A stretch of DNA of 64,000 nucleotides from the NCBI RefSeq assembly GCF_044704955.1, contig NC_091978.1, positions 360,158,001 to 360,222,000 of the forward strand. The letters are read 5' to 3'. The notes beneath the pieces are model-generated. The model ran no database searches. It was not told the origin of the DNA and was given only the letters and a program-made list of their open reading frames with translations. Positions 1-64,000 of this stretch are shown one piece after another. This DNA is from Pristiophorus japonicus. Taxonomy: Eukaryota. The stretch's first letter is position 1. Each line of letters begins with the position of its first letter. The position numbers were made by a program, and so were the translations under genes.

Positions 1-340
1 GAAGACCCTCTTGTTGATCCATTGGTACATTAAATAGCCAACCAGTGCCCACCAGTACATCAGCTTTGGCACGCAACGGCATGTGCAGTCCCAAGAGCCA
101 GCAGCGATCCATCCAACTTGCACAGTTCTGTACGGTTCAAGAAATAGTCTACTGTACTCATGTTGCTTTCAGACACTGAGACCATAGCGTACATAATTCA
201 AAAGGTCCTTTGCTTCCTTAATCTTCAGAGGATAGAGCTAAATGTCCGATCAGGATTAGCCGTGGCTCAGTAGTAGCACTCTCACCTCTGCCATGTTTCC
301 TGTCTGTCTCTCTGTACCTGCACTTCAAAAGATGGGTAGG

Positions 341-1065
341 TCATAGAATCATGGAATGGTTACAGCACAGCAGGAGGCCATTCGGCCATCGTGAGCATGC
401 CGGCTCTCTGCAAGAGCACTTCATCAAGCCCCACTCTCCCGCCCTTTCCCCGTAGCCCTGCAAATTTGTTTCCTTCAGGTACTTATCCAACTCCCTTTTG
501 AAAGCCACGATTGAGTCTGCCTCCGCCACCCTCGCAGACAGCGCATTCCAGATCCTAACCACTCGCTGCGTGAAAACGTTTTCCCTCGCGTCATGTTTGG
601 ATCTTCTGCCAATCACCTTAAATCTGTGTCCTCTGGTTCTCGACCCTTCCGCCAATGGGAACAGTTTCTCTCTCTCTACTCTGTCCAGACCCCTCATGAT
701 TTTGAACAACTCGATCAAATCTCCACTCAACCTTCTCTGCTCCAAGGAGAACAACCCCAGCTTCTCCAGTCTACCCACGGCCCCTCATCCCTGGAACCAT
801 TCTTGTCAATATTTTCTGTACCCACTCTAAGGCCTTCACATCCTTCCTAAAGTGCGGTGCCCAGAATTGGACACAATACTCCAGCTGGTGCCAATCCAGT
901 GTTTTACACAGGTTCATCACAACCTCCTTGTTTCTGTACTCTGTGCCTCTAGTTATAAAGCCCAGGATCCCAGATGCTTTTTCAATCGCTTTCTCAACCT
1001 GCCCTGCCACCTGCACATATACCCCTAGGTCTCTCTGTTCATGCACCCTCTTTAGAATTGTACCC
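341..1065 (-). mobile_element. CR1 LINE 3' fragment (shared with 18450-19120)
   Basis: [43 protein letters not shown]. Confidence 0.88.
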
Positions 1066-1237
1066 TTTCATTTATATTGTCTCTCTTAATTGGCTGTAAA
1101 GTGCTTTGGCATGTCCTGAGGTTGTGAAAGGTGCTATATAAATGCAAGTTCTTTCTTTCTTTCCCAGGTGTAATGCTGGCTGACAGGGAGCACTGGCCAG
1201 GGACTCATGGGTCCGTAGTCACTGATTTTCTCATTCA

Positions 1238-1757
1238 TACTTACATTGGAGGCAGTTCAGAGAAGGTTCACGAGGTTGATTCCTGAAATGAAGTGGGTGT
1301 CTTATGAAGAATGGTTGAGCAAATTGGGCCTATACTCATTGGAGTTTAGAAGATGGGAGGTGATCTTATTGAAAGGTATAAGATTATGAGGAGACTTGAC
1401 AGGGTAGATGCAGAGAGGATGTTTCCAGTCGGGGGGGGGAATCCAGAACTAGGGGGCATAGTTTCAGAATAAGGGGTCGCCCATTTAAGATGGAGATGAG
1501 GAGGAATTTCTTCTCTCAGAAGGTCATGAATCTTTGGAATTCTCGACCTCAGAGAGCTGTGCAGGCTGGGTCATTGAATATATTTAAGGTGGAGATAGAC
1601 AGATTTTTGAACGATAAGGGAGTCAAGAGTTATGGGGAGCGGGCAGGGAAATGGAGCTGAGGCCAAGATCAGATCAGCCGTGATCTTATTGAATGGTGGA
1701 GCAGGCTCGAGGGGCCAAATGGCCTACTCCTGCTCCTATTTTTTAAGTTCTTATGTT
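1238..1757 (+). mobile_element. CR1 LINE 3' fragment specific to the - paralog
   Basis: CR1 RT C-terminus and 3' UTR ending TTCTTATGTT; absent at the matching position near 18290. Confidence 0.85.
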
Positions 1758-3159
1758 AACTTGCTCACCGGCGCTCTCTCCAAGCACCACTTCTGACCAG
1801 GATCATGCGACTAGAAAACAAACCCGAGTACGTCTGTTTCCCAAGGAGCACCTATGATTCGTATATCCTGTCCCAATCCGATGTTAACACGCTTTTCCAA
1901 GAGGAAGAATGACTGGCCACTGAAAGATATGGGAATTATACCCTGTCGCCGGTAATGTGAGCAGTTGATAGTGAATAAAGACTCACATTGATGTTTGTTT
2001 TACTTACGGAATGTGGGTGACACTGGCAGAGTCAGCGTTTATTGCCCATCCCTCATTGCCCTCGAGAAGGTGGTGGTGAGCCGCCTTGGTGCTTGAACCG
2101 CTGCAGTCCGTGTGGTGAAGGTACTCCCACTGTGACTTTGTTGTAGCGGTTTGGTACAACTGGGAAGCTTGCTCGGCCATTTCAGAGGGAAGTTAAGAGT
2201 CAACCACGTTGCTGTGGGTCTGGAGTCACAGAGGCCAGAACTGGCGAGGGCGGCAAATTTTAAGGACCAGGTGGGTTTTTATGACAATCCGTTTGTCTTA
2301 TGGTCACCATTACTGGTACTAGCTTTTTTATTCCAGATTTATTTAATTGAATCTAAATTCCCCAGCTGCCATGGTGGGATTTGAATTCATGTCTCTGGAT
2401 TATTAGTCCAGGCCTCTGGATTATGAGTCCAGTAACCACGATGCTGCCGTTCCCTCTGGCGTGTTGATAACTGGCTGATTTCATTTCCAGACCCTCTAGA
2501 ATATGTGTGTGCTTATTTGTAACAGCAAAATGCACTGATCACATGACCTGATTGCTGATTGGTCTTCTTGGAGGATAAGACACACCCAGCAGTTTTTCTG
2601 GCAAGCAAAATTAGCACTGCCCTGCCTATGTAATCAGTGACTTTGCAAAGTGTATTTTGAGCCATTCTGACTGCCGACTCCAGACAGAAGAGAGCTCACT
2701 CGGAACAGACAGGGCTTACTCTCATGGGTTAAGACCATCTCCCACCCCCCAAGTGCCTGACCTTCCCCTCACACCCCAGCCCAAGTTTCTGAGATTCTCC
2801 TCCCGCCCAAGTGCCGGACACCAACACCCCCCCCCCTCAAAGTTCCTGACCTCTTCCTGCCCAAATTCTTGCCCCATGGATTCATAACCTTCTCCCCCCA
2901 ACAAGTTCCTGACCTTACCTCCCCCCCCTCCCCGACCATAGATGGGGCATTGTGTGTGGGTCACGGATTGTTAACAGGTTTACAGGTGAAGTGAATAATG
3001 ACATTGTTGTGACTTCCAGATTTCGTCCACTCCAATGATGTCACTTGTTACACACGCACTGTGTTTTGAGAAATCAACCAGGTGTAGGGGAGGAGAGGGA
3101 GAATACGGTACGGGTGTAAAGGGAGTGTCGTTGGAAGAACGTGATCCGCCTTCTCTGAA

Positions 3160-3305
3160 TTCCCTGTCACTCTCTCGCCCACGAGCCTCTCTCTGTCTCC
3201 CCAGTCTCTCTCTCTCCCTCATCTCTCTCTCTCTCGCTCTGTCCAGTCTCTCTCTCTCTCTCTCTGCCCCACTCTTTCTCTCTCTCCCCAGTCTCCCTCC
3301 CATCT
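3160..3305 (+). repeat. (CT)n-rich microsatellite / low-complexity tract
   Basis: Direct reading. Confidence 0.85.
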
Positions 3306-3739
3306 CAAATTTTTTTTCTCTAATAGAAGGCCGCAAAAATGTTCATGTAGATAATCACAGCGATATTCTAGGCAAAAGTCCTGGAGATAACCCAAAGCCC
3401 TGGAAGCAGCTCCAGTGGCGATGAGCTCCACGCGACTCGTGATTCAGCTGCACTTCTGGCTTCCTCGTATATCACACTGCACATTAGTGACCGGATCGAG
3501 CGCGCACGCACAAAAAAAGAGTGCGGAATCCAAGACGTGCATGCGCAGAAGTACACAAAAACGTTGTTGCAAATAATCACTCCACAAGATTATTCTGTCA
3601 AAGAATAACAGAAGTAATGCAAGGAAGATCTCGGAATGCAATTGCTATGATATGCTTACTCCCAATAGGGCGCCATCTAGTGTTCAGTTAACTACATGCA
3701 AGCACAAGCTTCTCAGGTCGTCAACTCATTTTTTCATAC

Positions 3740-3899
3740 CTTGGACGTGAAACGATTCTCTGGCAGTCCCCATTGCCCAGTTGTCCATAAGTTCCAGCTC
3801 CCCAGCCAAAGACAGATCCATTTTCACAAAGAGCCAAGGTATGGAGCTTCCCGCAGGCCACACGGACAACCTCCTGCGTATTTAGAGCACTTACCTGAG
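3740..3899 (-). CDS. HERC-like paralog (- copy) exon 2
   Basis: ttttgcag| [53 protein letters not shown] |gtatga; 160 nt, open; later exons would be off the left edge. Confidence 0.85.
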
Positions 3900-3981
3900 C
3901 TGCAAAATAAACAGCATATGAACATAAATACGAACAATGACAGACAGGTAAAGACGTTCTGGTCCATAGAGCCTGTCCCCT

Positions 3982-4300
3982 CAAAGCCTCCCTGATAAAA
4001 TGCAACATCCCCACTGACGCCTGGGAGCCCCTGGCTAAAGACCGCCCTAAGTGGCGCAAGTGCATCCGGGAGGGTGCTAAGCACCTCGAGTCTCGTCGCC
4101 GAGAGCATGCAGAAATCAAGCGCAGGCAGCGGAAAGAACGTGCGGAAAACCAGTCCCACCCACCCTTTCCCTCAACGACTATCTGTCCCACCTGTGACAG
4201 GGACTGTGGTTCTCCTATTGGACTGTTCAGCCACCTAAGGACTCATTTTAAGAATGGAAGCAAGTCTTCCTCAATTCCGAGGGACTGCCTATGATGATGA
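3982..4300 (+). mobile_element. RTE (BovB-like) LINE 3' fragment
   Basis: LKASLIKCNIP.D.WE.LA.DR.KWR and a zinc-knuckle-like CPTC; tail GGGACTGCCTATGATGATGA. Confidence 0.82.
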
Positions 4301-4689
4301 CACAATTGCAATACATTGTGTCTCATAATATATACTCTCCACCCCACCCAGCACCATGTGATCCCCTGGGCGAGTCAAAAAAACAGATTTTTTAAAAACT
4401 TTAAAAACCCAGGCCGAACATAGGCCGCGGGGCTGGACTTCCAAGCCTCGTGCAGGATCTCCTGCCTTGTGGCAGTTACTGCCTCTATTTCGGCCCCTTA
4501 GTGTACACAAGAGTGCATCCTACACCTTTCGCACTTTAAAGATGAAATATTGCCTTGGAATTTCTCATATTGTATTGCACAATAAAATAAAGGGAGACGC
4601 GGGGATGTCACTGACTAGTTGACTGTATCTCTTCTACACCCTCATTTTTTATTGCCTGTGGCACTGTCACCTGTTTCAGCTCCAACATG

Positions 4690-4880
4690 TGTTATGTATG
4701 TAAACTTTACTAGTGTGTAAGACTTGCCATCAGGGGGCACACCTGTTGGAGACCCAAGGGCAAGTATAAAAGGCAGTCTACCATGCTGCTTCCTCGCTCT
4801 GGAGTTACATTGTAGAGACCAAGGTCACAACAGTTTGAGCTTACAGTATACAGTCTTGTGGAGTTATTCTGAACTTAGCA
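4690..4880 (+). mobile_element. Solo LTR-like element
   Basis: Starts TGTTATG; internal TATAAAA; resembles the LTRs at 17307-17593 and 62581-62826. Confidence 0.55.
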
Positions 4881-6189
4881 CAACGCCCAACAAGACAGTG
4901 CAGCAGCACATCTATTCTTCATCACTCACTGACTGGACAAATTCCCCAATCTCAGGCGTGTCGCTGCAGGGAACTTCCAATCAGAAGCCAATCGCTTCTC
5001 CATAGGGCAATGAGGTAAATCAATCTACTCTTTAATGGTCTGTTTTAGAGCCGAATAGGCCTCAGAAGAATCGATCCTTCCATCTTCCCTGCCGCACCCA
5101 ACCAGGAGCAGCCTAGTTTCAGAGCATCGCAAGAAGGATGCAGGAGAAAAATGTCTTTAAACCCATTTAAAACAATGTTCATTCTTGGGATGTGGACTTC
5201 GCTGGCAAGGCAAAAAATGACCAAGGTCCATCTAGTTTGCCTTCTACCATCCTGGTAGTCGCTCGATCCAACGATAATGGAGATGTTGATTAATCTCTAT
5301 CAATTAGTCCACAACACATGCAGACATGACCCAAGGAAACACCCAGTGTGGGAACCATAGCTCCAAAGTCATCTATTCCACCCAAGCATGCTACACTTAC
5401 ATGTCATGTCCCCCATTTATCTGTGATTATAACATGCCCACCCATATTTTTACAGCTCCCAGTAAATAGGAACGCAGGAAAGTGGAAATTACCCTGGAGC
5501 CTAACTGGGCAGTCCAAAAAGCCAATATCCCCTCAATCACACACACCCTCAAATATTTATCGAATTCTCCCTTAAATATTTTTACATTATCTGCTTTCAT
5601 TGCCTCTCTGGGCAGTTCGATCCACACGACAGCACCTCCTAAACCCACAATGTCTACCTAGAAGGACAAGGGCAGCAGGCACATGGGAGCACCATCACCT
5701 GCAAGTTCCCCTCCATGTCACACACCATCCTGACTTGGAAATATATCGGCCGTTCTTTCATTGTGGCTGGGTCAAAATCCTGGAACTCCCTCCCTAACAG
5801 CACTGTGGGAGCACCTTCACCACACGGACTGCAGCGTTTCAAGAAAGTGGCTCACCACCACCTTCTCGAGGGCAAATAGGGATGGGCAATAAATGCCGGC
5901 CTTGCCAACGATGCCCACATCCCATGAATGAATTTTTAAAAAAAGTAGTTCACTCTACATAAAGTAGTAGTTAAATAAGTTGAAAAATTTTCCCCGAACT
6001 GTTGATTTTCCCTTCCTGCATCTATAGTTGTGATGCTGTGGTTCAGTTTTTACGCAGAAAGATCCTTGCTGTAAGAGTGTATATAATGTGCTTCGATAAT
6101 CTGTTCAATGCATGAGGAGACCAAAGATATATTAGGGTGGGAAGGGGTGCGGGAGGAGAGACAAGCGCTGCTTGAAGTCTAAATTAATT

Positions 6190-6935
6190 TGTGAAGAAAC
6201 TCGCCTGGTTTGTGCCTCCCATTAGTGCTTGTGGGGGGCAGTAACGGGGTGCCAAGGGGTTAGCGATCGGGCGTGGCAAATTCACCGATGCCTGTGAACC
6301 TCCCTGGTGGTTTTAAGTTGGCGATAGCACTTACCGCCTCGCTCTCTCGCACCCCATAGATTGTGACGTCATCCTGTGCACAGCGCCCCGTCACCGTCTC
6401 GGATGCAACATTCGCTCCCGCCCGCCTGCAGCATCACCAGGCGTTAGCAACTGCATCTGCAGGAGGTGTTGTCACCTGGGCTGGCCGCTTGGGCAGCAAT
6501 ATTTAAAGGCAGTGGTGGTCAGGTAGGGCAAACGTTATTACTCCCCCCAGTCTGGTGCCTCCTAATTGCTTTTGACGCCCCGCGTTTCCTCAGCCCGCTA
6601 CGCTCTTCCTATGTTTGGGGCTGCTACGCACATAACACAGGTCCCGTGACATCTCAGAGACAGCATTACGATTGATTGAACCCATCACTGACCCTGCCCT
6701 TTAAGCGAGGGGAGGAGCCTTGCACGGAACGCTGTTCAGCACTCTGCCACCCCCTCGCACACTTTAGCGCTCTAAGGCAAGTGGTAGCCTTTGATTTAGC
6801 GCTCCATTTCCCTCTTGGAGCGCTAAGGGTGAAGTTCCCCGGGAGCAGGCAAATCGTTTTCGCCCGCCGATACTTTTGCGCTCCTTCAAAAGTTAATCGC
6901 CCCAGTCGGGACGCCGCGCAATTTCTAGCCCTAAA
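6190..6935. mobile_element. Non-autonomous GC-rich MITE-like element; its counterpart in the + copy spans 13880-15600
   Basis: Ends match 13905-13970 and 15540-15600 in reverse complement. Confidence 0.55.
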
Positions 6936-6945
6936 TGCAACAATT

Positions 6946-7170
6946 CATCATAGGCAGTCACTCGGAATCGAGGAAGACTTGCTTCTGCTCCCAAAGTGAG
7001 TCCTTTGATGGCCGACAGTCCAATACGTGAACCACAGACCCTGTTACAGGTGGGACAGACATTCGTCGAGGGAAGGGGTGGGTGGGGCTGGTTTGCCGCG
7101 CGCTCCTTCCGCTGCCTGAGCTTGGCCTCTTCATGCTCTTTGCATTGAGACTCGACAGGGAGTAGCCGAG
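6946..7170 (-). mobile_element. RTE LINE 3' fragment
   Basis: RQRKERAANQPHPP...CPTCNRVCGSRIGL, with RTE tail. Confidence 0.78.
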
Positions 7171-7432
7171 GCGAATTGCGTCGGTGCATTTAAGGGGAAA
7201 CTGGATAAGCATATGAGGCAGAGGGATATGCTGATGGGGTGAGATGAAGTAGGGTCAGAGGAGGCTGGTTTGGAGCACATACACTGGCATAGCCCAGTCG
7301 GGCTGAATGGCCTGTTTCTGAGCCTTCTGTCCCAGGTCCAATGACAACATCCACAGAGCTGCTGTCAACACTTCCTGCTCCAAATAAATGACACCCTGTT
7401 TGTTTTTGTGAGTTTTGCGCTGTACATAACCC

Positions 7433-7494
7433 GAAATCGAAACTGCTGCACAGGAAACCCCCTGGGAATAGCAACTGTGAGAGAAAACGAAACT
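7433..7494 (-). promoter_or_regulatory. Intron-1 interferon-response module of the - paralog: two ISREs and an NF-kB site
   Basis: On the + strand: GAAATCGAAACT (7433-7444), GGAAACCCCC (7453-7462), AGAAAACGAAACT (7482-7494). Confidence 0.72.
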
Positions 7495-7775
7495 GATGAA
7501 CTGGGAACTTGCCGTTCCCTGGTCCTTGTCTGGGAAATTAAACCCAAATAATTGCGTTAAATTGCCATTGGCGAGTTTAATCAAAATAACCGTTAACTTT
7601 GGCCACAAGAGAGCAATATGCCCCAGACTCGGGGCGGGGGCGGTGGATTAAAAGTGTTTGGAACTGGGGGGGAAAAGGGATGAAATGCAGAATTATGAAA
7701 CTATCTTAAAGCCTGTGGGACGAAGGTGAGGGTGCTCACCCCTTCCCCTCTGCCCCGCTCAGTCTCAATGCTTAC

Positions 7776-8001
7776 CGAGGGGACACTCGCTCCTCTTCCT
7801 CCCAAGTTGCCCGTTAACGCCGCTGGAAAACACGGTGCCGTCGGCCAGGAGATACACCGAGTGCCCATCGCCACAACACACTTCCTTCACCGCCCGACGC
7901 CGTAAGCATTCGATTTCTCGCGGCTCGGAAAGGACCAGGCGATGCCCCCCCTGGTCGCGCAGTCCCAGCTGGGCAGACGCACCATCTCCCCAGCAAAACA
8001 T
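7776..8001 (-). CDS. HERC-like paralog (- copy) coding exon 1
   Basis: Nearly identical to 12994-13225 apart from a 6-nt in-frame deletion (GVNGQLG); donor G|GTAAG intact; 226 nt. Confidence 0.85.
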
Positions 8002-8569
8002 CTTCTTCTCTGCCGCACCGCCCCCGCTCTGGGCAGCTCGGGCAAGGGCTGGCTGGTCCCTCTGTGCCCCAGGAGCACTGGGGGAGACTGACTTACAGCA
8101 GGCCAGCCAGTCTCATTTGGGCAAGCAGACAAGGAAGCGATCTCAGTATCTCTGATGCATCCTGCCTGCTCGCTGCAGGAATGACTCCAGCAATTCACCA
8201 ATCTCACAGTCCATACGGTGTTTTTTTTATAAACTTTCATTCACGTGATGTGGCCGTCGGCCAGCATTTATTGCCCATCCCCAATTGTCCTTTGAGAGGG
8301 AGGTGGTTTTACAAATAAAAAAACAAAGGTTTGCATTTATAGAGCGACTTTCACGACGCCCAGACGTCCCAAAGCGCTTTACAGCCAATGAAGTACTTTT
8401 CTAGTGTGGCCAATTACGGCAATATAGGAAACATAGCAGCCGATAGGATAATTAGAGATAATCTGTTTTTCGGGATATGGATTGAGGGCTAAATATTGGG
8501 CAGGTCACCAGGAGAACTTTCTTGCTCTTCTTCGAATAATACCCGAGAGGGGCAGACAGGGTTTCGCTT

Positions 8570-9053
8570 TCATCATAGGCGGTCCCTCGAAATCGAGGAA
8601 GACTTGCTTTCACTCCAAAAGTGAGTTCTCAGGTGGCTGAACAGTCCAATACAGGAAATACAGTCTCTGTCGCAGATGGGACAGACAGTGGTTGAAGGAA
8701 AGGGTGGGTGGGGAGTCTGGTTTGCCGCACACTCCTTCCGCTGCCTGCGCTTGATTTCTGCATGCTCTCGGCGATGAGACTCGAGGTGTTCAGCGCCCTC
8801 CCGGATGCACTTCCGCCACTTAGTGCGATCTTGGGCCAGGGACTCCCAGGTGTCGGTGGGGATGTTGCACTTTATCAAGGAAACTTTGAGGGTGTCCTTG
8901 AAACGTTTCCTCTGCCCACCTGTGACTCGCTTGCCGTGTAGGAGTTCCGAGTAGAGCGCTTGTTTTGGGAGTCTTGTGTCGGGCATGCGGACAATGTGGC
9001 CCGCCCAAGGGAGCTGGTCGAGTGTGGTCAGTGCTTCGAAGCTGGGGATGTTC
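8570..9053 (-). mobile_element. RTE (BovB-like) LINE 3' fragment inserted in a SINE
   Basis: [37 protein letters not shown]. Confidence 0.88.
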
Positions 9054-9665
9054 CTTACAGTGCAGCTCCTCCCTCCTCCAGCACTGCAGTGAAGCACCGA
9101 CCCAGATTATGTGCTCAGGTACCTGGAGTGGGACACGATGGATTGGAGCAGACATGCTTAAGTGTAATGTGAGTACCAAAGCATTGTAATCAATGAGTCA
9201 GCGCTGCGGGAAACTTCAGTGTAATACCGAGGGAGCACGGCATTGTCAGATGGAAAAGATCCCATGGCACGATTTGAATAGAGTGACCACACATCCCCGT
9301 TTTCCCGCGACGGTCCTGGAACGAGGGACTGTGTCCCCAGGAAAAACAATGTCCCCAGAAACGACCCCGTTCCAGGAAACTTGGTCCCCGAATACGCACG
9401 GGTTCAAATCAGGAGCCACCCGACCCCGAGCTGTCCTGTGGGCGGTCCATCATGTGGGCGGAGCTGAGCGGCAAGGCCAGTTGGTGGGAGGGATGTCAAT
9501 CTCCTGTTTTCAACCAACAACAAGAACTTGTGTTTATACAGCGCCTTTAACGTAGTGAAACATCCCAAGACGCTTGAGAAATTAGGGCAGGTGGCCAAAA
9601 GCTTGGTCAAAGAGGTAGATTTTAAGCAACATCTTGAAGGAGGACAGAGAGGTGGAGAGGTTTAA

Positions 9666-10812
9666 CATAAGAACATAAGAAATAGGAGCAGGAGAAGACC
9701 ATATGGCCCCTTGAGCCTGGTCCGCCATTTAATACAATCATGGCTGACCGATCATGGACTCAGGTCCACTTCCCTGTCCGCTCTCCATAACCCCTTATTC
9801 CCTTATTGTTTAAGAAACTGTCTATTTCTATCTTAAATTTATTCAATGTCCCGGCTTCCACAGCTCACTGAGGCAGCGAATTCCACAGATTTACAACCCT
9901 CTGCAAGGAGAAATTTCTCCTCATCGCAGTTTTAAATGGGCGGCCCCTTATTCTAAGATTATGCCCTCTAGTTCTCGTCTCTCCTATCAGTGGAAACATC
10001 CTCTCTGCATCCACCTTGTTAAGCCCTCTCATAATCTTATACATTTTGACAAGAGCACCTCTCCTTCTTCTGAATTCCAATGAATAGAAGCCCAAACTAC
10101 TCAACCTTTCCTCATACGTCAACCCACTTATCTCCGGAATCAACCTTGTGAACCTTCTCTGAACTGCCTCCAAAGCAAGTATATCCTTTTGTAAATATGG
10201 AAACCAAAACTGTATGCAGTATTCCAGTTGTGGCCTCACCAATACCCTGTATAACTGTAGCAAGACTTTGCTGCTTTATACTCCATCCCCTTTGCAATAA
10301 AGGCCAAGATACCATTGGCCTTCCTGATCACTTGCTGTACCTGCATACTAACCTTTTGTGTTTCATGCACAAGTACCCCCAGGTCCTGCTGCACTGCAGC
10401 AGTTTGCAATCTTTCTCCATTTAAATAATAACTTGCTCTTTGATTTTTTCTGCCAAAGTGCATGACCTCACACTTTCCAACATTATACTTCATCTGCCAA
10501 ATTTTTGCCCACTTACTTATCCTGGCTATGTCCTTTTGCAGATTTTTTGTGTCCTCCTCACACATTGCTTTTCCTCTCATCTTTGTATCATCGGCAAACT
10601 TGGCTTCGTTACACTCAGTCCCTTCTTCCAAGTCGTTAATATAAATTGTAAATAGTTGGGGTCCCAGCACTGATCCCTGCGGCACCCCACTAGTTACTGA
10701 TTGCCAACCCGAGAATGAACCATTTATCCCTATTCTCTGTTTTCTGTTCGTTAGCCAATCCTCTATCCATGCCAATATATTATCCCCAACTCCGTGAACT
10801 TTTATCTTGTGC
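9666..10812 (-). mobile_element. CR1 LINE fragment in the spacer, interrupting an L2 fragment
   Basis: [28 protein letters not shown]; L2 sequence resumes near 10813. Confidence 0.9.
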
Positions 10813-11329
10813 AGAGCTTAGGATCCAGTCACCAGAAGGCACGGCCACCAATGGTTGAGAGATTATAATCAGGGATGCTCCAGAGGGCAGAATTAGAGGA
10901 GCGCAGACATCTCGGGGGGTTGTGGGGCTGGAGGAAATTACTGAGATAGGGAGGGGTGAAGCTATGGAGGGATTTGAAAACAAGGATGAGAATTTTGATG
11001 TTAATTTATGCAGAAATCAAGCCCTGTGGCCATCGTACACATGTTCCGCCCCCCCCCCCCAACTCCCACCCTTCCCATCCCTCCCACCAAATCCCCAGAC
11101 AGTTTTGTGAAATTCAGTTGAACAGAAATCGACCCCGAAGCCAAAATGTCCAAGTAGCGGGGGCCGCTGGTAACCGGATTAATGAGCGGGGATTGAAGCC
11201 GGTCGGTGTGGGTATCCCGGGAGCCGGATCAGAGCATGCTCCGCGACCCCGAATGGTGGGGGAGGGTCAGGCTGTGAGGAAGGGGAGGAGTCTCAGATGG
11301 TGTCGGGGAGGGTCGGGCCATGAGGACGG

Positions 11330-11526
11330 GGCAACCAAATTTTAATTTGATTTAAGGTTTCGTTAAAGTTTAAAATTGTTCATTTGTGGGTTCTGGTGCT
11401 CTTGTCAAAAGGGGGCATTTGATTTAAGTTTCAACAAAAATAGTTGTGGAGCTGTTGCACAGGTGGACACCGGAGGGATTGGAGAGCAACGTTACAGCAG
11501 GTAACAGAATTTTAATTTGATTTGTT
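11330..11526 (+). mobile_element. Two tandem Tx1/L1-clade 3' end fragments
   Basis: Ends read GNQILI* and RWTPEGLE...GNRILI*, the same family as 39640-40035; separated by AATAGTTGTGGAGCTGTTG. Confidence 0.6.
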
Positions 11527-11631
11527 AAGCTTTTGGTCACCTGCCCTAATTTCTCAAGGGTCTTGGGACGATTCACTATGTTAAAGGCGTTATATAAATA
11601 CAAGTTGTTGTTGTTGTTGTTGGCTGAAAAC

Positions 11632-11862
11632 AGGAGATTGACATCCCTCCCACCAATTGGAACCAGCCTTGTCGCTCAGCCCTGCCCACTTGATTGGCCG
11701 CCCACAGTAAACCTCGGGGTCAGGTGGCTCCTGATTTGAACCCGTGTGTATTCAGGGACAAGTTTCCGGGAGCGGGGACTTTGCCGGGGACGGTGTTTTC
11801 CCGGGAGACACAATCCCTCGCCCGAGGACCGTCGCGGGAAAACGGGGACGTGTGGTCACCCT
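11632..11862. mobile_element. hAT-Blackjack-like MITE (also at about 9278-9505 in the other arm)
   Basis: Terminus GTGGTCACCCTA (reverse complement TAGGGTGACCAC); degenerate opposite end. Confidence 0.5.
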
Positions 11863-12072
11863 ATTCAAATCGTGCCATGGGATCTTTTCCATCCGACAAC
11901 GCCGCGCTCCCTCAGTATTGCACTGAAGTTTCCCACAGCGCTGACTCATTGATTACAATGTTGTGGTACTCACATTACACTTAAGCACGTCTGCTCCAAT
12001 CCATCGAGCCCCACTCCAGATACCTGAGCACATAATCTGGGTCGGTGCTTTGGTGCAGTGCTGGAGGAGGGA

Positions 12073-12382
12073 ACTTCCGTCACGATCACCAGAAGAGCCG
12101 AGGGCCCAGGGGCAGCACACACTGCGCGCACTAGGTCCGTGCAGCAGAACAGGTCTCCAGTCGTCCTGGTTCAACCCTTGCCACTGGATAGAGGCCTAGC
12201 TCTGGCAAGCCCGTGTGGTGGCTGATGTGCAATGGTCGCCACACGTTAACAAAACCACGCACAGGCATCTTCCACCCTTCGAGTTCAGGACTGGGACATC
12301 GGGTCCTTCATTGAAACATCTGTGAACTCGTGTGGAAGCAAGTCATCCTCGTTCGAGGGACCGCCTATGCCGATGATGATGA
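12073..12382 (+). mobile_element. RTE-tailed short element with 11-bp target-site duplication
   Basis: TGGAGGAGGGA at 12062-12072 and 12383-12393; 3' end GAGGGACCGCCTATG..GATGATG. Confidence 0.75.
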
Positions 12383-12993
12383 TGGAGGAGGGAGGAGCTG
12401 CACTGTGAGGAAGTGCGGTCCTTTGGATGAGATGTTAAAGCGAGGCCCTGTCTGCCCCTCTCGGGTGGGTGTATTATTGGAAAGAGCAGGAAAGTTCTCC
12501 TGGAGACTTGCCCAATATTTATCCCTCAATCCACAATCCGAAAAACAGATTATCTGCTAATTATCATATTGTGTGCCGTGTTTCCTATATTGCAGTAATT
12601 GGCCACACTTGAAAAGTATTTCATTGGCTGTAAAGCGCTTTGGGACATCCGGTGGTCGTGAAAGGCGCTATATAAATGCAAACCGTTGTTTTTTATTTGT
12701 AAAACCACCACCTTCTCAAAGGACAATTGGGGATGGGCAATAAATGCTGGCCGACGGCCACATCACGTGAATGAATGTTTATAAAAAACACCGTTGGTGA
12801 ATTGCTGGAGTCATTCCTGCAGCGAGCAGGCAGGATGCATCAGAGATACTGAGATCGCTTCCTTGTCTGCTTGCCCAAATGAGACTGGCTGGCCTGCTGT
12901 AAGTCAGTCTCCCCCAGTGCTCCTGGGGCACAGAGGGACCAGCCAGCCCTTGCCCGAGCTGCCCAGAGCGGGGGCGGTGCGGCAGAGAAGAAG

Positions 12994-13225
12994 ATGTTTT
13001 GCTGGGGAGATGGTGCGTCTGCTCAGCTGGGACTGCGCGACCAGGGGGGGCATCGCCTGGTCCTTTCCGAGCCGCGAGAAATCGAATGCTTACGGCGTCG
13101 GGCGGTGAAGGAAGTGTGTTGTGGCGATGGGCACTCGGTGTATCTCCTGGCCGACGGCACCGTGTTTTCCAGCGGCGTTAACGGGAAAGGGCAACTTGGG
13201 AGGAAGAGGAGCGAGTGTCCCCTCG
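12994..13225 (+). CDS. HERC-like gene (+ copy) coding exon 1
   Basis: AAGATG start, [14 protein letters not shown]...[29 protein letters not shown]; donor G|GTAAG at 13226; 232 nt, phase 1. Confidence 0.92.
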
Positions 13226-16200
13226 GTAAGCATTGAGACTGAGCGGGGCAGAGGGGAAGGGGTGAGCACCCTCACCTTCGTCCCACAGGCTTTAAGATAG
13301 TTTCACATTTCTGCATTTCATCCCTTTCCCCCCCAGTTCCAAACACTTTTAATCCACCGCCCCCGCCCCGAGTCTGGGGCATATTGCTCTCTTGTGGCCA
13401 AAGTTAACGGTTATTTTGATTAAACTCGCCAATGGCAATTTAACGCAATTAATTTCCCAGACAAGGACCAGGGAACGGCAAGTTCCCAGTTCATCAGTTT
13501 CGTTTTCTCTCACAGTTGCTATTCCCAGGGGGTTTCCTGTGCAGCAGTTTTGATTTCCAATCTCGAAACTGGGTTATGTACAGCGCAAAACTCACAAAAC
13601 AAACAGGGTGTCATTTATTTGAAGCAGGAAGTGTTGACAGCAGCTCTGCGCATGTTGTCATTGTACCTGGGACAGAAGGCTCAGAAACAGGCCATTCAGC
13701 CCGACTGGGCTATGCCAGTGTATGTGCTCCAAACCAGCCTCCTCTGACCCTACTTCATCTCACCCCATCAGCATATCCCTCTCCCTCATATGCTTATCCA
13801 GTTTCCCCTTAAATGCACCGACGCAATTCGCCTCAGCTACTCCCTGTGGTAGTAATTTTTCAAATTTCAAATTCTGTAGGACTAGAGATTGGGTCACAGG
13901 GTGCTAACTTTTGAAGGAGTGCAAAAGTATCGGCCAGGCGAAAACGATTTACTGCTCTGGGGGAAGTTGTATCGCCAGCGGAGCGTGGCGTTACGGGTGG
14001 GAGCGGGCGTTACGGGTGGGAGCGTGACGTTACGGGTGGGAGCGGGCGTTACGGGTGGGAGCGTGGCGTTACGGGTGGGAGCGTGACGTTACGGGTGGGA
14101 GCGTGACGTTACGGGTGGGAGCGTGGCGTTACGGGTGGGAGCGGGCGTTACGGGTGGGAGCGTGACGTTACGGGTGGGAGCGTGACGTTACGGGTGGGAG
14201 CGTGGCGTTACGGGTGGGAGCGGGCGTTACGGGTGGGAGCGTGACGTTACGGGTGGGAGCGGGCGTTACGGGTGGGAGCGTGGCGTTACGGGTGGGAGTG
14301 TGGCGTTACGGGTGGGAGCGGGCGTTACGGGTGGGAGCGTGACGTTACGGGTGGGAGCGTGCGTTACGGGTGGGAGCGTGCGTTACGGGTGGGAGCGTGA
14401 TGTTACGGGTGGGAGCGTGACGTTACGGGTGGGAGCGGGCGTTACGGGTGGGAGTGTGGCGTTACGGGTGGGAGCGGGCGTTACGGGTGGGAGCGTGACG
14501 TTACGGGTGGGAGCGTGGCGTTACGGGTGGGAGCGTGATGTTACGGGTGGGAGCGTGACGTTACGGGTGGGAGCGTGACGTTACGGGTGGGAGCGTGACG
14601 TTACGGGTGGGAGCGTGGCGTTACGGGTGGGAGCGGGCGTTACGGGTGGGAGCGTGACGTTACGGGTGGGAGCGGGCGTTACGGGTGGGAGCGTGGCGTT
14701 ACGGGTGGGAGCGGGCGTTACGGGTGGGAGCGTGACGTTACGGGTGGGAGCGGGCGTTACGGGTGGGAGCGTGGCGTTACGGGTGGGAGCGGGCGTTACG
14801 GGTGGGAGCGTGACGTTACGGGTGGGAGCGGGCGTTACGGGTGGGAGCGTGGCGTTACGGGTGGGAGTGTGGCGTTACGGGTGGGAGCGGGCGTTACGGG
14901 TGGGAGCGTGACGTTACGGGTGGGAGCGGGCGTTACGGGTGGGAGCGTGCGTTACGGGTGGGAGCGTGCGTTACGGGTGGGAGCGTGACGTTACGGGTGG
15001 GAGCGGGCGTTACGGGTGGGAGCGTGACGTTACGGGTGGGAGCGTGACGTTACGGGTGGGAGCGGGCGTTACGGGTGGGAGCGTGACGTTACGGGTGGGA
15101 GCGGGCGTTACGGGTGGGAGCGTGACGTTACGGGTGGGAGCGGGCGTTACGGGTGGGAGCGGGCGTTACGGGTGGGAGCGGGCGTTACGGGTGGGAGCGT
15201 GACGTTACGGGTGGGAGCGTGACGTTACGGGTGGGAGCGTGACGTTACGGGTGGGAGTGGGCGTTACGGGTGGGAGCGGGCGTTACGGGTGGGAGCGTGA
15301 CGTTACGGGTGGGAGCGTGACGTTACGGGTGGGAGTGGGCGTTACGGGTGGGAGCGTGACGTTACGGGTCGGAGCGGGCGTTACGGGTGGGAGCGTGACG
15401 TTACGGGTCGGAGCGGGCGTTACGGGTGGGAGCGGGGCGCTACGGATCGAAGCGGGGTGTTACTGATTACCGCCGCCACTAAATCCCCGTGGAATTTCGC
15501 GGGAGTCGGTCGCAGCACCGCGCCCGTGCGAAGAGTGGTTTGCGCCTCGTTAGTGCCCTCTGGGGGTGCTAACGGGAGGCGCAAACACCTCAAATTTCTC
15601 CCCTTAAGAACCTAATAAGACAAAGTGAGATATTGTCAGAATCCGTGTGTTTCACTTTTAACCCAGCAGCCATTGAGTAGAATGTCAGCACTCTCAAATC
15701 TCCAGTCTCCCCCTCTTAAACTCAACTGCAGAGATGGCCATATGAATGCGGTGAAAGTATGGAGGATAAGTAGTGAAATGTTTAATCTCAATTTCTGTAG
15801 AATAAATGTGGCTTTGAACTGGTGCCCAGACTGCTGAGAGGACTAGAGGTATGTTTGAAATCTGTTACTATACCATTGACAGTGACTCTGGAATCAAATG
15901 AAACAGTATCAGAAAGGATCTCGTAATAAACCTCTTATCCATGTAGTTACATTTTTTATTGGCCATTCATTGGTCAGTGTAATTATCGTAGTGAATAATA
16001 TATGCGTTTCACATACATTACCAGGCATCGCAATTTCAAGTTGCATGAGGCCAGATCTAGGTTAGATGTCTGGAGGGGTTTATTTCCCAGAGAATAGTGG
16101 ACCTCTGGAACAGGCTGCCATCTCATGCAAAGGATTCACTGAATTCCTTCAAGTGAGAGCTGGATCTGTTTCTGGCTGGGGTGGAGATCACCTCTTACAG

Positions 16201-19200
16201 AAGGTCGGTACTGCAGGAAATTCAGGACCAGGGTGATCTCCTGAACTACTTCCGATCGCCTAGATGGTCCAGAGAGGAATTTCCCCCCAAATTGGCCTGG
16301 GTTTTTTATGTTTGTTTGCCTCGCCCTGGAGATCACATGGTATCGGGTGGCGTGGAGTGTATATGTTGTGATACACAAGGTATCGCAATTGTGTGGGACA
16401 AGCTTGATGGACCCGAGACTCATTGTTCGTATTTATGTTCGTATGCTGTTTATTTTACAGCTCAGATAAGTGCTCTAAATACGCAGAAGATTGTCCGTGT
16501 GGCCTGCGGGAAGCTCCATACCTTGGCTCTTTGTGAAAATGGATCTGTCTTTGGCTGGGGAGCTGGAACTTATGGACAACTGGGCAATGGGGACTGCCAG
16601 AGAATCGTTTCACGTCCAAGGTATGAAGAAATAAGTCGACTACCTGAGAAGCTTGTGCCTGCATGTAGTTAACTGAACACTAGATGGTGCCCTATTGGGA
16701 ATAAGCATATCATAGCAATTGCATTCCGAGGTCTTCCTTGTATTACTTCTGTTATTCTTTGACGGAATGTTCGAGAGGGTCTGGAAATAAAAACAACTGG
16801 TTATTGGCATACCAGAGGGAACAGTAGCGTACAGGTTATGTTACTGGACGAGTAATCCAGAGGTCTGGACAAATATTCCGGATCCACTGATGGGGGAGAC
16901 TAGAACTAGGGAGCATAGTCTCAGAAGGGGCCGCCCATTTAAAACTGAGATGAGGAGGAATTTCTTCTCTCAGAGGGTTGTGAATCTGTGGAATTCACTG
17001 CCTCAGTGAGCTGTGGAAACTGGGACGTTGAATAAATTTAAAACAGAGATAGGCAGTTTCTTAACAGATAAGGGGATAAGGGGTTATGGGGAACGGGGGG
17101 TGGGGGGAAGTAGACCTGAGTCCATGATCGGATCAGCCATGATCTTATTGAATGGCGGAGCAGGCTCAAGGGACAGTATGGCCGACTCCTGCTCCTATTT
17201 CTTATGTTCTTATGTGAACACTGATGGACAGGTAAAGACCATCTGATCCATTGAGCCTGTCCCACCCGATTGCGATACCTTGTGTATCACAATATATACT
17301 CTCCACTATTATGTCTGTAATGTACTTATGAATGACTCTACGAGGCAATGTGTTGTACTCAAACTGTAATGAACTTGGTCCTTTATTCGTAACTCCAGAG
17401 TGAGGCAGCCGCATGGTGGCTACCCTTTTATACAGCCCCTGTCACCAGGGCAGGAAACCCCGGTTGCATCCTCTAGTGGTGCCAGCATAGTATATACACA
17501 GTGTAAATCTTATTGACAGGTAAACAAATCTCCATCTTATGCAACTATACAGTGACTACACCGAGAGTATATCTATTGTCTGCATATGTAACATCCACCC
17601 CACCCGTAACCATGATAAAGGCAAAACAACAGATAAAGTGAGTTTAAATTCCACCATGGCAGCTGGGGAATTTAGATTCAGTTAAATAAATCTGGCAAAA
17701 AAATGCCAATACCAGTAATGGTGTTCATAAAACAACTGGATTGTTGTAAAAATCCATCTGGTCCTTTAGGGAAGAAAATCTGCCGTCCTTACCCAGTCTG
17801 GCCTATATGTGACTCCAGACCCACAGTAGTGTGGTTGACTCTTAACTGTCCTCTGAAATGGCCCAGCAAGCCACTCAGTTGTACCAAACTGCTACAACAA
17901 AGTCACAGTGGGAATACCTTCACCAAACAGGCTGCAACGGTTCAAACACCAAGGCGCTCACCACCACCTTCTCAAGGGCAATGAGGGATGGGCAATAAAC
18001 ATTGGCCTTGCCAGCAACGCCCACATTCCATAAATTAAAAAAAAACACCAAGCACTACTCACTATCAACTGCTCACATTACCAGCGACATTTCCATATCT
18101 CTCAGCGGCCAGTCATTCTCCCTCTTGGAAAAGCATGTTTACATCGGATTGGGACGGGATATACCAATCCTAGGTGCTCCTTGGGAAGCAGGGATCAGCC
18201 TATGTCGGGGATGGCGTACTAGGGATAGTTTTCCAGTCGCATGATCCTGGTCAAAAGTGGAGCTCGGTGGGAGCGCTGGTCAGCAATTTAAATGAGAAAA
18301 TCAGTGACAGCGGACCCATGAGTCCCTGGCCAGTGCTCCCTATCAGCCAGCTTTTATACCTGGAAAAGAAAGAAAGTACTTGCATTTATATAACACCTTT
18401 CACAACCTCAGGATGTGTCAAAGCACTTTACAGCCAATGAAGAGAAGCAACTAGGGGTACAATGTTAAAGGGGGTGCATGAACAGAGAGACCTGGGGTAT
18501 ATGTACGCAAATCGGTGAAGGTGGTAGGGCAGGTTGAGAAAGCGATTGAAAAATATCTGGGATCCTGGGCTTTATAAATAGAGGCATAGAGTACAAAAGC
18601 AAGGAAGTTATGATAAACCTTTATAAAACACTGGTTTGGCCACAACTGGAGTATTGTGTCCAATTCTGGGCACCGCACATTAGGAAGGATGTGAAGGCTT
18701 TAGAGTGGGTGCAAAAAAGATTTACAAGAATGGTTCCAGGGATGAGAGACTTCAGTTACGTGGATACACTGGAGAGTTCTCCTTAGAGCAGGGACGATTG
18801 AGAGGTGATTTTATAGATGTGTTCAAAGATAGAGTAGATAAGAGAGAAACTGTTCCCATTGACAGAAGGGTTGAGACCCAGAGGACACAGATTTAAGGTG
18901 ATTGGCAGAAGAACCAAAGGCGACATGAGGAAAAACTTTTTAACGCAGCGAGTGGTTATGATCTGGAATGCACTGCCTCAGAGGATGTTGGAGGTATATT
19001 CAATTGTGGCTTTCAAAAGGGAGTTGGATAAGTATTTGAATTAAAAAAATGTGCAGGGCTACGGGGAAAGGGTGGGGGAGTGGGACTGGCTGAAGTGCTC
19101 TTGTAGAGAGCCGGCACGGCCCCACCTCCCCCCACGGCTTGGAAACCACTGCCTGACTGGAAGCCCACCCTTTACGTCGCACACAAGCGTGCTGGGAAAC

Positions 19201-22200
19201 CCGAACTTCCGGGTCCCGCCGTACCGTGCGGGTGGGAAATGTGAAAATCCAGCCCAATAACTTTGAGATCAGGCTGGAACTTTCCGCTTGTCCAGGACAG
19301 TCGAGCGAGAGGACACAGCCTGTGCTTGAAGGGGGAAAAATTCAAAACTAATCTGTGTAAACAATATTTCAATGAGCGAGTGGTCAATCTATGGAACAGG
19401 CTCCCTTGGGAAATGGTGGAAGCAATTAATGTGGGTTAATTCGATAGATTTCTGTCATTACATTGATGGATACAATGTGTGAGTAATTTGAGACCCGACG
19501 TGTGGTGAGTGTAATGTGCTTGGGTGGCGTCTTCCTCATGTCATGTCTGGGTCTGTTGTAGACTCATTGAAGAAGAGGAGAAGAAGAAGAAGGTAGAGAT
19601 TGATGACTATGGTTAGTCAACAAATCGTTCCAATGGAAGTAACAGGTGCCGATGGAAAAACAGGACCAATGGGTGTTAACCATGACTTGACTTGGTATTA
19701 TTAAACAGTCGGAATTGGAATAGCAACACATTACCGCTGGTTTTTCACAGGATGGAAACCTTGTGAAGCACCGGAACCACCGAGGAGATGTTTGGTGCCA
19801 TGTCCTACTCCTTCAAACACCAACCATCATAAATGGTAGCAGCGGGAATCACGCTCCGGCGTGCGGTAGAAATGAAACGGAATCTGTCACCAACACTGGC
19901 CCCTGTAACGCTGTACTCAGTCGCACACCCTTCACATACTTTAACAGGAGAGTTGAAAAAAAATGTCTTTCATTTGCAGGAGAGTGGAAGGATTTAGAGT
20001 TCCGATAGTGCAGATTACATGTGGCCGCTATCACTCACTGGCTCTTTCTAGAGGTAACACGTTATCATTTATAAATCAAAACTTTCAGCATCATGCCGGT
20101 CGTTGGGATTTCTAATTAAAATGTTTGTCCAATCTCTTTAGATAGCGCCGTCTATTCCTGGGGACAGAATAGTTACGGGCAACTGGGACTTGGTGAAGGT
20201 ATCTACACCCAGCTACGTCCCCAACGTGTGACCTCCCTGACTGGGATCCCAGTGGCTCAGATCGCTGCAGGGGGCAGACACAGCTTCGCCCTGTCTCTCT
20301 CGGGGGCGGTGTTCGGTTGGGGGAAGAACGATCACGGACAGCTGGGGCTCAAGGACACAGAGAGTAAGAGCACACCGGGGCGCGTTTCTTTCTAGCGGTT
20401 AGTCGGATGCCAGTAAAGGGATGATCAGGATCGATCGAAATGGAACGGGCTTCTTGTCCACTGGTGCTGCTGCTTTGAGCCTCGACATCCTTTGCGACTG
20501 TGACAAAGGCAAACTATCCCTCCTCGTCCTTCTTGACTTGTCTGCAGCCTTTGACACGGTTGACCACACCATCCGTCTCCACCTTTTGTCCAGTTGGGTG
20601 GGACTGCACTCACCTGGTTCCATTCTTAGCTATCAAATCGTAGCCAGAGAATCACCTGCATTGGCTTCTCTTCCTGCCCCTACATCATTACCTCTAGTGT
20701 CCCCCAATGATCTATCCTTGGCCCCCTCCAATTTGTCATCTACATGTTGCCGCTTGGCGACACCATCCAAAAACACAGCGTCAGTTTCCATGTTTACGGT
20801 GATGCCACCCAGCTCTACCTCAGTACCACATCTCTCGACCCCTCCACGGTCTCTAAATGGTCAGACTGCTTGTCCGACATCCAGTTCTAGATGAGCAGAA
20901 AATTTCTCCAATCGAATATTGGGAAGACTAAAGCCATTGGCCTTGAAATTCCGTGTTGGCCTTCCCGCGGGCATTTTAGAGAAAAAATACGCACCTACCT
21001 TAAGCTGCTGCCCACGTTGGACTTTCCGATGCTGAGGCCTCTCCTGACTGCCAGTCGCAGTGTGTGCACGCCCACATGTGCGCAGGCCTCGAGCTGGAGT
21101 CACATGGCTCTGGGCAGCCAATCAGGAAAGTATCATAGTAATAGGAGTTCTAAAAGATCCTGAACTCCGATTACATTGATTGAGAAACAGCCCCAAACAT
21201 CCAAAACACTAACAAAAAAATAGAAAATATACACTGCATTCCTTTAAATTAAAGTTATTAATGTCTTAAAAAAATATATATTTTCCCGATTTAAAAAAAA
21301 AAAAATTTTTTAAAATAAATTTACCGTTGTGGGGAGGGTTTTTAATGATAAAATATGTTTTCATAACTTTATTTTTATGTGTTTTTGTGTTTTTTAAAAC
21401 ACTATTGCCTGTAAAAGTAGGCTATGCAGGCGCAACATTTTTGAAGACATTTGTATGCGTAAATATCGGAAATTTGCACTTACAAATATCCTCGCTCCCG
21501 ATCTGCGGAGAATCTGTCAAGCCAGAAACTTAACAGGTCGGATAAGCCGGTTTTCAGCACATGCACATTGCGCGCCGAAAACCGACTTTTCCGACGCCTT
21601 CCCGGGAAGGCCGGGATTTCAGGGCCACTGTGTTCGGTCTCCACCACAAACTCCGTTCCCTAGCCACTGACTCCATCCCTCTCCCCAACTTCTGTCTGAG
21701 GCTGAACCAGACTGCTCGCAATCTTTGTCATATTTGACATTGAAACAAGCTTTTGACCACATATCCACAGCAGAACTACGACCGCCTATTTCCAGCTCTG
21801 TAACATCGCCCGTCTCCGCCCTTGCCTCAGCTCATCACTCAAAGTTTCTGGGGGCTTTCCCTGGGGCACCGGGTGGAGCCTGGCTTGTGTCTGCAGAGGA
21901 CACAGTCCAGACGGAGCCACATAGATGAGGATTGTGGGACCTTTCCGTCCTTCCACCTCAAATTTAGACCAGTTTAAGTGACAATGTAGTTGATTCAGCA
22001 GGGTGAAAGGAGCACTGTTGCTAATGAGTAATAACTAATTGGATTTCTGCCCTCCCCACTATCCAAGTGATTGTAGAAAAATTATGAGCATTGTGATGGG
22101 TGGCATTTTTAAAAAAGCATGTAATAAAAAACCCAAAATATCCCAAAAGGAACATACTAGCCCTTAAACCTTTCCTCCTTTCTTCCCTTCTTCTTGTGCT

Positions 22201-25200
22201 GGTTTGGTAGGGCGTACGTTACTGATGTTTGATTGAAGCAGTGTGCCATGATTTTCCCATCTACTGGATGGTAAAAGTGCCAAATGCCGAGCAGGAATCT
22301 CCTTTATTAAAGCTGGTTGTTGTCTCAATAGATAAAGTCAGTCCATGCCGTGTGAAGCAACTGAAGAAACTCAATGCCACATACATCTCTTGTGGGAATC
22401 AACATACTGCTGTACTAACAAAGGTATGTGTAATGTGTCTGCTTCATAGGTTCTTTGCTTAAGAATTCATAGCAACGCATTGCTATTAAGAACCAGTTGT
22501 TTTATTGTCAAAGGTTTAACAATCACACGACACATTACCAGTTCATCCACCAGGCTCACAACCACCTGCCTCATCGTGGATCCCCTGAACCCTGACTGGG
22601 GTTTTATTGAGTCTTGTGAACAAGACTGGCTAAGCCACTCCCAACTCACCAGCTCTCCAAACCTGTGAGCGCACTCACGGGTACATACATTACAGAATGC
22701 TCTCAGCCAATACAATTATTGTGGCCTTCTCCATAGTAGCTGGCAAGTTAGATAAGAGGCTTGTCCTATGAGAAGAAATTGAGTAAATTGAGCCTATACT
22801 CTCTGGAGTGTAGAAGAAATGTCGGTGATTTCATTGAAAGATGTAAGATTCTGAGGGGCATTGTCTGGATAGATGGTGAGAGATAGTTTCTTCTGGCTGG
22901 AGAACGAAGGGCCATATTCTCAGGATAAAGGGTTGGCCTTTTAAGACTGAGATGAGGAGGAATTTCTTCACTCAGAGGGTTGCAAATCTTTGGAATTCTC
23001 TGCCCCAGCGGGCTGTGGAGCCTCAGTCGTTGAGTATGTTCAAGACTGAGATAGATAGTTTTTTGGACACTAGGGGAATCAAGAGATATGGGAATCGGGC
23101 AGGAAAGTGAAGTTGAGATAGAAGATCAGCCATGATCTTATTGAATGGCGGAGCAGGCTCAAGGGGCCGTATGGCCTACTCCTGCTCCTAGTTCTTATGA
23201 TCTTATGATTTTTTTAATAGATATTTTAGAAGTTAAGTGATAAATTGACTACCAGTTTATTTTAGGAGGTAAATACAAAAAAGACATTAGTGTAGTTAAC
23301 GCAAATTGATATGTCAGAAAGGTACTCCAGTAAAACCGAAAGGTTTCCCTCCACCTTTGACAGTCCAGTGGTGTTACCGGTTGTGTAGATGAGGAAAGTG
23401 TTACTCGGCAACAGGAAAGATTGAGTGGCACCAGAGAAACATATTTGAAGTGAGGGACATTCTAACACTGTCGCTGTTTCGGTGTCATTTCCTTTTGAGA
23501 GCGGAGTTAGCCAGAGGGCAACAGTCAGGGAGGCTGGTTGTCTCTTGGAGCCCTGCAGCAGGATCCATTTCCCCGCCCGCCCCCCTCCCCCAAATTCCCC
23601 CACTCCCCTCCTGCATGACCACAGGGGGGCTCCGCAGTGCAGGTGGAAATGCTGGCATGAGGCGACCCGATAATATTTAAATGAGGCTGACCCGGAAAAT
23701 TTGCCGAGGTCAGTGCCTGGATCAGCCGGTAGTCTCACTCCACCACACAGTGCACCATCGCCCCTGGAGACGGAAATCCCCGGCCTGTTCCTCTGGCCAT
23801 TTGCTCGAAACATCTGCACTGATAACCCTCAATGTGCTAATACTGTCTATAGAATGGGCCGACTCCTGGGCCTCGATTAAGGTCCAAGGGGTACATTTTG
23901 CTCTGAGTATAAAGTTAAAGAACAATTCTATCACTAAACTGTCATTGGTTTCCCTTAAGCATTGTAGGCTGTTTTTCTATGATAAAGGCACTATATAAAT
24001 GCAAGTTATTGTTGGCGGTTTAATTATGTGTAGCGGAAAAGTTTAGTTGCTATAGTGACAGACATAGGATGTCCTAATGTCCAGTTGCTATAGTGACAGA
24101 CATGGGATGTCCTAATGTCCAGTTGCTATCGTGACAGACATGGGATGTCCTAATGTTCATTGCTATAGTGACAGACATGGGATGTCCTAATGTTCAGTTG
24201 CTATAGTGACAGACATGGGATGTCCTAATGTTCAGTTGCTATAGTGACAGACATGGGATGTCCTAATGTTCAGTTGCTATAGTGACAGACGTGGGATGTC
24301 CTAATGTCCAGTTGCTATAGTGACAGACATGGGATGTCCTAATGTCCAGTTGCTATAGTGACAGACATGGGATGTCCTAATGTTCAGTTGCTATAGTGAC
24401 AGACATGGGATGTCCTAATGTTCAGTTGCTATAGTGACAGACATGGGATGCCCTAATGTACAGTTGCTATAGTGACAGACATGGGATGTCCTAATGTCCA
24501 GTTGCTGTGGTGTTGACGATGTAACTCAATGAGCAATAGAACATTGAGTTGCGTCCCTTCCGTATCCTGTGGAAGATGCGGTCCCATTGTAGGGAGTAAC
24601 GCATCTCTATGGATGAGCACTGTTATATTTTCAGATTGAGCCTGGTATACATTTTTTAAGGCTGAATTGAAATAGAAAATAACAAACTTGCATTTATAAT
24701 GGTGCCTGTCATGTCCCAAACTTGAAGGAGAGAATTCCAGATTGCACTACCCCTTGTGTGAGGAAGTGCTTCATGACTTCACTCCTGAATGGCCAAGCTG
24801 TAATTATAACATTATGTCCCCTTGTTACAGGATGGAAATGTGTTCACATGCGGCGATGGAAGCTCCGGACAACTGGGACTGAGCGCAACAACTGACGTGA
24901 CCACCTTCCAAAAGGTAGAACATAACCAGGGAGAGGTTTCCCAGATAGCCTGCGGCAGGTGAGTAACATCGGAGCTTGAAGCACAGTCTGTCCATCCTTC
25001 TCCTCAAAGCTGTGTTTGATTCCAGCCCGCTCTGATGAGGTGAACACCACATTCATCAACATACTGCCCAACACAACATATTTAAAAACTAATCCTTTAA
25101 AAGATTTTGGTTGACCTGGATTTGCTACATTGTGCTTCCAGCGCTCGGATCTGGGTTCAAATGTGATGGAGCCGTTCTCCTGAGTATTGTCCACCGTGAG

Positions 25201-28200
25201 ATGGTTTTGGGCAGTTTAGCAAGTTTTTATGTCAAATAATGAAACGGAGGAGGAATTTCTTTACACAGAGAGTGGCGAAAATGTGAAGACATGCTGCCAC
25301 ATTGAGTGGTTGAAGCAAATAGCATTGATGCATTTGAGAGGAGGCTTCAGGCATACATGAGGGAGAAGGGAATAGAGTGATACAGGGCAAGGTTGGAAGA
25401 GGTAACAGAGTGGGAGAAGGCTCGTGTGGAGCATAGACATGTTGGGCTGAATGACCTGTTTCTGTGGTGTTTAACCTATGTAATTAGAGGGCATTTTTAA
25501 TTGGTATGCACTGTGGCATAAACTAATTGACACTACATTAGCAATCCTACTTAGAGACAATGTTCCCTCTGGATTTCTTTTAGGCCGTGTGTGGCCCCTT
25601 TAACAGGCCGTGTGGCCCCTTTAACAGGCCGTGTGGCCCCTTTAACAAGCCGTGTGGCCCATTCAGCAACCCTCGCATCTGCGGTTTTTGCATTAAAAAG
25701 GCGGTGAGCCGATTGCACGGGAGCTCCAGACCTCTGCACAGCCCCGCAGCTTAAAGCGAGCATTGCTTAGAGAGGTCGCAAGGGTGGCTATAATGGGAAT
25801 TAGAAATGATTCATTTGAGCAACGGGCATGCTTTTTTTGATTCTGCTGCTGGACGATATTGTGTTCCAGCAGAGGGAGCTCTTGGGAACAGAACACAAGT
25901 GTAGTTGGTCTCCCAAGTGCTCAATGCTATCACTGTGTGCTTGAGAGAATTGGAGGGTGTCTCCTTCCTTAGCATTTCCTACCTCACTGACCACAAGGGT
26001 CAAAGGTTAACCTGGCTCCATTTTCATTTGTTTAAGTACAGGCAGTTGTGGAAAGCTGAAAAGAAAGTTCTGTGCTTTTGTTACCCCCAGACTCGACGAT
26101 TCCAATGCTCTCTTGGCGGGACTCCCACCCTTCATAAACTTGAACTTATCCAAAATTCATCCTAACCCGCACCCAGACCCCAATCACCCATCATCCCTGT
26201 GCTCGGTGATCTACATTGGCTCCCGGTTAGGCAACACCTTCATATTAAAATTCTTATCCTCGTGTTCAAATCCCTATCTCTGTGACCTCCTCCAGAATAT
26301 AACTCTCCAAGAATATCTCTCTGTCCAGCAATGCCTCAAATTTACAATTCTCATCCTTGTTTACAAATCCCTCCATGGCTTCGCCCCTCCCTATCTCTGC
26401 AACCTCCTCCGGACCTACAATTCTCCAAGAATTTGCATTGCTCCAATTCTGGGCTCTTGTGCATCACCCTAGTCCCTTCATCCCGCCATTGATAGCCGAG
26501 CACACATCCATCTATGTTGTAAGCTCTGGAATTCCCTCCTTCTAAGGGTTAAGTCATGGCAGGAGAGCTCGGTCACGTTATATGCTCCTCCTGTACTATG
26601 TGGGAACTCGGGGACACGTTCCGACTACGTGTGCGGGAAGTGTATCCACCTCCATCTCCTGACTGACCGCGTTGCGGAATTGGAGCTGAGGGTGGATTCA
26701 TTCTGGAGCATCCACGATGCTGAGAATGACGTGAGTAGCACGTGTAGCGAGTTGGTCTTACCGCAGGTGAAAGGTCCACAGCCAGATAGGGAATGGAAGA
26801 CCAGCAGGAAGAGCAGTGCAAGGAAGGTAGTGCAGGGGTCCCCTGCGGTCATCCCCCTACAAAACAGATACACCGTTTTGAGTACTGTTGAGGGGGATGA
26901 CTCATCAGGGGAGGGCAGCAGCAGCCAAGTGCATGGCACCATGGCTGGCTCTGCTGCACAGGAGGGCAGGAAAAAGAGTGGGAGAGCGTTAGTGATAAGG
27001 ATTCAATTGTAAGGGGAATAGATAGGCGTTTCTGCGGCTGCAACCGAGACTCCAGGATGGTATGTTACCTCCCTCGTGCAAGGGTCAAGAATGTCTCTGA
27101 GCGGGTGCAGGACATTCTGAAAAGGGAGGGTGAACAGCCAGTTGTCGTGGTGCACATTGGTACCAACGATATAGGTAAAAAAAAGGGATGAGGTCCTACG
27201 AGACGAATTTAAGGAGCTAGGAGCTAAATTAAAAAGTTGGACCTCAAAAGTAGTAATCTCGGGATTGCTACCAGTGCCACATGCTAATCAGAGTAGGAAT
27301 CGCAGGATAGCTCAGATGAATACGTGGCTTGAGCAGTGGTGCAGCAGGGAGGGATTCAAATTCCTGGGGCATTGAACCGGTTCTGGGAGAGGTGGGACCA
27401 GTACAAACCGGACGGTCTGCACCTGGGCAGGACCGGAACCAATGTCCCAGGGGGAGTGTTTGCTAGTGCTGTTGGGGAGGAGTTAAACTAATATGGCAGG
27501 GGGATGGGAACCAATGCAGGGAGACAGAGGGAAACAAAATGGAGACAGAAGCAAAAGACAGAAAGGAGATGAGTAAAAGTGGAGGGCAGAAAAACCCAAG
27601 GCAAAAAACAAAAAGCGCCACTGTACAGCAAAATTCTAAAGGGTCAAAGTGTAATAAAAAGGCAAGCCTGAAAGCTCAGTGTCTCAATGCGAGGAGTAAT
27701 CGGAGCCCAGGAGAGGGCTCTGAGCTAGTTAGAGTGGGTGAGAGCTCAGATGAACAGGACCCCAAGAAAGAATGCAAAAGGCAGGAGGCAACAGAGCAGA
27801 GTAGCACTGGGGTAAGTGTAAACCACAAGGTGATAGGAAGGGACAATATGTATGAATATCAAGGGGCTGCAGAAGAGGTCAAAACTAAAAATCATGGTTT
27901 AAAAACTAGTATTAAAACACTCTACCTAAACGCACGCAGCATTCGAAATAAAGTAAATGAGTTGACAGCACAAATCATTACAAATGGGTATGATTTGGTG
28001 GCCATTACAGAAACATGGTTGCAGGGTGGCCAAGACTGGGAATTAAACATACAGGGGTATCTGACAATTCGGAAAGATAGACAAGAAGGGAAAGGAGGTG
28101 GGGTAGCTCTGTTAATAAAGGATGATATCAGGGCAGTTGTGAGAGACGATATTGGCTCGAATGAACAAAATGCTGAATCATTGTGGGTGGAGATTAGAGA

Positions 28201-31200
28201 TAGTAAGGGGAAAAAGTCACTGGTGGGCATAGTTTATAGGCCCCCAAATAATAACTTCACGGTGGGGCGGACAATAATCAAGGGAATAATGGAGGCATGT
28301 GAAAAAGGAACGGCAGTAATCATGGGGGCTTTTAACCTACATATCGATTGGTCAAATCAAATCGCACGGGATAGCCTTGACTTCACAGAATGCATACGGG
28401 ATTGTTTCTTAGAACAGTATGTTACAGAACCTACAAGGGAGAAAGCTATCTTAGATCTGGTCCTGTGTAATGAGACAGGAATAATAAACGATCTCCGAGT
28501 AAAAGATCCCCTCAGAATGAGTGATCACAGTATGGTTGAATTTGTAATACAGATTGAGGGTGAGGAAGTAGTGTCTCAAATGAGCGTACCAAGCTTAAAC
28601 AAAGGGAACTATAGTGGGATGAGGGCAGAGTTGGCTAAAGTAGACTGGGAACACAGACTAAACAGTGGCACAATTGAGGAACAGTGGAGGACTTTTAAGG
28701 AGCTCTTTCATAGTGCTCAACAAAAATATATTCCAGTGAAAAAGAAGGGCGATAAGAAAAGGGATAACCAGCCGTGGATAACCAAGGAAATAAAGGAGAG
28801 TATCAAATTAAAAACCAATGTGTATAAGGTGGCCAAGGTTAGTGGAAAACTAGAAGATTGCAAAATTTTAAACGACAGCAAAGAATGACTAAGAAAGCAA
28901 TAAAGAAAGATAGATTACGAAAGTAAACTTGCGCAAAACATAAAAACAGATAGTAAAAGCTTTGACCGATATATAAAACGGAAAAGAGTGACTAAAGTAA
29001 ATGTTGGTCCCTTAGAAGATGAGAAGGGGGATTTAATAATGGGAAATGTGGAAATGGCTGAGACCTGAAACAATTATTTTGCTTCGGTCTTCACAGTGGA
29101 AGACACAAAAACCATGCCACGAATTGCTGGTCACGGGAATGTGGGAAGGGAGTACCTTGAGATAATCACTATCACTAGGGGGGTAGTGCTGGACAGGCTA
29201 ATGGGACTCAAGGTAGACAAGTCTCCTGGTCCTGATGAAATGCATCCCAGGGTATTAATAGATGGCAGAAGTTATAGCAGATGCATTGGTTATAATCTAC
29301 CAAAATTCTCTGGACTCTGGGGAGGTACCATCGGATTGGAAAGCAGCTAATGTAACGCCTCTGTTTTAAAAAAGAGGGCAGACAAAAGGCAGGTAACTAT
29401 AGGCCAGTTAGTTTAACATCTGTAGTGGGGAAAATGCTTGAAACTATCATTAAGGAAGAAATAGCGGGACATCTAGATAGGTATAGTGCAATCAAGCAGA
29501 CGCAACATGGATTCATGAAGGGGAAATCATGTTTAACTAATTTACTGGAATTCTTTGAGAGGATATAACGAGCATGGTGGATAGAGGTGTACTGATGGAT
29601 GTGGTGTATTTAGATTTCCAAAAGGCATTCGATAAGATGCCACACAAAAGGTTACTGCAGAAGATAAAGGTACGCGGAGTCAGAGGAAATGTATTAGCAT
29701 GGATCGAGATTTGGCTGGCGAACAGAAAGCAGAGAGTCTGGATAAATGGGTCCTTTTTCAGGTTGGAAATCGGTGGTTAGTGGTGTGCCACAGGGATCGG
29801 TGCTGGGACCACAACTGTTTACAATATACATAGATGACCTGGAAGAGGGGACAGAGTGTAGTGTAACAAAATTTGCAGATGACACAAAGATTAGTGGGAA
29901 AGCAGGTTGTGTAGAGGACACAGAAAGGCTGCAAAGAGATTTAGATAGGTTAAGCGAATGGGCTAAGGTTTGGCAGATGGACTACAATGTCGAAAAATGT
30001 GAGGTCATCCACCTTGGAAAAAAAACCAGTAAAAGGGAATATTATTTGAATGGGGAGAAATTACAACATGCTGCGGTGCAGAGGGACCTGGGGGTCTTTG
30101 TGCATGAATCCCAAAAAGTTAGTTTGCAGGTGCAGCAGGTAATCAGGAAGGCGAATGGAATGTTGGCCTTCATTGCGAGAGGGATGGAGTACAAAAGCAG
30201 GGAGGTCCTGCTGCAACTGTATAGGGTATTGGTGAGGCCGCACCTGGAGTACTGCGTGCAGTTTTGGTCACCTTGCTTAAGGAAGGATATACTAGCTTTG
30301 GAGGGGGTACAGAGACGATTCACTAGGCTGATACCGGAGATGAGGGGGTTACCTTATGATGATAGATTGAGTAGACTGGGTCTTTACTCGTTGGAGTTCA
30401 GAAGGATGAGGGGTGATCTTATAGAAACATTTAAAATAATGAAAGGGGTAGACAAGATAGAGGCAGAGAGATTGTTTCCACTGGTCGGGGAGACTAGAAC
30501 TAGGGGGCACAACCTCAAAATACGGGGGAGCCAATTTAAAGCCGAATTGAGAAGGAATTTCTTCTTCCAGAGGGTTGTGAATCTGTGGAATTCTCTGCCC
30601 AAGGAAGCAGTTGAGGCTAGCTCATTGAATGTATTCAAATCACAGATAGATAGATTTTTAACCAATAAGGGAATTAAGGGTTATGGGGAGCGGGCGGGTA
30701 AGTGGAGCTGAGTCCACGGCCAGATCAGCCATGATCTTGTTGAATGGCGGAGCAGGCTCGAGGGGCTAGATGACCTTCTCCTGTTCCTAATTCTTATGTT
30801 CTTATGTTCTTATGTTATGAACCTCTCCGCCTCTGCACCTCTCTCTTCCTTTAAGACCCCTCTAAAAACCTGCTTCTTTGATCAAGTTTTCCCTCACCTG
30901 TCCTTCTCGCTCCTTCTTTGGCTCGGTGTCAGCTTTTGTCTCATTACGCGCCTTGGCAAGTTTTACTTTCTTAAAAGTACTGAAGAAATTCTGCTTGTTG
31001 ACTTTCTCACCAGCAGACACAGATGTAAAAGGAGGGATCTCAATGGATTGGTTCATATGAGTAATGTTTCCCACCCCATTGGTCTCCCATTGCCTACTGA
31101 TAACAATGCAATTGAGAGTGTGCTGTTGCATCTGTTCATCAGCTGTTATGAATAGAAAGTGAAGGAGATTCAGTGACATAATGTAATGTATTTCCTTTGC

Positions 31201-34200
31201 TTAAGAATTCATTACATCACATTGCTGTTCAGAACTAGTTACATAAGAATATAACGTAAGAAATAGGAGCAGGAGAAGGCTATATGTCCCCTCGAGCCTG
31301 CTCCGCCATTTAATACGATCATGGCTGATCCGATCATGGACTCAGGTCCACTTCCCTGCCCGCTCTCCATAACCTCTTATCCCCTTATCGTTTAAGAAAC
31401 TGTCTATCTCTGTCTTAAATTTATTCAATGTCCCAGCTTCCACAGCTCTCTGAGGCAGCTAATTCCACAGATCCACAACCCTCTGAAAGAAGAAATTTCT
31501 TCTCATCTCTGTTTTAAATGGGCGGCCTCTTATTCTAAGATTATGCCCTCTAGTTCTAGTCTCCCCTATCAGTGGAAACATCCTCTCTGCATCCACCTTG
31601 TCAATATAGATTGTAAATAGTTGCGGTCCCAGCACTGATCCCTGCAGCACCCCATTGATTACTGATTGACAAGGTCCCACACAAGAGATTGGTGTGCCAA
31701 ATTAAAGCACATGGTATTGGGGGTAATGTACTGATGTGGATAGAGAACTGCTTGGCAGGCGAGAAGCAGAGAGTCGGCATAAACGGGTCCTTTTCAGAAT
31801 GGCAGGCAGTGACGAGTAGGGTACCGCAGGGCTCATGGCTGGGACCCCAGCTATTTACAACATACATTAATGATTTGGATGAATGAATTGAGTGTAATAT
31901 GACACTAAACTGGGTGGCGGTGTGAGCTGTGAGGAGGATGCTAAGAGGCTGCAGAGTGACTTGGACAGGTTAAATGAGTGGGCAAATGCATGGCAGATGC
32001 AGTGTAATGTGGATAAATGTGAGGTTATCCACTTTGGGGGCAAAAACACAAAGGCAGAATATTATCTGAATGGTGGCAGATTAGGAACAGGGGAGGTACA
32101 ACGAGACCTGGGTGTCATAGTACATCAGTCATTGAAAGTTGGCATGCAGGTACAGCAGGCGGTGAAGAAGGCAAATGGTATGTTGGCCTTCATAGCGAGA
32201 GGATTTAAGTATAGGAGTAGGGAGGTCTTACTGCAGTTGTACAGGGCCTTGGTAAGGCCTCACCTGGAATACTGTGTTCAGTTTTGGTCTCCTAATCTGA
32301 GGAAGGACGTTCTTGCTATTGAGGGAGTGCAGCGAAGGTTCACCAGACTGATTCCCGGGATGGCTGGACTGACATATGAGGAGTGACTGGATCGACTGGG
32401 CCTTTATTCACTGGAGTTTAGAAGGTTGAGAGGATCTCATAGAAAAATATAACATTTTGACAGGACTGGACAGGTTAGATGCAGGAAGAATGTTCCCGAT
32501 GTTGGGGAAGTCCAGAACCAGGGGACACAGTCTAAGGATAAGGGGTAAGCCATTTAGGATGATGAGGAGAAACTTCTTCACTCAGAGAGTTGTTAACCTG
32601 TGGAATTCCCTGCCACAGAGAGTTGTTGATGCCAGTTCATTGGATATATTCAAGAGGGAGTTAGATAGGCCCTTACGGCTAAGGGGATCAAGGGGTATGG
32701 AGAGAAAGCAGGAAAGCGGTGAATGAGGTGAATGATCAGTCATGATATTGAATGGTGGTGCAGGCTCGAAGGGCCGAATGGCCTACTTCTGCACCTGTTT
32801 TCTATGTTTCTATGTTTCTAACCCGAGAATGAACCAATTATCTCAACTCTCTGTTTTCTGTTACTTAGCCAATCCTCTACCCATGCTAATGTATTACCCC
32901 CAACCTGTAATTTTTTTATCTTGTGCAGTAACCTTTTATGTGGCACCTTGTCAAATGCCTCCTGGAAATCCAAAAACACCACACCCACTGGTTCCCCTTT
33001 GTCCACCCTGTTTGTTACATCCTCAAAGAATTCTAGCAAATTTGTCAAACATGACTTCCCCTTCATAAGTTCATGCTGACTCTGCCTGACTGAATTTTGC
33101 TTTTCCAAATGTTCTGCTCCTGCTTCTTTAATAATGGACTCTTTAACATTTGCGCAACCACAGATATTAGGCTAACTAGTCTATAGTTTCCTGATTTTTG
33201 TCTACCTCCTTTTTTAAATAGGAGCGTTACATTTGCAGTTTTTCCAATCAGTTGGTTTATTAGCAAAAATTTAACAACCACTCTACGCATTACCAGTTCA
33301 TCCACTAGGCTCACAACTGCATATCTCATCGTAGATGACCAAGACTCAACTGACTGGGGTTTTATTGAGTCTTGTGAACATCACATGACTGGCTAAGCCA
33401 CCCCCAATGAAACAGCTCCAGAAAGCTGTGAGCCTACTCACAGGTGCATACATTACACATGCATGACATCACGAATCACAGCTTCATGTTTTACATATTA
33501 CCTTAAAATACAAGTCATTGAGATGTAAATCATTGTGACGTTTAGTCATTCTCAAGATACAGTAATCAATTGGTCGGATGTTACAGTGCATGTGACAATC
33601 GCACTAATATCTAAATCTGCCGTCCACATGCAAGCTAGGAAGCAGCGACGATGACTGTGTGACACAAGCAACCTGATTTTATTTGCCGACTTTCATTGTT
33701 TAGTTATCACACCATCGCCTACATCCCATCCTCTGATCTCGTCGTTTCGTTTGGCTTTGCAATCCAAGGAACTTTGGAGAATGATTCGACAAGGAGCCGA
33801 GTTCATCCAGGTAATGGCACTGCAGTAACTTAGTAATTCCAGACTTCGCATTTAGTGTCTTCTGCCGATCAAATGGGCAACGTGAGCTCATTTTCCCCGA
33901 ATGGAATCATCACTAGTACAATCACCCTTTTTTTTTTCCGGTTCCTTCTGAATACTATTTGCATTAAAGGTAAAGTGATTTTAAATCTGCAGGACTTTTA
34001 TAGCCGGAAATCCCAGAAGATGCTGATCCAATATTGCTATCACCTGATTTTCACCTGTTCCCTGGGATTTCCCGTTCCTTTCCTTCATTTTGTTTACATT
34101 TCTGTCATTATTCATCTTCGGCTGGTGGCCCCGTGGCATTGCTCACACAGATTCAGGATAAAGCAAATTTCCCAGAGTGCACGAGTGTTCCTGTCAGTAT

Positions 34201-37200
34201 CGGTAGCTCAATGGTTATGTTACTGGACTAGTAATCTGGAGACATGAGTTCACAATCCCATCATGGCAGCTGGGGAATTTAAATTCAGTCGATTAAATAA
34301 ATCTGGAATAAAAAGCTCGTGTCAGTAATGGTGACCATGAAACTACTGGGTTGTCGTAAAAACCCGTCTGGTTCACTAAAGTCCTTTACGGAAGGAAATC
34401 TGCCGCCCTTACCTGCTCTGGCCTATATGTGACTCCAGTGGTTGACTTAGCTGCCCTCTGAAATGGCCTAGTAAGCCACTCTGTTCTATAAGGTGGCTTA
34501 CCACCTTCTCAAGGGAAATTGGGGATGGGCAATAAATGCTGACCTTGCCAGCAGTGCCCCCATTGAGTGAACGAATGAAACAAAGGTATGGGCATCGGCA
34601 GCTCCGGAGCCGATGTGGCACCATCTAGTGGTAGAGGCGTGCAGCTGCAGGCGTGACAGTATGACACATAGCTTTATAATGGGGAAATACCATTAAGGCG
34701 TCATCTTGAGGCCCGGCAGAATAGCGATGCCCAAATAAGGAGTGTGTGACATGCATAGTACAGTTAACATGCTGTAGGTGATCATTATTTTCTCTTAAAT
34801 GTTCATGGTAGCACAAATGTCTGCTTCCATCAGGGATACTGGTGTGATCAAGCTTCCTGGCGCACTTCCTGGTTTACTTTGCGACACTAAGAAAGTGTCC
34901 AGTTAAATATTATTATTGTTTGTTACAGAGTCACAAAATGCCAAAGTTCACAAGATTTTTGCAGGAGCAAACATCAATTTCATTCAGACTCGGGTAAGCT
35001 CGCTTGCTGTCTGCATGGTGAGATATCAATACAAAATGACTTTTTTGTATTTTAGTCCTCAAACTATGAGGTATGGACTGTGTCTGAGTTGACTTACCTG
35101 TGTAACTGGGCAATATCTCAGGGTTCCCCCATTAGCACAAAGTGAGGGCCTTACTTTTAAGTTGAGGGTTTGTTTCTTTTGTTTTATTTGACATTTCTTC
35201 ATCCTTGATTTGTCTTTCGGATGAGACGTTGAACCGAGGCCCCATCTGCTCCCTCAGGTGGATGTAAAAGATCCCATGGCACTATTTCGAAGAAGAGCAG
35301 GGGAGTTATCCCCGGTGTCCTGGCCAATATTTATCCCTCAATCAACATAATTAAAACAGATTATCTGGTCATTATCACACTGCTGTATGTGGGAACTTGC
35401 TGTGCGTAAATTGGCTGCCGCGATTCCTACATTACAACAGTGACTACACTTCAGAAGTACTTTACATTGGCTGTAAGCGCTTTGGGACGTCCTGAGGTTG
35501 TGAACAGTGCTATAAAGATGCAAGTCTTTCTTTTCCTTCCTTCTTTTCTCTGAAGGCACGTACTTACAATCGTGACTTCACTCCAAAAGTACTTCATTGG
35601 CTGTAAAGCGCTTTGAGATGTACGGTAGTCATGAAAGGCGCTATATAAATGCAAGTCTTTGTTTTCTTTTTATGCCTGCATTGTGGCTCCACCACAGGCA
35701 AGAGCCATTGTCTCTTTACCTTTCGCGAGTGGCCATTCTCCATGTGTGATTCGAGGCTGTAATTGGAAGCGTGCTATTCAACCACGGAGGGCTTCAACAG
35801 CCCGACCCTGTTGTCAGCCAACGTCAGCACATGGCCACCTGGCAGCTGGAGCCACTGGATAGTGATCAGGAGCGGGAACCTCGGTGGATTTTTCCTCTTT
35901 CCTAGTCCACATAACCAAGGCCAGAGGTAGCACATCTTCTGCTGTCCTGGCTGAGGTTAACTATTCATCAACCTGGGATTGATCCTGGGATCTTCCGGAA
36001 TTGTTTGCTTCAACAACGGCCCAGCTGGTATATTTACCCATTTGTTAACCGGGAGGGCTAGTTGTGAGAAATCTGTGGGGAAGGGAGATAGAGGCAGGGA
36101 AGAGGTATCGTGCTACTTCCCAAAATCCTTATACGTGCTCTTCACAAAATTCAATTCCTATAGCCAAGTCCCACTTCCTATGACGAAAAGCTTGACTTAT
36201 GCATGAAATATTGGGGTTAGTGCACCACAAGGCCAAGAATACAGGATGTCACTCTCTCGACTTGATCTCACTGAATCAGCAGAAAAATACAGGCTAAACT
36301 ATTAGTTGAATTTATTGTAAGAAGTAGAATTATAGATTCCCATTGAATAGCAGAAAGCTGCATGACTCCATTGACCAATGCATTTGGACTGCTGAATTCC
36401 CTAATCTCCAGGGGGAATTGCTGGTGATTGAGTGGGTCACGGGACTCAATGTCATTGCCTGCATGACCAAAAAAGGGCCTGCAATCCATGAATGTGCAGT
36501 TGGTCAATGATCAAGAACATGCAGAGCAACGCCCACTTTTCAGGCAGCAGTGCTAATGCCTGAATTCCAAGGCTGCACTTGGCTTATTTGATGGGCGATG
36601 GCAGGGAGGAAGGAGATCACCTCAGAGACCAAGGCTATCTTTTCCAGCCCAGCCTAATGACACCCTTATTGAAGCCACAGACAGAAGCAGAGCACAGATA
36701 CAAAGCTTAGGCTACCACCAGGATTATTACAGAACACATAATTGGCATTTTGAAACTGTGCTTCGAATGCCTTGACAGATCAGGGTGCCTTATGGGGAAG
36801 TCCCGATACGTGTCTCCAAGATCAGCGTGGTGTGCTGCATGACTTTCCTATATATAGAAGCCTAACCATTGAAGAACAGGAGGAAACTATCACGCAACCA
36901 AGGCCAAAGCAGGACGCATACACTTAGCCACTCGCCTTCTGATAGCCACTGCAGCCCTTTACTTGGCCGTAGCCGAGCCGGAATTCCCAACCCCCACTCC
37001 TGCACATCCGTACTCCAGCAGGGCACACGTTCAAGCTGCAACTTACAGCTAAAATCCACTGCATACTCTAATCTTAGAGCTTCACACTGAAGATCGTTCC
37101 CACCAAACCTAGCCGTATGATGCATGTCCATGGGCTCACACACGTGCTGGGAGGGCAGGTGGACACTTGCCATAGGGGCTCCCGATGGTGGTCAAATTCC

Positions 37201-40200
37201 ATGCCGGAATAGCCAATTCCAGAAGGTTTTGGGCAAGAGCAGCCATGCTCCAGGTGCACAGCCCAATGCAGACCGTTCCCACAACTGGGCTGCCCAACAC
37301 GGAATACAACAACAACAAACATTTATATAGCGCCTTTAACATAGTAAAACGTCCCAAGGCGCTTCACAGCGATTATAATCAGGGATAGTCAAGGTGGGAG
37401 AACTTGACCCACCCAGACAGATCCTAGAACTCACTGTTGCCGATTAATTTGTGGATACTCTCTATGCTGGCCTCAAATTGCTCTCCCCGTTATTTTATGA
37501 CTGTTAATTGTGGTGGGTATTAATTGGGGACCCTCTTGTGTTTATATATATATATGGGAGCGGGCTCGGGAAGGGCAAGGAAGCCTATGTTGAGGTTGCA
37601 CGGTATGTAATGTGTGTCTCTGTAAATAAAGGGCTGTAAGTGACTGAAGACTGGGCTCGAGTATTCTATCCTTCATCACCTGGCTAACCGACTGTTAAAT
37701 GAATAGCATCTAGCATTTCTAACCTTGGATGTACAAAAGTGCCCTCTGCATCTATAATATCAGGCTAAAATACCAGTTGATAGCATATTAAAGTATATTT
37801 TTTTACATTTGCGTATTATCTCACTTGTGGTTCATAAAGAATACTGCATGTTATGCCACTGGAGACCGAATTCATATGTCAGCAGGATCCCTTGCGCTGT
37901 GGACCTCACTCCTGCATATATTCTACAGTCAGTGGATTGCTGTCACGTGTACTACCTTTTAAGAACATAAGAATTAGGAGCAGGAGTGGGCCATTCAGCC
38001 CCTCGAGCCTGCTCCACCATTCAGTAAGATCATGGCTAATCTTCTACTTCAACTCCACTTTCCTGCATTGTCCCCATATCCCTTGATTCCCTTAATATCC
38101 AAAAATCTATCGATCTCTGTCTTGAGTATACTCAACGATTGAACCTCCACAGCCCTCTGGAGTAGAGACTTCCAAAGATTCACCACCCTCTGAGTGAAGA
38201 AATTTCTCCTCATCTCAGTCCTAAATGACTGACCCCTTATTCTGAGACAGTGACCCCCGGTTCTAGATTCCCCAGCCAGGAAACATCCTCCCTGCATCTA
38301 CCCTGTCAAGCCCTGTAAGAATTTTGTATGTTTCAATGAGATCACCTCTCATTCTTCTAAACTCGAGAGAATATAGGCCTAGTCTACTTAATCTCTCCTC
38401 ATAGGACAATCCCCCCATCCCAGGAATCAGTCTGGTGAACCTTCATTGCACTCCCTCTGTGGCAAGTATATCCTTCCTTGGGTAAGGAGACCAAAACTGT
38501 ACACAATACTTCAGGTGTGGTCTCACCAGGGTCCTATGTGATTAAGTAAAATATCTTTACTCTTATACTCAAATCCTTTGTATTAAAGGCCATTTAACTA
38601 AGGTCACACGAGCTACCGATTGAATTAAACTGTTTTACAAATCTGCCGATTCACTCTCTAATTACCTGGCTTGCTTTTGCAGCTTCCATTGCCTGCAGCT
38701 GACTTCCGCCTCAGAGACAGTGCACAGCAGATCCTCACCATGGATGAAACCCTTGTCGATAAATGGATCAACACAGCTGTTTACAGCACAGAAAGAAAGA
38801 ATGCAGAAGAGTCAGCACTCTTTATATCTTTCATTTCTGTTCTAAGCATTTTTATAAGTGAAGTACTCACCCATAGCAGCTGAAAATATTAGCGATGTTC
38901 CGTGAATTCACAGCAGTGGGTCACTCTAGTGGCACAGCTCATTGGAGAACAAGCTGTCTGTGTCATGGAGAAGTAATATCATAGAATCACGTGGCACAGA
39001 ATGAGGCAATTCGGACCATCATGCCTGTGCCGGCTCTTTGAAAGATCTATCCAATTAGTCCCGCTCCACTGCACTGTCCCCATAACCCTGCAAATTTTTC
39101 CTTTTCAAATATGTATCTATTTCCCTTTTGAAAGTAATTATTGAATCTGCTTCCACCGACCTTTCAGGCAGTGCATTCCAGATCATAACAACTGGGTATG
39201 TATGCACCTCTCTGTCTGTGATTTTCCCATGTAGTGAGTTCACTATCTCGGTGGTACCACACCAATGGAGCTACTTTGCCAATAAAGAATATCTAATTCA
39301 ATCCAGGTCTCTCTCTTGTGCCACACAATAGTCAGTTACCAAGCAGTGGTGGCATTAGATTGGGTGATGTGAGAAGTCAAAGAAGGGACACAATGCTTGT
39401 ACTGTATTTGCTTTATGGGTTTGTTGCTTAAGAATTCATAGCAACATATTGCTATTTAGAACTAGTTGGTTTATTAACAAAAGGTTTAACAATCACACTG
39501 CACATTACCAGTTCATCTAGCAGGCTCAAAACCACCTGCCTCATCGTGGGTCCCCCGAACCCAACTGGCTGGGGTTTTATTGAGTCTTGTGAACATCACG
39601 TGACTGGCTAAGCCACTCCCAACTCAACAACTCTACAACTATTTTGAGTTGAATCAGTAATCAAGTGCCCCCTGATTAAAGGCGGGGGCGGGGAGGGACA
39701 CCAAAAACTTTTCAAGAGCCTCATTGCTTTTTTTTGACGGCACTAGAAACACAAATTATGCAAGTTCCCCCTGGCTAAAGGTGGTGGGGGTGTGGGGGGG
39801 GGGCACTAAACCCGACAACTTAAACAAATTAAACTTTAGACATTAAAATCAAATTAAAATTTGGTTGCCGGGGGTGATGATGCACTCCAGTCCCTCAGGC
39901 GCCCACCTCTCGCGGAAGGCCATGAGCGTACCTCAACAGCTCTACAACTATTTTGTTGTAAGACAATAAACAAGTGCCGCCTATTTAAAGGGGGTGGTGG
40001 GGCACACTCCAAAAACTTTTCAGGTGTCCCCTTGTAAACCTGTGAGCATACTCACAGGTGCACACGTTACAATGCTATCTACAAATTGAGACTGAATAAA
40101 TATAGAGAGGGAAAGCACTTAGTGGGAAAAATTATTGATTAAATGTCCCCTTCATTGAACTGTCTGAAATAGAAGACATTGAACGATCTACACATGCTCA

Positions 40201-43200
40201 TTGTTACTTTTCATGTTAGAATTATTTGGTTTCCTTATTTTAGAAAGATTTGTTGGAAGACATCACAGTCTTAAATGATCAATACCCTTACTGAATGTTA
40301 ACACCTTTTGTCTTTCATGTGAAAGGTCGATTGCTTTAGTATTTTCCTCCTCATCCTGCCTCACTGGGAGTTTTCTGAGGAAAAGGTGAGTGGGACAGAA
40401 GCTATAAATCGATGTGATGTGCAACAGATTTATTATAGTCTGACTTTGAAGTATGAGAAGAGAGGAAGAACTTGCATTTATATACCACCTTTCACAAACT
40501 CAGGATGTCCCAAAGCGCTTTACAGCCCAAAGAAGTACGTCTGAAGTGTAGTCACTGTTGTAATGTAGGAAATGCAGCAGCCAATTTGTACACAGCAAGC
40601 TCCCAAAAAGAGCAATGTGATAATCACCAGATTATCTGTTGTAGTGATTATGGTTGAGAGATAAATATTGGCCTGGACACCGGGGATAGCTCCCCTGCTT
40701 CTCTTCGAAATAGTGCTGTGGGATCTTTTACATCCAACTGAGAGTCTCTGTTGAACATCTCATCCAAATGACGGCACCTCCGACAGTGCAGCACTCCCTC
40801 AGTATTGCCCTGGAGTGTCAGCCTAGAGTTTTGTGCCCCAGACTCTGGAGTGGGACTTGAACCCACGACCTTCTGACTCAGACGAGAGTGCTACCCACTG
40901 AGTGAGCCACTGGTTTCCACCAGGCTACTGAAATGTGTTGTGAAGGTTAAATTCTTAGCATGTTGGTGGTAAAGCTAAACTGATTCATCATCTTGCAGTT
41001 ACTATTAATTTTTTAACTTGGTATTGATAGGAAAAAAAAAATGTTAGTTAATAACCTTACTGAAAAAAATACAGCTGATGACAAGAATGGTGCATTGGGT
41101 AAAAATCAGATTGACTCTTAGCGTCAAAGGGAAACTATCAGCCGGTGATTCGTGTTACGAGTGGTCGAAGGAAAACAGAAAATGTTTTGGACTTGGATCA
41201 GAGATGTGCTTAAATGAAGGACTTGGAATAAAACAAAAAACAAAGACTTGCATTTATATAGCGCCTTTCATGACCGCTGGACGCCCCAAAGCGATTTACA
41301 GCCAATTAAGTACATTTTGAAGTGTAGTCGCTGTTGTAATGTAGGAAATGCAGCAGCCAATTTGCGCACAGCAATTTCACACAAACAGCAATGTGATAAT
41401 GACCAGATAATCTGTTTTTGTGATGTTGATTGAGGGATAAATATTGGCCCAGGACACTGGGGAGAACTCCCCCGCTCTTCAAAATAATACTATGGGATCT
41501 TTTACGTCCACCTCAGTGAGCAGACAGGGTCTAGGTTTAACATTTCATCTGAAAGGTGGCATCTCCAACAGTGCAGCACTCCCTTAGTCCTGCACTGGAG
41601 GGTCAGCCTAGAATTTTGTGTTCAAGTCTCTGGAGTGGGACTTGAACCCACAATCTTCTGACTCAGAGGTGCGAGGCTCTGAGGAGGTTGTCAACTGAGC
41701 CACAGCTGACACAATTATATGAGGCAACTTTCCTTCTGTTGTGAAGTATTGTATTGCAGGCGTAAAGTTTTGATGTTTACCTTACAGTGATGGAGACCAG
41801 CGCAAAATGGGGAGCGATCTTGTGAGTGTTGATGTGGAAGCAGCCAGTGAAATATTTGGGAAGCTTACCGCAGAGGACTGGATTGTCAACAGGGTAAGTA
41901 TTTGCAGTGCCTCGTTGAGATGTTTAAATAATTCATGTTTTCAACTTGTGAGTACTGCGCATCCATTGCAGTGTGTGAAATACATATCTACATTATCCAC
42001 CTTACAGCATTTAGTTTTGTTCGTTGTTCACGTTAAATGAAATGATTAAAATTGGAGTTATGAAGCTAGATGAAACAACCTAATGCTCTAAATATAAAGG
42101 TAGAACTTGAATACCCCGTGCCTTCTCCGTGCTCATCTTGTCCATGAGACCAACACGAGGGAAAAATCTACTTAACCTTGTCCTCACCAATCTACCTGTC
42201 ACAGATGCATCTGTCCATGACAGCATTGGTAGCAGTCACCACTACACAGTCCTTGTAGAGTCAACGTCCCGTCTTTACACTGAGCACACCCTCCATTGTG
42301 TTGTGTGGCACTACCACTGTGCTAAATGGGATAGATTCAGAACAGATCTAGCAGCTCAAAATTACCATCAAGCCCAGGGACCAATCCTGGTTCAATGAGG
42401 AGTGTAGAAGAACACTCCAGGAGCAGCACCAGACAATGAGGTGCCAACCTGGGGAAGCTGCAACACATGACTACATGCATGCTAAGCAGCGGAAGCAGCA
42501 TGCTATAGACAGAGCTAAACAATCCCACAATCAACGGATCAGATCAAAGCTTTGCAGTCCTGTCACATCCAGTCGTGAATGGTGTTGGACCATTAAGCAA
42601 CTAACGGGAGGAGGCTCCATGAATATCCCTATCCTCAATGATGGCAGAGCCCAGCACGTGAGTGCAAGAGACAAGGCTGAAGCGTTTGCAATCATCTCCA
42701 GCCAGAAATGCCGATCGGCTTCCTCCTGAGGTCCCCACCATCACAGAAGCCAGTCTTCAGCCAATTCAATTCACTCCACATGATATCAAGAAATGGCTGA
42801 GAGCACTGGATGCAGCAAAGACTATAGGCCCCGACAACATCCTGGAGCTCGTGCTGAAGACTTGTGCTCCGGAACTAGCCTACCTCTAGCCAAGCTGTTC
42901 CAGTACAGCTACAACACTGGCATCTACCCGACAATGTGGACAACAGTCCAGGTATGTCCTGTCCACAAAAAGCAGGACAAATTCAATCTGGCCAATTACC
43001 GACCCATCAGTCGACTCTCAATCATCAGCAAAGTGATGGAAGGTGTAATCAGCAGTGCTATCAAGTGGCACTTACTCACCATTAACCTGCTCCCCGATGC
43101 CCAGTTTGGGTTCCACTCGGTTCCAGACCTCATTACAGCCTTGGTCCAAACATGGACAAAAGAGCTTAATTCCAGAGGTGAGATGAAAGTGACTGCCCTC

Positions 43201-46200
43201 GACATCAAGGTCGCATTTGACCGAATGTGGCATCAAGGAGCCCTAGTAAAACTGAAGTCAATGGAATCGGGGGGGAAAACTGGCTGCAGTCATACCTAGC
43301 ACAAAGGAAGATGGTTGTGGTGGTTGGAGGTCAATCATCTCAGCCCCAGGACATCGCTGCAGGAGTTCCTCAGGGCAGTGTCCTCGGCCAAACCATCTTC
43401 AGCTGCTTCATCAATGACCTTCCCTCCATCATAAGTTCAGAAGTGGGGATATTCGCTGATGATTACACAATGTCCAGTGCCATTCACAATTCCTGAGATA
43501 ATGAAGCAGTCTGTACCCACTTGCACAGTATCTAAGCAGGCCACCCATGCAGTACCGGCACTCTGGAATCTTATTAAAGGAGCTAAGGTCACACTTGCTC
43601 ATTGTACACAGTCCTCAATTTAGCCCTTTATTATGAGTGTATCAGCAAGTAACATTCGCGCCGCACAAGTCCCAAGCAATAGCAACATAGAAAACAGAGA
43701 AATAGGTGCAGCAGTAGGCCATTCGGCCCTTCGAGCCTGCACCACCATTCAATAAGATCATGGCTGATCATTCACCTCAGTACCCCTTTCCTGCTTTCTC
43801 TCCATACCCCTTGATCCCTTTAGCTAAAAGGGCCATATTTAACTCCCTCTTGAATATATCCAATGAACTGGCATCAATGACTATCTCCAACAAGCGAAAG
43901 TCTAACCACCGCCCCTTGACATTCAACGGCATTACTATCGCCGAATCCCCCACCATCAATATCCTGGGGTCACCTTTGACCAGAAACATAACTGGACTAG
44001 CCACATAAATACTGTGGCAACAAGACCAGGCCAGAGGCTGGGCATTCTGTGGCAAGTGTCTCACCACCTGACTCCCTAAAGCCTTTCCACCATCTACAAG
44101 GCACAAGTTAGGAGTGTGATGGAATACTCTCCACTTGCCTGGATGAGTGCAGCTTGACACCATCCAGGACAAAGCAACCCACTTGATTGGCACCCCAATC
44201 CACCACCTTAAACGTTCACTCCCTCCACCAACAGCGTACCCTGGCTGCAGTGTATACCACCTTCACGTTCCCCTCCAAGTCACATACCACACTGACTTGA
44301 CAGTATATCGGCCGTCCCTTCATCGTTGCTGGGTCAAACTCCTGGAACTCCCTCCCTAACAGCACTGTGGGAGTACCTTCACCACACAGACTGCAGCGGT
44401 TCAAGGGCAAATTGGGATGGACAATAAATGCCGGCCTTGCCAGCGACGCCCACATCCCATGTACACATAACAAAAAGGACACATCTCCTGCTCCTTTGAC
44501 CCAATTCCTGCTAAACTGCTGACCATCCAACTTCCCTTCCTGGCCTCCATTTTAGCTGATATTGTTAATGGTTCTCTCTCCTCAGGTACTGCCCCTCTCT
44601 CCTTCAAATGTATCATCATCGCCCTACTCATCAAAAAATCTACCCTTGACCCCTCGTCCTTGTAAATTACCGACCCATCTCCAACCTTCTTTCCTCCCCA
44701 ACGTCCGTAAAAGCGTTGTCTCCTCCCAAATCCGTGCCCATCTTTCCCTGATCTTCATATTTGAATACTTCCAATCAGGTTTCCGCCCCTGCTACAGTAT
44801 CAAAACGGCTCTTGTCAAAGTCACAAGTGACTGTGATAAATTATCGCTCCTCGTCCTTCTCGACCTGTCTGCAGCCTTTGACATGGTTGACCACTCCATC
44901 CTCCTCCAGCGCCTCCCCACCATTGTCCAGCTGAGATGGACTGCACTCTCCTGGTTCCATTCTTAACTATCCAGTGGTAGCCAGAGAATCACCTGCAACG
45001 GCTTTTCTTCTCGCTCCCGCATTATTTCTGGTGTCCCTCAAAGATTTATCCTTGGCCTCCTCCTGCTCCTCATCTACATGTTGGCCCTTGTCAACACCAT
45101 CTAGAAACATGTCGGGTTCCACATGGAAGAAAGAAAGACTTGCATTTATATAGCACCTTTCATGACCACCGGACATCTCAAAGTGCTCTTGTAATGTGGG
45201 AAACACAGCAGCTAATTTGTGCAGAGCAAACTCCCACAAACAGCAATGTGATAATGATCAGATAATCTGTTTTTGTTCAGTTGATTGAGGGATTAATAGT
45301 AGCCAGGAGAACTCCTCTGTTCTTCTTCAAAAGAGTGCCATGGGATCTTTGTAAATCCACCTGAGAGCAGACAGGGCCTCGGTTTAATATCTCATTCGAA
45401 AGACTGCACCTCCGACAGTTCAACACTCCCTCAGCCCTGCACTGGGTGGAGTGTCAGTCTAGATTTTATGTGCTGAAGTCCCTGGAGTGGGACTTGAACC
45501 CACAACTTTCTGATTCACAGAGTGTGCTATCCCCTGAGCAGCAGTTGACATGTGTACACTGATGACATCCACTCCACCACCACCTCTCTCGACCCTGGCA
45601 ATTTCTCTAAATTGTCAGACTGCTTGTCCAACTTCCAATACTGGACAAGCAGAAATTTCCTCCAACTAAATATTGGGAAGACAGAAGCCATTGCCTTCGG
45701 TCTCTGTAACAAACTCTGTTCCCTAGCAACTGACTACTGCTGAAACCCTCATCCATGCCTTTGTTATCTCTAGACTTGACTCTTCCAACGCACTCCTGGC
45801 CAGCCTCCCATCTTCCATCTTCCATCCTACAACAATTGTACATTCCTGTCTGGCATAAAAATAAAAAAGGGAAGGTGGCTCAACCGTGGCTATCAAGGGA
45901 AATCAGGGATAGTATTAAAGCCAAGGAAGTGGCATACAAATTGGCCAGAAATAGCAGCGAACCTGGGGACTGGGAGAAATTTAGAACTCAGCAGAAGAGG
46001 ACAAAGGGTTTGATTAGGGCAGGGAAAATGGAGTACGAGAAGAAGCTTGCAGGGAACATTAAGACGGATTGCAAAAGTTTCTATAGATATGTAAAGAGAA
46101 AAAGGTTAGTAAAGACAAACGTAGGTCCCCTGCAGTCAGAATCAGGGGAAGTCATAACGGGGAACAAAGAAATGGCGGACCAATTGAACAAGTACTTTGG

Positions 46201-49200
46201 TTCGGTATTCACGAAGGAGGACACGAACAACCTTCCGGTTATAAAAGGGGTCGGGGGGTCTAGTAAGGAGGAGGAACTGAGGGAAATCCTCATTAGCCGG
46301 GAAATTGTGTTGGGGAAATTGATGGGATTGAAGGCCGATAAATCCCCAGGGCCTGATGGACTGCATCCCAGAGTACTTAAGGAGGTGGCCTTGGAAATAG
46401 TGGATGCGTTGACAGTCATTTTCCAACATTCCATTGACTCTGGATCAGTTCCTATAGAGTGGAGGGTAGCCAATGTAACCCCACTTTTTAAAAAAGGAGG
46501 GAGAGAGAAAACAGAGAATTATAGACCGGTCAGCCTGACATCGGTAGTGGGTAAAATGATGGAATCAATTATTAAGGATGTCATAGCAGCGCATTTGGAA
46601 CGATGTGACATGATAGGTCCAAGTCAGCATGGATTTGTGAAAGGGAAATCATGCTTGACAAATCTTCTGGAATTTTTTGAGGATGTTTCCAGTAGAGTGG
46701 ACAAGGGAGAACCAGTTGATGTGGTATATTTGGACTTTCAGAAGGCGTTCGACAAGGTCCCACACAAGAGATTGATGTGCAAAGTTAGAGCACATGGGAT
46801 TGGGGGTAGTGTGCTGACATGGATTGAGAACTGGTTGTCAGACAGGAAGCAAAGAGTAGGAGTAAATGGGTACTTTTCAGAATGGCAGGCAGTGACTAGT
46901 GGGGTACCGCAAGGTTCTGTGCTGGGGCCCCAGCTGTTTACACTGTACATTAATGATTTAGACGAGGGGATTAAATGTAGTATCTCCAAATTTGCGGATG
47001 ACACTAAGTTGGGTGGCAGTGTGAGCTGCGAGGAGGATGCTGTGAGGCTGCAGAGCGACTTGGATAGGTTAGGTGAGTGGGCAAATGCATGGCAGATGAA
47101 GTATAATGTGGATAAATGTGAGGTTATCCACTTTGGTGGTAAAAACAGAGAGACAGACTATTATCTGAATGGTGACAGATTAGGAAAAGGGGAGGTGCAA
47201 AGAGACCTGGGTGTCATGGTACATCAGTCATTGAAGGTTGGCATGCAGGTGCAGCAGGCGGTTAAGAAAGCAAATGGCATGTTGGCCATCATAGCAAGGG
47301 GATTTGAGTACAGGGGCAGGGAGGTATTGCTACAGTTGTACAGGGCATTGGTGAGGCCACACCTGGAGTATTGTGTACAGTTTTGGTCTCCTAACCTGAG
47401 GAAGGACATTCTTGCTATTGAGGGAGTGCAGCGAAGGTTCACCAGACTGATTCCCGGGATGGCGGGACTGACCTATCAAGAAAGACTGGATCAACTGGGC
47501 TTGTATTCACTGGAGTTCAGAAGAATGAGAGGGGACCTCATAGAAACATTTAAAATTCTGACGGGGTTAGACAGGTTAGATGCAGGAAGAATGTTCCCAA
47601 TGTTGGGGAAGTCCAGAACCAGAGGTCACAGTCTAAGGATAAGGGGTAAGCCATTTAGGACCGAGATGAGGAGAAACTTCTTCACCCAGAGAGTGGTGAA
47701 CCTGTGGAATTCTCTACCACAGAAAGTTGTTGAGGCCAATTCACTAAATATATTCAAAAAGGAGTTAGATGAGGTCCTTACTACTAGGGGGATCAAGGGG
47801 TATGGCGAGAAAGCAGGAATGGGGTACTGAAGTTGAATGTTCAGCCATGAACTCATTGAATGGCGGTGCAGGCTAGAAGGGCCGAATGGCCTACTCCTGC
47901 ACCTATTTTCTATGTTTCTATGTTTCTATAAACTTAAGCTCATCCAAAACTCGGCTGCCCATATTCTAATTTGCACAAATTCCCATTCACCCATCACCCA
48001 TGTGCTTGCTGACCTACATTGGCTCCCGGTTAAGCAATGCTTCTATTTTAAAATTCGCATCATTGTTTTCAAATTGCTCCATGGCCTCTCCCCTCCCTAT
48101 CTCTGTAACCTTCTCCAGCCCTACAACCTTCGAGATAGCTACACTCCTCCAATTTTGGCCTCTTGCGCATCCCCAATTTTAATCACTCCACCATTGGTGG
48201 TTGTGCCTTCAGCTGCCGAGGCCCAAAAACCTGGAATTCGCTCAGCGGATGACACTAAGTTGGGTGGCAGTGTGAGCTGCGAGGAGGATGCTATGAGGCT
48301 GCAGAGCGACTTGGATAGGTTAGGTGAGTGGGCAAATGTATGGCAGATGAAGTATAACGTGGATAAATGTGAGGTTATCCACTTTGGTGGTAAAAACAGA
48401 GAGACAGACTATTATCTGAATGGTGACAGATTAGGAAAAGGGGAGGTGCAACGAGACCTGGGTGTCATGGTACATCAGTCATTGAAGGTTGGCATGCAGG
48501 TACAGCAGGCGATTAAGAAAGCAAATGGCATGTTGGCCTTCATAGCGAAGGATTTTGAGTACAGGGGCAGGGAGGTGTTACTACAGTTGTACAGGTCCTT
48601 GGTGAGGCCACACCTGGAATATTGTGTACAGTTTTGGTCTCCTAACTTGAGGAAGGACATTATTGCTATTGAGGGAGTGCAGCGAAGGTTCACCAGACTG
48701 ATTCCCGGGATGGCGGGACTGACATATCAAGAAAGACTGGATCAACTGGGCTTATATTCACTGGAGTTCAGAAGAATGAGAGGGGATCTCATAGAAACGT
48801 TTAAAATTCTGATGGGTTTAGACAGGTTAGATGCAGGAAGAATGTTCCCAATGTTGGGGAAGTCCAGAACCAGGGGCATAAGCCATTTAGGACCGAGATG
48901 AGGAGAAACTTCTTCACCCAGAGAGTGGTGAACCTGTGGAATTCTCTACCACAGAAAGTTGTTGAGGCCAATTACTAAATATATTCAAAAAGGAGTTAGA
49001 TGTAGTCCTTACTACTAGGGGAATCAAGGGGTATGGCGAGAAAGCAGAAATGGGGCACTGAAGTTGCATGTTCAGCCATGATCTCATTGAATGGTGGTGC
49101 AGGCTCGAAGGGCCGAATGGCCTACTCCTGCACCTATTTTCTATGTTCTATGTTTTTATGTTTCGAACCTCTCTTTCCTCTTTTAAGACGCTCCTTAAAA

Positions 49201-52200
49201 CCTACCTCATTGACCCTGTGCTAATATCTCCTCATGAGGTTTGGTGCCAAATTTTGTTTGATTATGCTCCTATGAAGCGCCTTGGGACATTTTACCACGT
49301 TAAAGGTGCTATATAAATGCAAGTTGATGTTGTTATTCTTATGGCGCCTTTCACGTCCCTAGGATGCCCTAAAGCACTTTACACTTGCACTTTTTGAACT
49401 CTGTGATGGTTGTTTATTGAATTAAAATGAATGAACTAGTTATATATTGGTTCACAATTTTTATTAAATGTCATGGATTTGATTTACAGATAACTTCAAG
49501 CCTGGCGACAAAATTACTTCCAAATCTTTCGATGTTGCGTGTTGATAAAGAAGCATTGATGATTTACCTGATTCTGCCAGAGTGCTCCGTGATGCAGCAA
49601 GAGAAGAACATAGATGATCTGGTTCTGACCTATACGGCAGCCATTGCAGTGCTAGATAATGCTACAAAAAGCACTCTGGGTAAGAGAGCGCACGGCAATC
49701 CGCAAAGTAGCTCTTGTGCATTTATTCAGTTAGAGAGATCGAAATAGGTGTGGAGAAAAGGAAGGGTGTCAGTCCTGTAGCGCAGAACTGATCCTTAAAG
49801 GGAAGTAGGAATCTGCAATTGTCTGAAACTTTTGTCTTTGGTTATAAGTCAGTTCTCATAGAAACATAGAAGATAGGTGCAAGAGTAGGCCATTCGGCCC
49901 TTCGAGCCTGCACCGCTATTCAATGAGTTCATGGCTCATTTGGTTCGCATTGTTAGAAGAGCCCCCCCGAATCGCTCATGCAAATAACATTCAATTCTCC
50001 AATTCTAGAGCCTGCACCACCATTTAATAAGATCATGGCTGATCATTCCCTCAGTACCCCTTTCCTGCTTTCTCTCCATATCCCTTGATCCCCCCTAGCC
50101 GTAAAGGCCATATCTAATTCCCTCTTCAATATATCCAATGAACTGGCATCAACAACTCTCTGCGGCAAGGAATTCCACAGGTTAACAACTCTCTGAGTGA
50201 AGAAGTTTCTCCTCATCTCGGTCCTAAATGGCCTACTCCTTATCCTAAGACTGTGTCCCCTGGTACTGGAGTTCCCCAACATCGGGAACATTCTTCCCGC
50301 ATCTAACTTGTCCAATCCCGTCAGAATCTTATATGTTTCTATGAGATCCCTTCTCATCCTTCTAAATTCCAGTGTATAAAGGCCCAGTCGATCCAGTCTC
50401 TCCTCATATGTCAGTCCAGCCATCCCGGGAATCAGTCTGTTGAACCTTCGCTGCACTCCCTCAATAGCAAGAACGTCCTTCCTCAGATTAGGAGACCAAA
50501 GCTGAACACAATATTCCAGGTGAGGCCTCACCAAGGCCCTGCACAACTGCAGTAAGACCTCCCTGCTTATATACTCAAATCCCCTAGCTATGAAGGCCAA
50601 CATAGCATTTGCCTTCTTCACCGCCTGCTGTACCTGCATGCCAACTTTCAATGACTGATGAACCATGACACCCAGGTCTCGTTGCACCTCCCCTTTTCCT
50701 AATCTGCCGCCATTCAGATAATAATCTGCCTTTGTGTCTTTGCCCCCAAAGTGGATAACCTCACATTTATCCACATTATACTGCATCTGCCATGCATTTG
50801 CCCACTCACCTAACCTGTCCAAGTCACCCTGCAGCCTCTTAGCGTCCTCCTCACAGCTCACACCGCCACCCAGTTTAGTGTCAAATGCAAACTTGGAGAT
50901 ATTACACTCAATTCCTTCATCAAAATCATTAATGTATATTGTAAAGAGCTGGGGTCCCAGCACTGAACCCTGCGGCACTCCACTAGTCACTGTCTGCCAT
51001 TCTGAAAAGGACCCGTTTATCTCACAGCCTAAGGATAAGGGGTAAGCCATTTAGGACCGAGATGAGGAGAAACTTCTTCACCCAGAGAGTGGTGAACCTG
51101 TGGAATTCTCTAGCACAGAAAGTTGTTGAGGCCAATTCACTAAATATATTCAAAACGGAGTTAGATGAAGTCCTTACGACTAGGGGGATCAAGGGGTATG
51201 GCGAGAAAGCAGGAATGGGGTACTGAAGTTGCATGTTCAGCCATGAACTCATTGAATGGCGCTGCAGGCTCGAAGGGCCGAATGGCCTACTCCTGCACCT
51301 ATTTTCTATGTTTCTATGTTTCTATCCTGACTCTCTGCTTCCTGTCTGTCAACCAGTTCTCAATCCACGTCAGCACATTACCCCCAATACCATGTGCTTT
51401 GATTTTCGCACCAATCTCTTGTGTGGGACCTTGTCAAAAGCCTTTTGAAATTCCAAATACACCACATCCACTGGTTCTCCCTTGTCCACTCTGCTAGTTG
51501 CATCCTCAAAAAATTCCAGAAGATTTGTCAAGCATGATTTCCTTTTCATAAATTCATGCTGACTTGGACTGATCCTGTCACTGTTTTCCAAATGCGCTGC
51601 TATTTCATCCTTAATAATTGATTCCAACATTTTCCCCACTACTGATGTCAGGCTAACTGGTCTATAATTACCCGTTTTCTCTCTCCCTCCTTTTTTAAAA
51701 AGTGGTGTTACATTAGCTACCCTCCAGTCCATAGGAACTGATCCAGAGTCGATAGACTGTTGGAAAACGATCACCAATGCATCCACTATTTCTAGGGCCA
51801 CTTCCTTAAGTACTCTGGGATGCAGACCATCAGGTCCCGGGGATTTATCGGCCTTCAATCCCATCAATTTCCCTAACACAATTTCCCGCCTAATAAGGAT
51901 ACTCCTTCAGTTCCTCCTTCTCTCTAGACCCACTGTCCCCTAGTACTTCTGGAAGGTTATTTGTGTCTTCCTTCGTGAAGACAGAACTAAAGTATTTGTT
52001 CAATTGGCCTGCCATTTCTTTGTTCCTCATTATAAATTCACCTGAATCCGAGTGCAAGGCACTAATCTTTTTCTCTTCACATATCTGTAAAAGCTTTTGC
52101 AGTCAGTTTTTATGTTCCCTACAAGCTTCTTCTCGTACTCTCTTTTTCCCCTCTTAATTAAACCCTTTGTCCTCCTCTGCTGAATTCTAAATTTCTCCCA

Positions 52201-55200
52201 GTCCTCAGTTTTGCTGCTTTTTCTGGCCAATTTATATGCCTCTTTCTTCTATCCTTAATTTCCCTTGTTAGCCACGGTTGAGCCACCTTCCCCGTTTTAT
52301 TTTTACACTAGACAGGGATGTACAATTGTTGAAGTTCATCCATGTGATCTTTAAATGTTTGCCATTGCCTATCCACCATCAACCCTTTAAGTATCATTTG
52401 CCAGTCAATCCTAGCCAATTCACACCTCATACCATCGAAGTTACCTTTCCTTAAGTTCAGGACCCTCGTTTCTGAATTAACGTGTCACTCTCCATCTTAG
52501 TAAAGAATTCTACCATATTATGGTCACTCTTCCCCAAGTGGCCTCGCACAACAAGATTGCTAATTCGTCCTTTCTCATTACACGTCACCCAGTCGAGGAT
52601 GGCCAGCTCGCTAGTTGGTTCTTCCACATATTGGTCTAGAAAACCATCCCTAATACACTCCAGGAAATCCTCCTCCACTGCATTGCTACCAGTTTGTTTA
52701 CCCCATTCTATATGTAGATTAAAGTCACCCATGATAACTGCTGTACCCTTATTGCACGCATCCCTTATTTCTTGTTTGATGCTATCCCCAACCTCACTAT
52801 TACTGTTTGGTGGTCTGTACACAACTCCCACTAGTGTTTTCTGCCCTTTGGTATTCTGTAGCTCCACCCATACCTAGTCCACATCATCCAAGCTAATGTC
52901 CTTCTGTACTATTGTATTAAATTTCCTTTTTAACTAGTAATGCCACCCCGCCTCCTTTTCCTTTCTGTCTATCCTTCCTCAATGTTGAATACCCCTGGAT
53001 ATTGAGTTCCCAGCCTTAACGGAAATACCTGGTGGTCCTGGAGGATCATGGGATTGCGGTCGGAGGCCTAGTTTCGCAGTCCAGCGTATGGTACAGGTCT
53101 TCCAGGGTCATATGCGTATCCTGGGATCATGTGGGCCTGGATCACCAATCACTATGTATTCACATTGATAATAATGAGAACTCTGTTTGAGCTCCCATTA
53201 CTATCAATGGGAATACCCCGCAAAAACAAGAAACACAACACAACAAATAAAAAATGCCACCTCACATAGTTAAAATTAATTGAAATTAAATGTTTTAGAA
53301 CAAAAAATTATTTTTTTGAAATTTATTTTAAAGTGTTTTAATAGGGTTAAAAAGAAACTTGCCTTAATAGACAGGGTTTTTAATCTAAAATTAGTGATTA
53401 CATTTAATTTTTCTATATTTTAAAACTCTTACACTGCTAAAAGTAGGCTATACACCTGCTTTTATCAGGCATTTGAAGGACAGTTGCTGGGCAAGAGTTG
53501 GGTAAATAGCCCAATCTCTGGCCTATGGATGTCATTTATGAGGGGACGCGTGAGATCTGTCAGATCACTAAAGCCGGTTTTTGGCGCATGTACATCGCGC
53601 GGCGAGAACCAGCATTTGCGAGGTGCATGCGCACATCATGCGCGCCCGGAGGGGCCGCAAGTTTTGGCCCATTAAAACATGAGTTAGGCCACAGCTAGAG
53701 TACTGCGCGCAGTTCTGTTCACCACATTACAGGAAAGATATGATTGCACTGGAGCGGATACACAGGAGATTTACGAGTATGTTGCCTAGTCTGGAGAAAG
53801 ATGTGGAAGCAAGTCATCCTCGACTCCGAGGGACTGCCTAAGAAGGAGACAGGGAAGATGTGATTGCACTAGAGATGATACAGATGAGATTTACTAAGAT
53901 GTTGCCTGGACTGGAGAATTTTAGCTATGAGGAAAGATTGGATAGGCTGGGGTTTGTTTTTTTTGGAACAGAGGAGGCTGAGGGGTGATTTAATTGAGGT
54001 GTATACAATTATGAGGGGCCTAGATAGAGTGAATAGGAAGGGGGAATAGATTTAAAGTTATTGGTAGGGAGATTAGAGGGGAGTTGAGGAGAACTTGCTT
54101 TCACCCAGAGGGTGGTGGGAGTCTGGCACTCAATGCCTGAAAGACTGGTAGAGGCAGAAACCCTCATTGCATGTAAAAAGTACTTGGATATGCACTTGAA
54201 GTGCCGTAACCTACAGGGCTATGGACCAAGAGCTGGAAAGTGGATTTGGCTGGATAGCTCTTTTTCAGCCGGCACAGAAACAATGGGCCTGTTGTGGTGA
54301 AATAACCACTCTCGAGTCTGCTAGGTCCAAGCAAGTAAAGAGTTTATTCGAGTATATGCAAGGGAGTAGGTCTCAGTTATCTGACGTACCTTTCACAACA
54401 CTACGGAGGTTGCAGCATATATTTATAGTACGCAAGTTCATGTAACTTGGTTTCGTAACAGTCATAAATCAGTACAGACACTATTCCAACCCTTATATCA
54501 CATGATGAGTTTTACAACCCAGTTAATCAATTGAGTTATTCAGGCCCAGCAGATGTCTCCTGTTATCCTTACTCTTTCTAGCCTTGGGTCTCCCATTCCT
54601 ATGGTAACTCCTGTCTGGCCTTCATTCTCCCTATCTCCTTGTTCTGAACATAACAATAATATGTTTTCTAAAGCTTCTAAATGAGCTAGCTGTCTCTAAA
54701 GATATCCTTGGTCAAGTATCCCATCATGCCGATACGAGGAGCCACTACCATCTACTCATCATCATCATAGGCAGTCCCTTGGAATCGAGAAAGACTTTCT
54801 TACACTTAAAAAAAAAGTCCTTAGGTGGCTGAACAGTCCAATACAAGAACCACAGTCCCTGTCACACGTGGGACAGATAGTTGTTGAGGGAAAGGGTGGG
54901 TGGAACTGGTTTGCCGCGTGCTCTGAAGCATCGAAGCACTGACCACACTTGATCAGCTCCGCTGGGTGGGCCACATCGTTCGCATGCCAGACAAGAGACT
55001 CCCAAAGCAAGCGCTCTACTTGGAACTCCTTCACGACAAACGAGCCAAAGGTGGGCAGAGCAAACGTTAGAGGCACCCTGAAAGCCTCCCTGAAAAAGTG
55101 CAACATTCCCACTGACACCGGGGAGAACCTGGCCAAAGACCACCCTGAGTGGAGGAAGTGCATCCGGGAGGGTGCTGAGCACCTTGAGTCTCATCGCCGA

Positions 55201-58200
55201 AAGCGCAGGCAGCGGAAAGAGCTTGCGGCAAACCTGTCCCAACCACCTACTAACTTACATAGAAACATAGAAAATAGGTGCAGGAGTTGGCCATTCGGCA
55301 CTTCGAGCCTGCACCGCCATTCAATGAGTTCATGGCTGAACATGCAACTTCAGTACCCCATTCCAGATTTCTCGCCATAGCCCTTGATCCCCCTAGTAGT
55401 AAGGACTACATCTAACTCCTTTTTGAATATATTTAGTGAATTGGCCTCAACTACTTTCTATGGTAGAGAATTCCACAGGTTCACCACTCTCTGGGTGAAG
55501 AAGTTTCTCCTCATCTCGGTCCTAAATGGCTTACCCCTTATCCTTAGACTGTGACCCCTGGTTCTGGACTTCCCCAACATTGGGAACATTCTTCCTGCAT
55601 CTAACCTGTCTAAACCCGTCAGAATTTTAAACGTTTCTATGAGATCCCCTCTCATTCTTCTGAACTCCCCTCTCATTCTTCTGAACAAGCCCAGTTGATC
55701 CAGTCTTTCTTGATATGTCAGTCCCGCCATCCTGGGAATCAGTCTGGTGAACCTTCGCTGCACTCCCTCAATAGCAAGAATGTTCTTCCTCAGGTTAGGA
55801 GACCAAAACTGTATACAATACTCCAGGTGTGGCCTCACCAAGGCCCTGTACAACTGTAGCAACACCTCCCTGCCCCTGTACTCAAATCCCCTTGCTATGA
55901 AGGCCAACATGCCATTTGCTTTCTTAACCGCCTGCTGTACCTGCATGCCAACCTTCAATGACTGATGTACCATGACACCCAGGTCTCGTTGCACCTCCCC
56001 TTTTCCTAATCTGTCACCATTCAGATAATAGTCTGTCTCTCTGTTTTTATCACCAAAGTGGATAACCTCACATTTATCCACATTATACTTCATCTGCCAT
56101 GCATTTGCCCACTCACCTAACCTATCCAAGTCACTCTGCAGCCTCATAGCATCCTCCTCGCAGCTCACACTGCCACCCAACTTAGTGTCATCCGCAAATT
56201 TGGAGATACTACATTTAATCCCCTCGTCTAAATCATTAATGTACAATGTAAACAGCTGGGGCCCCAGCACAGAACCTTGCGGTACCCCACTAGTCACTGC
56301 CTGCCATTCTGAAAAGTACCCATTTACTCCTACTCTTTGCTTTCTGTCTGACAACCAGTTCTCAATCCATGTCAGCACACTACCCCCAATCCCATGTGCA
56401 TTAACTTTGCACATTAATCTCTTGTGTGGGACCTTGTCGAAAGCTTTCTGAAAGTCCAAATATACCACATCAACTGGTTCTCCCTTGTCCACTCTACTGG
56501 AAACATCCTCAAAAAATTCCAGAAGATTTGTCAAGCATGATTTCCCTTTCACAAATCCATGCTGACTTGGACCTATCATGTCACCTCTTTCCAAATGCGC
56601 TGCTATGACATCCTTAATAATTGATTCCATCATTTTACCCACTACCGATGTCAGGCTGACCGGTCTATAATTCCCTGTTTTCTCTCCCTCCTTTTTTAAA
56701 AAGTGGGGTTACATTGGCTACCCTCCACTCTATAGGAACTGATCCAGAGTCTATGGAATGTTGGAAAATGACTGTCAATGCATCCACTATTTCCAAGGCC
56801 ACCTCCTTAAGTACTCTGGGATGCTTAAGGCCCTAGGGATTTATCGGCCTTCAATCCCATCAATTTCCCCAACGCAATTTCCCGCCTAATAAGGATTTCC
56901 CTCAGTTCCTCCTCCTTACTAGACCCTCTGACCCCTTTTATATCCGGAAGGTTGTTTGTGTCCTCCTTAGTGAATACCGAACCAAAGTACTTGTTCAATT
57001 GGTCTGCCATTTCTTTGTTCCCCGTTATGACTTCCCCTGATTCTGACTGCAAGGGACCTACGTTTGTCTTTACTAACCTTTTTCTCTTTACATACCTATC
57101 GAAACTTTTGCAGTCCGTCTTAATGTTCCCTGCAAGCTTCCTCTCGTACTCTATTTTCCCTGCCCTAATCAAACCCTTTGTCCTCCTCTGCTGAGTTCTA
57201 AATTTCTCCCAGTCCCCAGGTTCACTGCTATTTCTGGCCAATTTGTATGCCACTTCCTTGGCTTTAATACTATCCCTGATTTCCCTTGATAGCCACGGTT
57301 GAGCCACCTTCCCTTTTTTATTTTTACGCCAGACAGGGATGTACAATTGTTGTAGTTCATCCATGCGGTCTCTAAATATCTGCCATTGCCCATCCACAGT
57401 CAACCCCTTAAGTATAATTCGCCACTCTATCCTAGACAATTCAGGCCTCATACCTTCAAAGTCACCCTTCTTTAAGTTCTGGACCATGGTCTCTGAATTA
57501 ACTGTTTCATTCTCCATCCTAATGTAGAATTCCACCATATTATGGTCACTCTTCCCCAAGAGGCCTCGCACAATGAGATTGCTAATTAATCCTCTCTCAT
57601 TACACAACACCCAGTCTAAGATGGCCTCCCCCCTAGTTGGTTCCTCGACATATTGGTCTAGAAAACCATCCCTTATGCACTCCAGGAAATCCTCCTCCAC
57701 CGTATTGCTTCCAGTTTGGTTAGCCCAATCTATGTGCACATTAAAGTCACCCATGATAACTGCTGCAGCTTTATTGCATGCACCCCTAATTTCCTGTTTG
57801 ATGCCCTCCCCAACATCACTACTACTGTTTGGAGGTCTGTACACAACTCCCACTAAAGTTTTTTTGCCCTTTGGTGATCTGCAGCTCTACCCATATAGAT
57901 TCCACATCATCCACTTGTTGTCTATTCCCATCTACAGTGTTTATTTCAAAGATATGCATGTTACTAACAATTCAAGCATTGCTTATTTTGCTGTTAGCCC
58001 CACTTGTCCCACTTCAGGCCGAACGGCCTCCTTCTGTGCCGTAAATTTCCAGGATTCAATGAAATTCAAGACTCCAGGTGCAGACTCCAACAGGGGCGTT
58101 CATATCCTTTAAAAACGCGAACAGTAATTTCTACGCTCATTTCGTCTGTCATTGTTCTATTGCTGGGAGTGCAGTTAATTGCAGAGTAGATAACATTGTG

Positions 58201-58634
58201 TTTTTTTGAAAACTAGGAAAGTGCTGGTCAACTTTGAAGTCATCGGCTTTGAACAATCTTGTCCAGATGGTTAAGGCTCTGGTTGTAGTTCTGCTTACAG
58301 GGCTCCAGGGATTGCTTGTAGATCTCCCCATGCTAGAGCATATCATTCCAATTCACCAGGCTTCAAAGTACGTCCTCCATGTTCTAGAACTATTGTACGA
58401 TGTAAGTATCTGAAAAGGCAATTACACCCAAAGCACTTGTATCGTTTTCTTTAGTTTCCTGTATTTCTGCTTTGAGCACCGATGTTAAGATTGTCTCTTT
58501 CACGCCTTTCCTCTCAGGCAAATCTGAAGGCACCTCACAATATCCCACTGAACACATTCTACATCGATGAACTTCCGCTTCTGTTTGATCTCGGTCATGA
58601 CCTCTGGAGATTTAGAAAACTTCAACGGGAAGTG
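12994..58634 (+). CDS. Small HERC-family E3 ligase (HERC5/6-like), multi-exon, 5' part: 14 coding exons, RCC1-like domain plus spacer; HECT domain beyond window
   Basis: Exons 12994-13225, 16461-16620, 19980-20053, 20142-20363, 22332-22423, 24831-24958, 33704-33810, 34929-34993, 38683-38810, 40326-40385, 41788-41893, 49490-49679, 58217-58401 and 58518-58634 splice in frame (1866 nt) with GT-AG ends. RCC1 motifs present. Spacer motifs [22 protein letters not shown] and [12 protein letters not shown] resemble HERC5/6 as I recall them. Confidence 0.9.
13496..13571 (+). promoter_or_regulatory. Intron-1 interferon-response module: ISRE (13496-13508), NF-kB site (13528-13537), degenerate ISRE (13546-13558)
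   Basis: AGTTTCGTTTTCT fits AGTTTCNNTTTCY; GGGGGTTTCC fits GGGRNWYYCC; AGTTTTGATTTCC has one mismatch; a GC-box (CCGCCCCGCCCC) lies near 13357. Confidence 0.7.
13981..15436 (+). repeat. G-rich, CpG-rich minisatellite, 19-20 bp unit TTACGGGTGGGAGCG(GGCG/TGACG/TGGCG), roughly 75 units
   Basis: Direct reading of the tandem units. Confidence 0.97.
16461..16620 (+). CDS. HERC-like gene (+ copy) exon 2
   Basis: ttttacag| ...[29 protein letters not shown]... |gtatga; 160 nt. Confidence 0.93.
16884..17215 (+). mobile_element. CR1 3' end fragment
   Basis: RT C-terminus and 3' UTR ending TTCTTATGTTCTTATG. Confidence 0.8.
17307..17593 (-). mobile_element. Solo LTR with 5-bp TSD TCCAC
   Basis: TCCAC at 17302-17306 and 17594-17598; ends TATTATG...TGTAACA; TTTATT and TTTTATA signals read on the - strand. 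Confidence 0.72.
18450..19120 (+). mobile_element. CR1 LINE 3' fragment (paralogous to 341-1065)
   Basis: [28 protein letters not shown]. Confidence 0.85.
19980..20053 (+). CDS. HERC-like gene exon 3
   Basis: catttgcag| [24 protein letters not shown] |gtaaca; 74 nt. Confidence 0.9.
20142..20363 (+). CDS. HERC-like gene exon 4
   Basis: ctctttag| [18 protein letters not shown]...[34 protein letters not shown] |gtaaga; 222 nt, after an 88-nt intron. Confidence 0.94.
20480..21840 (+). mobile_element. L2 LINE RT fragment interrupted by a TIR-bearing MITE (about 20939-21626)
   Basis: [28 protein letters not shown]; MITE ends GGCCTTGAAATTCCG ... CGGGATTTCAGGGCC. Confidence 0.75.
22332..22423 (+). 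CDS. HERC-like gene exon 5
   Basis: caatag| [30 protein letters not shown] |gtatgt; 92 nt. Confidence 0.92.
22454..22694 (-). mobile_element. Solo LTR family A, copy 1
   Basis: TTGCTTAAGAATTCATAGC...CATACATTACA; repeated at 31197/33457 and 39422/40071. Confidence 0.65.
22755..23210 (+). mobile_element. CR1 3' end fragment
   Basis: CR1 RT C-terminus and 3' UTR. Confidence 0.8.
24045..24507 (+). repeat. 38-bp tandem repeat, about 12 copies (AGTTGCTATAGTGACAGACATGGGATGTCCTAATGTYC)
   Basis: Direct reading; near-identical units. Confidence 0.96.
24831..24958 (+). CDS. HERC-like gene exon 6
   Basis: gttacag| [17 protein letters not shown]...EVSQIACG |gtgagt; 128 nt. Confidence 0.92.
25588..25660 (+). 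repeat. 21-bp tandem repeat (GTGTGGCCCCTTTAACAGGCC), about 3.5 copies
   Basis: Direct reading. Confidence 0.85.
26540..30817 (+). mobile_element. Near-full-length CR1 LINE (ORF1 zinc finger/SGNH esterase; ORF2 APE endonuclease + RT), disrupted, nested in an L2 tail
   Basis: ORF1: [21 protein letters not shown]2: [35 protein letters not shown]. Several frameshifts; (TTCTTATG)n tail; L2 3' sequence on both sides. Confidence 0.93.
31240..33250 (-). mobile_element. CR1 fragment (-) carrying a nested CR1 (+, 31670-32820), inside solo LTR family A copy 2
   Basis: The - CR1 sequence breaks near 31669 and resumes at 32820; LTR halves at 31197-31240 and 33250-33457. Confidence 0.82.
33704..33810 (+). 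CDS. HERC-like gene exon 7
   Basis: tgtttag| [36 protein letters not shown] |gtaatg; 107 nt. Confidence 0.85.
34929..34993 (+). CDS. HERC-like gene exon 8
   Basis: gttacag| [22 protein letters not shown] |gtaagc; 65 nt; the IFAG motif closes the RCC1 propeller. Confidence 0.87.
35215..35660 (+). mobile_element. Deu-domain (SacSINE1-like) SINE body with duplicated L2-type tail
   Basis: GGATGAGACGTT.AACCGAGGCCCC...CATTGGCTGTAAAGCGCTTTG...AAATGCAAGTCTTT. Confidence 0.65.
37962..38592 (-). mobile_element. CR1 3' fragment
   Basis: [18 protein letters not shown]; 3' UTR. Confidence 0.85.
38683..38810 (+). CDS. HERC-like gene exon 9
   Basis: ttttgcag| [42 protein letters not shown] |gtcagc; 128 nt; weak donor but the phase fits exon 10. 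Confidence 0.82.
39422..40071 (-). mobile_element. Solo LTR family A copy 3, containing two tandem Tx1-clade 3' ends (about 39640-40035)
   Basis: LTR ends TGTTGC...GTTACA; the insert encodes [22 protein letters not shown] on the - strand. Confidence 0.68.
40326..40385 (+). CDS. HERC-like gene exon 10
   Basis: gaaag| [19 protein letters not shown] |gtgagt; 60 nt. Confidence 0.87.
40468..40910 (-). mobile_element. tRNA-headed Deu-type SINE, full length
   Basis: Head CTCAGTGGGTAGCAC...GGGTTCAAGTCCC (pol III A/B boxes), conserved body, L2-like tail. Confidence 0.75.
41243..41710 (-). mobile_element. tRNA-headed Deu-type SINE
   Basis: Same family as 40468-40910. Confidence 0.75.
41788..41893 (+). 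CDS. HERC-like gene exon 11
   Basis: cttacag| [36 protein letters not shown] |gtaagt; 106 nt. Confidence 0.88.
42140..44462 (+). mobile_element. CR1/L2-superfamily LINE, degraded ORF2 through 3' UTR, with a nested CR1 3' end (43685-43876, -)
   Basis: [59 protein letters not shown]. Confidence 0.85.
44480..45830 (+). mobile_element. L2 LINE RT fragment interrupted by a SINE (45127-45535, -)
   Basis: [37 protein letters not shown]. Confidence 0.8.
45828..47928 (+). mobile_element. Young 5'-truncated CR1 LINE with an uninterrupted RT reading frame
   Basis: 691-aa ORF without stops covering the whole RT; 3' tail (TTTCTATG)n; inserted in L2. Confidence 0.94.
48245..49163 (+). mobile_element. 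CR1 3' fragment, same subfamily as 45828-47928
   Basis: [15 protein letters not shown] onward, nearly identical. Confidence 0.9.
49490..49679 (+). CDS. HERC-like gene exon 12
   Basis: tttacag| [13 protein letters not shown]...[16 protein letters not shown]...KSTL |gtaaga; 190 nt. Confidence 0.9.
50008..53017 (-). mobile_element. CR1 LINE (APE to 3' end), disrupted, with a nested + CR1 3' end at 51022-51323
   Basis: ORFs at 52457-52867 (YRPP, GDFN, SDH), 51370-51879 and 50043-51050. Confidence 0.9.
53020..53670. mobile_element. MITE-like element related to 20939-21626
   Basis: Shared AAAAGTAGGCTAT and AGCCGGTTTT blocks and AT-rich core; ends ...GTTTTGGCCC. Confidence 0.5.
54290..54750 (-). 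mobile_element. Solo LTR-like element (about 460 bp)
   Basis: Ends TGTTGTGG...CCACTACCA; AATAAA and TATAAA on the - strand. Confidence 0.55.
54760..55247. mobile_element. RTE LINE 3' fragment with an internal inversion (- 54760-54922, + 54923-55247)
   Basis: The RTE tail is on the - strand and the adjacent upstream RTE segment on the + strand. Confidence 0.72.
55257..57912 (-). mobile_element. Young CR1 LINE (APE through RT and 3' UTR)
   Basis: ORFs at 56825-57853 and 55458-56642, nearly identical to 45828-47928. Confidence 0.93.
58217..58401 (+). CDS. HERC-like gene exon 13
   Basis: aactag| [24 protein letters not shown]...VLELLYD |gtaagt; 185 nt. Confidence 0.87.
58518..58634 (+). CDS. 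HERC-like gene exon 14
   Basis: ctctcag| [39 protein letters not shown] |gtaagt; 117 nt; IP..TFYI.EL motif of small HERCs. Confidence 0.88.
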
Positions 58635-59159
58635 GTAAGTTTCCAACTTGTAAGATGCCGGACCTGGTTTACCACGGCTGTAGCGCGCTTGTGCGTTTAG
58701 TTACCGCGGTGCGAAAGACCTGTTTCCTTCTCCTTTCTGCCTGTTTCCGTGACCCTGTTGATATAAGATCGTTGTACAGTCACACTGCCACTTGGCCCAT
58801 TTTGAAGTTTACTATACTGGCAAACGATTTTATCGGTGGGTGGGGGGCGGGGAGGGGATGTAGGATGGCAGGGGACGGGTCTGTTGGATTGAGAGGGGGT
58901 GGTATCGCGAGGGGTAGTGGTTTTGCGAGGGGGAGTGGGGTTTCATTAGTGCTTCATCATGAAGAAAACAACAACAACTTGTGTACCCTCACCACATTTA
59001 AAAAATACTTGGATGTGCACTTAAAATGCCGTAACCTACAGGGCTACGGACCAAGAGCTGTAAAGTGGGATTAGGCTGGATAGCTCTTGGCCGGCCGGCG
59101 TGGACACGTGGGGCCAAAATGGCCTCTTTCTGTGCTGTAAATTTCTATGATTGTATGAA

Positions 59160-60352
59160 ATTTGTCAAATTTGATCTCCCTTTCATAAAACCATGCTGAC
59201 TCTGCTTGACTGTATTATGATTTTCTAAATGTCCTGCTACTACTTCCTTAATAATGGACTCCAGCAGTGGACAGATGTTCTGCTAACTGGTCTATGGTTT
59301 CCTGCTTTGTGTTTTCCTCTTTTCTTAAATAACGGTGTTACATTTGTGGTTTTCTAATCTGCTGGGACCTCTTCAGAATCCAGGGAATTTTGGTAGATTA
59401 CAACCAAACAGCCACCTTTTTAAAGACCCTAGGATGCAGGCCATCAGGGTCAGGGGACTTGTCCACCTTCAGTTCGATTAGTTTGCCTAGTACTTTTTCT
59501 CTAGTAATAGTGATTGTTTTAAGTACCCCTCTCCCAATAGCCCCTTGATTGTCAACTTTTGGGATGCTTTTAGTGTCTTCTAACTGTGAAGACCGATACA
59601 AAATATTTGTTCAAAGTCTCTGTCATTTCTCTGTTTCAATTATTTATTCCCCAGTCTCATCCTCTAAGGGACCAATGTTTACTTTAGCTACTCTCTTCCT
59701 TTTTATATACTTGTAGAAGCTCTTACTGTCTGTTTTTATATTTCTTGCTAATTTATTCTCATAAGCTATCTTCTCTCTCTTTATTTTTTTTTAAGTCGTC
59801 CTTTGCTGGATTCTAAATATGTCCCAATCCTCTGGCCCACCATTAATCTTCGCAACATGGTATGCCTTTGTCTTCAATTTGATATCATCCTTTACTTCCT
59901 TAGATAGCCACAAATAATTCATCCTTCTCTTAGAGTCTTTCTTTCTCACTGAGAGTTATGAAATATCTCCTTAAATGTCTGCCACTGCTCATCTACCACC
60001 TTACCTATTTTCCCAGTCCAATTTAGCCAACTCTGCCTTTATACCTTTGTAATTGCCTTTATTTAAGTTCAGGACACTAGTTTGAGACCTAGCTTTCTCA
60101 CCTTCAAAATGAATTTGAAATTCTACCATGCTATGATCACTCTTCCCAAGAGGATCATTTACCATGAGATCATTAATTAATCCAGTCTCATTACACCCTA
60201 CAAGATCTAAAATAGTCTGCTCCCTGGTTGGTTCCACAACGTATTGTTCTAAGAAACCATCCCGAATACACTCTATGAACTCTTCCTCAAGGCGACCTTT
60301 GCCAATTAGATTTGTCCAGTCAATATGAAGATTAAAATCACCCATGATTATT
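59160..60352 (-). mobile_element. CR1 internal fragment
   Basis: [27 protein letters not shown]. Confidence 0.85.
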
Positions 60353-61960
60353 GCCAGAGATGCTCAGGAGGGCAGAATTAGAGGAGTGCAAACGTCTCGT
60401 GGGGTTGTGAGGCTGAAAGACAATACAGAGACAGGGAGGGGCGAGGCCATGGAGGGATTTGTAAACAAGGATGAGAATTTTGAAATCAAGTCCTTGCTTA
60501 ACCGGGAGCCAATGTGGGTCAGCGAGCACAGGGGCGATGGGTGATCGGGACTTGGTGCGATTTTGGACACGGGATGCCAAGAGTTTTGGATGACCACAAG
60601 TTTACGTAGGGTAGAATGTGGGAGGTCAGCCAGGAGTGCATTGGAATAGTCAAGTCTAGAGGTAACGGAGGAATGGATGAGGGTTTCAGTAGTGGATGAG
60701 CTGAGGCCAGGGTGGAGATGGGAGATGGGTGGAAATAGGCGATTTTAGTTATGCTGCGGCTATGTGGCCGGAAGCTCATTTTGGGGTCAAATATGACACC
60801 TAGGTTGCGAACAGTCTGGTTCAGCCTCAGAGGTGGTGCAGGTGTCAGCATACATGTGGAAATTGACTCCATGTTTTTGGATGATATCGCCGAGGGGCAA
60901 CATGTAGATGAGGAATAAGAGGGGACCAAGGACAGATCCTTGGGGGACACCAGAGGTAACGATGTGGGAGTGGGAAGAGAAGCCATTGAAGGTGATTCTC
61001 TGGCTACGATTAGATAGATAAGAATGGAACCAGGCGAGTGCAGTCCCACCCAGCTGGACGATGTTGGAGCGGCGTTGGAGGAGGATGGAGTGGTCAGCCG
61101 TGTCAAAGGCTGCAGACAGGTCGAGGAGGACGAGGAGGGATAGTTTGCCTTTGTCACAGTCACAAAGGATGTCATTTGTGACTTTGATGAGAGCTGTTTC
61201 GGTACTGTGGCAGGGGTGGAAACCAGATTGAAAGGATTCAAACACGGAGTTCCGGGAAAGATTGTCACGGATTTGGGAGGCGGTTTGGGAGTTTGGAGAG
61301 GAAAGGGAGGTTGGAGATGGGGCGATAGCTAGCAAGCACAGTAGGGTCAAGGTTGTTTTCTTGAGGAGACGAGGTGATGACCGCAGATTTGAAGGCGAGG
61401 GGACAGTACCTGAGGAGAGAGAACCGTTACCAATGTCGGCTGACGTGGGAGCCAAAAAAGGAAGTTGGGTGGTCAGCAGTTGGGAATAGGATCAAGAGAG
61501 CAGGAAGTGTGTCTCATGGACAAGCTGAGTGTAGAGAGGTCAAGAGGGGAGATCAAAGAGAAACTGGAGAAAGATGGGAGTTTAGGGCTAGGGCAGGGGG
61601 CAACCTCAGATGAAGTTTGGCCTGGTGGGCTAGGGGAAGGAAGGGAACTGGCAGAGGCAGTTGATTGGATGGTCTCAATCTTTGAGACAAAGACTTCCTT
61701 GAGCTCCTCACACTTGTTGTTGGAGATGAGTGTGGTGGAGACAGAGGAGTGGGTTTAAGAAGACAGTTAGCAGTAGAGAATAGTAGCCTGCTGTTATGGT
61801 TGCATTCCAGAATGATCCTGGAATAGTGAACAGTTTTGGCAAACAAGAGTAGGACCCGATAATACTTTTTGCGGCCCAGCCAGATCTGGCGGTGAATGGC
61901 TAAAGCAGTTGTCCGCCACATCCATTCAAATCTGTGCCCCTTGGACTTGAGGGAGCGAAG
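60353..61960 (-). mobile_element. L2 LINE RT fragment
   Basis: [50 protein letters not shown]. Confidence 0.9.
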
Positions 61961-61964
61961 ATGC

Positions 61965-62580
61965 CAATGGATAGTCAACAGGCTATGGAGGGGAGGGACT
62001 TGACACAATCACGACCACTAAGGAGATGGTACTCAGTAAGATAATGGGACTAAAGGCAGATAAATCTCCTGGACCCGATGGCTTGCATCCTAGAGTCTTA
62101 AGAGAAATAGCGGCAGGGATTGTGGATGCATTGGTTGTAATTTACCAAAATTCCCTGGATTCTGGGGCGGTCCCAGCAGATTGAAAAGCTCCAAATGTAA
62201 CACCCCTATTTAAAAAAGGAGGCAGACAAAAAGCAGGAAACTATAGACCACATAGCCTAACATCTGTGGTTGGGAAAATGTTGGAGTCCATTATTAAAGA
62301 AGCAGTAGCAGGACATTTGAAAAAGCAAAATTCAGTCAGGTAGAGTCAGCATGGATCTATGTTTGACAAATTTGCTGGAGTTCTTTGAGGATGTAATGAG
62401 CAGGTTGGATGAAGCGGAACCAGTGGATGTGATGTATTTGGACTTCCAGAAGGCATTTGACAAGGTGCCACATAAAAGATTACTGCACAAGATAAATTTT
62501 CACGGGGTTGGGGGTAATATATTAGAATGGATAGAGGACTGGCTAACTAGCAGAAAACAGTGAGTCGGTATAAATGGTTC
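61965..62580 (+). mobile_element. CR1 RT fragment, cut by the Gypsy insertion
   Basis: [25 protein letters not shown]. Confidence 0.85.
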
Positions 62581-64000
62581 TGATACGTCCTTACCATACA
62601 GTACAAATGCACACGAGGCCCATACTTGAGAGAAGGTCACTCTGTGACTAGTAACCTTTATTCGCCAGCACTGAAGTGATGAAGGTGGGTGGAGCTTCCC
62701 CTTTTATACCTGAAAGACCAGGTTAGGAGTGTCTCCCACAAGTTCACCACCTAGTGGTCAATGTTCTCAGTGTACAATGGGTCAGTTTATACATGGGTTA
62801 CAATGACAGTTAAATACATGACATCACGTTTCCCCCCCCCCCCCCCCACCCCCAAAGTCTTATTGGGAGCACAGGTTTAGTCTCTCTGGTGGTTTACGCT
62901 CCCTTGTAGAGCGCCTGAGTTGGGGCTCCGGCTGGCCTGAGTGTCTGCTGTTTGCGGTGCCTCAGGCCTGTCCGGACTGCCCACAGTGACTGGGCTCTCC
63001 TCCTCTTAGTTCCGGTGTTCGGACACCTGTGGTGGAGTGAACTCTACATTGTGTTCTTCCTCTGCTTCTTCTATGGGGTTGCTGAACCTCCTTTTTGTTT
63101 GAGCCACGTGTTTGCGGCAGATTTGTCCATTGGTAAGTTTAACTAACAGAATCCTATTCCCCTCTTTGGCAATCACAGTGCCTGCATGTCATTTAGGCCC
63201 TGCAGCGTAGTTGAGAACAAAGACAGGGTCATTTACATCAATACATTGCGCCCTCGCATTCCTGTCGTGGCAGTCACATTGTGACTGGCGCCTGCTCTCA
63301 ACAATTTCTTTCATGGTGGGGTGTATAAGGGATAACCTGGTTTTGAGCGTCCTTTTCATTAGCAGCTCTGCGGGTGGGACCCCTGTGAGCGAGTGTGGGC
63401 GGGATCTATTGGCCAACAGGAGGCGTGATAAGCGGCTTTCTATGGAACCCCCTTGGATTCTGAGCATCCCCTGTTTGATTACCTGCACTGCTCGTTCTGC
63501 CTGGCCGTTTGAGGCCGGCTTGAACGGTGCCATTCTGATATGGTTGATCCATTTCCTGCCATGAAGACCTGGAATTCAATGCTTATAAAACATGGGCTAT
63601 TGTCGCTGACCAAGATGTCCGGTAGACCGTGGGCGGCGAATATTGCCCGTAGACTTTCTATTGTGGCAGAGGATGTACTTGAATTTAAAATGGCACACTC
63701 AATCCATTTGGAGTAGGCGTCTACTACAACCAAAAACATTTTTCCTATGAAAGGACCTGCGTAGTCCACATGGACGCGTGACTATGGCTTGGCGGGCCAG
63801 GACCAGGGGCTAAGGGGGGCTTCCCTGGGTGCATTGCCCAGCTGGGCGCACGTGTTGCACCTGCGAACACAAAGTTCCAGGTCTGCATCTATCCCTGGCC
63901 ACCAAACGTGTGACCTGGCAATTGCCTTCATCATGACAATACCCGGGTGCTCATTGTGGAGTTCTCTGATGAACATCGCTCTGCCCATCTGGGGCATGAC
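62581..64000 (-). mobile_element. Gypsy/Ty3 LTR retrotransposon 3' part: integrase (frameshifted), polypurine tract, 3' LTR 62581-62826
   Basis: HHCC motif (LHNEHPG...RCNTC), DYAGPF, VVDAYSKW, VSDN, SNGQAER; G-run PPT at about 62830-62853; LTR ends TGAT...ATCA. Confidence 0.9.

Follow-up and report, generated by a model that had tools for sequence, protein, structure and literature searches.

Human HERC5 and mouse HERC6 are E3 ligases for ISG15. ISG15 itself emerged in gnathostomes, according to the available part of PMC5381560. HERC5/6 genes that are both chimeric and duplicated occur in Myotis bats and hystricognath rodents. The accessible text of PMC7775381 ascribes the chimera to unequal crossing over; the RLDs of the paralogues are >95% identical and cluster within species, which is attributed there to ongoing conversion. 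The spacer is the fastest region in these genes, with the selected codons at amino acids 409-660 (positive selection was tested in that study), and its function is named an open question. In cartilaginous fishes, the elephant shark has one non-mammalian HERC5/6, a pro-orthologue of mammalian HERC5 and HERC6 (PMC10003058, available part). Fish also possess HERC7, a small HERC with ISRE motifs near its start and species-specific copy gains (PMC10003058, PMC11277259 and PMC12234341, each in the portion available). In the literature accessible to us we found no paper on the sawshark locus or on duplicated elasmobranch HERC5/6; supplements, and Li et al. 2022 (J Immunol, HERC7), may list shark copies.

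We analyzed a stretch of 64,000 nucleotides from the sawshark Pristiophorus japonicus, which we call the window. The original prediction saw here a head-to-head inverted pair of HERC5/6-like genes in a cartilaginous fish, and such a pair is present: ATGs at 12994 (+) and 8001 (-) open the same exon 1 frame, and in both copies exons 1 and 2 are open and have AG/GT splice sites. The exons in the window are as follows.

12994 to 13225, plus strand: coding part of plus exon 1 (P0001 amino acids 1-77)
16461 to 16620, plus strand: plus exon 2, with AG/GT sites
19980 to 41893, plus strand: plus exons 3-11, the remaining RLD and the start of the spacer (amino acids 131-458), with AG/GT sites and the translation of P0001
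19980-20053, 20142-20363, 22332-22423 and 24831-24958, plus strand: plus exons 3-6, with AG/GT sites and the translation of P0001
33704-33810, 34929-34993, 38683-38810, 40326-40385 and 41788-41893, plus strand: plus exons 7-11, with AG/GT sites and the translation of P0001
49490-49679, 58217-58401 and 58518-58634, plus strand: plus exons 12-14, the divergent spacer (amino acids 459-622), 51 of 164 residues differing from P0014
7776 to 8001, minus strand: coding part of minus exon 1 (P0014 amino acids 1-75), two codons fewer than in the plus copy; the transcribed 5' part extends to at least 8169
3740 to 3899, minus strand: minus exon 2, with three non-synonymous differences from the plus copy; spliced to exon 1 in contig records 17 and 26

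Plus exon 1 matches a P. japonicus gene model at 100% identity, in support of the cartilaginous-fish assignment. Residues 1-622 of this model, P0001, are the exact translation of plus exons 1-14, with AG/GT sites throughout. The gene has 14 exons within the window, up to 58634, and then continues past 64000. Exons 1-2 are all that the window contains of the minus gene; exon 3 onward lies outside, presumably to the left. Residues 1-129 of the minus-gene models P0014 and P0002 are the exact translation of these two exons, including a two-residue gap and three substitutions. The two copies do share a near-identical 5' region, as predicted, but exon 1 is not the same in both since the minus copy is two codons shorter. 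The gene models probably derive from the same assembly as the window. The most probable explanation, in which we have reasonable confidence, is that these are two divergently oriented genes of the HERC5/6 clade, derived from one whole gene through an old inverted duplication, with the exon 1 region, the RLD and the HECT domain kept alike by gene conversion and with a spacer that diverged. Such a pair is only moderately surprising because public gene models already include both genes and because there is precedent for the mechanism.

A reading of the minus copy as a partial pseudogene of two exons is contradicted by its full-length model P0014 and by spliced contigs. Contigs from four public runs were compared with window positions 1-12430. 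Two of them, record 17 of X6 (1,371 nt) and record 26 of X7 (605 nt), connect 7776 with 3899, the counts of other letters and of gaps both being 0. The X6 contig agrees with 8169-7776 throughout (0 differences, 0 gaps) and extends 816 nt past exon 2. None of the public runs listed is on record as RNA; the X6 and X7 contigs, which come from two runs of one study, are read as RNA because they contain the splice between exon 1 and exon 2. The contig table has no plus-copy letters at exon 2, which is not read as absence of the plus copy. In the DNA-type run X1, which may be a sample of the assembly itself, pieces at 7440-8288 and 3406-3955 are identical to the minus copy. A transcribed minus copy could nevertheless be a weakened or non-functional duplicate in decay, with conversion keeping its intact look. 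This is suggested by the two-residue loss, which falls immediately ahead of the GQLG motif in the first RCC1 repeat and is shared by no other of 18 chondrichthyan rows, and by the annotated isoform P0002, in which HECT is frameshifted and truncated. However, P0014 is an open frame of 1,026 amino acids with the catalytic Cys, and its predicted structure is confident (mean pLDDT 88.6; 75-82 locally near the two-residue loss, the minus protein alone having been folded). The RLD of the model superimposes on HERC2 RLD2 with Z 48.6 and an rmsd of 1.9 over 344 residues. The spacer changes are spread evenly over the two copies (23 vs 23, with 16 ties), and Heptranchias has the same type of short isoform. 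Decay of the minus copy is therefore unlikely.

The mirror symmetry of the locus is less dense than the predicted quasi-palindrome of about 19 kb. Comparison of the window with itself gave the following blocks.

9070 to 9604, no strand: left inner mirror block, paired with 11527-12072 (55 mismatches in 534)
11527 to 12072, no strand: right inner mirror block, partner of 9070-9604
9605 to 11526, no strand: inner gap of 1,922 bp, with a LINE-type repeat at about 9664-10810 that has many copies in the window
17639 to 19116, no strand: distal intron 2 mirror blocks on the plus side, paired with 398-1235 and 1748-2389, 12-13% diverged and largely repeat-derived
398 to 2389, no strand: distal intron 2 mirror blocks of the minus copy, split by a repeat (about 1237-1759) missing at the plus-copy equivalent

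From 398/19116 to 9604/11527 the blocks follow in colinear order, and their E-values, which reach 0, are far beyond chance. Alignment covers no more than roughly half of each arm, namely 4,081 of 9,207 bp (44%) on the left and 4,086 of 7,590 bp (54%) on the right; the unaligned remainder consists of copy-specific repeats and other sequence. The proposed bounds at 370 and 19120 do not delimit the duplication. They merely mark where alignable sequence ends by the window edge, and the duplicated unit is the whole gene, which exceeds the window. Positions 1-397 have no mirror match in 19117-26000 except for one of 33 bp (E 0.1). The predicted 1.9-kb spacer corresponds to the inner gap between the mirror blocks, while the intergenic distance is larger, with 4,992 bp from ATG to ATG.

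The head-to-head orientation is given by the assembly alone. None of the public contigs listed spans the stretch compared (1-12430), and inverted near-identical arms are a known pattern of mis-assembly, so that two haplotypes or a fold-back might have been joined as an inversion. We regard such an artefact as highly improbable. The far blocks differ by about 12% and contain many copy-specific insertions, and P0001 and P0014 differ at 31% of spacer residues; together this is too much for alleles or a fold-back. In addition, letters specific to the minus copy are found in public contigs of both the DNA type and the spliced type.

Divergence between the copies is distributed as a mosaic. The region around exon 1 stands out as a near-identical tract.

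12714 to 13847, plus strand: near-identical tract, plus side, covering the upstream region, exon 1 and 620 bp of intron 1; 11 mismatches in 1,115 against the minus copy, with a sharp 5' edge
7155 to 8297, minus strand: near-identical tract, minus side, upper end approximate

A change-point analysis located the edge at 12714, with 28 mismatches in 270 positions before it and 11 in 1,115 after it; none of 300 permutations gave an edge as strong. Within the 5' part of intron 1 the copies differ at 9 of 609 positions (1.5%), compared with 228 of 1,961 (11.6%) in three far blocks (Fisher p 3e-18). Exons 1-2 contain one synonymous difference. A repeat origin was considered for the 3' part of the tract but not borne out: 13226-13847 has no match at a third place in the window. 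The proteins show the same pattern: P0001 and P0014 are 97.5% identical over residues 1-360, 95.9% over 361-458, 69.3% over 459-660 and 92.9% over 661-1024. The corresponding copy-copy tree distances are 0.03 for the N-terminal part, 0.47 for the spacer and 0.08 for the C-terminal part. The DNA of the minus copy was compared over exons 1-2, and the divergence of the spacer was measured on protein only. The ratio of spacer to N-terminal distance is 13.6 in the sawshark pair, 6.2 in a Heptranchias pair and 4.0 in a Rhinoraja pair, as compared with 1.13-2.86 (median 1.83) in all 133 between-species pairs. The RLD had been put forward as the host-virus interface; here the emphasis is reversed, since the copies are homogenised in the RLD and diverge in the spacer.

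Near-identity that is sharply bounded and includes silent and intronic sites is what gene conversion leaves, and the mosaic fits an old duplication homogenised in this way while the spacer diverged. Selection alone offers another account, in which purifying selection on the RLD, the HECT domain and a regulatory intron 1 preserved parts of an old duplication with no conversion. The RLD and HECT are indeed conserved domains, the tract contains promoter-side sequence and an ISRE match, and the spacer is also the faster part between species. Yet exons 1-2 hold a single synonymous difference, and the low intron divergence over 609 bp ends abruptly. Moreover, the N-terminal part is only about 77-80% identical between species and is therefore too little constrained to stay 97% alike. 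We consider selection without conversion improbable. Constraint may add to the contrast because the far blocks are part repeat (77%, 55% and 11% of them match third places beyond the mirror pair) and because the intron 1 tract holds a regulatory motif.

The preferred sequence of events thus begins with an old inverted duplication of a whole HERC5/6 gene, which likely gave rise to the head-to-head pair. Gene conversion, which we favor over constraint, would then have homogenised the exon 1 region, the RLD and HECT of both copies while the helical spacer diverged, possibly under selection. Crossovers between tandem copies cause deletions, and inverted copies can convert without them; the inverted orientation may thus have allowed conversion free of crossover deletions. 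As in Myotis and the hystricognath rodents, the paralogue RLDs are near-identical and the spacer is fast (PMC7775381, accessible text). The sawshark differs in that its second gene is an inverted duplicate of a single HERC5/6 and no HERC5-HERC6 chimera, in that most of HECT is homogenised too, and in that the copies pair within species even in the spacer. The bat and rodent pattern of HERC5/6 duplicates with a common RLD and different spacers is hereby extended to cartilaginous fishes.

A motif scan identified candidate interferon-response sites near both starts.

13496 to 13509, plus strand: ISRE consensus match in plus intron 1
7481 to 7494, minus strand: ISRE consensus match in minus intron 1
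7433 to 7444, minus strand: second ISRE core, minus copy only
8562 to 8571, minus strand: IRF-type GAAANNGAAA core upstream of the minus copy, missing in the plus copy

The two mirror sites are the only strict ISRE matches in the 64 kb, where 0.12 were expected and 1 of 100 shuffles reached 2; they count as one duplicated site, and the search pattern was picked after the site had been seen. NF-kB-type matches in the window are at chance level (23 found vs 25.75 expected). Each sawshark gene might be induced by interferon through its own putative intron 1 ISRE. The original prediction also suggested co-regulation from a shared divergent region, that is, a bidirectional promoter, or an enhancer, that lies in the inner gap and serves both genes. 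Divergent orientation speaks for it, and the inner mirror blocks are CpG-richer (observed/expected 0.67 and 0.71) than the window average of 0.49, which is compatible with an enhancer there. In bidirectional promoter pairs, however, the divergent starts are no more than about 1 kb from each other. Here the spliced contig of the minus copy has its 5' end at 8169, about 4.7 kb from the equivalent plus-copy position (12826); these two positions stand in for the starts. The inner gap itself is LINE-type repeat over about 1.15 of its 1.9 kb, has a CpG observed/expected ratio of 0.41 and contains no match to the ISRE or to the IRF core. We consider a shared promoter unlikely because each copy has its own duplicated upstream region and intron 1 ISRE match and because the gap is mostly LINE.

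The phylogenetic analysis placed the sawshark pair with mammalian HERC5 and HERC6, outside HERC3/4 and a HERC7-like clade, in agreement with the predicted identity. In an IQ-TREE analysis of 34 rows the pair grouped with pika HERC5 and with HERC6-named proteins from mammals, reptiles, amphibians, coelacanth, lungfish and gar with a support of 100/100; 17 of 51 rows were dropped in this run, no mixture model was used, and it contained one HERC5 and zero proteins named HERC7. FastTree with all 51 rows supported the HERC5/6 node with just 0.559. The AU test rejected a grouping of the pair with the second clade (p 1e-45). It also rejected HERC3/4 (p 3e-74), the position that would have spoken against the prediction; the database name 'HERC4' on several orthologues is hence misleading. 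The representative-protein search returned mostly long repeat proteins and served solely to obtain HERC5, HERC4 and other reference rows. We infer that the second small-HERC clade is HERC7. It contains separate sawshark members (P0307 and P0337), and the pair, although it resembles fish HERC7 as a small HERC with start-proximal ISRE matches and copy gain, lies outside it. Callorhinchus P0147 is sister to the elasmobranch rows in IQ-TREE. Membership of the HERC5/6 clade would place the genes in the HERC3 cluster, with FAM13A on one side and PPM1K/PYURF on the other; as far as fused models of Rhincodon, Hypanus and Pristis show, the orthologue adjoins other small HERCs on the same strand. The available part of PMC6002735 places the origin of HERC6 after the split of cartilaginous fishes. 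Our tree, as far as sequences can tell, sides with the later papers PMC10003058 and PMC11277259 in the parts accessible, and the sawshark pair backs an origin of HERC5/6 at the base of jawed vertebrates.

In most other chondrichthyans the search gave a single gene. The sevengill shark Heptranchias, however, has two models with adjacent accessions, and the skate Rhinoraja two sets of models. The predicted lineage-specific duplication is thus borne out insofar as the sawshark copies are mutual closest relatives in all three segment trees, but duplicates are not peculiar to the sawshark. The duplication may predate the sawshark lineage and be common with Heptranchias, perhaps more widely, with concerted evolution having erased orthology; we judge this somewhat unlikely. 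It would be compatible with the conversion part of the preferred explanation, and the exon 13 distance between the sawshark copies (0.72) is no smaller than that of either copy to Heptranchias XP_067850557 (0.61 and 0.72). On the other hand, the copies pair within species in each of the three segment trees, that of the spacer among them (sawshark 100/97 or better); one topology holds across all segments, branch lengths alone differ, and no congener is among the rows. A short C-terminal tail in P0002 and in Heptranchias P0003 (X2) was considered as a sign of common duplication and rejected: it reads as a shifted frame of a downstream exon, in runs of 20 and 19 where shuffling gave at most 6 and 8, and is therefore no orthology marker.

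Both proteins are small HERCs with one N-terminal RLD and a C-terminal HECT domain with the catalytic Cys. The RLD (PF25390) covers residues 1-355 of P0001 and 1-353 of P0014 and has six RCC1 repeats. HECT (PF00632) is matched at positions 3-304 of 306 in both gene models, its exons lying outside the window. The catalytic Cys and the C-terminal Phe are kept in both, Cys994 being nearly invariant in the alignment. This RLD-spacer-HECT architecture and the membership in the clade of HERC5 and HERC6 are shared with the non-mammalian HERC5/6, from which the sawshark differs by having two copies, head-to-head. By analogy with mammalian HERC5 and HERC6, both proteins may conjugate ISG15 or ubiquitin through the HECT cysteine, with a putative antiviral role as in the original prediction. 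Their common RLD and different spacer surfaces could then give the two proteins different partners or make them unequally sensitive to antagonists.

The best Foldseek match of the P0014 model was E6AP (E 6.5e-33, TM 0.71 on the target). A small-HERC profile aligns unbroken to E6AP from the spacer through HECT (profile 443-1037, E 1e-126). Full-length E6AP was not among the 50 VIA rows, which are single-domain matches and scarcely informative on the spacer. E6AP/UBE3A, for which full-length structures are solved, thus resembles the small HERCs in this alignment; it differs in having no RLD, in an identity of about 25%, and in an insertion with LxxLL that small HERCs are without. Papillomavirus E6 binds this E6AP insertion via the LxxLL motif. 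More tentatively, the helical hairpin of exon 13 could face pathogens and act as a specificity surface in the HERC5/6 of jawed vertebrates generally. It would belong to a spacer that shares ancestry with the helical domain of E6AP, some 35 residues ahead of the E6-bound insertion, and that would have split in at least three shark and skate duplications, each with a common RLD. This idea has perhaps a modest chance of being right; if it is, nature has provided in the sawshark pair a two-allele experiment on the spacer of small HERCs. Between the two sawshark proteins, 13 of 456 residues are different in the N-terminal part and 29 of 62 in exon 13, so a domain swap would isolate the role of the spacer.

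The plus-strand copy (ATG at 12994) matches P0001, a public 1,024-aa Pristiophorus japonicus protein model named 'probable HERC6', with 100% identity over exon 1. Its 14 exons with AG/GT sites (12994-58634) translate exactly to P0001 residues 1-622; those for HECT are further right, outside the window. The minus-strand copy (ATG at 8001) corresponds to a second model, P0014 (1,026 aa), whose residues 1-129 are an exact translation of the copy's exons 1-2, down to a 2-residue gap and three substitutions; the later P0014 exons would lie left of the window. Both models contain an RCC1-like domain (RLD) and a complete HECT domain with its catalytic Cys. The 2-residue gap is an in-frame loss of two codons in exon 1 (7810-7815 region), closely preceding the GQLG motif in the first RCC1 repeat; it occurs in the minus copy alone among 18 chondrichthyan rows and is seen in DNA-type and spliced contigs alike. 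The short X2 isoforms P0002 (sawshark, 837 aa, from the P0014 gene) and P0003 (Heptranchias) have lost the catalytic lobe: their ends are read from a downstream HECT exon in a shifted frame, as expected from exon skipping.

Contigs from 4 of the 24 listed runs were compared with positions 1-12430. Record 17 of run X6 joins 8169-7776 to 3899-3739 with 0 differences and 0 gaps, so that it shows the splice between exons 1 and 2 together with the letters peculiar to the minus copy; it extends 816 nt further, outside the compared stretch. Record 26 of X7 has the same joint, and X5 gave one 134-nt piece of exon 2 and nothing else. These three runs come from a single study and none is recorded as RNA. 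In X1, a DNA run by guess and possibly the assembly's own sample, pieces at 7440-8288 and 3406-3955 are identical to the minus copy. The spliced pieces are probably transcripts of the minus copy; a lack of further exons or transcripts would have marked it as a partial pseudogene in the original prediction. That it is decaying is unlikely.

Self-BLAST of the window found inverted colinear blocks (398-9604 vs 11527-19116). The predicted ~19-kb quasi-palindrome stands in so far as the blocks are colinear and inverted, but only 44% and 54% of its arms can be aligned. Likewise, both ATGs were placed correctly and begin the same exon 1, and the 1.9-kb spacer corresponds to the 1,922 bp between the innermost mirror blocks (9605-11526), but not to the distance between the ATGs, which is 4,992 bp. 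A repeat with further matches in the LINE copies at 46-48 kb and 55-57 kb takes up about 1.15 kb of this inner gap. Among the contig pieces listed for the 4 runs none runs across 1-12430, and the orientation of the pair is as the assembly gives it; we consider an assembly artefact very improbable. The repeats of the window are as follows.

13980-15463: 20-bp G-rich minisatellite, ~76 units, strong GC skew; intron 1, plus copy only
24041-24506: 38-bp minisatellite, 12 units, 96% matches; intron 5, plus copy
45827-47923 and 55257-57355: two young LINEs in inverted orientation to each other, 96% over 2.1 kb, encoding reverse transcriptase

The first minisatellite begins ~130 bp beyond the end of the near-identical tract. 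The LINE pair flanks exon 12 of the plus copy, which is the first of the divergent spacer exons; such inverted elements might promote skipping of exons, circular RNA formation or a local inversion, or might stand in the way of conversion.

The divergence between the copies is a mosaic. In the longest mirror block, mismatches fall at position 12713 from 28 in 270 bp to 11 in the following 1,115 bp, a step matched in sharpness by 0 of 300 permutations. Besides the 6-nt gap, exons 1-2 show four changes, of which one is synonymous and three are non-synonymous. Constraint alone could in principle keep the copies alike; the 5' 609 bp of intron 1, however, differ by 1.5% vs 11.6% (228/1,961) in three far non-coding blocks (Fisher p 3e-18), and we regard this explanation as improbable. 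P0001 and P0014 are 97.5% identical over aa 1-360, 95.9% over 361-458, 69.3% over 459-660 and 92.9% over 661-1024. Minimum non-synonymous divergence, which was computed from plus-copy codons to minus-copy residues and is not dN/dS, amounts to 0.013 for exons 1-11 and 0.174 for exons 12-14, with exon 13 by itself at 0.278. The value for exons 12-14 is higher than that of the far non-coding blocks (Fisher p 0.003) and so hints at diversifying selection, with the reservation that the reference blocks lie 30-50 kb off, were picked for alignability and were possibly converted at another time.

The ratio of spacer to N-terminal distance is 13.6 for the sawshark pair, 6.2 for a Heptranchias pair and 4.0 for a Rhinoraja pair; between species it is 1.13-2.86 in 133/133 pairs (17 elasmobranch rows, Callorhinchus left out). 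The latter two model pairs (P0004/P0015 and P0145/P0027) likewise have a near-identical N-terminal part and a more divergent spacer, and may represent haplotype duplication. The copies pair within species in 3/3 segment trees. A duplication common to other sharks, which is compatible with conversion, is a lesser possibility. We consider it quite probable that the whole gene was duplicated long ago in inverted orientation, that conversion would have held the start region, RLD and much of HECT alike, that the spacer would have escaped it and diverged, that its own ISRE would make each gene interferon-inducible, and that each protein would work as an ISG15 or ubiquitin ligase. As far as excerpts of PMC7775381 describe them, bat and rodent HERC5/6 duplicates resemble the sawshark pair in evolutionary pattern; unlike them, the pair is inverted and is not a chimera. 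A literature search of papers without their supplements found none on this locus.

A strict ISRE pattern, built from the consensus in excerpts of PMC11277259 with two positions added, has 2 matches in 64 kb (0.12 expected). The two mirror each other, one per copy in intron 1, within the near-identical tract, and count as one duplicated site chosen after being seen. A further ISRE core (7433-7444) and an IRF-type core (8562-8571) occur in the minus copy only. Co-regulation from a shared divergent region had been proposed; neither core type occurs in the inner gap, which argues against a promoter shared by both copies and leaves it a poor candidate. Co-induction, if real, more likely stems from the duplicated elements.

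An AlphaFold2 model of P0014 (82-row alignment, mean pLDDT 88.6) predicts a beta-propeller, an all-helical spacer and HECT. The most divergent stretch, ~aa 544-574, lies across a pair of long predicted helices (528-554, 559-585) and the loop that connects them. Full-length E6AP ranked top in Foldseek; it is absent from the 50 rows of the VIA re-ranking, which barely probes the spacer. The small-HERC family profile aligns with E6AP over the entire spacer, placing the hairpin shortly before the E6AP insertion bearing an LxxLL motif. We take this motif to be the papillomavirus E6 binding site; structure entry titles name E6AP-E6 complexes. The predicted likeness would be a lead as to the fold rather than the function.

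By domains and tree tests, the sawshark pair belongs to the small HERC family and the HERC5/6 clade. In both trees (FastTree, 51 rows; IQ-TREE LG+G4, 34 of these after 17 close or redundant rows were dropped) it falls in a chondrichthyan group, within a clade that also holds pika HERC5 and, from mammals to gar, proteins named HERC6. IQ-TREE supports this clade with 100/100, FastTree with 0.559. AU tests reject union of the chondrichthyan group with a second non-mammalian clade or with HERC3/4 (both 72.3 log-likelihood units worse), and the predicted assignment to HERC5/6 rather than HERC3/4 is borne out. The second clade, in a tree without a named HERC7 row, is read as HERC7 from its distribution and from excerpts of PMC10003058, which credit elephant shark with both HERC5/6 and HERC7.

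Models P0018, P0142, P0153 and P0006 (Rhincodon, Hypanus, Pristis, Prochilodus) merge two adjacent small-HERC genes; they are probably annotation errors, useful for gene order. Those of Rhincodon, Hypanus and Pristis give the order another small HERC (putatively HERC3), HERC5/6, second-clade gene, which suggests that this same-strand order is ancestral; because of it, it is probably the minus copy that was added, in inverted form. In the HERC7-like clade (P0299-P0339), many shark and ray species are represented by several models each, such as Cetorhinus and Mustelus with 3 apiece and the sawshark with 2; databases mostly call them HERC3 or HERC4. The clade also contains P0348, a turtle (Pelodiscus) protein named HERC5, apart from mammalian HERC5.
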